From Eledone cirrhosa (Eukaryota), in contig OZ024740.1 in assembly GCA_964016885.1 (NCBI GenBank), positions 138,446,001 through 138,510,000 of the forward strand: a stretch of 64,000 nucleotides of DNA. The letters run 5' to 3'. The translations under genes were made by a program, and so were the position numbers. Shown here one piece after another: positions 1 to 64,000 of this stretch. Under the pieces are notes generated by a model. The model did not search any database. It was not told the DNA's origin and worked only from the letters and a program-made list of their open reading frames with translations. Every line of letters begins with the position of its first letter. Positions within the stretch are counted from its first letter, which is position 1.

Positions 1-3000
1 ATCTCCAATTCTCTCTTTCTCTTATCACTTTTCTCTCAATCTCCAATTCTCTCTTTCTCTTATCACTTTTCTCTCAATCTCCAATTCTCTCTTTCTCTTA
101 TCATTTTCCCCCCAATCTCCAATTCTCTCTCTCTCTTATCACTTTTCCCCCAATCTCCAATTCTCTCTTTCTCTTATCACTTTTCTCTCAATCTCCAATT
201 CTCTCTTTCTCTTATCACTTTTCTCTCAATCTCCAATTCTCTCTTTCTCTTATCACTTTTCTCTCAATCTCCCATTCTCTCTTTCTCTTATCACTTTTCT
301 CTCAATCTCCAATTCTCTCTTTCTCTTATCACTTTTCCCCCAATCTCCAATTCTCTCTCTCTCTTATCACTTTTCCCCCAATCTCCAATTCTCTCATTCT
401 CTTATCACTTTTCTCTCACTCTCCAATTCTCTCTTTCTCTTATCACTTTTCTCTCAATCTCCAATTCTCTCTTTCTCTTATCACTTTTCTCTCAATCTCC
501 AATTCTCTCTTTCTCTTATCATTTTCCCCCCAATCTCCAATTCTCTCTCTCTCTTATCACTTTTCCCCCAATCTCCAATACTCTCTTTCTCTTATCACTT
601 TTCTCTCAATCTCCAATTCTCTCTTTCTCTTATCACTTTTCTCTCAATCTCCAATTCTCTCTTTCTCTTATCACTTTTCTCTCAATCTCCAATTCTCTCT
701 TTCTCTTATCACTTTTCTCTCAATCTCCAATTCTCTCTCTCTCTTATCACTTTTCCTCCAATCTCCAATTCTCTCTCTCTGTTATCACTTTTCTCTCAAT
801 CTCCAATTCTCTCTCTCTCTTATCACTTTTCCCCCAATCTCCAATTCTCTCTTTCTCTTATCACTTTTCTCTCAATCTCCAATTCTCTCTCTCTCTTATC
901 ACTTTTCCCCCAATCTCCAATTCTCTCTCTCTCTTATCACTTTTCCCCCAATCTCCAATTCTCTCTTTCTCTTATCACTTTTCTCTCAATCTCCAAATCT
1001 CTCTTTCTCTTATCACTTTTCCCCCAATCTCCAATTCTCCCTTTCTCTTATCACTTTTCTCTCAATCTCCAATTCTCTCTTTCTCTTATCATTTTTCCCT
1101 CAATCTCCAATTCTCTCTTTCTCTTATCACTTTTCCCCCAATATCCAATTCTCTCTTTCTCTTATCACTTTTCTCTCAATCTCCAATTCTCTCTTTCTCT
1201 TATCACTTTTCCCCCAAACTCCAATTCTCTCTCTCTCTTATCACTTTTCCCCCAATCTCCAATTCTCTCTCTCTCTTATCACTTTTCTCTCAATCTCCAA
1301 TTCTCTCTTTCTCTTATCACTTTTCTCTCAATCTCCAATTCTCTCTTTCTCTTATCATTTTCCCCCCAATCTCCAATTCTCTCTCTCTCTTATCACTTTT
1401 CCCCCAATCTCCAATTCTCTCTTTCTCTTATCACTTTTCTCTCAATCTCCAATTCTCTCTTTCTCTTATCACTTTTCTCTCAATCTCCAATTCTCTCTTT
1501 CTCTTATCACTTTTCTCTCAATCTCCAATTCTCTCTTTCTCTTATCACTTTTCTCTCAATCTCCAATTCTCTTTTTCTCTTATCACTTTTCCCCCAATCT
1601 CCAATTCTCTCTCTCTCTTATCACTTTTCCCCCAATCTCCAATTCTCTCATTCTCTTATCACTTTTCTCTCACTCTCCAATTCTCTCTTTCTCTTATCAC
1701 TTTTCTCTCAATCTCCAATTCTCTCTTTCTCTTATCACTTTTCTCTCAATCTCCAATTCTCTCTTTCTCTTATCACTTTTCTCTCAATCTCCAATTCTCT
1801 CTCTCTCTTATCACTTTACTCTCAATCTCCAATTCTCTCTGTTTCTTATCACTTTTCTCTCAATCTCCAATTCTCTCTTTCTCTTATCACTTTTCTCTCA
1901 ATCTCCAATTCTCTCTCTCTCTTATCACTTTTCCCCCAATCTCCAATTCTCTCTCTCTCTTATCACTTTTCTCTCAATCTCCAATTCTCTCTTTCTCTTA
2001 TCACTTTTCTCTCAATCTCCAATTCTCACTTTCTCTTATCACTTTTCTCTCAATCTCCAATTCTCTCTGTTTCTTATCACTTTTCTCTCAATCTCCAATT
2101 CTCTCTTTCTCTTGTCACTTTTCTCTCAATCTCCAATTCTCTCTTTCTCTTATCACTTTTCTCTCAATCTCCAATTCTCTCTTTCTCTTATCACTTTTCT
2201 ATCAATCTCCAATTCTCTCTTTCTCTTATCACTTTTCTCTCAATCTCCAATTCTCTCTTTCTCTTATCACTTTTCTCTCAATCTCCAATTCTCTCTTTCT
2301 CTTATCACTTTTCCCCCAATCTCCAATTCTCTCTCTCTCTTATCACTTTTCCCCCAATCTCCAATTCTCTCTTTCTCTTATCACTTTTCTCTCAATCTCC
2401 AATTCTCTCTTTCTCTTATCACTTTTCTCTCAATCTCCAATTCTCTGTTTCTCTTATCACTTTTCTCTCAATCTCCAATTCTCTCTCTCTCTTATCACTT
2501 TACTCTCAATCTCCAATTCTCTCTCTCTCTTATCACTTTTCCTCCAATCTTCAATTCTCTCTCTCTCTTATCACTTTTCCCCCAAACTCCAATTCTCTCT
2601 TTCTCTTATCACTTTTCTCTCAATCTCCAATTCTCTCTTTCTCTTATCACTTTTCTCTCAATCTCCAATTCTCTCTTTCTCTTATCACTTTTCTCTCAAT
2701 CTCCAATTCTCTCTTTCTCTTATCACTTTTCTCTCAATCTCCAATTCTCTCTTTCTCTTATCACTTTTCCCTCAATCTCCAATTCTCTCTTTCTCTTATC
2801 ACTTTTCTCTCAATCTCCAATTCTCTCTTTCTCTTATCACTTTTCTCTCAATCTCCAATTCTCTCTTTCTCTTATCACTTTTCTCTCAATCTCCAATTCT
2901 CTCTTTCTCTTATCACTTTTCTCTCACTCTCCAATTCTCTCTTTCTCTTATCACTTTTCTCTCAATCTCCAATTCTCTCTTTCTCTTATCACTTTTCCCT

Positions 3001-6000
3001 CAATCTCCAATTCTCTCTTTCTCTTATCACTTTTCTCTCAATCTCCAATTCTCTCTTTCTCTTATCACTTTTCTCTCAATCTCCAATTCTCTCTTTCTCT
3101 TATCACTTTTCTCTCAATCTCCAATTCTCTCTTTCTCTTATCACTTTTCTCTCAATCTCCAATTCTCTCTCTCTCTTATCACTTTTCCCCCAATCTCCAA
3201 TTCTCTATTTCTCTTATCACTTTTCTCTCAATCTCCAATTCTCTCTCTCTCTCTTATCACTTTTCCCCCAATCTCCAATTCTCTCTTTCTCTCATCACTT
3301 TTCTCTCAATCTCCAATTCTCTCTTTCTCTTATCACTTTTCTCTCAATCTCCAATTCTCACTGTTTCTTATCACTTTTCTCTCAATCTCCAATTCTCTCT
3401 TTCTCTTATCACTTTTCTCTCAATCTCCAATTCTCTCTTTCTCTTATCACTTTTCTCTCAATCTCCAATTCTCTCTCTCTCTTATCACTTTTCCCCCAAT
3501 CTCCAATTCTCTCTCTCTCTTATCACTTTTCTCTCAATCTCCAATTCTCTCTTTCTCTTATCACTTTTCTCTCAATCTCCAATTCTCTCTTTCTCTTATC
3601 ACTTTTCTCTCAATCTCCAATTCTCTCTGTTTCTTATCACTTTTCTCTCAATCTCCAATTCTCTCTTTCTCTTGTCACTTTTCTCTCAATCTCCAATTCT
3701 CTCTTTCTCTTATCACTTTTCTCTCAATCTCCAATTCTCTCTTTCTCTTATCACTTTTCTCTCAATCTCCAATTCTCTCTCTCTCTTATCACTTTTCTCT
3801 CAATCTCCAATTCTCTCTTTCTCTTATCATTTTCCCCCCAATCTCCAATTCTCTCTCTCTCTTATCACTTTTCCCCCAATTTCCAATTCTCTCTTTCTCT
3901 TATCACTTTTCTCTCAATCTCCAATTCACTCTTTCTCTTATCACTTTTCTCTCAATCTCCAATTCTCTCTTTCTCTTATCACTTTTCTCTCAATCTCCAA
4001 TTCTCTCTTTCTCTTATCACTTTTCTCTCAATCTCCAATTCTCTCTTTCTCTTATCACTTTTCCCCCAATCTCCAATTCTCTCTCTCTCTTATCACTTTT
4101 CCCCCAATCTCCAATTCTCTCATTCTCTTATCACTTTTCTCTCACTCTCCAATTCTCTCTTTCTCTTATCACTTTTCTCTCAATCTCCAATTCTCTCTTT
4201 CTCTTATCACTTTTCTCTCAATCTCCAATTCTCTCTTTCTCTTATCATTTTCCCCCTAATCTCCAATTCTCTCTCTCTCTTATCACTTTTCCCCCAATCT
4301 CCAATTCTCTCTTTCTCTTATCACTTTTCTCTCAATCTCCAATTCTCTCTTTCTCTTATCACTTTTCTCTCAATCTCCAATTCTCTCTTTCTCTTATCAC
4401 TTTTCTCTCAATCTCCAATTCTCTCTTTCTCTTATCACTTTTCTCTCAATCTCCAATTCTCTCTCTCTCTTATCACTTTTCTCTCAATCTCCAATTCTCT
4501 CTCTCTCTTATCACTTTTCTCTCAATCTCCAATTCTCTCTCTCTCTTATCACCTTTCCCCCAATCTCCAATTCTCTCTCTCTCTTATCACTTTTCTCTCA
4601 ATCTCCAATTCTCTCTTTCTCTTATCACTTTTCTCTCAATCTCCAATTCTCTCTTTCTCTTATCACTTTTCTCTCAATCTCCAATTCTCTCTTTCTCTTA
4701 TCATTTTCCCCCCAATCTCCAATTCTCTCTCTCTCTTATCACTTTTCCCCCAATCTCCAATTCTCTCTTTCTCTTATCACTTTTCTCTCAATCTCCAATT
4801 CTCTCTCTCTCTTATCACTTTTCCCCCAATCTCCAATTCTCTCTTTCTCTTATCACTTTTCTCTTAATCTCCAATTCTCTCTTTCTCTTATCACTTTTCT
4901 CTCAATCTCCAATTCTCTCTTTCTCTTATCACTTTTCTCTCAATCTCCAATTCTCTCTTTCTCTTATCACTTTTCTCTCAATCTCCAATTCTCTCTCTCT
5001 CTTATCACTATTCCCACAATCTCCAATTCTCTCTCTCTCTTATCACTTTTCCCCCAATCTCCAATTCTCTCTTTCTCTTATCACTTTTCTCTCAATCTCC
5101 AAATCTCTCTTTCTCTTATCACTTTTCCCCCAATCTCCAATCCTCTCTTTCTCTTATCACTTTTCTCTCAATCTCCAATTCTCTCTTTCTCTTATCATTT
5201 TTCCCTCAATCTCCAATTCTCTCTTTCTCTTATCACTTTTCTCTCAATCTCCAATTCTCTCTCTCTCTTATCACTTTACTCTCAATCTCCAATTCTCTCT
5301 GTTTCTTATCACTTTTCTCTCAATCTCCAATTCTCTCTTTCTCTTATCACTTTTCTCTCAATCTCCAATTCTCTCTTTCTCTTATCACTTTTCTCTCAAT
5401 CTCCAATTCTCTCTCTCTCTTATCACTTTTCCCCCAATCTCCAATTCTCTCTCTCTCTTATCACTTTTCTCTCAATCTCCAATTCTCTCTTTCTCTTATC
5501 ACTTTTCTCTCAATCTCCAATTCTCACTTTCTCTTATCACTTTTCTCTCAATCTCCAATTCTCTCTGTTTCTTATCACTTTTCTCTCAATCTCCAATTCT
5601 CTCTTTCTCTTGTCACTTTTCTCTCAATCTCCAATTCTCTCTTTCTCTTATCACTTTTCTCTCAATCTCCAATTCTCTCTTTCTCTTATCACTTTTCTAT
5701 CAATCTCCAATTCTCTCTTTCTCTTATCACTTTTCTCTCAATCTCCAATTCTCTCTTTCTCTTATCACTTTTCTCTCAATCTCCAATTCTCTCTTTCTCT
5801 TATCACTTTTCCCCCAATCTCCAATTCTCTCTCTCTCTTATCACTTTTCCCCCAATCTCCAATTCTCTCTTTCTCTTATCACTTTTCTCTCAATCTCCAA
5901 TTCTCTCTTTCTCTTATCACTTTTCTCTCAATCTCCAATTCTCTGTTTCTCTTATCACTTTTCTCTCAATCTCCAATTCTCTCTCTCTCTTATCACTTTA

Positions 6001-9000
6001 CTCTCAATCTCCAATTCTCTCTCTCTCTTATCACTTTTCCTCCAATCTTCAATTCTCTCTCTCTCTTATCACTTTTCCCCCAAACTCCAATTCTCTCTTT
6101 CTCTTATCACTTTTCTCTCAATCTCCAATTCTCTCTTTCTCTTATCACTTTTCTCTCAATCTCCAATTCTCTCTTTCTCTTATCACTTTTCTCTCAATCT
6201 CCAATTCTCTCTTTCTCTTATCACTTTTCTCTCAATCTCCAATTCTCTCTTTCTCTTATCACTTTTCCCTCAATCTCCAATTCTCTCTTTCTCTTATCAC
6301 TTTTCTCTCAATCTCCAATTCTCTCTTTCTCTTATCACTTTTCTCTCAATCTCCAATTCTCTCTTTCTCTTATCACTTTTCTCTCAATCTCCAATTCTCT
6401 CTTTCTCTTATCACTTTTCTCTCACTCTCCAATTCTCTCTTTCTCTTATCACTTTTCTCTCAATCTCCAATTCTCTCTTTCTCTTATCACTTTTCCCTCA
6501 ATCTCCAATTCTCTCTTTCTCTTATCACTTTTCTCTCAATCTCCAATTCTCTCTTTCTCTTATCACTTTTCTCTCAATCTCCAATTCTCTCTTTCTCTTA
6601 TCACTTTTCTCTCAATCTCCAATTCTCTCTTTCTCTTATCACTTTTCTCTCAATCTCCAATTCTCTCTCTCTCTTATCACTTTTCCCCCAATCTCCAATT
6701 CTCTATTTCTCTTATCACTTTTCTCTCAATCTCCAATTCTCTCTCTCTCTCTTATCACTTTTCCCCCAATCTCCAATTCTCTCTTTCTCTCATCACTTTT
6801 CTCTCAATCTCCAATTCTCTCTTTCTCTTATCACTTTTCTCTCAATCTCCAATTCTCACTGTTTCTTATCACTTTTCTCTCAATCTCCAATTCTCTCTTT
6901 CTCTTATCACTTTTCTCTCAATCTCCAATTCTCTCTTTCTCTTATCACTTTTCTCTCAATCTCCAATTCTCTCTCTCTCTTATCACTTTTCCCCCAATCT
7001 CCAATTCTCTCTCTCTCTTATCACTTTTCTCTCAATCTCCAATTCTCTCTTTCTCTTATCACTTTTCTCTCAATCTCCAATTCTCTCTTTCTCTTATCAC
7101 TTTTCTCTCAATCTCCAATTCTCTCTGTTTCTTATCACTTTTCTCTCAATCTCCAATTCTCTCTTTCTCTTGTCACTTTTCTCTCAATCTCCAATTCTCT
7201 CTTTCTCTTATCACTTTTCTCTCAATCTCCAATTCTCTCTTTCTCTTATCACTTTTCTCTCAATCTCCAATTCTCTCTCTCTCTTATCACTTTTCTCTCA
7301 ATCTCCAATTCTCTCTTTCTCTTATCATTTTCCCCCCAATCTCCAATTCTCTCTCTCTCTTATCACTTTTCCCCCAATTTCCAATTCTCTCTTTCTCTTA
7401 TCACTTTTCTCTCAATCTCCAATTCACTCTTTCTCTTATCACTTTTCTCTCAATCTCCAATTCTCTCTTTCTCTTATCACTTTTCTCTCAATCTCCAATT
7501 CTCTCTTTCTCTTATCACTTTTCTCTCAATCTCCAATTCTCTCTTTCTCTTATCACTTTTCCCCCAATCTCCAATTCTCTCTCTCTCTTATCACTTTTCC
7601 CCCAATCTCCAATTCTCTCATTCTCTTATCACTTTTCTCTCACTCTCCAATTCTCTCTTTCTCTTATCACTTTTCTCTCAATCTCCAATTCTCTCTTTCT
7701 CTTATCACTTTTCTCTCAATCTCCAATTCTCTCTTTCTCTTATCATTTTCCCCCTAATCTCCAATTCTCTCTCTCTCTTATCACTTTTCCCCCAATCTCC
7801 AATTCTCTCTTTCTCTTATCACTTTTCTCTCAATCTCCAATTCTCTCTTTCTCTTATCACTTTTCTCTCAATCTCCAATTCTCTCTTTCTCTTATCACTT
7901 TTCTCTCAATCTCCAATTCTCTCTTTCTCTTATCACTTTTCTCTCAATCTCCAATTCTCTCTCTCTCTTATCACTTTTCTCTCAATCTCCAATTCTCTCT
8001 CTCTCTTATCACTTTTCTCTCAATCTCCAATTCTCTCTCTCTCTTATCACCTTTCCCCCAATCTCCAATTCTCTCTCTCTCTTATCACTTTTCTCTCAAT
8101 CTCCAATTCTCTCTTTCTCTTATCACTTTTCTCTCAATCTCCAATTCTCTCTTTCTCTTATCACTTTTCTCTCAATCTCCAATTCTCTCTTTCTCTTATC
8201 ATTTTCCCCCCAATCTCCAATTCTCTCTCTCTCTTATCACTTTTCCCCCAATCTCCAATTCTCTCTTTCTCTTATCACTTTTCTCTCAATCTCCAATTCT
8301 CTCTCTCTCTTATCACTTTTCCCCCAATCTCCAATTCTCTCTTTCTCTTATCACTTTTCTCTTAATCTCCAATTCTCTCTTTCTCTTATCACTTTTCTCT
8401 CAATCTCCAATTCTCTCTTTCTCTTATCACTTTTCTCTCAATCTCCAATTCTCTCTTTCTCTTATCACTTTTCTCTCAATCTCCAATTCTCTCCCTCTCT
8501 TATCACTATTCCCACAATCTCCAATTCTCTCTCTCTCTTATCACTTTTCCCCCAATCTCCAATTCTCTCTTTCTCTTATCACTTTTCTCTCAATCTCCAA
8601 ATCTCTCTTTCTCTTATCACTTTTCCCCCAATCTCCAATCCTCTCTTTCTCTTATCACTTTTCTCTCAATCTCCAATTCTCTCTTTCTCTTATCATTTTT
8701 CCCTCAATCTCCAATTCTCTCCTTCTCTTATCACTTTTCTCTCAATCTCCAATTCTCTCTTTCTCTTATCACTTTTCTCTCAATCTCCAATTCTCTCTTT
8801 CTCTTATCACTTTTCTCTCAATCTCCAATTCTCTCTTTCTCTTATCACTTTTCTCTCAATCTCCAATTCTCTCTTTCTCTTATCACTTTTCTCTCAATCT
8901 CCAATTCTCTCTTTCTCTTATCACTTTTCTCTCAATCTCCAATTCTCTCATTCTCTTATCACTTTTCCCCCAATCTCCAATTCTCTCTCTCTCTTATCAC

Positions 9001-12000
9001 TTTTCCCCCAATCTCCAATTCTCTCTTTCTCTTATCACTTTTCTCTCAATCTCCAATTCTCTCTATCTCTTATCACTTTTCTCTCAATATCCAATTCTCT
9101 CTTTCTCTTATCACTTTTCTCTCAATCTCCAATTCTCTCTTTCTCTTATCACTTTTCCCCCCAATCTCCAATTCTCTCTCTCTCTTATCACTTTTCCCCC
9201 AAACTCCAATTCTCTCTTTCTCTTATCACTTTTCCCCCAATCTCCAATTCTCTCTTTCTCTTATCACTTTTCTCTCAATCTCCAATTCTCTCTTTCTCTT
9301 ATCACTTTTCCCCCAATCTCCAATTCTCTCTCTCTCTCTTATCACTTTCCCCCAATCTCCAATTATCTCATTCTCTTACCACTTTTCTCTCACTCTCCAA
9401 TTCTCTCTTTCTCTTATCACTTTTCTCTCAATCTCCAATTCTCTCTTTCTCTTATCACTTTTCTCTCAATCTCCAATTCTCTCTTTCTCTTATCACTTTT
9501 CTCTCAATCTCCAATTCTCTCTTTCTCTTATCATTTTCCCCCCAATCTCCAATTCTCTCTCTCTCTTATCACTTTTCCCCCAATCTCCAATTCTCTCTTT
9601 CTCTTATCACTTTTCTCTCAATCTCCAATTCTCTCTTTCTCTTATCACTTTTCTCTCAATCTCCAATTCTCTCTCTCTCTTATCACTTTTCCCCCAATCT
9701 CCAATTCTCTCTTTCTCTTATCACTTTTCTCTCAATCTCCAATTCTCTCTCTCTCTTATCACTTTTCCCCCAATCTCCAATTCTCTCTTTCTCTTATCAC
9801 TTTTCTCTTAATCTCCAATTCTCTCTTTCTCTTATCACTTTTCTCTCAATCTCCAATTCTCTCTTTCTCTTATCACTTTTCTCTCAATCTCCAATTCTCT
9901 CTTTCTCTTATCACTTTTCTCTCAATCTCCAATTCTCTCTCTCTCTTATCACTTTTCCCCCAATCTCCAATACTCTCTTTCAATTATCACTTTTCTCTCA
10001 ATCTCCAATTCTCTCTTTCTCTTATCACTTTTCTCTCAATCTCCAATTCTCTCTTTCTCTTATCACTTTTCTCTCAATCTCCAATTCTCTCTTTCTCTTA
10101 TCACTTTTCTCTCAATCTCCAATTCTCTCTTTCTCTTATCACTTTTCTCTCAATCTCCAATTCTCTCTTTCTCTTATCACTTTTCCCCCAATCTCCAATT
10201 CTCTCTCTCTCTTATCACTTTTCCCCAATCTCCAATTCTCTCATTCTCTTATCACTTTTCTCTCACTCTCCAATTCTCTCTTTCTCTTATCACTTTTCTC
10301 TCAATCTCCAATTCTCTCTTTCTCTTATCACTTTTCTCTCAATCTCCAATTCTCTCTTTCTCTTATCACTTTTCTCTCAATCTCCAATTCTCTCTTTCTC
10401 TTATCATTTTCCCCCCAATCTCCAATTCTCTCTCTCTTATCACTTTTCCCCCAATCTCCAATTCTCTCTTTCTCTTATCACTTTTCTCTCAATCTCCAAT
10501 TCTCTCTTTCTCTTATCACTTTTCTCTCAATCTCCAATTCTCTCTTTCTCTTATCACTTTTCTCTCAATCTCCAATTCTCTCTTTCTCTTATCACTTTTC
10601 TCTCAATCTCCAATTCTCTCTCTCTCTTATCACTTTTCTCTCAATCTCCAATTCTCTCTTTCTCTTATCACTTTTCTCTCAATCTCCAATTCTCTCTTTC
10701 TCTTATCACTTTTCCCCCAATCTCCAATTCTCTCTCTCTCTCTTATCACTTTTCCCCCAATCTCCAATTCTCTCATTCTCTTACCACTTTTCTCTCACTC
10801 TCCAATTCTCTCTTTCTCTTATCACTTTTCTCTCAATCTCCAATTCTCTCTTTCTCTTATCACTTTTCTCTCAATCTCCAATTCTCTCTTTCTCTTATCA
10901 CTTTTCTCTCAATCTCCAATTCTCTCTTTCTCTTATCACTTTTCTCTCAATCTCCAATTCTCTCTTTCTCTTATCATTTTCCCCCCAATCTCCAATTCTC
11001 TCTCTCTCTTATCACTTTTCCCCAATCTCCAATTCTCTCTTTCTCTTATCACTTTTCTCTCAATCTCCAATTCTCTCTTTCTCTTATCACTTTTCTCTCA
11101 ATCTCCAATTCTCTCTTTCTCTTATCACTTTTCTCTCAATCTCCAATTCTCTCTTTCTCTTATCACTTTTCTCTCAATCTCCAATTCTCTCTTTCTCTTA
11201 TCACTTTTCCCCCAATCTCCAATTCTCTCTCTCTCTTATCACTTTTCCCCAATCTCCAATTCTCTCATTCTCTTATCACTTTTCTCTCACTCTCCAATTC
11301 TCTCTTTCTCTTATCACTTTTCTCTCAATCTCCAATTCTCTCTTTCTCTTATCACTTTTCTCTCAATCTCCAATTCTCTCTTTCTCTTATCACTTTTCTC
11401 TCAATCTCCAATTCTCTCTTTCTCTTATCATTTTCCCCCCAATCTCCAATTCTCTCTCTCTCTTATCACTTTTCCCCCAATCTCCAATACTCTCTTTCTC
11501 TTATCACTTTTCTCTCAATCTCCAATTCTCTCTTTCTCTTATCACTTTTCTCTCAATCTCCAATTCTCTCTTTCTCTTATCACTTTTCTCTCAATCTCCA
11601 ATTCTCTCTTTCTCTTATCACTTTTCTCTCAATCTCCAATTCTCTCTCTCTCTTATCACTTTTCCCCCAATCTCCAATTCTCTCTCTCTCTTATCACTTT
11701 TCTCTCAATCTCCAATTCTCTCTCTCTCTTATCACTTTTCCCCCAATCTCCAATTCTCTCTTTCTCTTATCACTTTTCTCTCAATCTCCAATTCTCTCTC
11801 CTCTTATCACTTTTCCCCCAATCTCCAATTCTCTCTCTCTCTTATCACTTTTCCCCCAATCTCCAATTCTCTCTTTCTCTTATCACTTTTCTCTCAATCT
11901 CCAAATCTCTCTTTCTCTTATCACTTTTCCCCCAATCTCCAATTCTCCCTTTCTCTTATCACTTTTCTCTCAATCTCCAATTCTCTCTTTCTCTTATCAT

Positions 12001-15000
12001 TTTTCCCTCAATCTCCAATTCTCTCTTTCTCTTATCACTTTTCCCCCAATATCCAATTCTCTCATTCTCTTATCACTTTTCTCTCAATCTCCAATTCTCT
12101 CTTTCTCTTATCACTTTTCCCTCAATCTCCAATTCTCTCTTTCTCTTATCACTTTTCTCTCAATCTCCAATTCTCTCTTTCTCTTATCACTTTTCTCTCA
12201 ATCTCCAATTCTCTCTTTCTCTTATCACTTTTCTCTCAATCTCCAATTCTCTCTTCTCTTATCACTTTTCTCTCAATATCCAATTCTCTCTCTCTCTTAT
12301 CACTTTTCTCTCAATCTCCAATTCTCTCTCTCTCTTATCACTTTTCCCCAATCTCCAATTCTCTCTCTTATCACTTTTCCCCCAATCTCCAATTCTCTCT
12401 TTCTCTTATCACTTTTCTCTCAATCTCCAATTCTCTCTCTCTCTTATCACTTTTCCCCCAATCTCCAATTCTCTCTTTCTCTTATCACTTTTCTCTCAAT
12501 CTCCAATTCTCTCTCTCTCTCTTATCACTTTTCCCCCAATCTCCAATTCTCTCTTTCTCTCATCACTTTTCTCTCAATCTCCAATTCTCTCTTTCTCTTA
12601 TCACTTTTCTCTCAATCTCCAATTCTCACTGTTTCTTATCACTTTTCTCTCAATCTCCAATTCTCTCTTTCTCTTATCACTTTGCTCTCAATCTCCAATT
12701 CTCTCTTTCTCTTATCACTTTTCTCTCAATCTCCAATTCTCTCTCTCTCTTATCACTTTTCCCCCAATCTCCAATTCTCTCTCTCTCTTATCACTTTTCT
12801 CTCAATCTCCAATTCTCTCTTTCTCTTATCACTTTTCTCTCAATCTCCAATTCTCTCTTTCTCTTATCACTTTTCTCTCAATCTCCAATTCTCTCTGTTT
12901 CTTATCACTTTTCTCTCAATCTCCAATTCTCTCTTTCTCTTGTCACTTTTCTCTCAATCTCCAATTCTCTCTTTCTCTTATCACTTTTCTCTCAATCTCC
13001 AATTCTCTCTTTCTCTTATCACTTTTCTCTCAATCTCCAATTCTCTCTCTCTCTTATCACTTTTCTCTCAATCTCCAATTCTCTCTTTCTCTTATCATTT
13101 TCACCCCAATCTCCAATTCTCTCTCTCTCTTATCACTTTTCCCCCAATTTCCAATTCTCTCTTTCTCTTATCCCTTTTCTCTCAATCTCCAATTCACTCT
13201 TTCTCTTATCACTTTTCTCTCAATCTCCAATTCTCTCTTTCTCTTATCACTTTTCTCTCAATCTCCAATTCTCTCTTTCTCTTATCACTTTTCTCTCAAT
13301 CTCCAATTCTCTCTTTCTCTTATCACTTTTCCCCCAATCTCCAATTCTCTCTCTCTCTTATCACTTTTCCCCCAATCTCCAATTCTCTCATTCTCTTATC
13401 ACTTTTCTCTCACTCTCCAATTCTCTCTTTCTCTTATCACTTTTCTCTCAATCTCCAATTCTCTCTTTCTCTTATCACTTTTCTCTCAATCTCCAATTCT
13501 CTCTTTCTCTTATCATTTTCCCCCTAATCTCCAATTCTCTCTCTCTCTTATCACTTTTCCCCCAATCTCCAATTCTCTCTTTCTCTTATCACTTTTCTCT
13601 CAATCTCCAATTCTCTCTTTCTCTTATCACTTTTCTCTCAATCTCCAATTCTCTCTTTCTCTTATCACTTTTCTCTCAATCTCCAATTCTCTCTTTCTCT
13701 TATCACTTTTCTCTCAATCTCCAATTCTCTCTCTCTCTTATCACTTTTCTCTCAATCTCCAATTCTCTCTCTCTCTTATCACTTTTCTCTCAATCTCCAA
13801 TTCTCTCTCTCTCTTATCACCTTTCCCCCAATCTCCAATTCTCTCTCTCTCTTATCACTTTTCTCTCAATCTCCAATTCTCTCTTTCTCTTATCACTTTT
13901 CTCTCAATCTCCAATTCTCTCTTTCTCTTATCACTTTTCTCTCAATCTCCAATTCTCTCTTTCTCTTATCATTTTCCCCCCAATCTCCAATTCTCTCTCT
14001 CTCTTATCACTTTTCCCCCAATCTCCAATTCTCTCTTTCTCTTATCACTTTTCTCTCAATCTCCAATTCTCTCTCTCTCTTATCACTTTTCCCCCAATCT
14101 CCAATTCTCTCTTTCTCTTATCACTTTTCTCTTAATCTCCAATTCTCTCTTTCTCTTATCACTTTTCTCTCAATCTCCAATTCTCTCTTTCTCTTATCAC
14201 TTTTCTCTCAATCTCCAATTCTCTCTTTCTCTTATCACTTTTCTCTCAATCTCCAATTCTCTCTCTCTCTTATCACTTTTCCCACAATCTCCAATTCTCT
14301 CTCTCTCTTATCACTTTTCCCCCAATCTCCAATTCTCTCTTTCTCTTATCACTTTTCTCTCAATCTCCAAATCTCTCTTTCTCTTATCACTTTTCCCCCA
14401 ATCTCCAATCCTCTCTTTCTCTTATCACTTTTCTCTCAATCTCCAATTCTCTCTTTCTCTTATCATTTTTCCCTCAATCTCCAATTCTCTCTTTCTCTTA
14501 TCACTTTTCTCTCAATCTCCAATTCTCTCTTTCTCTTATCACTTTTCTCTCAATCTCCAATTCTCTCTTTCTCTTATCACTTTTCTCTCAATCTCCTATT
14601 CTCTCTTTCTCTTATCACTTTTCTCTCAATCTCCAATTCTCTCTTTCTCTTATCACTTTTCTCTCAATCTCCAATTCTCTCTTTCTCTTATCACTTTTCT
14701 CTCAATCTCCAATTCTCTCATTCTCTTATCACTTTTCCCCCAATCTCCAATTCTCTCTCTCTCTTATCACTTTTCCCCCAATCTCCAATTCTCTCTTTCT
14801 CTTATCACTTTTCTCTCAATCTCCAATTCTCTCTATCTCTTATCACTTTTCTCTCAATATCCAATTCTCTCTTTCTCTTATCACTTTTCTCTCAATCTCC
14901 AATTCTCTCTTTCTCTTATCACTTTTCCCCCCAATCTCCAATTCTCTCTCTCTCTTATCACTTTTCCCCCAAACTCCAATTCTCTCTTTCTCTTATCACT

Positions 15001-18000
15001 TTTCCCCCAATCTCCAATTCTCTCTTTCTCTTATCACTTTTCTCTCAATCTCCAATTCTCTCTTTCTCTTATCACTTTACCCCCAATCTCCAATTCTCTC
15101 TCTCTCTCTCTTATCACTTTCCCCCAATCTCCAATTATCTCATTCTCTTACCACTTTTCTCTCACTCTCCAATTCTCTCTTTCTCTTATCACTTTTCTCT
15201 CAATCTCCAATTCTCTCTTTCTCTTATCACTTTTCTCTCAATCTCCAATTCTCTCTTTCTCTTATCACTTTTCTCTCAATCTCCAATTCTCTCTTTCTCT
15301 TATCATTTTCCCCCCAATCTCCAATTCTCTCTCTCTCTTATCACTTTTCCCCCAATCTCCAATTCTCTCTTTCTCTTATCACTTTTCTCTCAATCTCCAA
15401 TTCTCTCTTTCTCTTATCACTTTTCTCTCAATCTCCAATTCACTCTCTCTCTTATCACTTTTCCCGCAATCTCCAATTCTCTCTCTCTCTTATCACTTTT
15501 CTCTCAATCTCCAATTCTCTCTCTCTCTTATCACTTTTCCCCCAATCTCCAATACTCTCTTTCAATTATCACTTTTCTCTCAATCTCCAATTCTCTCTTT
15601 CTCTTATCACTTTTCTCTCAATCTCCAATTCTCTCTTTCTCTTATCACTTTTCTCTCAATCTCCAATTCTCTCTTTCTCTTATCACTTTTCTCTCAATCT
15701 CCAATTCTCTCTTTCTCTTATCACTTTTCTCTCAATCTCCAATTCTCTCTTTCTCTTATCACTTTTCCCCCAATCTCCAATTCTCTCTCTCTCTTATCAC
15801 TTTTCCCCAATCTCCAATTCTCTCATTCTCTTATCACTTTTCTGTCACTCTCCAATTCTCTCTTTCTCTTATCACTTTTCTCTCAATCTCCAATTCTCTC
15901 TTTCTCTTATCACTTTTCTCTCAATCTCCAATTCTCTCTTTCTCTTATCACTTTTCTCTCAATCTCCAATTCTCTCTTTCTCTTATCATTTTCCCCCCAA
16001 TCTCCAATTCTCTCTCTCTCTTATCACTTTTCCCCCAATCTCCAATTCTCTCTTTCTCTTATCACTTTTCTCTCAATCTCCAATTCTCTCTTTCTCTTAT
16101 CACTTTTCTCTCAATCTCCAATTCTCTCTTTCTCTTATCACTTTTCTCTCAATCTCCAATTCTCTCTTTCTCTTATCACTTTTCTCTCAATCTCCAATTC
16201 TCTCTCTCTCTTATCACTTTTCTCTCAATCTCCAATTCTCTCTTTCTCTTATCACTTTTCTCTCAATCTCCAATTCTCTCTTTCTCTTATCACTTTTCCC
16301 CCAATCTCCAATTCTCTCTCTCTCTCTTATCACTTTTCCCCCAATCTCCAATTCTCTCATTCTCTTACCACTTTTCTCTCACTCTCCAATTCTCTCTTTC
16401 TCTTATCACTTTTCTCTCAATCTCCAATTCTCTCTTTCTCTTATCACTTTTCTCTCAATCTCCAATTCTCTCTTTCTCTTATCACTTTTCTCTCAATCTC
16501 CAATTCTCTCTTTCTCTTATCACTTTTCTCTCAATCTCCAATTCTCTCTTTCTCTTATCATTTTCCCCCCAATCTCCATTCTCTCTCTCTCTTATCACTT
16601 TTCCCCCAATCTCCAATTCTCTCTTTCTCTTATCACTTTCTCTCAATCTCCAATTCTCTCTTTCTCTTATCACTTTTCTCTCAATCTCCAATTCTCTCTT
16701 TCTCTTATCACTTTTCTCTCAATCTCCAATTCTCTCTTTCTCTTATCACTTTTCTCTCAATCTCCAATTCTCTCTTTCTCTTATCACTTTTCCCCCAATC
16801 TCCAATTCTCTCTCTCTCTTATCACTTTTCCCCAATACTCCAATTCTCTCATTCTCTTATCACTTTTCTCTCACTCTCCAATTCTCTCTTTCTCTTATCA
16901 CTTTTCTCTCAATCTCCAATTCTCTCTTTCTCTTATCACTTTTCTCTCAATCTCCAATTCTCTCTTTCTCTTATCACTTTTCTCTCAATCTCCAATTCTC
17001 TCTTTCTCTTATCATTTTCCCCCCAATCTCCAATTCTCTCTCTCTCTTATCACTTTTCCCCCAATCTCCAATACTCTCTTTCTCTTATCACTTTTCTCTC
17101 AATCTCCAATTCTCTCTTTCTCTTATCACTTTTCTCTCAATCTCCAATTCTCTCTTTCTCTTATCACTTTTCTCTCAATCTCCAATTCTCTCTTTCTCTT
17201 ATCACTTTTCTCTCAATCTCCAATTCTCTCTCTCTCTTATCACTTTTCCCCCAATCTCCATTCTCTCTCTCTCTTATCACTTTTCTCTCAATCTCCAATT
17301 CTCTCTCTCTCTTATCACTTTTCCCCCAATCTCCAATTCTCTCTTTCTCTTATCACTTTTCTCTCAATCTCCAATTCTCTCTCTCTCTTATCACTTTTCC
17401 CCCAATCTCCAATTCTCTCTCTCTCTTATCACTTTTCCCCCAATCTCCAATTCTCTCATTCTCTTATCACTTTTCTCTCACTCTCCAATTCTCTCTTTCT
17501 CTTATCACTTTTCTCTCAATCTCCAATTCTCTCTTTCTCTTATCACTTTCTCTCAATCTCCAATTCTCTCTTTCTCTTATCATTTTCCCCCTAATCTCCA
17601 ATTCTCTCTCTCTCTTATCACTTTTCCCCCAATCTCCAATTCTCTCTTTCTCTTATCACTTTTCTCTCAATCTCCAATTCTCTCTTTCTCTTATCACTTT
17701 TCTCTCAATCTCCAATTCTCTCTTTCTCTTATCACTTTTCTCTCAATCTCCAATTCTCTCTTTCTCTTATCACTTTCTCTCAATCTCCAATTCTCTCTCT
17801 CTCTTATCACTTTTCTCTCAATCTCCAATTCTCTCTCTCTCTTATCACTTTTCTCTCAATCTCCAATTCTCTCTCTCTCTTATCACCTTTCCCCCAATCT
17901 CCAATTCTCTCTCTCTCTTATCACTTTTCTCTCAATCTCCAATTCTCTCTTTCTCTTATCACTTTCTCTCAATCTCCAATTCTCTCTTTCTCTTATCACT

Positions 18001-19825
18001 TTTCTCTCAATCTCCAATTCTCTCTTTCTCTTATCATTTTCCCCCCAATCTCCAATTCTCTCTCTCTCTTATCACTTTTCCCCCAATCTCCAATTCTCTC
18101 TTTCTCTTATCACTTTTCTCTCAATCTCCAATTCTCTCTCTCTCTTATCACTTTTCCCCAATCTCCAATTCTCTCTTTCTCTTATCACTTTTCTCTTAAT
18201 CTCCAATTCTCTCTTTCTCTTATCACTTTTCTCTCAATCTCCAATTCTCTCTTTCTCTTATCACTTTTCTCTCAATCTCCAATTCTCTCTTTCTCTTATC
18301 ACTTTTCTCTCAATCTCCAATTCTCTCTCTCTCTTATCACTTTTCCCACAATCTCCAATTCTCTCTCTCTCTTATCACTTTTCCCCCAATCTCCAATTCT
18401 CTCTTTCTCTTATCACTTTTCTCTCAATCTCCAAATCTCTCTTTCTCTTATCACTTTTCCCCCAATCTCCAATCCTCTCTTTCTCTTATCACTTTTCTCT
18501 CAATCTCCAATTCTCTCTTTCTCTTATCATTTTTCCCTCAATCTCCAATTCTCTCTTTCTCTTATCACTTTTCTCTCAATCTCCAATTCTCTCTTCTCTT
18601 ATCACTTTTCTCTCAATCTCCAATTCTCTCTTTCTCTTATCACTTTTCTCTCAATCTCCTATTCTCTCTTTCTCTTATCACTTTTCTCTCAATCTCCAAT
18701 TCTCTCTTTCTCTTATCACTTTTCTCTCAATCTCCAATTCTCTCTTTCTCTTATCACTTTTCTCTCAATCTCCAATTCTCTCATCTCTTATCACTTTTCC
18801 CCCAATCTCCAATTCTCTCTCTCTCTTATCACTTTTCCCCCAATCTCCAATTCTCTCTTTCTCTTATCACTTTTCTCTCAATCTCCAATTCTCTCTATCT
18901 CTTATCACTTTTCTCTCAATATCCAATTCTCTCTTTCTCTTATCACTTTTCTCTCAATCTCCAATTCTCTCTTTCTCTTATCACTTTTCCCCCCAATCTC
19001 CAATTCTCTCTCTCTCTTTATCACTTTCCCCAAACTCCAATTCTCTCTTTCTTATCACTTTTCCCCCAATCTCCAATTCTCTCTTTCTCTTATCACTTTT
19101 CTCTCAATCTCCAATTCTCTCTTTCTCTTATCACTTTACCCCCAATCTCCAATTCTCTCTCTCTCTCTCTTATCACTTTCCCCCAATCTCCAATTATCTC
19201 ATTCTCTTACCACTTTTCTCTCACTCTCCAATTCTCTCTTCTCTTATCACTTTTCTCTCAATCTCCAATTCTCTCTTTCTCTTATCACTTTTCTCTCAAT
19301 CTCCAATTCTCTCTTTCTCTTATCACTTTTCTCTCAATCTCCAATTCTCTCTTTCTCTTATCATTTTCCCCCAATCTCCAATTCTCTCTCTCTCTTATCA
19401 CTTTTCCCCCAATCTCCAATTCTCTCTTTCTCTTATCACTTTTCTCTCAATCTCCAATTCTCTCTTTCTCTTATCACTTTTCTCTCAATCTCCAATTCAC
19501 TCTCTCTCTTATCACTTTTCCCGCAATCTCCAATTCTCTCTCTCTCTTATCACTTTTCTCTCATCTCCAATTCTCTCTCTCTCTTATCACTTTTCCCCAA
19601 TCTCCAATACTCTCTTTCAATTTATCACTTTCTCTCATCTCCAATTCTCTCTTTCTCTTATCACTTTTCTCTCAATCTCCAATTCTCTCTTTCTCTTATC
19701 ACTTTTCTCTCAATCTCCAATTCTCTCTTCTCTTATCACTTTTCTCTCAATCTCCAATTCTCTCTTTCTCTTATCACTTTTCTCTCAGTGCTCCAGATTT
19801 CTCTCTTTCTCTTTATCACTTTTCC
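1..19825 (+). repeat. 38-bp satellite array (satellite A), block 1
   Basis: Monomer ATCTCCAATTCTCTCTTTCTCTTATCACTTTTCTCTCA repeats every 38 nt (units start at 1, 39, ...). Common variants are TTTTCCCCCAA vs TTTTCTCTCAA and TCTCTCTCT vs TCTTTCTCT. The + strand is almost G-free. Indels increase towards the gap. Confidence 0.98.
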
Positions 19826-20025
19826 NNNNNNNNNNNNNNNNNNNNNNNNNNNNNNNNNNNNNNNNNNNNNNNNNNNNNNNNNNNNNNNNNNNNNNNNNNN
19901 NNNNNNNNNNNNNNNNNNNNNNNNNNNNNNNNNNNNNNNNNNNNNNNNNNNNNNNNNNNNNNNNNNNNNNNNNNNNNNNNNNNNNNNNNNNNNNNNNNNN
20001 NNNNNNNNNNNNNNNNNNNNNNNNN
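19826..20025. other. Assembly gap (200 N)
   Basis: Run of 200 N; the round number suggests a scaffolding placeholder of unknown true size. Confidence 0.99.
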
Positions 20026-21060
20026 GAGAATTGGATATTGAGAGAAAAGTGATAAGAGAAAGAGAGAATTGGAGATTGAGAGAAAAGTGATAAGAGAAAG
20101 AGAGAATTGGAGATTGGGGGAAAAGTGATAAGAGAGAGAGAGAATTGGAGATTGGGGGGAAAAGTGATAAGAGAATGAGAGAATTGGAGATTGAGAGAAA
20201 AGTGATAAGAGAAAGAGAGAATTGGAGTTTGAGAGAAAAGTGATAAGAGAAAGAGAGAATTGGAGATTGAGAGAAAAGTGATAAGAGAAAGAGAGAATTG
20301 GAGATTGAGAGAAAAGTGATAAGAGAAAGAGAGAATTGGAGATTGAGGGAAAAAGTGATAAGAGAAAGAGAGAATTGGAGATTGAGAGAAAAGTGATAAG
20401 AGAAAGAGAGAATTGGAGATTGGGGGAAAAGTGATAAGAGAAAGAGAGATTTGGAGATTGAGAGAAAAGTGATAAGTGAAAGAGAGAATTGGAGATTGGG
20501 GGAAAAGTGATAAGAGAGAGAGAGAATTGGAGATTGGGGGAAAAGTGATAAGAGAGAGAGAGAATTGGAGATTGAGAGAAAAGTGATAAGAGAAAGAGAG
20601 AATTGGAGATTGGGGGAAAAGTGATAAGAGAGAGAGAGAATTGGAGATTGAGAGAAAAGTGATAAGAGAGAGAGAGAATTGAGATTGGGGGGAAAAGTGA
20701 TAAGAGAAAGAGAGAATTGGAGATTGAGAGAAAAGTGATAAGAGAAAGAGAGAATTGGAGATTGAGAGAAAAGTGATAAGAGAAAGAGAGAATTGGAGAT
20801 TGAGAGAAAAGTGATAAGAAGACAGAGAGAATTGGAGATTGAGAGAAAAGTGATAAGAGAAAGAGAGAATTGGAGATTGAGAGAAAAGTGATAAGAGAGA
20901 AGAGAGAAGTTGGAGATTGAGAGAAAAGTGATAAGAGAAAGAGAGAATTGGAGATTGAGAGAAAAGTGATAGAGAAGAGAGAGAATTGGAGATGTGGGAA
21001 AAGTGATAAGAGAGAGAGAGAATTGGAGATTGGGAGGAAAAGTGATAGAGAGAGAGAGTC
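20026..21060 (-). repeat. Satellite A in inverted orientation (mirror copy of ~32,640-33,673)
   Basis: GAGAATTGGAGATTGAGAGAAAAGTGATAAGAGAAAGA is the reverse complement of the monomer. Rare variants at ~20,033, 20,171, 20,225 and 20,471 match variants at ~33,660, 33,521, 33,471 and 33,221 in mirror order. Confidence 0.93.
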
Positions 21061-21159
21061 AATTTGGCCCCTGAGCACCTCTAGAGAAAGAGTGAATTGG
21101 AGATTGAGATGCAAAGTCTTCTTAGAGAATTGTCTAGTCACAGCTCCCTCTCTTCCAAT

Positions 21160-24100
21160 TCTCAGATCTCTGCCCCTATCACCTCTCCCTCTCTCCAATG
21201 TCGCAGATTCTCCCTATCACCTCTCCTCTCTCCAAGTGTTCTCAATCGCTCCCCTATCACCTCTCCCTCTCTGCCAATTCTCAATCTCTCTCCCTATCAC
21301 CTCTCCCTCGCTCCAATTCAAATTTTCCCCTATCACCTCTCTCTCTCTCCAATTCTCAGATGTTTCCCCGATCACCTCTCTCTCTCCAAGTCTCAATCTC
21401 TCCCCTATCACCTCTCCCTCTCTCCAATTCTCAATGTTCCCCTTCACCGCTCTCTCTCTCCAATTCTCAATCTCTCGCCCTATCACCTCTCCGCTCTCTC
21501 CAATTCTCAATTTTCCCCTATCACCACTCTCGCTCTCCAATTCTCAATTTTCCCCTATCACCTCTCTCTTTCTCTCCAATTCTCAATCTCTCCCCTATCA
21601 CCTCTCTCTCTCTCCAATTAACAATCTCTCCCCTATCACCTCTCCCTCTCTCCAATTCTCAATCTCTCCCCTATCACCTCTCCCTCTCTCCAATTCTCAA
21701 TCTCTCCCCTATCACCTCTCCCTCTCTCCAATTCTCAATCTCTCCCCTATCACCTCTCCCTCTCTCCAATTCTCAATCTTTCCCCTATCACCTCTCCCTC
21801 TCTCCAATTCTCAATCTCTCCCCTATCACCTCTCCCTCTCTCCAATTCTCAATTCTTCCCCTATCACCTCTCCCTCTCTCAAATTCTCAATCTCTCCCCT
21901 ATCACCTCTCCCTCTCTCCAATTCTCAATTTTTCCCCTATCACCTCTCTCTCTCTCCAATCTCAATTTTTCCCCTATCACCTCTCTCTCTCTCCAATTCT
22001 CTATCTCTCCCCTATCACCTCTCCCTCTCTCCAATTCGTCAATCTTTCCCCCATCACCTCTCCCTCTCTCCAATTCTCAATCTCTCCCCCATCACCTCTC
22101 CCTCTCTCCAATTCTCAATTTTTCCCCTATCACCTCTCTCTCTCTCCAACTCTCAATTTTTCCCCTGATCACCTCTCTCTCTCTCCAATTCTCAATCTCT
22201 CCCCTATCACCTCTCCCTCTCTCCAATTCTCAATCTTTCCCCCATCACCTCTCCCTCTCTCCAATTCTCAATTCTCTCCCCTATCACCTCTCCCTCTCTC
22301 CAATTCTCAATCTCTCCCCTATCACCTCTCCCTCTCTCCAATTCTCAATCTCTCCCCTATCACCTCTCCCTCTCTCCAATTCTCAATCTTTCCCCTATCA
22401 CCTCTCCCTCTCTCCAATTCTCAATCTCTCCCCTATCACCTCTCCCTCTCTCCAATTCTCAATTTTTCCCCTATCACCTCTCCCTCTCTCAAATTTCTCA
22501 ATCTCTCCCCTATTACCTCTCCCTCTCTCCAATTCTCAATTTTTCCCCTATCACCTCTCTCTCTCTCCAATTCTCAATTTATCCCCTATCACCTCTCTCT
22601 CTCTCCAATTCTCAATCTCTCCCCTATCACCTCTCTCTCTCTCCAATTCTCAATCTCTCCCCTATCACCTCTCCCTCTCTCCAATTCTCAATCTCTCCCC
22701 TATCACCTCTCCCTCTCTCCAATTCTCAATTTTTCCCCTATCACCTCTCTCTCTCTCCAATTCTAAATTTTTCCCCTATCACCTCTCCCTCTCTCCAATT
22801 CTCAATCTCTCCCCTATCACCTCTCCCTATTCTCCAATTCACAATTTTTCCCCTATCACCTCTCTCTCTCTCCAATTCTCAATTTTTTTCCCCTATCACC
22901 TCTCCCTCGCTCCAATTCTCAATCTCTCCCCTATCACCTCTCCCTCTCTCCAATTCACAATCTCTCCCCTATCACCTCTCCCTCTCTCCAATTCTCAATC
23001 TCTCCCCTATCACCTCTCCCTCTCTCCAATTCTCAATTTTTCCCCTATCACCTCTCTCTCTCTCCAATTCTCAATTTTTCCCCTATCACCCCTCCCTCTC
23101 TCCAATTCTCAATCTCTCCCCTATCACCTCTCCCTCTCTCCAATTCTCAATCTCTCCCCTATCACCTCTCCCTCTCTCCAATTCTCAATCTCTCCCCTAT
23201 CACCTCTCCCTCTCTCCAATTCTCAATCTCTCCCCTATCACCTCTCCCTCTCTCCAATTCTCAATCTCTCCCCTATCACCTCTCCCTCTCTCCAATTCTC
23301 AATCTCTCCCCTATCACCTCTCCCTCTCTCCAATTCTCAATTTGTCCCCTATCACCTCTCTCTCTCTCCAATTCTCAATTTTTCCCCTATCACCTCTCTC
23401 TCTCTCCAATTCTCAATCTCTCCCCTATCACCTCTCCCTCTCTCCAATTCTCAATTTTTCCCCTATCACCTCTCTCTCTCTCCAATTCTCAATCTCTCCC
23501 CTATCACCTCTCTCTCTCTCCAATTCTCAATTTTTCCCCTATCACCTCTCTCTCTCTCCAATTCTCAATCTCTCCCCTATCACCTCTCCCTCTCTCCAAT
23601 TCTCAATTTTTCCCCTATCACCTCTCTCTCTCTCCAATTCTCAATCTCTCCCCTATCACCTCTCTCTCTCTCCAATTCTCAATTTTCCCCTATCACCTCT
23701 CTCTCTCTCCAATTCTCAATCTCTCCCCTATCACCTCTCCCTCTCTCCAATTCTCAATCTCTCCCCTATCACCTCTCCCTCTCTCCAATTCTCAATCTCT
23801 CCCCTATCACCTCTCCCTCTCTCCAATTCTCAATCTCTCCCCTATCACCTCTCCCTCTCTCCAATTCTCAATTTTTCCCCTATCACCTCTCTCTCTCTCC
23901 AATTCTCAATTTTTTCCCCATCACCTCTCCCTCTCTCCAATTCTCAATCTCTCCCCTATCACCTCTCCCTCTCTCCAATTCTCAATCTCTCCCCTATCAC
24001 CTCTCCCTCTCTCCAATTCTCAATCTCTCCCCTATCACCTCTCCCTCTCTCCAATTCTCTATCTCTCCCCTATCACCTCTCCATCTCTCCAATTCTCAAT

Positions 24101-26836
24101 TTTTCCCCTATCACCTCTCTCTCTCTCTCCAATTCTCAATTTTTCCCCTATCACCTCTCCCTCTCTCCAATTCTCAATCTCTCCCCTATCACCTCTCCCT
24201 CTCTCCAATTTCTCAATTTTTCCCCTATCACCTCTCCCTCTCTCCAATTCTCAATTCTTCCCCTATCACCTCTCCCTCTCTCAAATTCTCAATCTCTCCC
24301 CTATCACCTCTCCCTCTCTCCAATTCTCAATTTTTCCCCTATCACCTCTCTCTCTCTCCAATTCTCAATTTTTCCCCTATCACCTCTCTCTCTCTCCAAT
24401 TCTCAATCTCTCCCCTATCACCTCTCCCTCTCTCCAATTCTCAATCTTTCCCCCATCACCTCTCCCTCTCTCCAATTCTCAATCTCTCCCCCATCACCTC
24501 TCCCTCTCTCCAATTCTCAATTTTTCCCCTATCACCTCTCTCTCTCTCCAACTCTCAATTTTTCCCCTATCACCTCTCTTCTCTCTCCAATTCTCAATCT
24601 CTCCCCTATCACCTCTCCCTCTCTCCAATTCTCAATCTTTCCCCCATCACCTCTCCCTCTCTCCAATTCTCAATCTCTCCCCTATCACCTCTCCCTCTCT
24701 CCAATTCTCAATCTCTCCCCTATCACCTCTCCCTCTCTCCAATTCTCAATCTCTCCCCTATCACCTCTCCCTCTCTCCAATTCTCAATCTTTCCCCTATC
24801 ACCTCTCCCTCTCTCCAATTCTCAATCTCTCCCCTATCACCTCTCCCTCTCTCCAATTCTCAATTTTTCCCCTATCACCTCTCCCTCTCTCAAATTCTCA
24901 ATCTCTCCCCTATTACCTCTCCCTCTCTCCAATTCTCAATTTTTCCCCTATCACCTCTCTCTCTCTCCAATTCTCAATTTATCCCCTATCACCTCTCTCT
25001 CTCTCCAATTCTCAATCTCTCCCCTATCACCTCTCTCTCTCTCCAATTCTCAATCTCTCCCCTATCACCTCTCCCTCTCTCCAATTCTCAATCTCTCCCC
25101 TATCACCTCTCCCTCTCTCCAATTCTCAATTTTCCCCTATCACCTCTCTCTCTCTCCAATTCTAAATTTTTCCCCTATCACCTCTCCCTCTCTCCAATTC
25201 TCAATCTCTCCCCTATCACCTCTCCCTATCTCCAATTCACAATTTTTCCCCTATCACCTCTCTCTCTCTCCAATTCTCAATTTTTTTCCCCTATCACCTC
25301 TCCCTCTCTCCAATTCTCAATCTCTCCCCTATCACCTCTCCCTCTCTCCAATTCACAATCTCTCCCCTATCACCTCTCCCTTCTCTCCAATTCTCAATCT
25401 CTCCCCTATCACCTCTCCCTCTCTCCAATTCTCAATTTTTCCCCTATCACCTCTCTCTCTCTCCAATTCTCAATTTTTCCCCTATCACCCCTCCCTCTCT
25501 CCAATTCTCAATCTCTCCCCTATCACCTCTCCCTCTCTCCAATTCTCAATCTCTCCCCTATCACCTCTCCCTCTCTCCAATTCTCAATCTCTCCCCTATC
25601 ACCTCTCCCTCTCTCCAATTCTCAATCTCTCCCCTATCACCTCTCCCTCTCTCCAATTCTCAATCTCTCCCCTATCACCTCTCCCTCTCTCCAATTCTCA
25701 ATCTCTCCCCTATCACCTCTCCCTCTCTCCAATTCTCAATTTTTCCCCTATCACCTCTCTCTCTCTCCAATTTCTCAATTTTTCCCCTATCACCTCTCTC
25801 TCTCTCCAATTCTCAATCTCTCCCCTATCACCTCTCCCTCTCTCCAATTCTCAATTTTTCCCCTATCACCTCTCTCTCTCTCCAATTCTCAATCTCTCCC
25901 CTATCACCTCTCTCTCTCTCCAATTCTCAATTTTGCCCCTATCACCTCTCTCTCTCTCCAATTCTCAATCTCTCCCCTATCACCTCTCCCTCTCTCCAAT
26001 TCTCAATTTTTCCCCTATCACCTCTCTCTCTCTCCAATTCTCAATCTCTCCCCTATCACCTCTCTCTCTCTCCAATTCTCAATTTTTCCCCTATCACCTC
26101 TCTCTCTCTCCAATTCTCAATCTCTCCCCTATCACCTCTCCCTCTCTCCAATTCTCAATCTCTCCCCTATCACCTCTCCCTCTCTCCAATTCTCAATCTC
26201 TCCCCTATCACCTCTCCCTCTCTCCAATTCTCAATCTCTCCCCTATCACCTCTCCCTCTCTCCAATTCTCAATTTTTCCCCTATCACCTCTCTCTCTCTC
26301 CAATTCTCAATTTTTTCCCCATCACCTCTCCCTCTCTCCAATTCTCAATCTCTCCCCTATCACCTCTCCCTCTCTCCAATTCTCAATCTCTCCCCTATCA
26401 CCTCTCCCTCTCTCCAATTCTCAATCTCTCCCCTATCACCTCTCCCTCTCTCCAATTCTCTATCTCTCCCCTATCACCTCTCCATCTCTCCAATTCTCAA
26501 TTTTTCCCCTATCACCTCTCTCTCTCTCTCCAATTCTCAATTTTTCCCCTATCACCTCTCCCTCTCTCCAATTCTCAATCTCTCCCCTATCACCTCTCCC
26601 TCTCTCCAATTCTCAATTTTTCCCCTATCACCTCTCCCTCTCTCCAATTCTAATTTTTCCCCTATCACCTCTCTCTCTCTCCAATTCTCAATGTTTTCCC
26701 CTATCACCTCTCCCTCTCTCCAATTCTCAATTCTCTCCCCTATCACCTCTCCCTCTCTCCAATTCACAATCTCTCCCCTATCACCTCTCCCTCTCTCCAA
26801 TTCTCAATCTCTCCCCTATCACCTCTCCCTCTCTCC
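21160..26836. repeat. Apparent second 38-bp satellite (B) = letter-substituted reverse complement of satellite A; probable base-calling artefact
   Basis: Unit TCTCCAATTCTC-AATCTCTCCCC-TATCAC-CTCTCCCTC equals revcomp(A) GAGAATTGGAGA-TTGAGAGAAAA-GTGATA-AGAGAAAGA under G>T, A>C, T>A at all 38 positions. Noisy transition at ~21,040-21,600. Confidence 0.9.
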
Positions 26837-26890
26837 ACCACTCACCTCCTCCCCCCCCCCCCCCTTCTTTCTTCTTCCCCTACATCTACA
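26837..26890 (+). other. Probable PacBio SMRTbell hairpin adapter, letter-substituted
   Basis: Observed C14 (26,851-26,864), TTCTTTCTTCTT, CCCC. The adapter ATCTCTCTC-AACAACAACAAC-GGAGGAGGAGG-AAAA-GAGAGAGAT under G>T,T>A,A>C,C>C gives CACACACAC-C12-TTCTTCTTCTT-CCCC-TCTCTCTCA. It lies at the centre of the mirror symmetry; the flanks match only loosely. Confidence 0.8.
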
Positions 26891-27960
26891 CTCTACAACA
26901 CACTAACACATACACCCAAAACACACCCACACCCCAACACACAAACACAACACCCAAAACACACCCACACCCCAACACACAAACACAACACCCAAAACAC
27001 ACCCACACCCCAACACACAAACACAACACCCAAAACCCCCCCCACACCCCAACACACACACACAACACCCAAAACCCCCCCCCACCCCAACACACAAACA
27101 CAACACCCAAAACCCCCCACACCCCAACACACAAACACAACACCCAAAACACACCCACACCCCAACACACAAACACAACACCCAAAACCCCCCACACCCC
27201 AACACACACTCACAACACCCAAAACCCCCCACACCCCAACACACCAACACAACACCCAAAACACACCCACACCCCAACACACAAACACAACACCCAAAAC
27301 ACACCACACCCAAACACACAATCACAACACCCAAAACACACCACACCCCAACACACAAACACAACACCCAAAACACACCCACACCCCAACACACAAACAC
27401 TACACCAAAACCCCCCCACACCCCATCACACACACACAACACCCAAAACCCCCCACTCCCCAACACTCAACTCACACCCAAATCACACCCACACCCAACA
27501 CTCCAACACAACTCCCAAAACCACCCACACCCATACACACAAACACAACACCCATAACACACCCACACCCCTTCACACTAACACAACACCCAAAACACAC
27601 CCACTCCCATCACTCACACACAACTCCCAATACCCCCACACCCCATCTCACTCACACAACACCTTATCACACAATCTCCCAATCACACTCACTCACAACA
27701 CTCTAACACTCCCACACCCCAACACACTAACACTACACCCAATACTCTCAACTCCCAATCTCACTCACTCTACTCCCTAATACCCCCCAACTCCCATCTC
27801 ACACACTCATCTCACTATACACTCCAATCTCCCTACTCTCTCACTCATCACCCATTTCCCCCACACTCCATTCTCTCAACTCTACTCTCTATACTCTCCA
27901 CTCCATCACTCTCTCTCAACACCTATCCCCCCACTCCTCACTCTCACTCTTACACACTAT
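26891..27960. repeat. Apparent A/C-only 38-bp repeat (C) = letter-substituted forward satellite A, grading back into A
   Basis: Unit ACACAAACAC-AACACCCAAA-ACACACCCAC-ACCCCAAC equals TCTCTTTCTC-TTATCACTTT-TCTCTCAATC-TCCAATTC under T>A, A>C, C>C. T reappears progressively from ~27,450 to ~28,100. Confidence 0.88.
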
Positions 27961-30900
27961 TCCCCCAAATCTCCAATTCTCTCTTTCTCTTATCACTTCT
28001 CAATCTCCAATCTCACTTTCTCTTATCACTTTCTCTCAATCTCCAATTCTCTCTCTTCTCTATCACTTTCTCTCAATCTCCAATTCTCTCTTCTCTTATC
28101 ACTATTCTCTCAATCTCCAATTCTCTCTTTCTCTTATCACTTTTCTCTCAATCTCCAATTCTCTCTTTCTCTTATCACTTTTCTCTCAATCTCCAATTCT
28201 CTCTTTCTGTTATCACTTTTCCCCAATCTCCAATTCTCTCTCTCTCTTATCACTTTTCCCCCAATCTCCAATTCTCTCTTTCTCTTATCACTTTTCTCTC
28301 AATCTCCAATTCTCTCTTTCTCTTATCACTTTTCTCTCAATATCCAATTCTCTCTTTCTCTTATCACTTTTCTCTCAATCTCCAATTCTCTCTTTCTCTT
28401 ATCACTTTTCCCCCCCAATCTCCAATTCTCTCTCTCTCTTATCACTTTTCCCCCAATATCCAATTCTCACTTTCTCTTATCACTTTTCTCTCAATCTCCA
28501 ATTCTCTCTTTCTCTTATCACTTTTCCCCCAAACTCCAATTCTCTCTCTCTCTTATCACTTTTCCCCCAATCTCCAATTCTCTCTTTCTCTTATCACTTT
28601 TCTCTCAATCTCCAATTCTCTCTTTCTCTTATCACTTTTCTCTCAATCTCCAATTCTCTCTCTCTCTTATCACTTTTCTCTCAATCTCCAATTCTCTCTC
28701 TCTCTTATCACTTTTCACCCAATCTCCAATTCTCTCTCTCTCTTATCACTTTTCCCCCAATCTCCAATTCTCTCTTTCTCTTACCACTTTTCTCTCAATC
28801 TCCAAATCTCTCTTTCTCTTATCACTTTGCCCCCAATCTCCAATTCTCTCTTTCTCTTATCACTTTTCTCTCAATCTCCAATTCTCTCTTTCTCTTATCA
28901 CTTTTCCCTCAATCTCCAATTCTCTCTTTCTCTTATCACTTTTCTCTCAATCTCCAATTCTCTCTTTCTCTTATCACTTTTCTCTCAATCTCCAATTCTC
29001 TCTTTCTCTTATCACTTTTCTCTCAATCTCCAATTCTCTCTTTCTCTTATCATTTTTCCCTCAATCTCCAATTCTCTCTTTCTCTTATCACTTTTCTCTC
29101 AATCTCCAATTCTCTCTCTCTCTTATCACTTTTCCCCAATCTCGAATTCTCTCTCTCTCTTATCACTTTTCCCCCAATCTCCAATTCTCTCTTTCTCTTA
29201 TCAGTTTTCTCTCAATCTCCAATTCTCTCTTTCTCTTATCATTTTTCCCTCAATCTCCAATTCTCTCTTTCTCTTATCACTTTTCTCTCAATCTCCAATT
29301 CTCTCTCTCTCTTATCACTTTTCCCCCAATCTCCAATTCTCTCTCTCTCTTATCACTTTTCCCCCAATCTCCAATTCTCTCTTTCTCTTATCACTTTTCT
29401 CTCAATCTCCAAATCTCTCTTTCTCGTATCACTTTTCCGCCAATCTCCAATTCTCTCTTTCTCTTATCACTTTTCCCCCAATCTCCAATTCTCTCTTTCT
29501 CTTATCACTTTTCTCTCAATCTCCAATTCTCTCTTTCTCTTATCACTTTTCCCCAATCTCCAATTCTCTCTCTCTCTCTTATCACTTTTCCCCCAATCTC
29601 CATTCTCTCATTCTCTTATCACTTTTCTCTCACTCTCCAATTCTCTCTTTCTCTTATCACTTTTCTCTCAATCTCCAATTCTCTCTTTCTCTTATCACTT
29701 TTCTCTCAATCTCCAATTCTCTCTTTCTCTTATCACTTTTCTCTCAATCTCCAATTCTCTCTTTCTCTTATCATTTTCCCCCCAATCTCCAATTCTCTCT
29801 CTCTCTTATCACTTTTCCCCAATCTCCAATTCTCTCTTTCTCTTATCACTTTTCTCTCAATCTCCAATTCTCTCTTTCTCTTATCACTTTTCTCTCAATC
29901 TCCAATTCTCTCTTTCTCTTATCACTTTTCTCTCAATCTCCAATTCTCTCTTTCTCTTATCACTTTTCTCTCAATCTCCAATTCTCTCTCTCTCTTATCA
30001 CTTTTCCCCCAATCTCCAATTCTCTCTCTCTCTTATCACTTTTCTCTCAATCTCCAATTCTCTCTCTCTCTTATCACTTTTCCCCCAATCTCCAATTCTC
30101 TCTTTCTCTTATCACTTTTCTCTCAATCTCCAATTCTCTCTCTCTCTTATCACTTTTCCCCCAATCTCCAATTCTCTCTCTCTCTTATCACTTTTCTCTC
30201 AATCTCCAATTCTCTCTCTCTCTTATCACTTTTCCCCAATCTCCAATTCTCTCTTTCTCTTATCACTTTTCTCTCAATCTCCAATTCTCTCTCTCTCTTA
30301 TCACTTTTCCCCCAATCTCCAATTCTCTCTCTCTCTTATCACTTTTCCCCCAATCTCCAATTCTCTCTTTCTCTTATCACTTTTCTCTCAATCTCCAATT
30401 CTCTCTTTCTCTTATCACTTTTCTCTCAATCTCCAATTCTCTCTTTCTCTTATCACTTTTCTCTCAATCTCCAATTCTCTCTTTCTCTTATCACTTTTCT
30501 CTCAATCTCCAATTCTCTCTTTCTCTTATCACTTTTCTCTCAATCTCCAATTCTCTCTTTCTCTTATCACTTTTCTCTCAATCTCCAATTCTCTCTTTCT
30601 GTTATCACTTTTCCCCCAATCTCCAATTCTCTCTCTCTCTTATCACTTTTCCCCCAATCTCCAATTCTCTCTTTCTCTTATCACTTTTCTCTCAATCTCC
30701 AATTCTCTCTTTCTCTTATCACTTTTCTCTCAATATCCAATTCTCTCTTTCTCTTATCACTTTTCTCTCAATCTCCAATTCTCTCTTTCTCTTATCACTT
30801 TTCCCCCCCAATCTCCAATTCTCTCTCTCTCTTATCACTTTTCCCCCAATATCCAATTCTCACTTTCTCTTATCACTTTTCTCTCAATCTCCAATTCTCT

Positions 30901-33900
30901 CTTTCTCTTATCACTTTTCCCCCAAACTCCAATTCTCTCTCTCTCTTATCACTTTTCCCCAATCTCCAATTCTCTCTTTCTCTTATCACTTTTCTCTCAA
31001 TCTCCAATTCTCTCTTTCTCTTATCACTTTTCTCTCAATCTCCAATTCTCTCTCTCTCTTATCACTTTTCTCTCAATCTCCAATTCTCTCTCTCTCTTAT
31101 CACTTTTCACCCAATCTCCAATTCTCTCTCTCTCTTATCACTTTTCCCCCAATCTCCAATTCTCTCTTTCTCTTACCACTTTTCTCTCAATCTCCAAATC
31201 TCTCTTTCTCTTATCACTTTGCCCCCAATCTCCAATTCTCTCTTTCTCTTATCACTTTTCTCTCAATCTCCAATTCTCTCTTTCTCTTATCACTTTTCCC
31301 TCAATCTCCAATTCTCTCTTTCTCTTATCACTTTTCTCTCAATCTCCAATTCTCTCTTTCTCTTATCACTTTTCTCTCAATCTCCAATTCTCTCTTTCTC
31401 TTATCACTTTTCTCTCAATCTCCAATTCTCTCTTTCTCTTATCATTTTTCCCTCAATCTCCAATTCTCTCTTTCTCTTATCACTTTTCTCTCAATCTCCA
31501 ATTCTCTCTCTCTCTTATCACTTTTCCCCCAATCTCGAATTCTCTCTCTCTCTTATCACTTTTCCCCCAATCTCCAATTCTCTCTTTCTCTTATCAGTTT
31601 TCTCTCAATCTCCAATTCTCTCTTTCTCTTATCATTTTTCCCTCAATCTCCAATTCTCTCTTTCTCTTATCACTTTTCTCTCAATCTCCAATTCTCTCTC
31701 TCTCTTATCACTTTTCCCCCAATCTCCAATTCTCTCTCTCTCTTATCACTTTTCCCCCAATCTCCAATTCTCTCTTTCTCTTATCACTTTTCTCTCAATC
31801 TCCAAATCTCTCTTTCTCGTATCACTTTTCCGCCAATCTCCAATTCTCTCTTTCTCTTATCACTTTTCTCTCAATCTCCAATTCTCTCTTTCTCTTATCA
31901 CTTTTCCCTCAATCTCCAATTCTCTCTTTCTCTTATCACTTTTCTCTCAATCTCCAATTCTCTCTTTCTCTTATCACTTTTCTCTCAATCTCCAATTCTC
32001 TCTTTCTCTTATCACTTTTCTCTCAATCTCCAATTCTCTCTTTCTCTTATCACTTTTCTCTCAATAACCAATTCTCTCTCTCTCTTATCACTTTTCTCTC
32101 AATCTCCAATTCTCTCCCTCTCTCTTATCACTTTTCCCCCAATCTCCAATTCTCTCTCTCTATTATCACTTTTCCCCAATCTCCAATTCTCTCTTTCTCT
32201 TATCACTTTTCTCTCAATCTCCAATTCTCTCTCTCTCTTATCACTTTTCCCCCAATCTCCAATTCTCTCTTTCTCTTATCACTTTTCTCTCAATCTCCAA
32301 TTCTCTCTCTCTCTTATCACTTTTCCCCCAATCTCCAATTCTCTCTCTCTCTTATCACTTTTCCCCCAAACTCCAATTCTCTCTTTCTCTTATCACTTTT
32401 CTCTCAATCTCCAATTCTCTCTTTCTCTTATCACTTTTCTCTCAATCTCCAATTCTCTCTTTCTCTTATCACTTTTCTCTCAATCTCCAATTCTCTCTTT
32501 CTCTTATCACTTTTCTCTCAATCTCCAATTCACTCTTTCTCTTATCACTTTTCTCTCAATCTCCAATTCTCTCTCTCTCTTATCACTTTTCCCCCAATCT
32601 CCAATTCTCTCTCTCTCTTATCACTTTTCCCCCAATCTTCAATTCTCTCTGTTTCTTATCCCTTTTCTCTCAATCTCCAATTCTCTCTTTCTCTTATCAT
32701 TTTTCTCTCAATCTCCAATTCTCTCTGTTTCTTATCACTTTTCTCTCAATCTCCAATTCTCTCTTTCTCTTATCACTTTTCCCCCAATCTCCAATTCTCT
32801 CTTTCTCTTATCACTTTTCTCTCAATCTCCAATTCTCTCTTTCTCTTATCACTTTTCTCTCAATCTCCAATTCTCTCTGTTTCTTATCACTTTTCTCTCA
32901 ATCTCCAATTCTCTCTTTCTCTTATCACTTTTCTCTCAATCTCCAATTCTCTCTTTCTCTTATCACTTTTCTCTCAATCTCCAATTCTCTCTTTCTCTTA
33001 TCATTTTCCCCCCAATCTCCAATTCTCTCTCTCTCTTATCACTTTTCTCTCAATCTCCAATTCTCTCTCTCTCTTATCACTTTTCCCCCAATCTCCAATT
33101 CTCTCTTTCTCTTATCACTTTTCTCTCAATCTCCAATTCTCTCTCTCTCTTATCACTTTTCCCCCAATCTCCAATTCTCTCTCTCTCTTATCACTTTTCC
33201 CCCAATCTCCAATTCTCTCTTTCACTTATCACTTTTCTCTCAATCTCCAAATCTCTCTTTCTCTTATCACTTTTCCCCCAATCTCCAATTCTCTCTTTCT
33301 CTTATCACTTTTCTCTCAATCTCCAATTCTCTCTTTCTCTTATCATTTTTCCCTCAATCTCCAATTCTCTCTTTCTCTTATCACTTTTCTCTCAATCTCC
33401 AATTCTCTCTTTCTCTTATCACTTTTCTCTCAATCTCCAATTCTCTCTTTCTCTTATCACTTTTCTCTCAAACTCCAATTCTCTCTTTCTCTTATCACTT
33501 TTCTCTCAATCTCCAATTCTCTCATTCTCTTATCACTTTTCCCCCAATCTCCAATTCTCTCTCTCTCTTATCACTTTTCCCCCAATCTCCAATTCTCTCT
33601 TTCTCTTATCACTTTTCTCTCAATCTCCAATTCTCTCTTTCTCTTATCACTTTTCTCTCAATATCCAATTCTCTCTTTCTCTTATCACTTTTCTCTCAAT
33701 CTCCAATTCTCTCTTTCTCTTATCACTTTTCCCCCAATCTCCAATTCTCTCTCTCTCTTATCACTTTTCCCCCAAACTCCAATTCTCTCTTTCTCTTATC
33801 ACTTTTCCCCCAATCTCCAATTCTCTCTTTCTCTTATCACTTTTCTCTCAATCTCCAATTCTCTCTTTCTCTTATCACTTTTCCCCCAATCTCCAATTCT

Positions 33901-36900
33901 CTCTCTCTCTCTTATCACTTTTCCCCCAATCTCCAATTCTCTCATTCTCTTATCACTTTTCTCTCACTCTCCAATTCTCTCTTTCTCTTATCACTTTTCT
34001 CTCAATCTCCAATTCTCTCTTTCTCTTATCACTTTTCTCTCAATCTCCAATTCTCTCTTTCTCTTATCACTTTTCTCTCAATCTCCAATTCTCTCTTTCT
34101 CTTATCATTTTCCCCCCAATCTCCAATTCTCTCTCTCTCTTATCACTTTTCCCCCAATCTCCAATTCTCTCTTTCTCTTATCACTTTTCTCTCAATCTCC
34201 AATTCTCTCTTTCTCTTATCACTTTTCTCTCAATCTCCAATTCTCTCTTTCTCTTATCACTTTTCTCTCAATCTCCAATTCTCTCTTTCTCTTATCACTT
34301 TTCTCTCAATCTCCAATTCTCTCTCTCTCTTATCACTTTTCCCCCAATCTCCAATTCTCTCTCTCTCTTATCACTTTTCTCTCAATCTCCAATTCTCTCT
34401 CTCTCTTATCACTTTTCCCCCAATCTCCAATTCTCTCTTTCTCTTATCACTTTTCTCTCAATCTCCAATTCTCTCTCTCTCTTATCACTTTTCCCCCAAT
34501 CTCCAATTCTCTCTCTCTCTTATCACTTTTCTCTCAATCTCCAATTCTCTCTCTCTCTTATCACTTTTCCCCCAATCTCCAATTCTCTCTTTCTCTTATC
34601 ACTTTTCTCTCAATCTCCAATTCTCTCTCTCTCTTATCACTTTTCCCCCAATCTCCAATTCTCTCTCTCTCTTATCACTTTTCCCCCAATCTCCAATTCT
34701 CTCTTTCTCTTATCACTTTTCTCTCAATCTCCAATTCTCTCTTTCTCTTATCACTTTTCTCTCAATCTCCAATTCTCTCTTTCTCTTATCACTTTTCTCT
34801 CAATCTCCAATTCTCTCTTTCTCTTATCACTTTTCTCTCAATCTCCAATTCTCTCTTTCTCTTATCACTTTTCTCTCAATCTCCAATTCTCTCTTTCTCT
34901 TATCACTTTTCTCTCAATCTCCAATTCTCTCTTTCTCTTATCACTTTTCCCCCAATCTCCAATTCTCTCTCTCTCTTATCACTTTTCCCCCAATCTCCAA
35001 TTCTCTCTTTCTCTTATCACTTTTCTCTCAATCTCCAATTCTCTCTTTCTCTTATCACTTTTCTCTCAATATCCAATTCTCTCTTTCTCTTATCACTTTT
35101 CTCTCAATCTCCAATTCTCTCTTTCTCTTATCACTTTTCCCCCCAATCTCCAATTCTCTCTCTCTCTTATCACTTTTCCCCCAATATCCAATTCTCACTT
35201 TCTCTTATCACTTTTCTCTCAATCTCCAATTCTCTCTCTCTCTTATCACTTTTCCCCCAAACTCCAATTCTCTCTCTCTCTTATCACTTTTCCCCCAATC
35301 TCCAATTCTCTCTTTCTCTTATCACTTTTCTCTCAATCTCCAATTCTCTCTTTCTCTTATCACTTTTCTCTCAATATCCAATTCTCTCTCTCTCTTATCA
35401 CTTTTCTCTCAATCTCCAATTCTCTCTCTCTCTTATCACTTTTCGCCCAATCTCCAATTCTCTCTCTCTCTTATCACTTTTCCCGCAATCTCCAATTCTC
35501 TCTTTCTCTTACCACTTTTCTCTCAATCTCCAAATCTCTCTTTCTCTTATCACTTTCCCCCCAATCTCCAATTCTCTCTTTCTCTTATCACTTTTCTCTC
35601 AATCTCCAATTCTCTCTTTCTCTTATCACTTTTCCCTCAATCTCCAATTCTCTCTTTCTCTTATCACTTTTCTCTCAATCTCCAATTCTCTCTTTCTTTT
35701 ATCACTTTTCTCTCAATAACCAATTCTCTCTCTCTCTTATCACTTTTCTCTCAATCTCCAATTCTCTCCCTCTCTCTTATCACTTTTCCCCCAATCTCCA
35801 ATTCTCTCTCTCTATTATCACTTTTCCCCCAATCTCCAATTCTCTCTTTCTCTTATCACTTTTCTCTCAATCTCCAATTCTCTCTCTCTCTTATCACTTT
35901 TCCCCCAATCTCCAATTCTCTCTTTCTCTTATCACTTTTCTCTCAATCTCCAATTCTCTCTCTCTCTTATCACTTTTCCCCCAATCTCCAATTCTCTCTC
36001 TCTCTTATCACTTTTCCCCCAAACTCCAATTCTCTCTTTCTCTTATCACTTTTCTCTCAATCTCCAAATCTCTCTTTCTCTTATCACTTTTCCCCCAATC
36101 TCCAATTCTCTCTTTCTCTTATCACTTTTCTCTCAATCTCCAATTCTCTCTTTCTCTTATCATTTTTCCCTCAATCTCCAATTCTCTCTTTCTCTTATCA
36201 CTTTTCTCTCAATCTCCAATTCTCTCTTTCTCTTATCACTTTTCTCTCAATCTCCAATTCTCTCTTTCTCTTATCACTTTTCTCTCAATCTCCAATTCTC
36301 TCTTTCTCTTATCACTTTTCTCTCAATATCCAATTCTCTCTCTCTCTTATCACTTTTCTCTCAATCTCCAATTCTCTCTCTCTCTTATCACTTTTCCCCC
36401 AATCTCCAATTCTCTCTCTCTCTTATCACTTTTCCCCCAATCTTCAATTCTCTCTGTTTCTTATCCCTTTTCTCTCAATCTCCAATTCTCTCTTTCTCTT
36501 ATCATTTTTCTCTCAATCTCCAATTCTCTCTGTTTCTTATCACTTTTCTCTCAATCTCCAATTCTGTCTTTCTCTTATCACTTTTCCCCCAATCTCCAAT
36601 TCTCTCTTTCTCTTATCACTTTTCTCTCAATCTCCAATTCTCTCTTTCTCTTATCACTTTTCTCTCAATCTCCAATTCTCTCTGTTTCTTATCACTTTTC
36701 TCTCAATCTCCAATTCTCTCTTTCTCTTATCACTTTTCTCTCAATCTCCAATTCTCTCTTTCTCTTATCACTTTTCTCTCAATCTCCAATTCTCTCTCTC
36801 TCTTATCACTTTTCCCCCAATCTCCAATTCTCTCTCTCTCATATCACTTTTCTCTCAATCTTCAATTCTCTCTGTTTCTTATCCCTTTTCTCTCAATCTC

Positions 36901-37109
36901 CAATTCTCTCTTTCTCTTATCATTTTTCTCTCAATCTCCAATTCTCTCTGTTTCTTATCACTTTTCTCTCAATCTCCAATTCTCTCTTTCTCTTATCACT
37001 TTTCTCTCAATCTCCAATTCTCTCTTTCTCTTATCACTTTTCTCTCAATCTCCAATTCTCTCTTTCTCTTATCACTTTTCTCTCAATTTCCAACTCTCTC
37101 TTTCTCTTA
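27961..37109 (+). repeat. 38-bp satellite array (satellite A), block 2
   Basis: Same monomer and orientation as block 1. Internal ~2,392-bp duplication (TTTGCCCCC at ~28,827 and ~31,219; TACCAC at 28,782 and 31,174). Ends abruptly at ...TTTCTCTTA 37,109. Confidence 0.97.
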
Positions 37110-37689
37110 CAAACAACTAACCAAACACACACACCTTTAATGACTTTGAACATGTTTGTGTATTTAATTCAATATTAAATGCTGTTCGCTGTCGCAGCAT
37201 CTTACTGTATGTTTTTGGCCGTATCTAAACTCCGTTTCTTCTCTGGGTGTGTCTAAACCTGTAGTGATTTTGAGAAATTTATTAACATAATTGAATTTGT
37301 CTTTCTGATAAAAGAAATATTCTCTACATTTTCATTTATAACTGGAATAAATATATGCTTTAAATAACCGTTTAGGATATTTTTTTTTATCAATATATCT
37401 TGATTATTCCCAAACTATACTTATGTTTACAATGAAAAAGTGGTCAACGTACAATAACATGTTTTGATAGTCCTGATTATCAAATCCACAATTTTAAAAT
37501 TGCGTGAAAGAAGTAAGACATGAGAGCAATAAAACTTTGTAATTTTTATCGCTTAGTCAGGAGGAAGAGAAATGCCTGTGACCTTTTAAGGTCCCCCAAG
37601 ATATGAGGGGGAGGGGGAGGTATCTTTAAACTGGAGACCTGGTCGGAAACGTTTGCAACAGAGTGGACTCTACTAACGGCAACGAGATT

Positions 37690-38550
37690 TATGTGATAGT
37701 GTTATATACAAGCTCATAAGACTGATGTAACAAAATTTAGTCATAAAAATACTGCTGTAACAAACTTATGTTTCCAACCAGCTATAAAAGCAGATTTCAC
37801 GTAGCTAAATAACAAATTTGAAGAAAAGTTTGCTCCATTCGTAGCCTGCCAGGCAACAATTTGTAAAATAGAGCATTTAGAACTTAATAAAAGAAATCCT
37901 TTATCAATTGAAGGTGTTTTGAAACTATACAGAGCAATTTACATTTATAGAAAAATGTACAAACAAACTGAAGACATAAGTAAAAGCCAATGGATATTGT
38001 TTGTGAAAAGCTTCTCTGTTTATGTGTTAGATATTACAATAAATAACGAAATAAAATTAAGTCACAGTTTTCAGGATTAACTTCTGTTGCAAAAATTCCT
38101 ACTGAGGTGTTGCATTAAGTCACGAAACACTTCTTGAATCACAATATCTCCCAAACGAGAAAATCTTTTGGATACGAGTTCACGTTTTTGCCAGTAAAAT
38201 TCCATTAAAACCTATGCAAGGAAGCATTGTAAAAAAATGGTATTGAAACTTTTTGAAACGGGCTTGCAAAGAACTGAATTGTTTACCTAAAAAGACTGAA
38301 AGATTAACTAAATTTCCCAGAAAGTTTCTTTTAGAAATCCTTACTTATCTTTTGCAGTTCCCCCATTAGCTTTGACTGATCAATATAAAATTAGAGAGTC
38401 AGTGCAATATGTTTCCTAAATATATTCCCATTGACAGCACACATCATGGGACTGAACAATACCACGGTCGAAAGAGTATTTTCAAGAGTAAACTACATGA
38501 AAACTAAAAATAGGTGGTGGCCGGATCTACTTCCATCAATTTTATTACTA
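37690..38550 (+). pseudogene. Decayed hAT-superfamily DNA transposase fragment
   Basis: Manual translation through stops and frameshifts gives FEEKFAPFVACQATICKIEHLELNK (~37,820), MDIVCEKLLCLCVRYYNK*RNKIKSQFSGLTSV (from 37,990) and NNTTVERVFSRVNYMKTKNR (~38,455-38,515). These resemble the hAT catalytic region and the C-terminal dimerisation motif (ERxFS). No TIRs identified. Confidence 0.65.
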
Positions 38551-39126
38551 ATAATAAAACTTAAAGAACAAAACATTTACTACTAGGATTTTACCACGAG
38601 AGGATCCATAATAAACTAGCGACTGACATTTTGGATGCATAAAATTTTAATTTTTAAAGGTAAGAACCCTACTGGATTAAATAATTATCTAATTATTGAT
38701 TATATTCAACCTGATAAATTTGAACCGACCTACAGGCAATCCCTATATAACGAATTTGTGTAATTGTTTTTCAGAAACGTAATCTCCAATGTTTAAAGCA
38801 GAACTCCAAATAAAGTATCTATTAAATATATATAAAAAATAAGTATTGGGATAAGTCAGCATATATAAGCGTGAAACTAATGTTAATACATTCTTTTGTT
38901 CGTTTCTTGTTTTGATATATATATGGAGGGAATATATTAGGTTAACATTTGATATAGCAGGAAGAGGGTCTTAAGGTTTCGGATGCTAGTCTTTCATCAG
39001 AAGAAAGAATGAGAAATAAGATAGATTGAGGGGACGGGTGGGTTGATGGTGCCGTAACTCCCGATAAAGTCGTTGGGGTGCCGATGGCAATTTGTAAAAC
39101 CTGATGGAGCACATTTTCTCTCTAAG

Positions 39127-39180
39127 ACACACACACACACACATACACACACACATATATTTATATATATGCATATATAT

Positions 39181-39234
<54 letters not shown>

Positions 39235-39317
39235 ACACACACATATATATATATGCATATATATAAACACACACAAACATATATATATATATGCATATAT
39301 ATAAACACACACACACA

Positions 39318-39370
<53 letters not shown>

Positions 39371-39380
39371 GCGTATATAT
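39127..39380. repeat. Compound (CA)n/(TA)n microsatellite
   Basis: (CA)n tracts separated by a repeated ATATATATGCATATATATAAA spacer. Confidence 0.95.
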
Positions 39381-39892
39381 TTATTATTCACCAGCAAAAT
39401 TGTTGGAATATTCCGAACAAAATCAACTACTTTTGAAAATTTATGTTGCTTTTTAAAAAAATCCTATCTATCATCCCTAGCCAAACCTCGTAATTTGATT
39501 GGTTGTTGGGATACTATAGTGTTAGCGTTGTTGAAATATATGAGTAGAAAATACTGGTTATACGGAAATATAATGTAAAACGAGAAATGGAAAATGGAAA
39601 AATAGGGAGAAAATTGTGGAGAAGAATAGAAAAGAAAGAAACGATAAGTTGAAAGAAAATAAGAAAAAGGACATTTAGGATTATCACATAATATATATTG
39701 ATTGAAAACGCCGATATATATACAAAGGAAAAAGTAATAAAAGAAAGAAAAGGAAGAACATTTTTTTCCTAAAAAGTTTATAGTATTTTTCTTTTCAATC
39801 GGTGTATTATGCAATCGTTTTAAATCTCTTGTTATTCTCTTGTCTTTTATTTATCATATGTTCTTCCCTTCGTTTTTTTTCATCTACTATTT

Positions 39893-40105
39893 TATATCCT
39901 AATTGTATATCAACGCTATAGGATCCGCAACTCCAGTCCAAATTACAAGTTTATTTCTAAAATATCTCGTGATATTTTCGTGATGTTAGACCATATATTT
40001 CTATATTTTTATATTTCTACACATATGCCCATTATTAATCTAACTACTACTAAAAGAACCGAAAGGCGAACAAACCGACTCGTAACTTTGATTAAATATT
40101 CTACG

Positions 40106-40184
<79 letters not shown>

Positions 40185-40207
40185 TTATATATATATATAT
40201 TCATACA

Positions 40208-40268
<61 letters not shown>

Positions 40269-40677
40269 GCAAAAGTTCTATTTAAATTGTTGGGATACAA
40301 CAAGTAAATATTTTTATAACTGATATAAAGCACTCGACAAGTATTTGGAGTAGATATACGATATTAATAAATGGAAACTATATTTATAAAACCATATTTA
40401 TTTCATTATACATATTTCAAGGATACCAAGTTAAATTATGGTATGCCTTCATCAGACAAAATACAATATATATATCAGTTTTACAAATAAGCATTGACGT
40501 ACCCTTTCAAAATGCGACCATTACTTTTGGAGGACATCAGGATAGTGGTTTGTTTATATTATTTTAGTAAGTCTTAGTGTTAAGGACAATTACAAAAGAC
40601 GGAGAGAGATATATATATATATACACACACACATGTATGAATATATATATGTGTGTGGGGGGGGGGGCGTGTATATT

Positions 40678-40726
<49 letters not shown>

Positions 40727-40938
40727 GTAGAATATTTAATCAAAGTTACGAGTCGGTTTGTTCGCCTTTCGGTTCTTTTAGTAGTAGTTAGATTAATAAT
40801 GGGCATATGTGTAGAAATATAAAAATATAGAAATATATGGTCTAACATCTCGAAAATATCACGAGATATTTTAGAAATAAACTTGTAATTTGGACTGGAG
40901 TTGCGGATCCTATAGCGTTGATATACAATTAGGATATA
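39893..40938. repeat. Inverted repeat pair: ~215-bp unique arms plus adjoining microsatellites
   Basis: 39,893-~40,108 (TATATCCTAATTGTATATCAACGCTATAGGATCCGC...TTCTACGTATA) is the near-exact reverse complement of ~40,722-40,938. TTCATACATGTGTGTG is also mirrored at ~40,625-40,642. Confidence 0.92.
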
Positions 40939-41019
40939 CATATATATATATATTTATATATGTAGTGTAGTGTAATTTGAGCTCCCATACACCTAGCTGC
41001 TCAAATAGAAAGCCAGAGT

Positions 41020-41410
41020 ATTTCCCCTTGACTAAGCTTGCAAAGTGACCGCTGTGATATACGAGTCCGAGGTCACCTCAACCCAAATAAACCAACAATA
41101 GGAAGTCAGAAACTACGTAGGATTATCGGAAGACCGATTTAAAAACCGCTTCCGAAACCACGGGAGGACCTTTAGATATCCGCAAAAAAGAGAAAACACT
41201 AAACTTGCAAACCATCTGTGGACACTTTAGATAGTGGCACTAATTTTTCCATCAAATGGAAGATTGTTGAAAGATGCCGACCCTATGCAAATGACTCAAA
41301 TTCATACCAATTGTGTACGGTGGAAATATGGAACATTCTAAAAAAGTTACACCAACTGTCTAAATGCGAGAGCAGATTTCTCCAATCGTTGTCTCCACGC
41401 TTTAAATTAG
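41020..41410 (+). pseudogene. Penelope-like retroelement GIY-YIG endonuclease fragment (decayed)
   Basis: Manual translation: CKVTAVIYESEVTS...*EVRNYVGLSEDRFKNRFRNHGRTFRYPQKRENTKLANHLWTL, frameshift, FSIKWKIVERCRPY...YQLCTVEIWNIL, then LNARADFSNRCLH. The VIY/YVG/R..H/E/LN spacing fits the C-terminal endonuclease of Penelope-like elements. Confidence 0.8.
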
Positions 41411-41636
41411 TCCTGAAAAACTGGAAAAATTCACCCTTGCCAGATAAAAAAACAAACAAACAAACTCTATCACCACAGATTCCACTCACTAACCACTGAT
41501 ATCAGATATCTACTTCCAGATGGATCCTCCTGTCTAAACTCATTATTTTACCTGCCAACTCCATTTAGACCCTACAATAGTGAGCTCCTATTATTTCCTC
41601 ATATAATGTTTTTTGTATAACCTATTTTTAAATTAT

Positions 41637-41920
41637 GTGGAGGTATGTGGCCTAGTGGTAATGGTATTGGACATACGATCATAATGTCGTGGGTTCGATT
41701 CCTGGACTGGGTTGCGTAATGTGTTCTTGAGAAAATCACTTCATTTTACGTTACTCCACTATACTCAGCTGTAAATGAGTACCAACAATAGCTGGGGGTT
41801 TAACCCTGCAATAGACTGGCGTCCTGTCAACAGGGGAGTCTTATACTCTCAGTCGCTTCACACCACGAAACCGGGATAAGCGGCAGCCTAATGAGCCTTC
41901 TGGTTTAAGAAAGACTACTT
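41637..41920 (+). mobile_element. tRNA-derived SINE (family 1)
   Basis: Pol III A box TGGCCTAGTGG (41,648) and B box GGTTCGATTCC (41,692), then GTGTTCTTGAGAAAATCACTT...CTCAGCTGTAAATGAGTACC body and a short repeated tail (AGACTACTTTT/AGACTATTTTT). No intact cloverleaf. Confidence 0.75.
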
Positions 41921-42134
41921 TTAGACTATTTTTACTTACAAACTTTATTAACGTATCTTGCTTTACCATTCTACATATCTAATAATCTTTTGTTTTATAT
42001 TTATTACCATTTCTTTTTTCCCTACTTGGAACCATCGCACTCGAAAGAAAAGAACACAACCATTATAGAACGTTGTCAATAAAGACTTATGATTTGGGAC
42101 CTAATTCAGAAATATCTAAAAGAGGCAGTCGAAG

Positions 42135-42199
<65 letters not shown>

Positions 42200-42351
42200 C
42201 CCATATATACATATACACACACACACACAGATATATATATATATATATATATATAACTTAAAAGAAGTAACCTAGCATAATTATCCACACTGACTTAATA
42301 ATTAATTAATCTAAGATAAAAGGGTGTATTAAATTGTCAAATGAATAATTG

Positions 42352-42490
42352 AACTTAATTATGAACATAGAAAAGCTTTATGACTGAGGTAAGAAAAGGA
42401 GTGTCTTTAGGTATGTGTATCTGAGTATGTGTAAATAGGTGCGTATAAAATGTAAAGAGTTACAAACATGGTTAGTGATGATAATGATGT

Positions 42491-42526
<36 letters not shown>

Positions 42527-42665
42527 ACATCATTATCATCACTAACCATGTTTGTAACTCTTTACATTTTATACGCACCTATTTACACATACTCAGATAC
42601 ACATACCTAAAGACACTCCTTTTCTTACCTCAGTCATAAAGCTTTTCTATGTTCATAATTAAGTT
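42352..42665. repeat. Perfect 314-bp palindrome centred on (TA)n
   Basis: Arms of ~143 bp are exact reverse complements (identical 66-aa ORFs on both strands; coordinate sum 85,017). (TA)n lies at the centre and immediately to the right. Confidence 0.97.
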
Positions 42666-42668
42666 ATA

Positions 42669-42754
<86 letters not shown>

Positions 42755-42932
42755 TTAGTATATCTACTAATATATGCGTACAGATGTACGCTAATGCTAG
42801 CAAATACATAAGTTATGTCATAGTACCTAGGTGGTTCAATGCAGGATGATGCAGAACAATAATATGAAGGACGTAAAATAAGAAAATAAAAAAAAAAAGA
42901 TTTAAAAAATTAACTTACTTACTAAAATGTTC

Positions 42933-43014
42933 ACTCCAACTAATTAGTTTCTGCAATGGGATAAAGACAGTTACGTAATATAACCGTTGAGAATTCATTG
43001 CGTCTTCAGGGAGT
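42933..43014 (-). ncRNA. Type I hammerhead ribozyme, array copy 1 (core CUGAAGA)
   Basis: ACUCC-CUGAAGA-C-GCAAUG-(37 nt)-CAUUGC-A-GAAA-CUAAUUAG-UU-GGAGU: helix I ACUCC/GGAGU, helix II GCAAUG/CAUUGC, palindromic helix III, GUU cleavage triplet. Confidence 0.8.
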
Positions 43015-43482
43015 CTATTCTCAGCTAAGTCTCCAGGCAATGCACGGACACTGGGGACTCATATAAAAATAATAATAATAATTCGGTAGATGGAACAGCT
43101 AGCGGGGACTGGATTCCATGCACTGAAAAGCTCGCTGTCTCTGGTCAAATGGCAGATTCTAAAGAATCAATCATGTGACACTGAGGTTAGTCGGAAGGAG
43201 TGGGATGGTAAGATGACAGAAGCCTACTACCACACCAATGAATTAGTAGTGGTTTTGGCAGGTTTGCTCAACAAATAAATAATTTTGAGATAAATATAGA
43301 GAATTTAGTATATCTACTAACATGTGCGTACAGATGTACGCTAATGCTAGCAAATACATAAGTTATGTCATAGTACCTAGGTGGTTCAATGCAGGAGGAT
43401 GCAGAACAATAATATGAAGGACGTAAAATAAGAAAATTAAAAAAAAAAGATTTTTTAAATTAACTTACTTACTAAAATTTTC

Positions 43483-43564
43483 ACTCCAACTAATTAGTTT
43501 CTGCAATGGGATAAAGACAGTTACGTAATATAACCGGCGAGAATTCATTGCGTCATCAGGGAGT
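43483..43564 (-). ncRNA. Type I hammerhead ribozyme, array copy 2 (core CUGAUGA)
   Basis: Same fold as copy 1 with canonical CUGAUGA. Confidence 0.8.
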
Positions 43565-44032
43565 CTATTCTCAGCTAAGTCTCCAGGCAATGCGCGGACA
43601 CTGGGGACTCATATAAAAATAATGATAATAATTCGGTAGATGGAACAGCTAGCGGGGACTGGATTCCATGCACTGAAAAGCTCGCTGTCTCTGGTCAAAT
43701 GGCAGATTCTAAAGAATCAATCACGTGACACTGAGGCTAGTCGGAAGGAGTGGGATGGTAAGATGACAGAAGCCTACTACCACACCAATGAATTAGTAGT
43801 GGTTTTGGCAGGTTTGCTCAACAAATAAATAATTTTGAGATAAATATAGAGAATTTAGTATATCTACTAACATATGCGTACAGATGTACGCTAATGCTAG
43901 CAAATACATAAGTTATGTCATAGTACCTAGGTGGTTCAATGCAGGAGGATGCAGAACAATAATATGAAGGACGTAAAATAAGAAAATAAAAAAAAAAAGA
44001 TTTAAAAAATTAACTTACTTACTAAAATGTTC

Positions 44033-44114
44033 ACTCCAACTAATTAGTTTCTGCAATGGGATAAAGACAGTTACGTAATATAACCGTTGAGAATTCATTG
44101 CGTCTTCAGGGAGT
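44033..44114 (-). ncRNA. Type I hammerhead ribozyme, array copy 3 (core CUGAAGA)
   Basis: Same fold as copy 1. Confidence 0.8.
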
Positions 44115-44578
44115 CTATTCTCAGCTAAGTCTCCAGGCAATGCGCGGACACTGGGGACTCATATAAAATAATAATAATTCGGTAGATGGAACAGCTAGCG
44201 GGGACTGGATTCCATGCACTGAAAAGCTCGCTGTCTCTGGTCAAATGGCAGATTCTAAAGAATCAATCATGTGACACTGAGGCTAGTCGGAAGGAGTGGG
44301 ATGGTAAGATGACAGAAGCCTACTACCACACCAATGAATTAGTAGTGGTTTTGGCAGGTTTGCTCAACAAATAAATAATTTTGAGATAAATATAGAGAAT
44401 TTAGTATATCTACTAACATGTGCGTACAGATGTACGCTAATGCTAGCAAATACATAAGTTATGTCATAGTACCTAGGTGGTTCAATGCAGGAGGATGCAG
44501 AACAATAATATGAAGGACGTAAAATAAGAAAATAAAAAAAAAAAGATTTTTTAAATTAACTTACTTACTAAAATTTTC

Positions 44579-44660
44579 ACTCCAACTAATTAGTTTCTGC
44601 AATGGGATAAAGACAGTTACGTAATATAACCGGCGAGAATTCATTGCGTCATCTGGGAGT
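44579..44660 (-). ncRNA. Hammerhead ribozyme, array copy 4, core mutant (CAGAUGA)
   Basis: + strand reads CGTCATCTGG instead of CGTCATCAGG (U4>A in the core); helices intact. Confidence 0.65.
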
Positions 44661-45129
44661 CTATTCTCAGCTAAGTCTCCAGGCAATGCGCGGACACTGG
44701 GGACTCATATAAAAATAATAATAATAATTCGGTAGATGGAACAGCTAGCGGGGACTGGATTCCATGCACTGAAAAGCTCGCTGTCTCTGGTCAAATGGCA
44801 GATTCTAAAGAATCAATCACGTGACACTGAGGCTAGTCGGAAGGAGTGGGATGGTAAGATGACAGAAGCCTACTACCACACCAATGAATTAGTAGTGGTT
44901 TTGGCAGGTTTGCTCAACAAATAAATAATTTGGAGATAAATATAGAGAATTTAGTATATCTACTAACATATGCGTACAGATGTACGCTAATGCTAGCAAA
45001 TACATAAGTTATGTCATAGTACCTAGGTGGTTCAATGCAGGAGGATGCAGAACAATAATATGAAGGGCGTAAAATAAGAAAATTTAAAAAAAAAAAATTT
45101 TTTAAATTAACGTACTTACTAAAATTTTC

Positions 45130-45211
45130 ACTCCAACTAATTAGTTTCTGCAATGGGATAAAGACAGTTACGTAATATAACCGTCGAGAATTCATTGCGT
45201 CATCAGGGAGT
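45130..45211 (-). ncRNA. Type I hammerhead ribozyme, array copy 5 (core CUGAUGA)
   Basis: Same fold, canonical core. Confidence 0.8.
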
Positions 45212-45676
45212 CTATTCTCAGCTAAGTCTCCAGGCAATGCGCGGACACTGGGGACTCATATAAAAATAATAATAATTCGGTAGATGGAACAGCTAGCGGG
45301 GACTGGATTCCATGCACTGAAAAGCTCGCTGTCTCTGGTCAAATGGCAGATTCTAAAGAATCAATCACGTGACACTGAGGCTAGTCGGAAGGAGTGGGAT
45401 GGTAAGATGACAGAAGCCTACTACCACACCAATGAATTGGTAGTGGTTTTGGCAGGTTTGCTCAACAAATAAATAATTTGGAGATAAATATAGAGAATTT
45501 AGTATATCTACTAACATATGCGTACAGATGTACGCTAATGCTAGCAAATACATAAGTTATGTCATAGTACCTAGGTGGTTCAATGCAGGAGGATGCAGAA
45601 CAATAATATGAAGGACGTAAAATAAGAAAATAAAAAAAAAAAGATTTAAAAAATTAACTTACTTACTAAAATTTTC

Positions 45677-45758
45677 ACTCCAACTAATTAGTTTCTGCAA
45701 TGGGATAAAGACAGTTAAGTAATATAACCGTCGAGAATGCATTGCGTCACCAGGGAGT
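45677..45758 (-). ncRNA. Hammerhead ribozyme, array copy 6, core mutant (CUGGUGA)
   Basis: + strand reads CGTCACCAGG (A6>G in the core); helices intact. Confidence 0.65.
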
Positions 45759-46219
45759 CTATTCTCAGCTAAGTCTCCAGGCAATGCGCGGACACTGGGG
45801 ACTCATATAAAAATAATAATAATTCGGTAGATGGAACAGCTAGCGATGACTGGATTCCATGCACTGAAAAGCTCGCTGTCTCTGGTCAAATGGCAGATTC
45901 TAAAGAATCAATCACGTGACACTGAGGCTAGTCGGAAGGAGTGGGATGGTAAGATGACAGAAGCCTACTACCACACCAATGAATTAGTAGTGGATTTGGC
46001 AGGTTTGCTCAACAAATAAATAATTTGGAGATAAATATGGAGAATTTAGTATATCTACTAACATATGCGTACAGATGTACGCTAATGCCAGCAAATACAT
46101 AAGTTATGTCATAGTAGCTAGGTGGTTCAATGCAGGAGGATGCAGAACAATAATATGAAGGACGTAAAATAAGAAAATTTAAAAAAAAAGATTAAAAAAA
46201 TTAACTTACTTACTAAACG

Positions 46220-46695
46220 TGACATAACTTATGTATTTGCTAGCATTATTGTACATCTGTACGCATATGTTAGTAGATATACTAAATTCTCTATATTTAT
46301 CTCAAAATTATTTATTTGTTTAGCAAACCTGCCAAAACCACTACTAATTCATTGGTGTGGTAGTAGGCTTCTGTCATCTCACTCCTTCCGACTAGCCTCA
46401 GTGTCACGTGATTGATTCTTTAGAATCTGCCATTTGACCAGAGACAGCGAGCTTTTCAGTGCATGGAATCCAGTCCCCGCTAGCTGTTCCATCTACCGAA
46501 TTATTATTATTTTATATGAGTCCCCAGTGTCCGCGCATTGCCTGGAGACTTAGCTGAGAATAGACTCCCTGATGACGCAATGAATTCTCGCCGGTTATAT
46601 TACGTAACTGTCTTTATCCCATTGCAGAAACTAATTAGTTGGAGTGAAAATTTTAGTAAGTAAGTTAATTTTTTAAATCTTCTTATTTTACGTCC

Positions 46696-46700
<5 letters not shown>
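46220..46700 (+). mobile_element. Inverted, nearly unit-length copy of the 548-bp repeat
   Basis: TGACATAACTTATG...TTACGTCCTTCATAT is the reverse complement of the unit, with an 8-bp deletion near 46,380 and a shortened T tract. Followed by (TA)n. Confidence 0.93.
46564..46645 (+). ncRNA. Type I hammerhead ribozyme in the inverted copy
   Basis: ACTCC CTGATGA CGCAATG...CATTGCA GAAA CTAATTAG TT GGAGT read directly on +. Predicted cleavage after 46,640. Confidence 0.82.
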
Positions 46701-46764
<64 letters not shown>

Positions 46765-46769
<5 letters not shown>

Positions 46770-46916
46770 GAAATGTAAGCTATCGCCGTATTTTGACTAA
46801 AGAAACTAAAGAAATTATTTAGCATGATAGTCGGGTTAAGAACCCTCGGAGAAATGGAAAAAGATGAGTATTAATTTCTTTAGTCAAAATACGCGATAGC
46901 TTACATTTCTAATAAT
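46765..46916. repeat. Short inverted repeat (~40-bp arms) between (TA)n tracts
   Basis: AGAAATGTAAGCTATCGCCGTATTTTGACTAAAGAAA ... TTTCTTTAGTCAAAATACGCGATAGCTTACATTTCT. Confidence 0.85.
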
Positions 46917-46950
46917 TTCAAACCCACTCGCTGTTTCGAAAATATTCTTA

Positions 46951-47056
<106 letters not shown>

Positions 47057-48864
47057 ATATATCGATAACAAGTTATCGTTTTAGGTAATCCAGTTAGATG
47101 TTGTGAGTACTCTGTACTATGGATAGTTTTAACGTACGGCGTTGTTTGACTTATAACAAAATACTGGTGTGTATGAATATAACAAGGAGACGTTGTTTGT
47201 GTGTATAATATTTAATTAACAATTTGTGGATATATAGAACAGTATAGTTGAAATGTCAATGAATAGATGAAAGAATGAAGCAAAGTTATTAGTTACCGTT
47301 TTGGTTGCCAGGCGAACGCGCCAGGCAGAAGACGCCTGGCCGAAGGCCAGGAGCCGAAAGGGTAAATGAGAGATAGGGAGCTTAAAGTTATTCCCTTTAT
47401 AGGGTCTCACCGGAAGTTACAGAAAGGGTTCTACTTCCTATCTAGAGAGTGTTAAACTATTGGTGATGTGAGTGTCACAACAAGGGAGGCAACTCCTGCT
47501 ACATTATCTCCCGCCAGAATTTTAAAATATAAAAATCGAATGAAATATGTATGTAGTAAGTTGGCGAGAATGTTGTAACAGGCATGAAAATTACGAAAAA
47601 AAAATGTTTGCAAAAATCAATGATAGATATCAAGGTAGCCAACCGCTCTTGGCCAGAGAACGACTGGACATCTATCTATCCATCACCCAAAGATACAATG
47701 TAATCAAAGTAAGAGAAGAGCTCAAAGTTCAAATGTTCAAAATACAGTTCACAGGTATGCAATCACATGACAGTAGGAAAGAAAGTGTGTTCTAGAGAAT
47801 GAATGCAGGTGGTTTCTGTTCTGTGGTATAACGTGAAATTTTCAACCTCCGAATGGATTTTCTCAAAGGAAGAGTGCTGCAAAAATAAATTCTCTGGCGT
47901 GTTCTGCTGGTTTTAGTTGTTGATGAAGCTGTGTTGCTGTTGATGTTGTTGTCTCGCGGAGTGAGCGTATTCGATGTTTAAATTAACAGTAAAAGTGGTT
48001 TCCTTAGTTAGGTAGCGAGTTTGCGAGAATTCCCATGCAGGTCATTCTTGGAGTAATAGTAGTGAAAGAGTGATAATAACGTAGTCGGCTGTACAAAAAG
48101 AGTTTTATTTACATTATTAACAATTGTTTCATTGATCAGGTGAGTCTAAAGGCCGCTAATCCCTCGAAGTTGCGTCACTCGACCTTAAATTCAGTGTGTG
48201 CCTCTGATCAAATCATCGGAACACTGCAGGGTGTAACACATGGCATTGGTATTTATAGATACATCGGAGAATCAAGTGAATGAAACAATAACATCAATAA
48301 TAAAAGATAATAATAAAGAAGTAAAAAGGAAAATGATAAAGATGTAAAATATAAGTAAAAAATAAATACAAAATACGGTTGCTGATAATAGTAATAGTGG
48401 TGGTGGTAGTTGAAGTTATAATGGTGAGTATGTGGGTGTGTGAAATAGTGATGACAGTAAAGATAACAATAACATGAAAAGAAATACGAAATATACTATA
48501 TGTAGTATATATAGTTTATAAATTGGCGAAATAAAACTTCAAGAGGTACAATAAAATAGAGGATTAAAATAAAAAATAAAAAGTAAAAAGTAAGAGAGAA
48601 GGAGATAAGGAACAGGAGACAAAATAAGAATAAGGATTAGAGGATGAGACATAAAGGGAAGGACTAAGGACGGGGAAGCAGTAGATAGATAGGTAGAGAA
48701 TAGAAACTGAAAGGGACAGTGATGATATATGGGTGATTAAGGTCTGGTAGACTGATTGTTTTATTTAAATGGAGGTGATGCGGGTATAGAGAGAGAGTCA
48801 AAGAAAGGTTGGGTGATTCATGATGTAGATTTAATGACCAGTTGGTCAGTTGACAGCTAATAAC

Positions 48865-48899
<35 letters not shown>

Positions 48900-49768
48900 T
48901 GTCCCCCGGGAGTTACGTTCCTAGAGCACCCACGAAGAGTGGAAACCTGCGAATATTGGACCTGGTCCATAAAAATGCATATAAACGTCAAAATATAACG
49001 TAAACTATAGGCCGGTAAATGCAGTAGATTGTTATTAATAGTTTTGCGTTAAAAAGCGTGAAAACATATATATATTGCCACAAAAAAGCCATAAAAAATC
49101 GCGTAAGATATTTATAATTCTGCGAATATGGGTGCGTTTCATCGTGGGACCATCACACGGAAGGTTGTTATGTTTTTGACATAAGAGAGAAGTTATCTTG
49201 ACCCTTCGTTTGGCAGGTTTCTACGGTTAGATGCCCTTTACAGGGGGCCATTTTTCTTGGGCATTTTTCGTGGTATCAGCAACAGAGTTTGTCGGTCAGT
49301 GACACTACTGAATCTTCTCTATTGGTAGGAAGATAGTGATCTATCTCAAGTAAGATATGCTTAGGGGGAGGGAGTAGATGACAAGTATGGTGACAAAGAT
49401 GATTAATAATAGGTGGGTAGGAAGGGAAGATGACTAATATAGTTTCATGTGTATTACAACTGTAGTAAAGATATAAGTGATGTGGGGGAAGAAAGAGGAC
49501 TGAGGTTAACTCTTGAGTAAAATGGAGGTACAGCGATAGTATATATACATACATATTCAGACGCACACAAACACATACACTCACACATATACACACATAC
49601 ATACTCGTGTATTAGTGTCTTTGGGCATATAAACTCGTATATCTGATGAGATGTCGAAAAAGAGTCGGATCCCGTCATCTTTATGGTACCCGGAGCAATC
49701 AATATCGAAACAATTGTAGAATGTCAATAAAGTTTGTACGTATGATGTTACATTAACTCTCTCTCTCA

Positions 49769-49827
<59 letters not shown>

Positions 49828-49985
49828 CTTAGTATACATGGTATACCACACTTGGACTCCAAAATTATATATATATATATATATATCGACAGTCGATCGA
49901 CTTTTGTCAAATCAGACCGAGGAAACAATGTTTCCATTGGTCTTTCCAATTGCTAATACTATCTATTAGTCGCAACTCCAGGTAG

Positions 49986-50100
49986 AAGTAGCAACGTGAA
50001 ATAAAGTGTCTTGCCCAAGGACATAACGCATCGCCCAGTCCGGGAATCGAACTCACTATCTCACGATTGCGAATCCAATTCTCTAACCACTCAGCCACGG
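49986..50100 (-). mobile_element. tRNA-derived SINE 5' portion (family 1)
   Basis: Reverse complement CGTGGCTGAGTGGTTAGAG...GAGTTCGATTCCCGGACTGGGCGATGCGTTATGTCCTTGGGCAAGACACTTTATTTCACGTTG has A and B boxes and is homologous to 41,637-41,760. Confidence 0.75.
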
Positions 50101-50120
50101 GTGTATATATATATATTTTG

Positions 50121-50256
<136 letters not shown>

Positions 50257-50354
50257 GTATGTGTGTGTTGTGTCTCTACAAAGAGAGAAAACTTAATACC
50301 TAGATGCATACAAATACGAGAGGAAAGCTACTCAATAACTAGTATTGTATAATG

Positions 50355-50980
50355 TTTATCAGAAGTTGAAGTCTCACTAATATTACTGCTCACATAACTA
50401 TTTAGCTTTTCGTGAATCATGAAGTTTTCATCCTCTTCTATTCTTATTCTTTTTCTTTTCATCCTTTCATTCTTCTTTATTTGTATTTGTTTTTGTTGTT
50501 TTATCTTTGTCACTCTGTTTACATTTCATTGTCCAACTGTTATGTATACATTCGTACTAATACACATCATAGCGTCACTTTATAAGATTTCCATAAACCA
50601 ACAAGACATCTTATTTTTAAAATTGGCTTAAGAAAATGAACTGTTTAAAAAACGCTCTTTCTTAAGTCAATTTAAAAGAGTCTTGGCGATATAAGTTACT
50701 GAAATCTTATAGATTAATTCAGTGTTATGTGTTACAAGTGTATACATAAACGGTTGGAAAATGAAACGGAAAGGAATAAGACAGAGAAAAATAAATAAAC
50801 AGTAAAATATACTAAAATGGAGGGGAAAAGAAAAAGATAAACGTAAAAGAAAAGAGATAAAAGAATAAGAGTGGATGAAAAATTCCCGAAGAAAGGATTA
50901 TAGAATAGTTTGAATTCATGATAAGCTAAATAAGTTTTTAAGCTAACAGTTTTAACAGTAGAAACTTCTCAACATAAGTG
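50355..50980. repeat. Old, diverged palindrome (fold-back element remnant)
   Basis: Nested mirror matches around ~50,648: AAATTGGCTTAAGAAA/TTTCTTAAGTCAATTT; TATAAGATTTC/GAAATCTTATA; TTTCATTGTCCAACTGTTATGTATACA/TGTATACATAAACGGTTGGAAAATGAAA; TATTTAGCTT/AAGCTAAATA. Confidence 0.7.
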
Positions 50981-51124
50981 AAGTAAATGATATAAAATAT
51001 CATTTCTCTAAGATTTAAAGTTTGGTCAGCTTTCTAATATACGAGGGTGGATTGAAAAGTTCATATGCTGACTGAAGGATTGATAGTAGAGCTGTGAAAT
51101 TATGCATGCATTATTTCAATTGTA

Positions 51125-51310
51125 GGATTGGCAGTATCGGTAGAGGGTCGGACGCCATGCTTTCCAGCATAGTTACGTCCCTTTACAATCTGAGTTCAAA
51201 TCCCGCCGAGGTTGACTTTGCCTTTCATCCTCACGGGGTCGATAAAATAAAGTACCAGTAATGCACTGGGTAATTGCTGGCCTTGTGCCTAAAGTAGAAA
51301 CAATTATTTC
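51125..51310 (+). mobile_element. SINE (family 2)
   Basis: A-box-like TGGCAGTATCGG, B-box-like GAGTTCAAATCC, body GCCGAGGTTGACTTTGCCTTTCATCC...GGGGTCGATAAAATAAAGTACCAG. Near-identical inverse copy at 59,746-59,937. Confidence 0.75.
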
Positions 51311-51808
51311 AATTCTTCTTATTAGTAACTGCATTGTGTCTTTCCAAGGACTATTTTGAGATATAAACCTCATTTGGTCATTCCATAAGAGTATCTTGAT
51401 CCGCCTATGAACTAACCAGTCGACCTTCGTATATTGTGCAAAAGAATATTTGTTATTGTGTCGGCAAAATGCGATTCATTTCAAATTTCTGTTTAGAATA
51501 ATCACAGTATGGAAAGGGATAGCAGGTTTCTCTGAAATGAAAATTGAAAAAATTAGTGACTTATACCATGTAATTTTAGAATACTCATTCAAAACCCACA
51601 TGTACTTCGATATTTCAGTATGTATGTTTCCACACACACACACATATATATGAATGAGTTCCAGTCTGGAACTAGCTGTTGAAACGGCAAGAGCTCAGCC
51701 GTCGGAGGGGGGGGGGGGGAGTGATTCATTCATATAACCCTACTCTACTACGCCTACTGTTGAGTACTCTGGTGAGTAATGGGCTAACCAATTCCTTACT
51801 GAATCTAT

Positions 51809-51842
<34 letters not shown>

Positions 51843-52459
51843 TAATTTTAGTTTTAATCAAGGTAGAGCCGCTACTTCTCCGAATTGAGAGATCACATCT
51901 CCGATACTATGGGCATGTGGTTAGAATGTCTCAGGAAAAAATCGTTGTACAGATTTTACGGACAAAACCAACCAGCCGGAGACCTAGTCGGATCGGTTGG
52001 AGATGGTTGCTTCTAACAGGACTACTGGAAGGAGTATTTGAGGATTCTGCCTCTACGACCCTCTTAGGAATAAGAGTGCGAAGAAGGAAAAGAAAAGATC
52101 TAATCAATACATATCGATTATATATTGTTTAAACTTGTTACACATACACACACACATATATATACATGAAACATTTGTTCTTGGTATGGTGAACTAACTC
52201 TTGTGGAACTACTTCTACCAAACTCGCACCATGGAACTACTTCTACCAAGCTCTACCACTACGGATATTACCTTCCAGTGTTCTACTATTATATATATAT
52301 ATATAAAAGAAAATTCGCTCTACATGGCTGAATACAATAAATGTAATCTGAGTTTTTCGAATATTAATAATAACATTCGATTCGTTTGCAATTATGCAAA
52401 CAAGCCTCAATTTTATAGCCATGTCAGTAGAATGAACACTTCATTCTTGCTCTTGTGTT

Positions 52460-52535
52460 GGCATGTGAACAGAACTGCAGACACTAATGTTTCTGGGTAT
52501 CACCCTTCATCAGTACAGCTCACTGTTCACCTGCC
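52460..52535 (-). ncRNA. Type I hammerhead ribozyme (left arm)
   Basis: Reverse complement of 52,819-52,894. Confidence 0.85.
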
Positions 52536-52818
52536 AAACTGTCAGAGCTAGTGAACATATATGCTATTTTCAAAGATACACAGTGACTGATCGATCGGCC
52601 TGATTTGCATATTAGCAGACTGGCTGACCAGTCAGATCTGCATATTAGCAGATCTGCTGATCAGCCAGATTTGCATATCAGCAGACTGGCCAGTCAGTTT
52701 CCTGTATACGAGCGATAAATGGCTGATCAGTGGATCTGCTAATATGCAAATCAGGCCGATCGATCAGTCACTGTGTATTTTTGAAAATAGCATATATTTT
52801 CACTAGCTCTGACAGTTC

Positions 52819-52894
52819 GGCAGGTGAACAGTGAGCTGTACTGATGAAGGGTGATACCCAGAAACATTAGTGTCTGCAGTTCTGTTCACATGCC
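52819..52894 (+). ncRNA. Type I hammerhead ribozyme (right arm)
   Basis: GGCAGGUGAACAG-UGA-GCUGUA CUGAUGA A-GGGU-GAU-ACCC-A GAAA CA-UUAG-UG UC UGCAGU-U-CUGUUCACAUGCC: extended bulged helix I, helix II GGGU/ACCC, short helix III, GUC cleavage after 52,874. Confidence 0.88.
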
Positions 52895-55800
52895 AACACA
52901 AGAGCAAGAATGAAGGGTTCATTCTACTGACATGGCTATAAAATTGAGGCTTGTTTGCATAATTGCAAACGAATCGAATGTTATTATTAATATTCGAAGA
53001 ACTCAGATTGTATATATATATATATTGATGGAACAACAATTTAAATGGGTCCATCTTCTCTCTTTCTGTCTTGTGTGTTATCGTAACCATATATCTTATG
53101 TAACTAATTTTATCTTGATGTTACATCGCTTCAATTCCTTGTAAGGATTTGAGATGTTTTTACATCGGTTTATTGGTCATTCAAATTCCATAAATTTAAC
53201 AGACTTTCATCACGGTATAAACCTCTCTGGAAAAACTGGAAACTTGTAAGAAGTCAATTTAGGATATATAACCTTATTAAAGCGAACATTTCAAAGAAAT
53301 CCTTGCTACTTATGCTAATATGAAAAGAAGCAAGGACATTAGTCGTTACTCATAAATCATTGTCAAATTATAAAATAGATTTTCTTTCGTGCATAGAAAT
53401 CTTGATGTGGGAGTCACTTATTGTAAAAACGTTAGCGAAATCTAATGCTTTTTGGACTAAATATTTGGTGATAGAATGGTTGTAGTTGATAACGTCAAAC
53501 TGAAACTATACTCATGCTTATTGTTGATATAAATCAAATTGAATTATGTCACTTTGATGTGTCATTAGTATATAGATTCATATATATCTGAATTACCTGC
53601 TCATCTATTCACATACCTACTCATTAACTGTTTCGCTGTCTTACAGTAATTAATCTGTTATACATATCAATTAATACCAACTTTGGATATTGTATACTAA
53701 TTATGAGTCATATTAGGTTAATAGAATACTCAGTCAATGTTGTCGTGTGTTAATCAAACTTTATTACCATTTGTTAACGTTATAGATATCATGTCATTAA
53801 CTTAGATTATTAATCAAAGTCAACACATGCTAGTAATGTCAAACATGGGCCGTCATGTAATATTACACAGGCAACCAGCAAACAGCAGAGACTCTAGGCC
53901 CTAGGGTGATCTGTAAAATTTACTTTCAATTATACATTAACGTCTTAAAAAAGATTTCTTATACTACACTGTATAGATATACGATACATGAAAAACGACG
54001 GGGTCGTCATTGCCTAAATTATTTTGATCATAAATTTGCTCAATTAATGTTAATCTTCATCCAATCAACAAGTAGCAGTAGGTCATCTGATGTTAAATTT
54101 GGTTAATGGATGTTATCGCAGCTAACTTCAATCATAAATGTATTATGATGGTTTACATAGTTCAACATGTGTTAACATCTGTAATAGATTTTATGGGATT
54201 TTATTTTCAAGGTTATGTAACACATTACCAAACCCACTCTCAGGTCCTTACTATACAATGGGGAAAATAATCTCCTTTATTTAGCTTCTAAAACAATTAC
54301 ATACATCCTTTTTCATACACACAATTACATGAAACGTTCAAAATTAGGAGTGTGAAGCGGGTACAAAAAGATGTGTGAAGACGAACAAGACAAAGATCTA
54401 CAGAAAATGAGGGGTGATTTAGAGACTTTATACAAAGATGTTTCTAAAATATGCGCAAAATAAAGACATATAATACTTAGATAAGGAGGCGAGAATAAGA
54501 TATTAGTTAAAAAAAGGCATATATAAAAAAACATTAGGGTTTCCATCCACACGGGCGAAAACCCTATGCTTATGTCGGGATAAAGAGCCCATGCGCGCCA
54601 AGCCTGCGATCTATTGTTCGTATTGGAGCTTTGTACACCCAGAATTTCCGGTTTATATTTTGTGGGTGTGATAGGACAAAACACATACCACGTCCTCTGG
54701 ATATTCCCGATTCGATATGTAATAACCTTCAGGTAACATCTTCGCCAATTATCTATCTACGGAGTCTTACCTGTATTTACCAATTATAAAATTGTCCTCT
54801 CATATGGATCTTTTGTCATTTACTATATATAGAAGGGAGTTATTTTTAGATTAAACGACTGTGAGACCAAGTAGTGGATTTCTCCACTTCTTCTGGAACT
54901 GTGGCCTTTAGTGTTCTGGAGACTAGGGTCAGCTTCCTGTGTAGGGTCAGCTTCCTGTAGCCTTGGTAGTTCTTCTCCAACTTTATTTTACCTTCTTCAG
55001 TTCTTCAAATGACCTTTGTTCTTTAATATGTAGCAACTAGGCTTTTTACCCTGCACTACGAGTCGCATCCCTTTTGTGTTTTATGTTTGTAACGGAACAC
55101 TGCCTCAATAATGCCCTGTGGCTTTCGGAGATCATTAGGACTTGTAATTATATTCTTACCCCTTCTGCGTACATATTGTCCTTTGTCCTCCCTGTTATGG
55201 CGATCCTCTCATATTATGATACAAACGTGATAGCAAGTAAAGAGTCAACAACGTTACCGATACTCCTCGCAGTCACCCTTGTGTTTTTTATTCCTCTGCC
55301 CAACTAATGAGGCAAATGTATCGATATGTGTGAGCTTCACACTTTCTGGTTGTTTTCGAGCTGAGTCTTCATTTTAAAAAATAACATGCACGATCTCATA
55401 TGTTATACTCTGCTGTAAGAATAGTATTCCCCCTACACATATCTGTCATAGCTTCTTTCATTTGTTCTTTGCAAGGAGCATAACCGTCCTCCATGTTTTT
55501 AAGGGAGCGTAGATTTTTTTGTCTTTGGTTGCTCCTATCAGTAGTCTTGTAGTTAGTTAATGCTACCCTTTGAAACTTGTTTCTCCTATAATGTTTCTCC
55601 TATAACGTTTGAAACGTGTTTCTCCTATAATGAAAGTTTCTTCAAAAGAAGAATTATGTTTAAATATGTTGTGTCACTCAGTAGGTTTGTAAATATACCT
55701 GTTACATTTGAAGGTGTCGAAATATTTTCGTTTGGCATAAATCGTTTGTACGCGTCAATGTAAATGTTGCTGACATTTTCACTTGAGGAATTCGAACTGG

Positions 55801-56229
55801 TATTTTGGAAGGCTGTAAAAAGGTTTTCCTTTTCTTTTTCTTTGTCTCTGTATTGAGCGATAATATTTTGCTGTGCAATTTCATAAATATTCTAATTTTT
55901 AAAATCTTTTTTTTTTATTCGAGGACTTGTCAATTATATTAAGGTAGATATGTTTGGAATTTTCATAACGATTTTCTGTACAGATGCTTTAATGAAAAAA
56001 TGACAGTTGTCTATAACAATTATATATTTCAACATATATTTTAGTTGAACTTGTATATAGTTGGACTTTCCACAACTTCTTCCAAGGTATCTGTACAAGT
56101 AAATTCAATAAAACTCTATTCTGTGTAGTAATTATTTTTTGCTTCGAGGAGTGACTCTTTAAAAAACTCCCCTGAGTGTCTCAGTAGCGAATAAAAAAAA
56201 ATAAAAAAAATAATAATAATAATAATAAT

Positions 56230-59200
56230 CACTGGGGGTGATGAAATCACCGGTGGTTATGTAACCTTACATTCACCAATCCTCGATATGAGTGTTTAAA
56301 TGTCGAACCTAAACAGTTCGAATAACGGTGAAGAGGAGACTGGAACGCCATGTGAAAGATTCTCACCCAGCAGGTGCTCCCTGGCCCAGCAGCAGGGACC
56401 TGGCTGTCATCCAAATACTGCTGGTGTTGGAGGAAGAAGAAGAAGGAAAGGGACAAGAACCAACTGGACGAAAGAATTGAATAGAACTGACATGGAATGT
56501 TACCTGAAGAGTAACCCCATGGAAAAAGGCTATAGGAAACGGATGCATAACATCTGGAACGAGATTGGTCTATTTAAATTTGATGAACAAAAATTGGCCG
56601 GGCAGGCTCGGGTAATAAGAACTAATGGATGGATAAGCGAGTTGGAACTGGAGGAACTGAGCAGAGAGATTAAGTTGGAAATGGAGAGTGGAGTATGTCA
56701 GGCAAACGAGCCAGTGGGAAATGAAGGTGAGGAGGTTGAGAGACCTGAGGAAGCATCCGAAGCATACAATGATCTGAATGCTGGAATAAATAACATCTGT
56801 TACAAAGATACAGCAATTGAGGAAATGAATGCTGACGGGCTAGGACAAGATTTGGTTGATATCCTGAACAATGATAGTGGAAAACCTATGAACCTAAGAT
56901 TTGTAGACAGGAAAAAATTAAAAGAAACAACAGCTAAGGTAAACAAAGTCATCCCATACCTTGAGGCGAGGAACCTTCACCAATGCAACAATATCCTCAA
57001 AGCAACAGAAAATGCGGTGAGGAAATTACTTGGCATAAAAACGAGAGGAAACAACAAACAAGAAAGATCGGAGCGTTGGTGGAAGAAACGACTGAATGGT
57101 CAAATCAAGGAAATGAGAAAAGGCATTGGAAAGCTTGTGTCCCTACTGAATGGGACACTAAAAAACATAGACACTAAAATTAGACTGGAAATAAAGTACA
57201 AAACTAGGAGGAAAAGGCTAAATATTATCATAGAGCAACTGAAGCAACGCATTGTAGCAAAAAGTGCAAAGATTAGGCGGTATGAGAGCAGAGTCAGTCA
57301 ATATAGGCAGAACCGCATGTTCGACAACAACCAGAAGATGCTGTTTGGACAGCTTGAAGGGAAAGAAAGAGGCAACGACTTCATCCATGAGGCGGAACAA
57401 ACTAAAACATTCTGGAGAGGAATATGGGAGCAGGATGTTGAACATAATGATCAGGCAGTGTGGATTGAGACAGTATAAAAGGAGATTAGGGAACAAGCAC
57501 ACCAACAAACTGATTTGAGTATCACAGTTGAAACTCTCAAAGGGCAGGCCAAAAAACTAACCAACTGGAAATCACCAGGCCCAGATGGTGTGCAGGGGTA
57601 TTGGATTAAAAATATAACATCCCTCCACCCGAAACTGACAACCATGTTCAATGACTGCTTGATGTCGGGTGAGGTACCAGAGTGGTTGACAACAGGTGCC
57701 ACAGTTCTGGTAATGAAAGACCGAATCAAGGGTAATGATGTTACCAACTATAGACCTATCACATGTCTGTCTGTGATGTGGAAACTGTTAACAAGCATTG
57801 TGTCTGAGGAAATCTACCATCACCTCCACATAAACAACTTGTTACCGGATGAACGGAAAGGATGCCGAAAGAAGTCCTGTGGTACAAAAGACCAGTTACT
57901 TATTGATAACATGGTAATGAGGAATTGCAAGAGGAGACACACTGGTCTTGCCATGGGATGGATAGATTACAAAAAGCATTCAACATGGTACCTCATTCTT
58001 GGATAACCAAAAGCCTAGATATCTTCAAGGTGGCAGATAATATCAGACAGTTGTTGAGCAAAAGTATGAAGTCCTGGAAAACAGCGTTAACATCGGGTGG
58101 AGAATCCCTGGGAGGCGTGAAGATCAAGAGAGGTATCTTCAAGGCAGATAGTTTGTCCCCTCTGCTGTTTGTCCTTGCCCTGATACCCCTGACCATTATA
58201 TTGCGAAAAGTGAGAGCAGGATACAAGTTGGAAAAAGGAGAGCTTACCATCAACCACCTCCTCTTCATGGACGATCTTAAACTCTTTGGGAAGAGTTAGA
58301 AGGAGTTGGATGTACTTGTTGACACTGTCCGTATTTTCAGCAATGATATATGTATGGAATTTGGTATTAGTAAGTGTGGAGTCCTAGTGATGAAGAGAGG
58401 TAAATTGAGCAGAAGCAACGGAATCCAGGTACCAACAGGTGAGATGATAAAGGAAATTGACACCGAAGAAGGATACAAATATTTAGGTGTTCTGGAGGCA
58501 GATGACATCAAGAACGAAAAAAATGAAGGAATTGATAAGATCTGAGTACATTAGGAGAGTAAGGAGCGTATTAAAATCACATCTAAATAGTAGGAATGTC
58601 ATAAGTGCAGTGAATTCCCGAGCTGTGTCTATTATTAGGTACAGTGCGGGAATTCTGAAATGAAATGTTGTTGAACAAAAGAAATGGATACGAAGACTAG
58701 GAAGCTATTGATTATCTACAACATGTTCCACAAGAGGAGTGATGTCGATAGACTCTACTTAAAGAGATCTGAAGGTGGAAGAGGTATTATCAGCATAGAG
58801 GACAGTGTTCAGATGGAGAAAAAACAACCTGCACAAATACGTGACTGACAGTAGGGAGCCAATGCTTAAAATTGTACTGAAGGAGAAGACAATAGAGCAG
58901 GGGATGTCCAAGGAGGAAATAACAACAAGGAGGTAGAGCAACCTTCATGAAAAATCCCTTCATAGTAACTTCTTTAAGAAAACTGAATTTAGAGATCCAT
59001 AGACATGGAACTGGTTGAAAAGAGGAGACCTTAAAAAGGCTACAGAAGGAATGCTTATGGCTGCGCAAGAGCAGGCCCTCAGAACGAAGTGGGTGAAACA
59101 CCATATTTACAAGGAGGAGGCTAGCCCACTGTGTAGGATCTGTGGAGAGAGAGAGAAGACTGTGGCTCACATTGTATCCAAGTGTAAACACCTAGCCCAG

Positions 59201-59745
59201 ACTCACTATAAAGGCTGGAGACATGATGTGATGGGTGATCCACTGGCACCTATGCAAAGTAAACAATTTACCACATTATGAGAAGTGGTATGAGCATAAG
59301 CCAGAGCCGGTGATAGAAAACTATCAGGTGAAGGTGCTGTGGGATTTTAGGATACAGACGGACAAGAAACTGAAACACAATAGGCCTGACCTGGTAGTTT
59401 TAGACAAGCAAAAAAGATCGTGCCTGATTGTAGATGTAGACTGCCCATTCGACACGAGAGTGCAAGAGAAGGAGAGGGAGAAAATTAACCGATACCAGGA
59501 CTTAAAGTGGGAGGTAAAAAGGATTTGGAACTGCCATGAAGGCAAGGTCGTCCCAATTGTCATAGGAGCACTAGGTACTATCTCAAACAGTTTCCAAGGT
59601 TGGTTAAAGAAGATTAGTCCAGCCTCGCGTTTTGGAACACTTCAAAGGGCATGCTTGCTGGGAACAGCAAGAACCCTCCGATACGTCCTGAATATCTGAG
59701 GCTGCAGGTAGTGGCTTGATATTCACTTCAACAAACTTTCCAGTT
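56230..59745 (+). mobile_element. Decayed near-full-length R4/Dong-like non-LTR retrotransposon (RT + CCHC + restriction-like endonuclease)
   Basis: Split ORF 56,300-59,699 with N-terminal GYRKRMHNIW..EQKLAGQARVI; RT motifs NWKSPGPDG, NYRPITCL, WIDYKKAF, RGIF(K)ADSLSPLLF, HLLFMDDLKL, YKYLG; CRICGE..TVAHIVSKC; RHD; WDFRIQTD..HNRPDLVV..IVDV.CPFD..EKINRYQDL. Several stops and frameshifts. Flanked by (AAT)n. Confidence 0.9.
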
Positions 59746-59937
59746 AAATAATTGTTTCTACTTTAGGCACAAGGCCAGCAATTTACCAGTGCATTACTGG
59801 TACTTTATTTTATCGACCCCGTAAGGATGAAAGGCAAAGTCAACCTCGGCGGGATTTGAACTCAGATCGTAAAGGGACGTAACTATGCTGGAAAGCATGG
59901 CGTCCGACCCTCTACCGATACTGCCAATCCACCGCCC
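59746..59937 (-). mobile_element. SINE (family 2) inserted at the LINE 3' end
   Basis: Reverse complement of 51,125-51,310 with few differences. Confidence 0.78.
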
Positions 59938-60237
59938 ATTGATGTTATTCAAAGAATAAAAAAATTAATAATAATAATGATAATAATAATAATGTTTACT
60001 TTATTAACCACAAGGGTTTACATAAAGTAGACATTAAGGACAGTACAGGACAATACAGGACGGTACAAATGGGCATTTCTGCGTGTAAAAAAAACGGAGG
60101 TTGAAATAAAATAACAAAGAAAAATTCCCCAACAGGGGGGAGACTTCCGAGGGACATTTGTGGAGAAAGCCCATTAAAAGACCACAGTGGCCCTGACCAC
60201 CAGGGCAAGTGCCCTCTCCCAGTTTTCCACCTTTAAT

Positions 60238-63200
60238 TTACAGACACATACTCAGAGAAGGCCCACTCATTCGGGCCATACTTGCTTCTCTCACCCATCT
60301 TTCAACAAAATGCTGGGAAGAGAGCACTTCCCTCTCTACCCTGATTTTCCTTTTCAAATGAAATTTGAAAAAGTTAATCAGGGCATCACCGAAGAGGTAA
60401 GTGCTCGTCTTCAGCCCTTTCAAACGTGTCCACCATACTATCTCTTTCGCCATGGCCACCAGACAGATAAAAACTGCCTACTCTTCCCGGCTAAAGGAAG
60501 GGGGCGGGGCAATCCTCACGATGGACTCAGCTGATAGCTGGATCCGTCCTACACGTGACAGCAGGTGTTCGACATAAACCCACAAGTCAGCAATGCTCGG
60601 AAACTGGACGAGTGCGTGCAGGACGGTTTCGTCGCCCTGCGCGCATCTCGGACATGCCCGGCTGACGGCACCTCCATGCCTGTAGAGTTTATCCCGAACT
60701 GGCAAAGCTCCTCGGTAGCACTGCCAGGCCAGGGATTTCTGGAAGTTGTCCATAGGCCCCGGCCCGAAAGTCCTTCCGAAGAGATTGGCTAGTTGATTTT
60801 CGTCGACGCCTAGAGTTTCTCCAAGTACGTCGTCGCTCTTCCCCTCCACTAATCCCCTATAGAACGCCAAGGTGGAGTTTCCACCGATCACATTGCCCGA
60901 TTGGTCGAGGGCTGTGAGCGCCTGAAGACATTCCAGTCTCCAAGCGCTCCCTCTCGGTCTTCGCTTGACCCAGGACTGCAGCTCCGTCAAGGAGACGAGC
61001 TGGGGAAAAACGTGTCTCGCAAACGGCGACCACACCTGATCACCGTCGAGGAAGAGGTGGAGATGTCGTAGCCTGAGCGCGTGTCTGCGCATCATCAGCC
61101 ACGGCAGCCCAGCCCTCCACGTAGCGGGTGTTGACAGCAGATGGACCGCCTGACCATCGGAGCGCGTCCCTTCCACAAGAAGCGAAAGAGCAAACGCTCC
61201 AGCGCAGTCAGGCGGGGCTTAGGACAAGGTACGACGGTCAGGCGGTAGTAGATGACGGATGCGATGTACGCATTCGCCACCTCCGCTCGACCTTTCAGGG
61301 ATAGCTTCCTCTCGGCCCATTTCTGGGTGAGGGAAGCCACCCTGCTCGTCACCTCGTCCCAGTTTTTGTTCGTCTGGAGGTCTGGACCGAACCAGACCCC
61401 TAGAAATTTAACTGGTCCGTCCGTCCAGCGACCGACGACGCTGTTGGACGGCATGGACCTGCCTCTCTAGGTGCCGAGCTGCAGGCTCACTGACTTTTCC
61501 TGGTTGATCATTGCTCCTGTCACCGCTTCGTATTCTCTTAGTGTAGTGCCGATCGCCTCGATGTGTTTGGCGTTCGACACCACTACGGTGACATCGTCGG
61601 CATATGCTGACACGGATCTTCCGCATCCTAGTTCGCGCGGGACCCCCCTCAACGTCTCCAGTTTGTGCAGTAATGGCTCGAGAGTCAATACGTACAATAG
61701 GGACGAGAGGGGACATCCTTGGCGGACCGAGCGCATGATGTTGAACGGTTCCGAAAGGTGACCGTTCACTCTCACTACAGAGCAGATGTCGCTGTGCATG
61801 GCAGCGATCCAGCCTCTGAAGACGGGCTCAAAGCCAGCCGCCCTCAGGACTGCCGCTAGGTAACGATGGTCGACCCTATCGAAGGCTTTCGACTGATCTA
61901 AATTGATCAAAGACCCACCCTAGCCAGGTTCCCTAGCTACCCTCTCTACGATGTATCGCATGAGGTGGAGGTTGTCGTGGATGGATCTGTCGGGAATGGC
62001 GCATGTCTGTGCCTCTCCCACTAGACCACCAACGACAAGCGCCAACCTCTTTGCTAGCACCTTGGCCAAAATCTTGAACTCTGTGTTTAGCAGAGTTATG
62101 GGCCTAAAATTTTCTATATTATCCCCCTTGTTCGGATCCTTTCTTAGCAGCGCCACCGCTCCTCGGCTCACAGAGCTGGGAATTCTCCCGTTCTGTTGCC
62201 AGTTGCAGTAGACGTCCGCCAAGAGGCCTCCGAACAAGTTTGGCATTTGTACGTAAAGTTCATAGGGCAGACCATCCAAACCAGGCGATTTACCCCTTGT
62301 GCAACTAGTCATTGCATCCCGTACTTCAGCGGTTGTTATCGGCTTTTCGCAACACTCCGCCTCAGTGGCCGAAAGCCGCGGCAGTCCGTCGAGGTAGATA
62401 CTAAAGTCCATCCCTCGATCCGGCCCGCCACTGCCCCCGAACAGTTGAGCGAAGTGTCGCTGAAAAGCTTCACACATTTGCCCGGGATCGAGTAGCATGC
62501 GCCCGTCGTGGTCCACCAAAGACCGGATCGTGGCTTTGTTGCCACGACGCGCCTCCGCCACTCGGGCCCATTGAACGGCTTTCGTCCCCTCGTGTCTGCG
62601 AGAACGCACCCTAGCTCTGACAACGCAGCCTTCGTGCTTTGCATTGAAGAATTGGTCAAGGGCCAATTTCGCCGCAAGTACGTCGGTCGCGATGCCTTTG
62701 CTAAGCGCCTCATCTAATTTTTTAACTAATTCTCCCTCTGCTCTATTTTTCTCTATTGCTAAAGTCTTACTAAACCTAGTGGACTCTATTCTAATCGCTC
62801 TTTTCAGAGCAAACCACCACTTGTTGTTGACGATGGCCCCCGTCAACGCCCGCTTAACTAGTTCGCTAATCCGGTCTCTGTAGGCCTTGCGCGCTGGTAA
62901 GGACGCGTTTAGCTTCCAGTAGCCGGGTCCTCGTCTATGAAGCCTATCTAAGTCAAGCACACAGATCACGAATTTGTGGTCCGTGTAGCTGACTATCTTG
63001 AATTGTGGACAGCCTATGCTAGACCTATCTATTTCCCTACAAAATACTCTATCTAGATATGATCTGGATGACCCTATGCGATTTGTCCAAGTCCACATTG
63101 GTACATTCAGGAAATCCATTCGGTACCTGTCAGACAGTTCAAAACGTCTGAGCAGGTTGGTGAGACTCTTGCACCCTCCTTCCCTATCCACTAATCCCAC

Positions 63201-63656
63201 ACAATCCCAGCGTGCATCTAAGATCCCGTTCCAGTCGCCCACTAACACTAAAGAGCGGGACGTTCCAAGAAAGGTCTCCAGACGCCGGAAGAAATCAGGC
63301 CGCCCTGCTCCTGTCGGGGCATAGACGGCCACTAACCTGAAAGCTAGCCCGTCTCCGCTGGTCACGTCCAGCACCACCAACTTACCTTCTGGGTCCAGGA
63401 AGATGGCCCGTATGGCAAGATCCAAACCTCTCCGAAAAAGCACAGCAACTCCTCGCCCCGATCCCGGACGGCTGGGAGATGCGTACACATCGTAGCCGCC
63501 GAAGATCGGTGCGAAAGCCTGTGCTTCGGAGATTCTGGTCTCGCTGATGGCCACTACATCTATGTTTAGTGACCTGAGGTCGTTGAGCAGGTGGCCCTGC
63601 TTCCATGACGACCCCAAGCCACGCGCATTTATGCTGCCAATTCTGAGTGAGGTCAT
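60238..63656 (-). pseudogene. ORF2 (APE endonuclease-reverse transcriptase-zinc finger), interrupted
   Basis: APE motifs SINARGL, ISET, YAP, GDWN, WTW, SYLDR, TDH; RT motifs KSPGLDGLPYELY, NFRPITLLN, LDQSKAFDRVDH, VRQGCPLS, AYADD, FLGVW; CPRCAQGDETVLHALVQ. Stops at ~61,920, ~61,467 and ~60,478, and a frameshift near 61,110. Confidence 0.9.
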
Positions 63657-63690
63657 GTTGAAAAGGAGTGGAAAAGATGGGAAAGACCAC

Positions 63691-64000
63691 TTACCTTACT
63701 TCTCGTAGGGGAAGGACGGTTTTTCCATCCTTTTCACTGCTTGTGGCCTCCTCAGGAAGGATGTCCTTATAAATCCTCCTGGAGAGTGCTTGTCGGAAGT
63801 CTCCGATGTCTTTGGGGAATTTTTGTTTCAGTGTCATGTACGTTTTCTGTGTGATGCGAGTGATTTGTACGTGTGGAGGTGGTGTGAATTTTGGGGTTGT
63901 TGTGTAGTCTTTTTCTGTGATGCTGGTGTTGTGTTGGATGTAGTGTAATAATTGCTTGTTGTTCAAATTTAATGCTGTGTAGTGTGTATCGTTTTGGTTG
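63691..64000 (-). CDS. Probable C-terminal end of retrotransposon ORF1
   Basis: Open frame ending 34 nt upstream of the ORF2 ATG on the same strand. Position only; no motif recognised. Confidence 0.45.
   Translation of the reverse strand, partial: NQNDTHYTALNLNNKQLLHYIQHNTSITEKDYTTTPKFTPPPHVQITRITQKTYMTLKQKFPKDIGDFRQALSRRIYKDILPEEATSSEKDGKTVLPLREVR

Follow-up and report, generated by a model that had tools for sequence, protein, structure and literature searches.

The 13,648-nt mirror structure at positions 20,026-33,673 of the window (the whole 64,000-nt stretch of DNA analysed here) is almost certainly an artefact, and very probably one of PacBio hairpin read-through. Our full reading concerns one molecule and was drawn from the assembled sequence, and we hold it with good confidence: the mirror would be a single PacBio consensus read of a satellite molecule of 6.8 kb. 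On its C-free strand the base caller would have slid by one signal level, the adapter between the strands would have been missed and the two strands joined. A level shift in the base caller is the probable cause of the letter code in which about half of the mirror is written. The artefact belongs to a known sequencing type; its letter-shifted form was not found described in the literature searched and appears to be new. The features on which this reading is based are given in Table 1.

Table 1. Coordinates of the satellite array, the contig break and the parts of the mirror structure (window positions).
Feature	Positions	Strand	Description
Satellite A, block 1	1-19,825	+	TRF period 38; almost without G (25 G in 19,825 nt); previous contig
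Scaffold gap, 200 N	19,826-20,025		Contig starts at 20,026
R	20,026-21,050	+	Purine (C-free) strand of satellite A, normal calls; start of left arm
Onset zone	21,050-21,550	+	Shifted code begins at ~21,075-21,150 and is noisy to ~21,550 (state tracks)
B	21,160-26,837	+	Satellite purine strand in shifted code (A>C, G>T, T>A, C>C)
Central insert, 58 nt	26,838-26,895	+	Between the arms; core at 26,853-26,880
C	26,896-27,400	+	Pyrimidine strand of the molecule; the shifted code persists (T>A, A>C)
Recovery zone	27,400-28,050	+	Calls drift back to normal
Right arm (read as the real copy)	28,050-33,673	+	Satellite A, normal calls
Satellite A beyond the mirror	33,674-37,109	+	Extends to the junction with unique DNA

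Satellite A has a 38-bp unit and spans positions 1 to 37,109, interrupted by the 200-N gap. It forms a long polypyrimidine-rich tract with 0.13-0.27% G on the + strand, and its purine strand contains 15 C in 5,614 nt (0.27% C) and is approximately 83% A+G. Triplex formation by this tract might bias sequencing in its own right. A 3,198-codon stop-free frame across the satellite was considered as a gene and was rejected, being a by-product of the missing G. Of the distinct 60-mers of block 2 (28,060-37,100), 1,060/2,945 are common to block 1, so both sides of the gap represent one array in one orientation. Higher-order duplications measure 3,498, ~4,058, 5,583 and 5,770 bp in block 1, while those of block 2 measure 2,392, 3,652, 3,805 and 4,334 bp. 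Towards the gap (19,000-19,825) the previous contig becomes noisier: its last 825 nt contain 10 private 21-mer events, whereas the rest of block 1 has 0-3 per kb, and stray G occur near 19,790-19,800. This is probably a poorly supported read end.

The array ends sharply at 37,109-37,140 after one degenerate unit and is followed by a short A/C-rich stretch and then by AT-rich unique DNA with microsatellites and LINE-type fragments. Dinucleotide microsatellites (AC, TA, TG) are dense at 39,100-52,000 (~18 arrays). The ORF2 of a non-LTR (LINE-type) retrotransposon lies in pieces and in several frames at 60,478-63,695 on the - strand, with matches to the endonuclease model PF03372, RVT_1 and zf-RVT. 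Several open frames occur at 56,300-59,700 on the + strand; one of these (57,910-58,299) has a weak RVT_1 match just below the Pfam cut-off and three others have no Pfam match, and the region is probably a second decayed retroelement.

The two arms of the mirror (6,812 and 6,778 nt) flank the central insert, and the left arm aligns end to end with the right, the alignment ending at 33,673. The 3,991-nt core of B (21,650-25,640), decoded with the letter map described below, differs from the right arm by 24 edits at the mirror position and by 134 edits at the next best place in 37.2 kb; for its two halves the corresponding values are 11 vs 53 and 12 vs 41 edits. The first 855 nt of R (20,026-20,880) differ by 5 edits at the mirror and by 25 at the next best place. 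In the alignment of the B core 3,970 positions match and 4 are substituted, B has 17 extra bases and the right arm has 3, and outside the switch zones the arms differ by 0.6%, which is consensus-grade and not single-pass accuracy. That 17 of the 20 indels are extra bases in B suggests that B was left without partner reads for correction, which the right arm had.

The sequence-only reading had proposed a hidden mirror palindrome from rare variants that pair across a centre near 26,850. Both of its direct pairs and all four of its decoded pairs were recovered exactly, with coordinate sums of 53,690-53,701, and the internal duplication of B (2,398-2,402 bp) mirrors that of the right arm (2,392-2,393 bp), as it had also claimed. 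Three of its five marker motifs are not rare in the array (15, 12 and 8 copies), the other two having 2 and 1 copies. We therefore give a count over all rare 15-mers (at most two array copies), from which those mirrored into the noisy zone 20,900-21,650 were dropped beforehand: 238/254, representing 16/18 sites, recur at the mirror position, the misses being located at 28,100 and 29,589. At six shifted control positions the counts were 3/215, 4/228, 13/254, 15/170, 22/254 and 32/254 (1-13%). A lone C at 20,823 in R faces a G at 32,879.

Shorter pieces are less telling. When 400-nt chunks were used, the mirror was the best place for 5/11 B chunks that face normal calls, and for the remaining 6 higher-order copies were 1-4 edits better; for one of the three R chunks (20,711-21,050) the mirror was absent from the top 7 places. 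Short chunks are thus ambiguous owing to the higher-order copies, and only the unbroken diagonal is diagnostic of the mirror. Block C has 12 edits at the mirror and two other array copies fit it as well (11 and 12 edits), so that the mirror is the best place for C only among left-arm positions (12 edits vs 19 for the next). Chunks of decoded B from 25,640-26,837 also fit another copy in the array (33,600-34,400), from which they differ by 0-3 edits per 400 nt.

The blocks of the mirror differ in their letters: R is written in A, G and T, B in C, T and A, and C in A and C only. For R, 97% of the 15-mers are found in the reverse complement of satellite A; the 21-mers of B and C are found nowhere else in the window. 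Among 256 letter maps in 4 orientations (1,024 combinations) the map A>C, T>A, G>T, C>C was the best for B, explaining 95.7% of its 15-mers when applied to the reverse complement of satellite A, compared with 0% for the identity. The same map applied to the forward strand explains 87.4% of the 15-mers of block C, where it was tied with three other maps that differ only at G; as satellite A lacks G, block C is uninformative at this letter. At 26,900-27,399, T>A was observed in 235/239 and A>C in 78/79 positions. The rare G variants of the right arm that face the B core are all C in B (12/12), which makes C the fixed point of the map. A naive decoding of B gave 12 false T/G mismatches, which were gone once C was treated as a fixed point. 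Plain reversal for B combined with plain complement for C fits the k-mers equally well and rewrites the same relations, but needs two maps, and the single map was preferred.

As a check, the sequence-only reading had further proposed to decode 21,160-26,836, reverse-complement it and align it with 26,890-32,540. Decoded B does fit the mirror, but the check needs an addition, since 26,896-~28,000, including block C, is itself coded and must be decoded too. The data support that 26,896-~28,000 is real DNA in the wrong letters and that the damage is wider than the limit first given. As the map loses only the distinction between A and C, decoded B gives back the true letters of the miscalled stretch 26,896-28,050.

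The 28-nt core of the central insert opens with 12 C, continues with a TTC-type run of 12 nt and closes with 4 C. It holds the sole run of at least 10 C in positions 1-37,200 and is 8-22 edits away from the satellite in any of four states. The sequence of the 45-nt PacBio blunt adapter and of the C2 primer is printed in the Methods section of PMC8864876. When the 27-nt loop of this adapter was reverse-complemented and coded by the map, it matched the core by eye at 27/27 positions, the core having one T more. The stems (9 nt each) are noisy, and with its 58 nt the insert exceeds the 45 nt of the adapter by 13. The comparison was made by eye and carries no P value, one pre-chosen candidate having been placed at a pre-fixed position. 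The core is of low complexity, and as a control the coded unique flank (27 kb) reaches 4 and 6 edits of it by chance. The literal adapter, as printed in the Methods of PMC8864876, was not found by eye in the 58-nt insert, which is without G, and the match exists only through the map. The adapter-like core is oriented in the sense of the 3' end of the sequencing primer, which is also that of 89.6% of adapter hits in HiFi reads according to the results available from PMC8864876, and the + strand was for this reason taken as the direction of synthesis. The by-eye match supports the presence of a disguised PacBio hairpin adapter at the centre, and such an adapter indicates both the platform and the direction of the read.

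The shifted code sets in ~1.05-1.1 kb past the contig start and persists across the centre. It remains pure as far as 27,400 and has faded by ~28,000, so that the return to normal calls falls 0.5-1.1 kb past the centre. In an alignment favouring no map, 65/68 substitutions in the recovery zone (27,700-28,090) were T>A or A>C; the errors of the onset zone, aligned in the same way, were mixed (A>C 11, A>T 11, A>G 8, G>C 7, G>T 7). The similar lags after the start and after the centre suggest that position 20,026 is near the true start of the subread. A reading along the - strand, with a down-shift C>A>T>G, is formally equivalent and was rejected: the adapter would then stand against the sense of the primer and both switches would precede the hairpins by ~1 kb, which we infer to be impossible for a causal caller.

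The newer PacBio instruments distinguish the bases mainly by how bright their pulses are (C>A>T>G), with the levels re-estimated during the run. The map can be written as G>T>A>C, a chain that ends at the missing base, and this is what a level-based caller that re-fits three classes one step up would give. The following course of events may be envisaged. The template would be a SMRTbell with a 6.8-kb insert, of which the polymerase would copy the strand with 0.27% C. A caller re-estimating the pulse levels from the recent signal would lose the top class and re-fit A, T and G onto C, A and T; it would stay shifted through the hairpin and recover when C-rich sequence returns. The far hairpin would be met in the normal state and cut, leaving each subread as strand, disguised adapter and strand. 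Such a systematic error would be alike in all subreads, so that the consensus would polish it to ~99.4% instead of removing it, and the left arm, lacking an overlapping partner, would survive as the tip of the contig next to the gap. Some 29 kb of this G-free array are assembled in normal letters, and the shift is thus either not the fate of every molecule or usually filtered. Our literature search returned no paper stating the per-base brightness order C>A>T>G or an adaptive level estimate. Pulses are described as arising from incorporated bases in the accessible part of PMC10266321, and the portion of the DeepConsensus paper at hand assigns each base its own signal-to-noise value and gives no values.

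The sequence-only reading had concluded that both strands of one molecule were read in a row and assembled. This is the only reading that covers the variant-level symmetry, the single map on both strands and the adapter-like insert. Its conclusions that the left arm is spurious, which we delimit as 20,026-26,895, and that the satellite inversion is not real are likewise supported.

Among the alternatives, the least improbable, which we nevertheless consider unlikely, keeps the PacBio hairpin read-through and attributes the code to another fault (the consensus model, a drift in the brightness of this one well, or dye or optical cross-talk), with the missing C being incidental. It can draw on the normal calls in most of the G-free array, on the single case at hand (n=1) and on the level order, which none of the papers returned by our literature search states. 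Yet the shift sets in after ~1.1 kb of the C-free strand and is over before ~1.1 kb of the C-rich strand has been read, whereas random drift would not be locked to the sequence; and a difference of 0.6% after consensus requires that the shift came back in most passes, each time at the same places.

It is very improbable that the mirror is a Nanopore fold-back read (template, then complement) with a repeat-calling error of the telomere type, although it resembles in outcome, not in form, the telomere errors reported by Tan et al., 2022 (PMC9414165): in the sections available of that paper a long repeat is confidently called as a repeat that is not in the genome, and the miscalls of one repeat as another are strand-specific. 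Systematic ONT miscalls have also been reported for GGGGCC, as far as the available passages of that work go. The errors described in those sections of PMC9414165 are confined to ONT and not seen in HiFi, stem from the likeness of k-mer currents and alter the content or length of the unit, whereas here strand-specific error repeats were not found: one per-base map serves both strands identically, with a lag, and keeps the rare variants (238/254). The match of the centre to the PacBio adapter loop and the difference of 0.6% between the arms also argue against this explanation.

A real fold-back molecule in the library, i.e., an amplification chimera with a centre free of adapter, would be expected to show the mirror symmetry at the level of variants, but it predicts a literal palindrome, and with 14/6,872 20-mers of 21,160-28,050 having a literal reverse complement within the region, and with the code and the 58-nt insert left over, we give it hardly any weight. 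Equally little credence is due to a real genomic arrangement of an inverted satellite block and two further satellites, B and C: satellites do invert and R is a literal inverted copy, but a genuine inversion has a literal reverse-complement arm and only ~1 kb of the 6.8-kb arm is literal, ~3,900 concerted substitutions in 4 kb would have had to follow one letter rule with every rare variant still in register, and the gradual blending zones, the adapter-like centre and the confinement of B and C to this place in the window would go unexplained.

With respect to known artefacts, the mirror is most readily compared with error type D of Sim et al., 2022 (HiFiAdapterFilt, PMC8864876), which in the parts of that paper at our disposal is an internal adapter with an adjoining inverted duplicate in a contig. 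Three features of an adapter-containing HiFi read were found here, namely an adapter-derived centre (by eye), a flanking inverted duplicate and consensus-grade accuracy. The difference from type D as described there is that the adapter and 7 kb around it are letter-shifted and that no literal match over 44/45 nt at 97% or better was seen by eye; a filter with this threshold, or a search of the VecScreen type, would not see the coded adapter. The reason why such adapters escape removal is called unclear in the accessible text of PMC8864876, in which no letter shift is described. A description of a PacBio letter shift was likewise not found in our literature search, which covered mainly open-access papers, nor in the available part of a long-read paper on C9orf72.

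The second comparison is with the dropout of HiFi reads at A/G (T/C)-rich low-complexity DNA, for which partial texts of four sources were available (PMC7545148, 10.1101/2021.07.02.450803, PMC13456413, PMC12758392). The kind of sequence is the same and a contig break lies inside it, here a 200-N gap in a 37-kb array with 0.13-0.27% G. These sources, in the parts available, report missing coverage without a PacBio base-calling mechanism, whereas the surviving read described here shows a possible one. The HiCanu paper, in its available passages, calls GA-rich dropout a weakness of the chemistry, and in the excerpted CHM13 results 77.5-81% of the low-coverage HiFi loci are GA/TC-rich and telomeres drop out too.

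A more general failure of PacBio sequencing can be proposed only tentatively, and we regard it as doubtful: a nascent strand without C for ~1 kb would flip the caller by one level (G>T>A>C) and disguise the next hairpin, and such molecules would mostly fail consensus or alignment. If true, a base-calling cause that is fixable in software would lie behind a large part of the HiFi dropout seen at satellites rich in GA and at TTAGGG telomeres, and public assemblies would contain phantom satellites that can be decoded by this map. At telomeres, AACTTT arrays followed by the coded adapter and CCCACC arrays would be expected in the subreads, and the loss of GA-rich and telomeric DNA from HiFi data thereby becomes open to a direct k-mer test on existing subreads. 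Several observations speak against generalising. The ~29 kb of array in normal letters count against it. PacBio Onso short reads also lose GA-rich DNA, in Drosophila neither ONT nor PacBio succeeds, the main factor given being read initiation, and in the HiCanu example the repeat that is flanked measures just over 250 bp, less than the lag observed here (all three as given in the available portions of these sources).

HiFi errors are assumed to be random in the accessible part of PMC10266321. The present sequence would have been read wrong at most positions for 7 kb with consensus-grade consistency, and literal adapter and palindrome filters would pass it; repeat annotators would record B and C as new satellites. 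For the biology of this locus the reading means that there is no inversion and that there are no satellites B or C, and that ~8 kb of the contig start are to be removed or re-lettered.

Follow-up and report, generated by a model that had tools for sequence, protein, structure and literature searches.

The window analyzed here, 64,000 nucleotides of Eledone cirrhosa DNA (assembly GCA_964016885.1, contig OZ024740.1, positions 138,446,001 to 138,510,000 of the forward strand), holds a real satellite, A, and, beyond a scaffold gap, two further repeats, B and C (Table 1). The array of A left of the gap has 25 G in 19,825 nt, and the real A array right of the fold described below ends at 37,109. In the 3.0-Gb assembly, exact A monomers occur 8,253 times in the forward orientation and 11 times in reverse. 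A genome-wide search placed all 11 reversed copies in the arm at 20,026-21,040.

Table 1. Features of the locus, in window coordinates. The terms phantom and artifactual are used with the near certainty argued in the text.
Feature	Position	Strand	Remarks
Satellite A, real, 38-bp	1-19,825	+	C/T-rich forward strand, opposite strand almost C-free; TRF period 38
Scaffold gap, 200 N	19,826-20,025		the artifactual read is the start of the next contig
First fold-back arm, reverse complement of A, correctly called	20,026-21,040	-	1 C in 1,014 nt
Fade-in	21,040-21,600	+	three substitutions increase jointly over ~500 nt; noisy, inserted G
Phantom satellite B	21,600-26,837	+	cipher G>T, T>A, A>C, C>C applied to the reverse strand of A
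PacBio hairpin adapter in cipher, fold axis	26,838-26,895	+	core at 26,852-26,881; noisy stems
Phantom satellite C	26,896-27,450	+	same cipher applied to forward A; the molecule's return strand
Fade-out to correctly called A	27,450-28,100	+	from letter-share bins
Second fold-back arm, correctly called A	28,100-33,672	+	mirror centre from rare 60-mers; array onward to 37,109

Several features of the surroundings are recorded for completeness. On C1, exact A monomers run on one strand from about 137.0 Mb, the first among the matches listed, to 138.48 Mb. The sequence 10-20 kb upstream of the window (L022) has 10% G, so the A array is interrupted there. Inside the real array, a higher-order unit of about 2.4 kb (about 63 monomers) has been duplicated recently, and its copies at 28,150-29,450 and 30,543-31,843 agree in 1,299 of 1,299 aligned columns. 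At the other end of the window, positions 60,001-64,000 have a G+C content of 50-58%, against about 30-38% in most other non-satellite sequence, and are possibly a CpG island or the start of a gene.

The relation of B and C to A was examined with every one of the 256 possible letter maps, each applied to either strand (512 combinations), using the 770 frequent 20-mers of A. Four combinations explain B (90.4% of its 20-mers). They use the minus strand with A>C, G>T and T>A, and leave C free. Four explain C (76.1% of its 20-mers), using the plus strand with A>C, C>C and T>A and leaving G free. Only G>T, T>A, A>C, C>C belongs to both groups of four. With the letters left as they are (identity map), 0% of the 20-mers of either repeat are explained. 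An earlier note on this DNA had claimed that this one map yields B from the reverse complement of A and C from forward A; among the 512 combinations it is unique in doing so. The four commonest variants of A are also the four commonest of B, in similar proportions.

Under this map each letter moves one step along the series G>T>A>C, and C, at the top, stays C; a monotone shift with saturation of this kind is expected if signal levels were mis-scaled. Where B is aligned with its mirror, the rare C of the template are read as C at 12 of 12 sites. This is in line with a saturated top level and rules out a plain rotation of the alphabet. Such a rotation by one letter (A>C, C>G, G>T, T>A), introduced by an encoding error or other software fault during assembly or polishing, would account for B well: its three substitutions coincide with a +1 rotation of ACGT, and the rotation map ranks top for B by a hair. 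However, for block C it predicts G at 36.7% and C at 16.2%, where saturation predicts 0% and 52.8%, and the observed values are 0% and 52.1%. The gradual changes at the edges, over 500-700 nt, are also ill-suited to a digital slip. C>C refutes the rotation, and we leave it practically no probability.

Those edges are where the mapping fades in and out, and the earlier note placed them correctly at 21,040-21,600 and 27,450-28,100. In the fade-in the shifted share of G is 0/36 in the bin at 20,900 and 7/35 at 21,000, followed by 24/37, 29/34, 35/39, 33/35, 38/39 and, at 21,600, 34/34. For T in the fade-out it is 49/50 at 27,300, followed by 38/44, 44/52, 29/46, 26/44, 19/47 and 13/45, then 2/48 at 28,000 and 0/49 at 28,200. 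The alignment used for these shares accepts either letter, and the template of the fade-out was decoded from B. Seven of the nine letters inserted at 21,200-21,600 are G, which is no more than suggestive of a vacated dimmest class; the excess of inserted G, 9/24, is not significant against 25% (p = 0.12).

B, C and the correctly called A on either side form one fold-back of 13.6 kb, 20,026-33,672, beginning at the contig start. It is larger than the feature described in the earlier note, which had missed both the fold-back and the adapter at the junction of B and C. Among the matches of rare 60-mers of B, 859 of 2,144 fall on a mirror centre at 26,840-26,850, and for the kilobase of reversed A 164 of the 213 matches listed fall on an axis near 26,850. 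Side peaks for B at 28,040 and 25,650 lie where the 2.4-kb duplication of the array would put them. The duplication itself is carried into the ciphered mirror, with B 21,830-24,230 matching 24,232-26,630 in 2,390 of 2,394 columns. An origin of B in the array left of the gap is ruled out, since that array shows no dominant diagonal, with at most 53 of 330 matches on any one.

Alignment across the axis agrees with this geometry. The clean part of B (21,600-25,550) matches the ciphered reverse complement of its mirror in 3,933 of 3,936 columns, with 18 gap openings per 3,951 nt, and private or rare variants of the array are preserved through the cipher into B. Eight distant control mirror centres gave 85.1-96.5% match; the other four of the 12 controls slid back to the true diagonal and are not independent. 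The first arm matches its mirror in 998 of 1,007 columns, the first pair being 20,027/33,672. C matches the sequence predicted from the mirrored tail of B in 583 of 592 columns, with a score of 1,045.5; none of 30 other stretches of B scores above 987.5. The last position of B is 26,837 and the first of C is 26,896, and the two repeats flank the junction in mirror register. Once the cipher is applied, the two arms are thus reverse-complementary about a single axis, as in a fold-back read at a missed adapter.

The axis itself carries such an adapter. The PacBio adapter sequence, as printed (10.1101/2024.06.21.600153), has a loop of (AAC)4, (GGA)3GG and AAAA. The cipher turns this loop into a C-run, (TTC)3TT and CCCC, which are present at 26,852-26,881. 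The ciphered core matches in 29 of 30 columns (adapter positions 9-37, score 54). Elsewhere the ciphered adapter scores 11.8 on average and 31 at best away from the junction (1,956 tiles, both strands), and none of 2,000 shuffles reaches 54 (maximum 50). At the fold, the plain adapter scores 20, as does the adapter reverse-complemented and then ciphered, so the match is to the read orientation and in cipher, the arrangement expected of a missed-adapter read; the stems are noisy. Two maps without T>A slightly outscore the full cipher at the junction (58 vs 54), and the adapter therefore serves as a test of three rules, A>C, C>C and G>T, with T>A outside its reach. The ciphered junction motif has a single match in the 3.0-Gb assembly, here, in a search for the exact pattern that noisier copies would escape. 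A synthetic oligonucleotide placed where a perfect mirror folds cannot have come from the genome. With the plain adapter at a chance-level score, a filter of the HiFiAdapterFilt type would pass it.

The distribution of B and C in the assembly is equally narrow. The B monomer has 66 exact matches in the 3.0-Gb assembly, all in this block (the first at 21,402) and all on the plus strand, with none in reverse. The C monomer has five genome-wide, likewise all in this block on the plus strand with none in reverse. Both repeats show the strand skew that Carvalho et al. use as a criterion (66/0 and 5/0; 10.64898/2026.07.13.738322), the counts coming from a single block and not being independent. A genuine satellite would form arrays independent of the mirror of another satellite; B and C form one block, which the mirror of A explains.

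The earlier note had asked for B and C to be counted in Illumina reads. Three Illumina RAD runs carrying the same species label were aligned to 20,860-21,400; no run was listed as containing 24,000-30,000. Over A the depth reaches several hundred to about 1,000, and over B it stays below 1. The comparison agrees with an artifact but has low power, given reduced-representation libraries, a noisy copy of B (about 87-92% clean) and reads that mostly lie only partly on A. A real single 6-kb array of B would be expected at only about 1% of the depth of A. A is thus covered and the B side lies below 1x, but as a test of B the result is weak. The RAD reads aligned on A lie only partly on it in 96-97% of cases. 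At 20,910-20,949 the same 96-97% run on into unlike, mostly AT-rich sequence, and from these reads leaving A it seems that a monomer-sized A-like motif is dispersed outside the arrays.

The low power of the RAD data leaves some room for B and C as real DNA, a genuine inverted duplication in which the satellite was recoded by an unknown process, and B is very clean and carries both the variants of the array and its 2.4-kb higher-order duplication. Against this stands the adapter, a synthetic oligonucleotide from library preparation that lies exactly at the fold, ciphered like the repeats around it and oriented as in the read. The same map also applies to both strands in the direction of the read, where changes in DNA would be complementary, and the block is unique, sits at a contig end beside the gap and holds the only reversed A in the genome. 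To our knowledge, no templated polymerase or editing enzyme makes such a map. We consider real DNA as improbable an origin as the alphabet rotation. That B and C are not real genomic features is, in our judgment, as good as certain, and we have hardly more doubt that their source is a PacBio read folded back where an adapter was missed. The earlier note had read the block as an artifact of the PacBio platform, a reading now supported by the fold-back of one molecule with an adapter core in the same cipher at the fold. The true locus is likely plain continuous forward A, with about 6.9 kb of spurious sequence (20,026-26,884) and another 1.2 kb miscalled.

We also searched for the ciphered junction motif in public sequence collections. 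There were no matches in prokaryote genomes or viral contigs and four in metagenome contigs (L017, L018, L019 and L020), one of which, L018, we count as support. L018 is an unrelated and noisy fold-back, its arms at 225-2,350 and 2,872-5,020 agreeing at 80.8% over 2,234 columns, in which the adapter is read with A>C and G>T and with T unchanged (43 of 45 columns). Away from the fold, differences between the arms of the A>C/G>T type number 62, against 10 in the reverse direction. L018 supports, independently, the pairings G<T and A<C but not T<A. Its shift, of the A>C/G>T type, would fit an older two-colour design. The stretch L018:225-5020 resembles a raw long read folded at a miscalled adapter, and is an unflagged 'contig' in the collection. 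L020 has an adapter match of the A>C/G>T type in 36 of 37 columns with only a weak local inversion, and L017 an adapter-like match without inversion. Both (L020:1-5089 and L017:1-5822) have the look of junk reads: they contain long runs of purines or pyrimidines, and their adapter-like cores follow the A>C/G>T spelling. L019 resembles ordinary DNA and is probably a chance match.

What produced the shift is less firmly established than the fold-back. The most likely cause, which we hold with considerable confidence, is a one-level rescaling of brightness by the base-caller on a C-free strand. This cause requires that pulse brightness, in the Sequel II generation, follow the presumed order G<T<A<C. 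No statement of this order was found in the searched literature, which included few subscription papers and vendor documents, and the accessible text on DeepConsensus has four per-base signal-to-noise values and no brightness order. Of the one-level amplitude shift put forward in the earlier note, the monotone map and the saturation at C>C are in its favor, while the shift itself and the order G<T<A<C are what we infer.

The course of the read can be followed in steps. The contig opens with the purine strand of A, correctly called for about 1 kb, after which calling drifts to G>T, T>A and A>C and gives B. Without C pulses, the caller may have treated A as the brightest base and moved all bases up one level of G<T<A<C, with C saturating. 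The core of the hairpin adapter is then read in the cipher and, so disguised, may have gone unrecognized, leaving the read unsplit. On the return along the complementary strand, calling is at first still shifted, giving C, and recovers 0.55-1.2 kb later. Were the shift repeated on each pass round the circle, the consensus would keep the cipher, about 99.5% accurate and noisy only toward its edges, and the ciphered read would have been taken by the assembler as a contig end. The onset of the shift, about 1 kb into C-free sequence, and its decay after C returns have the direction expected of the proposed cause. Gap openings are few here, 18 in 3,951 nt, where the arms of the raw-read-like L018 show 142 in 1,623 aligned nt. 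This low rate suggests a consensus built from several passes, and the noisy edges fit that too.

The same kind of folded PacBio read could also have acquired its shift without the absence of C playing a part, through a physical drift of gain in the well or another fault of the caller that happened to fall on this molecule. L018, where a shift of the dim-to-bright type appears at the adapter in four-letter DNA, speaks for such a drift and indicates that a missing base is not required for shifts, though it is the likely trigger here. So does the finding of one such block in an assembly with more than 8,000 exact A monomers. Against drift, the onset comes after about 1 kb of C-free sequence and the recovery after the return of C, and a B that is nearly free of errors implies the same shift on repeated passes. 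In addition, a comparable artifact described by Flynn et al. is found at 98% on the C-free strand (10.1101/693077). We therefore regard gain drift or another caller fault as improbable, and rescaling on a C-free strand remains the cause we favor.

That comparable artifact is an AAACGAC satellite in PacBio reads of Drosophila virilis, which Flynn et al. found at 98% on one strand, put down to base calling and describe as removed by HiFi (10.1101/693077). By our own reading of their monomers, it amounts to A>C on a C-free strand. Like B, it is a PacBio-only, strand-specific phantom counterpart of a real satellite with A>C in C-free sequence. Unlike here, it involves one substitution rather than three, in raw single-pass reads, and the accessible text of that paper has no fold-back, adapter or level-shift model (10.1101/693077). 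The ciphered read at the present locus, in contrast, seems to be of consensus grade and became part of an assembly.

Nanopore data, too, are known to yield strand-specific phantom repeats, some of which end up in assemblies; they are recognized by their strand skew and by being missing from Illumina reads (PMC9414165; 10.64898/2026.07.13.738322). Tan et al. reported nanopore repeat-calling errors at telomeres and none in HiFi (PMC9414165), and Carvalho et al. describe ONT as 'uniquely prone' to satellite miscalls (10.64898/2026.07.13.738322). The cause given there is similar current profiles of k-mers, and those errors, unlike the present one, do not follow a letter-for-letter cipher as far as the accessible texts describe them (PMC9414165; 10.64898/2026.07.13.738322). 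The present case is a PacBio counter-example to the 'uniquely prone' statement (10.64898/2026.07.13.738322). As far as their accessible texts go, the papers of Flynn, Tan and Carvalho regard such miscalls as a fault of nanopore sequencing or as one that HiFi has resolved. Quality drops in satellites have been reported as well (10.1101/2025.02.23.639762). The searched literature, with few subscription papers and vendor documents, yielded no description of a three-step cipher and, among the papers listed, nothing evidently relevant on a ciphered telomere repeat with PacBio.

Adapters are known to enter assemblies, and HiFiAdapterFilt removes those with at least 97% identity over 44/45 bases under VecScreen-like BLAST settings (PMC8864876). 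Like the cases treated there, the present one has an internal PacBio adapter that survives in the read and a mis-joined contig (PMC8864876). It adds that an apparently consensus-grade PacBio read can carry a full cipher and hide its adapter from identity-based filters. The cipher offers a cheap screen, a search for the ciphered adapter together with a ciphered mirror. The earlier note had suggested that three-letter satellites could seed phantom families in public assemblies; this is shown here for one locus.

The cipher also allows a direct test of the part that base composition plays in HiFi dropouts at AG-rich satellites, which have been assigned to triplex DNA and not to composition (PMC9414165; 10.64898/2026.07.13.738322). 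A composition-triggered one-level shift may recur in current PacBio calling on any long C-free strand, disguising the adapter so that the molecules either fail consensus or emerge as accurate palindromes; we put this forward tentatively and think it rather unlikely. If true, it would explain part of the HiFi coverage loss at AG-rich and other C-free satellites that is now put down to triplex DNA. Public assemblies would then also hold phantom satellites and false inversions that are predictable and decodable, and invisible to adapter screens.

At this locus, a ciphered read gave a chromosome-scale assembly two new repeat families and an inverted duplication of 6.9 kb. For the biology of Eledone cirrhosa this means nothing new: B and C are not to be annotated as satellites, and the inversion is false.

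Follow-up and report, generated by a model that had tools for sequence, protein, structure and literature searches.

Organisation of the locus

A satellite region with a 38-bp unit fills positions 1-37109 of the window, by which we mean the whole 64,000-nt stretch of Eledone cirrhosa DNA that was analysed, and unique eukaryotic DNA lies beyond it. The region holds satellite A, two apparent relatives termed B and C, a short motif that separates B from C, and a scaffold gap (Table 1). Satellite A is nearly G-free on the plus strand, and its minus strand is hence nearly C-free. Units of B and C are found on the plus strand only and are absent from the rest of the window. The final part of the A array before the gap (19480-19825) is noisier than the remainder, with stray G and insertions, and resembles the end of a read. 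The arrays flanking the gap have 68% of their 60-mers in common and only 24% of their 150-mers.

The unique flank is dense in AC, TA, TG and CT microsatellites at 39127-51839. A LINE-like non-LTR retrotransposon lies at 60478-63695 on the minus strand, in several frames, with an endonuclease (PF03372), a reverse transcriptase (PF00078) and a zf-RVT domain (PF13966). Upstream of the end of this LINE, on the plus strand of 56300-59699, three reading frames run without a stop for 392, 175 and 155 aa, and none of them matches Pfam. A search of Rfam gave 0 matches.

Table 1. Features of the satellite region and of the junction within it, in order along the window
Feature	Position	Strand	Remarks
Satellite A array, 38-bp unit	1-19825	+	25 G in 19825 bases; taken as real DNA
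Scaffold gap of 200 N	19826-20025	.
Left arm: A in reverse complement, correctly called	20026-21050	+	Mirrors about 33673-32650; 1 C in 1025 bases
Onset zone	21051-21500	+	G, T and A shift jointly at 21050-21150; noisy until about 21500
Presumed phantom satellite B, reverse complement of A under G>T, T>A, A>C	21501-26837	+	38/38
Degraded first stem of the hairpin adapter (putative)	26838-26850	+	13 nt against 9; global alignment, poor match
Loop of the SMRTbell adapter with shifted letters, read orientation (nearly certain)	26851-26881	+	29/30 columns; loop common to L001-L003
Degraded second stem of the adapter (putative)	26882-26895	+	Global alignment, poor match
Presumed phantom satellite C, satellite A under T>A, A>C	26896-27400	+	38/38; mirrors the final 500 nt of B
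Recovery zone	27401-28000	+	Gradual comeback of native T and A
Right arm, correctly called satellite A	28001-33673	+	33673 mirrors 20026
Remaining satellite A array, to unique sequence	33674-37109	+	Outside the mirror

A single letter map relates satellites A, B and C

All 256 letter maps were scored for two conversions, that of the reverse-complemented A unit to the B unit and that of the A unit itself to the C unit. The map A>C, C>C, G>T, T>A alone gave 38/38 for B and 38/38 for C, and the runner-up reached a joint score of 63/76. The original prediction had applied a mapping derived from the satellites, and this cipher is borne out. B was also considered as a direct map of A, with no reverse complementation, and this was rejected (best 27/38). 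The map was derived from the satellites, independently of the adapter sequence discussed below.

The map forms a one-step chain, G>T>A>C, in which C stays fixed. Past position 21600 it is followed in B by T>A at 650/663 positions, A>C at 1901/1911, G>T at 1492/1495 and C>C at 12/12, leaving an error of about 1%. The residual errors are either native letters (24) or T>C (2), and no others were seen. G, T and A flip jointly at 21050-21150, about 1 kb past the start of the contig, and the recovery of native letters across 27400-28000 is gradual.

A letter-shifted adapter loop at the switch from B to C

The motif that the original prediction had reported at the switch from B to C is present at 26851-26881 and consists of C14 (26851-26864), TTCTTTCTTCTT (26865-26876), CCCC (26877-26880) and T (26881). 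Its C14 is the sole run of at least 10 C on the plus strand of 1-37200, and TTCTTCTT occurs once on that strand, within the motif. The 45-nt PacBio adapter sequence was taken from the available part of Sim et al. 2022 (PMC8864876), and its reverse complement was passed through the letter map and aligned to the window. The mapped adapter matched 26852-26881 in 29/30 columns with a score of 54, against a best score elsewhere of 31 in 3194 tiles on both strands, and of 26 in 920 satellite tiles. A score of 54 was reached by 2/20000 letter-shuffled adapters, 0/5000 dinucleotide-shuffled adapters and 0/5000 dinucleotide-shuffled junctions, and the proposal that a transformed adapter aligns here thus withstood comparison with shuffled sequence. 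Read orientation scored 54 against 22 for oligo orientation; in the accessible text of PMC8864876, 89.6% of leftover adapters were reverse-complemented relative to the oligo. Among 512 pairs of map and orientation, the top four all carry A>C, C>C and G>T in read orientation, and T alone varies.

The clean match is limited to the loop and one stem letter. The stems are noisy and are 13 and 15 nt long, against 9 and 9 in the adapter (global score 40/90). The mirror arms of B and C stop at 26837 and resume at 26896, which leaves an insert of 58 nt against an adapter of 45 nt. When the full adapter was scored, a map with T unchanged reached 58 against 45 for the satellite-derived map. As the matched loop has no T, the adapter tests A>C and G>T, both of which it bears out, and has no bearing on T>A. 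The proposed transformed adapter is thus supported for the loop and for these two changes, while its stems are not cleanly present.

A plain adapter scored at best 27 anywhere in the window, and a down-shifted adapter at best 30. A VecScreen-like screen, run at the BLAST settings printed in PMC8864876, returned 0 hits in the window, and the adapter was indeed invisible to such a screen, as had been proposed. We conclude that 26851-26881 is almost certainly a miscalled adapter, the loop of a PacBio hairpin adapter whose letters were swapped and which centres a foldback. The adapter itself points to PacBio as the platform.

Geometry of the foldback

The two arms mirror each other in register, 20026-26837 against 33673-26896. 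Votes for the mirror centre were cast by 60-mers, separately for B and for the native piece, and both fell in the 26847 bin, B with 15.4% of votes (next 10.4%) and the native piece with 28.5% (next 4.2%). In the register centred on 26847, with native or shifted letters scored as acceptable, 20026-25700 and 33673-28003 agreed in 5616/5718 columns. The rare G variants of the right arm were seen as C on the left in 13/14 cases. The mirror register topped 158 right-arm and 240 left-array windows; it scored 2955, where the highest-ranking left-array window reached 2749. Next to the adapter, the final 500 nt of B and the first 500 nt of C agreed at 97% (488 matches, 5 mismatches and 10 gap letters), the best of 77 registers. 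The motif had been placed at the centre of a palindrome, and the arms of B and C do mirror each other outwards from 26837 and 26896 in their best register. Variants of B and C are those of A in mirror register, with no mutational history of their own.

The insert comprises 6778 nt and the excess sequence 6870 nt (20026-26895); without this excess, the arrays flanking the gap share one orientation. The foldback read likely begins directly past the gap. A mirror relation between the native tract 20026-21050 and the array on the left side of the gap was also tried and rejected, as no dominant centre emerged (top 13/451 votes). The unit variants of satellite A follow a higher-order pattern, in which secondary mirror votes about 1.2 kb off centre imply a period of about 2.4 kb. 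The orientation of the adapter makes the plus strand the read direction; followed that way, the shift sets in on the C-free strand and dies away on the C-rich one.

The shifted loop and satellite words in other data

The shifted loop was found in three metagenome contigs, L001, L002 and L003. In L002 it centres a plain foldback in DNA that is non-repetitive (1558 against a null maximum of 275), and A>C and G>T errors fade with distance from the adapter. L002 is like the present junction in carrying the same loop at a foldback centre together with A>C and G>T, and is unlike it in that T stays unchanged (79 against 59), the arms are noisy (84%), and the DNA is non-repetitive and uses four letters. 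L002 is independent evidence for the loop as a miscalled adapter; its occurrence in four-letter DNA means that a C-free template is not the sole trigger. The foldbacks of L001 and L003 did not exceed the null (47 against a maximum of 51, and 91 against 92). The shifted loop was found 0 times in genome and viral contig collections, and the plain adapter was likewise found 0 times in genome contigs, so that these collections provide no positive control.

Two further features of these contigs were observed. At 1100-1900 of L003, purine-only and pyrimidine-only blocks alternate around a half-miscalled adapter, as if calling had switched between two states. L001 is pyrimidine-rich overall (1-3028, A about 12%) and resembles a read miscalled from end to end that was retained among the metagenome contigs.

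Public sequencing runs were used to follow B and C beyond the assembly. Three runs of one sample (X1-X3), of unrecorded library type, contain 0.80-0.87 of the flank's words, and the assembly may itself have been built from them. All three include exact B and C pieces of 26768-26990. The summed depth of B peaks near 105, 535 and 2029 in X1-X3, which are of equal size, a range of about 20-fold, while a shared, unrelated background of AC repeats remains at about 1040-1270. For exact C pieces the depths are 9.75, 12.1 and 18.3, compared with about 5 copies in the window. We read these depths as several miscalled molecules per run; taken alone, real B and C would fit them equally. A fourth run (X4), an Illumina RAD-seq library of reduced representation that offers no satellite A control, gave 10 reads, all partial matches and none of them on 26768-26823. 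Among the pieces listed, none spans the junction in 4/4 runs, contigs being unable to show absence, and depth is 0 at 26888-26895 in 4/4 runs.

Proposed origin of the junction

The junction 20026-26895 is very likely a sequencing artefact and not DNA of the organism. In what we consider the probable course of events, the loop with swapped letters centres a foldback from one circular molecule, the adapter having been missed in every pass by a base caller that had slipped by one level of brightness. Recent PacBio instruments separate the four bases by signal level and refit the signal model while reading. The order of these signals we take to be G<T<A<C, and under the letter map each base would then climb precisely one rung of it, C being already at the top. 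The residual errors of B would likewise all fall on this ladder, if the assumed order holds. The order was not found in published papers; vendor documents and patents lay outside the scope of the search.

The following sequence of steps would account for the junction. A 6.8-kb satellite fragment would be read repeatedly around the circular molecule. On the strand without C the brightest label would be absent, and after about 1 kb the adaptive signal model would refit, so that C is called for A, A for T and T for G. The shifted state would persist through the adapter, which would go unrecognised, and both strands would be kept in one subread. On the return strand, true C pulses would restore the model within 0.5-1.1 kb, and the far adapter would be recognised. 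If each pass took the same course, the consensus would be an accurate-looking read of about 13.6 kb, which would be assembled at the contig end. About 6.9 kb of the assembly (20026-26895, 6870 nt) is likely to be false. Where a miscalled adapter separates a sequence from its reverse complement, the read is flagged by PacBio consensus software, and shifted arms would likely escape this check.

A multi-pass (HiFi) origin of the foldback read is highly probable; we base it on the agreement across the one-molecule junction (97%, against 84% in the arms of L002) and on the error of about 1% in B. That the slip along the ladder was triggered by the C-free template is nearly as probable. The brightness ladder as probable cause and the multi-pass reading are both additions to the original prediction, which gave no cause for the cipher. 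In a toy fit with assumed signal levels, a C-free strand had a second, near-equal optimum at scale 0.66 and a G-free strand a further optimum at 1.62, and ordinary DNA had one optimum only. The fit predicts a downward shift on a G-free strand, and no down-shifted adapter was seen in the window, a point against the ladder. With assumed values, this fit speaks for plausibility alone.

Several observations count against a slip of this kind. A map that leaves T as it is suits the stems better, and T>A is hence not demonstrated inside the adapter. L002 has A>C and G>T miscalls in four-letter DNA, and a C-free template is therefore unnecessary for such a miscall. If X1-X3 are short-read runs, the B and C words that they carry argue against an origin in PacBio alone. 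Finally, L001 and L003 have the loop and yet no foldback above the null.

A physical change of brightness in one well, independent of the absent C, would be in keeping with L002, where A>C and G>T miscalls peak near the adapter in four-letter DNA. We regard it as unlikely here. A shift of consensus quality requires recurrence at the same places in each pass, the onset comes about 1 kb into the C-free strand with fading on the C-rich strand, and B words recur across three runs. Marginally less likely again is a missed-adapter foldback in a long read from a single pass (CLR) that was then corrected or polished by means of other reads with similar miscalls, in place of a multi-pass consensus of one molecule. 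Material for such polishing appears to exist, several molecules per run seemingly holding B and C words, and the noise of the adapter stems and of both transition zones also speaks for it. However, the junction of B, adapter and C is the end of one molecule, and its two sides nonetheless agree at the level given above, well beyond the arms of L002; moreover, rare variants keep the mirror register, and polishing with reads from elsewhere in the array would be apt to blur it. A reading in which B and C are genuine sister satellites, with the motif a chance C/T-rich stretch, can draw on the exact B and C words in contigs of three public runs (of unrecorded library type), but it is very improbable, as no mutational process rewrites all A, G and T by a fixed map over 5 kb with rare variants in register, the adapter match exceeds chance and is orientation-specific, the depth of B ranges about 20-fold between runs of equal size from one sample, none of the pieces listed crosses the junction and 26888-26895 has depth 0 in 4/4 runs, and B and C units occur on the plus strand only and nowhere else in the window.

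Comparison with described artefacts

With a letter-shifted miscalled adapter at its centre, the case is a variant of the known missed-adapter foldback, and none like it was found described in the literature. Error type D of Sim et al. 2022 (PMC8864876), as set out in the available portion of that paper, combines a leftover PacBio blunt adapter with an inverted duplication in HiFi assemblies; the contigs concerned were assembled from unfiltered reads. The present junction is like these in that an adapter in read orientation is kept in the contig beside an inverted duplicate. It is unlike them in that, within the same portion, the adapter is plain and was caught at >=97% over 44/45 bases, whereas here the letter shift affects the loop and most of one arm, a screen at those BLAST settings gives 0 hits and the duplicate mimics a new satellite.

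Miscalled repeats are described for Nanopore, and not for PacBio, in the accessible parts of 10.1101/2022.01.11.475254, PMC12455769 and PMC11293586. As far as the available text goes, Nanopore repeat miscalls in telomeres and in simple satellites (Tan et al., 10.1101/2022.01.11.475254; 10.64898/2026.07.13.738322) are, as here, strand-specific, and phantom repeats enter assemblies. They are motif-specific and depend on the context of the pore signal, in contrast to the letter-for-letter map at the present junction, which also extends to the adapter and to rare variants and shows a lag in both onset and recovery, on what we infer to be PacBio. The 2026 preprint (10.64898/2026.07.13.738322) calls ONT 'uniquely prone' to such miscalling in the part of it available. 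HiFi reads of telomeres, whose G-strand is also C-free, are reported to be without miscalls of the Nanopore type, in the consulted sections of 10.1101/2022.01.11.475254, where the present map was not sought; this too counts against the slip proposed here.

HiFi dropout at purine-rich satellites has been described as a loss of reads attributed to triplex and hairpin DNA (PMC12758392; 10.64898/2026.07.13.738322), and the latter blames non-B DNA for HiFi bias at satellites, both in the available extracts. The likeness to our case lies in a failure of HiFi on satellites with purine/pyrimidine skew; the difference from dropout as those extracts present it is that here the read survived with wrong letters, and that the purine strand of satellite A also has T. 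The letter map A>C, C>C, G>T, T>A itself was not found described in the literature, a search from which vendor documents and patents were outside the scope.

Significance

The locus holds no new biology: both 'satellite families' are likely to be false, as is the inversion seemingly present at the gap. For assembly quality, it means that an adapter can pass a VecScreen-like filter while the read looks accurate. A wider claim, that PacBio calling slips one rung on any long C-free strand and so creates phantom satellites, foldbacks with invisible adapters in public HiFi assemblies and part of the HiFi dropout at purine-rich satellites that is put down to triplex DNA, is tentative, and we think it rather doubtful. 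If the cause were general, phantom families would be present in satellite catalogues based on HiFi reads, and strand-blind counting would, by the map, log one purine-only repeat as another purine-only repeat. Shifted adapters and shifted units would offer a cheap test of whether base calling, and not DNA structure by itself, contributes to this dropout.
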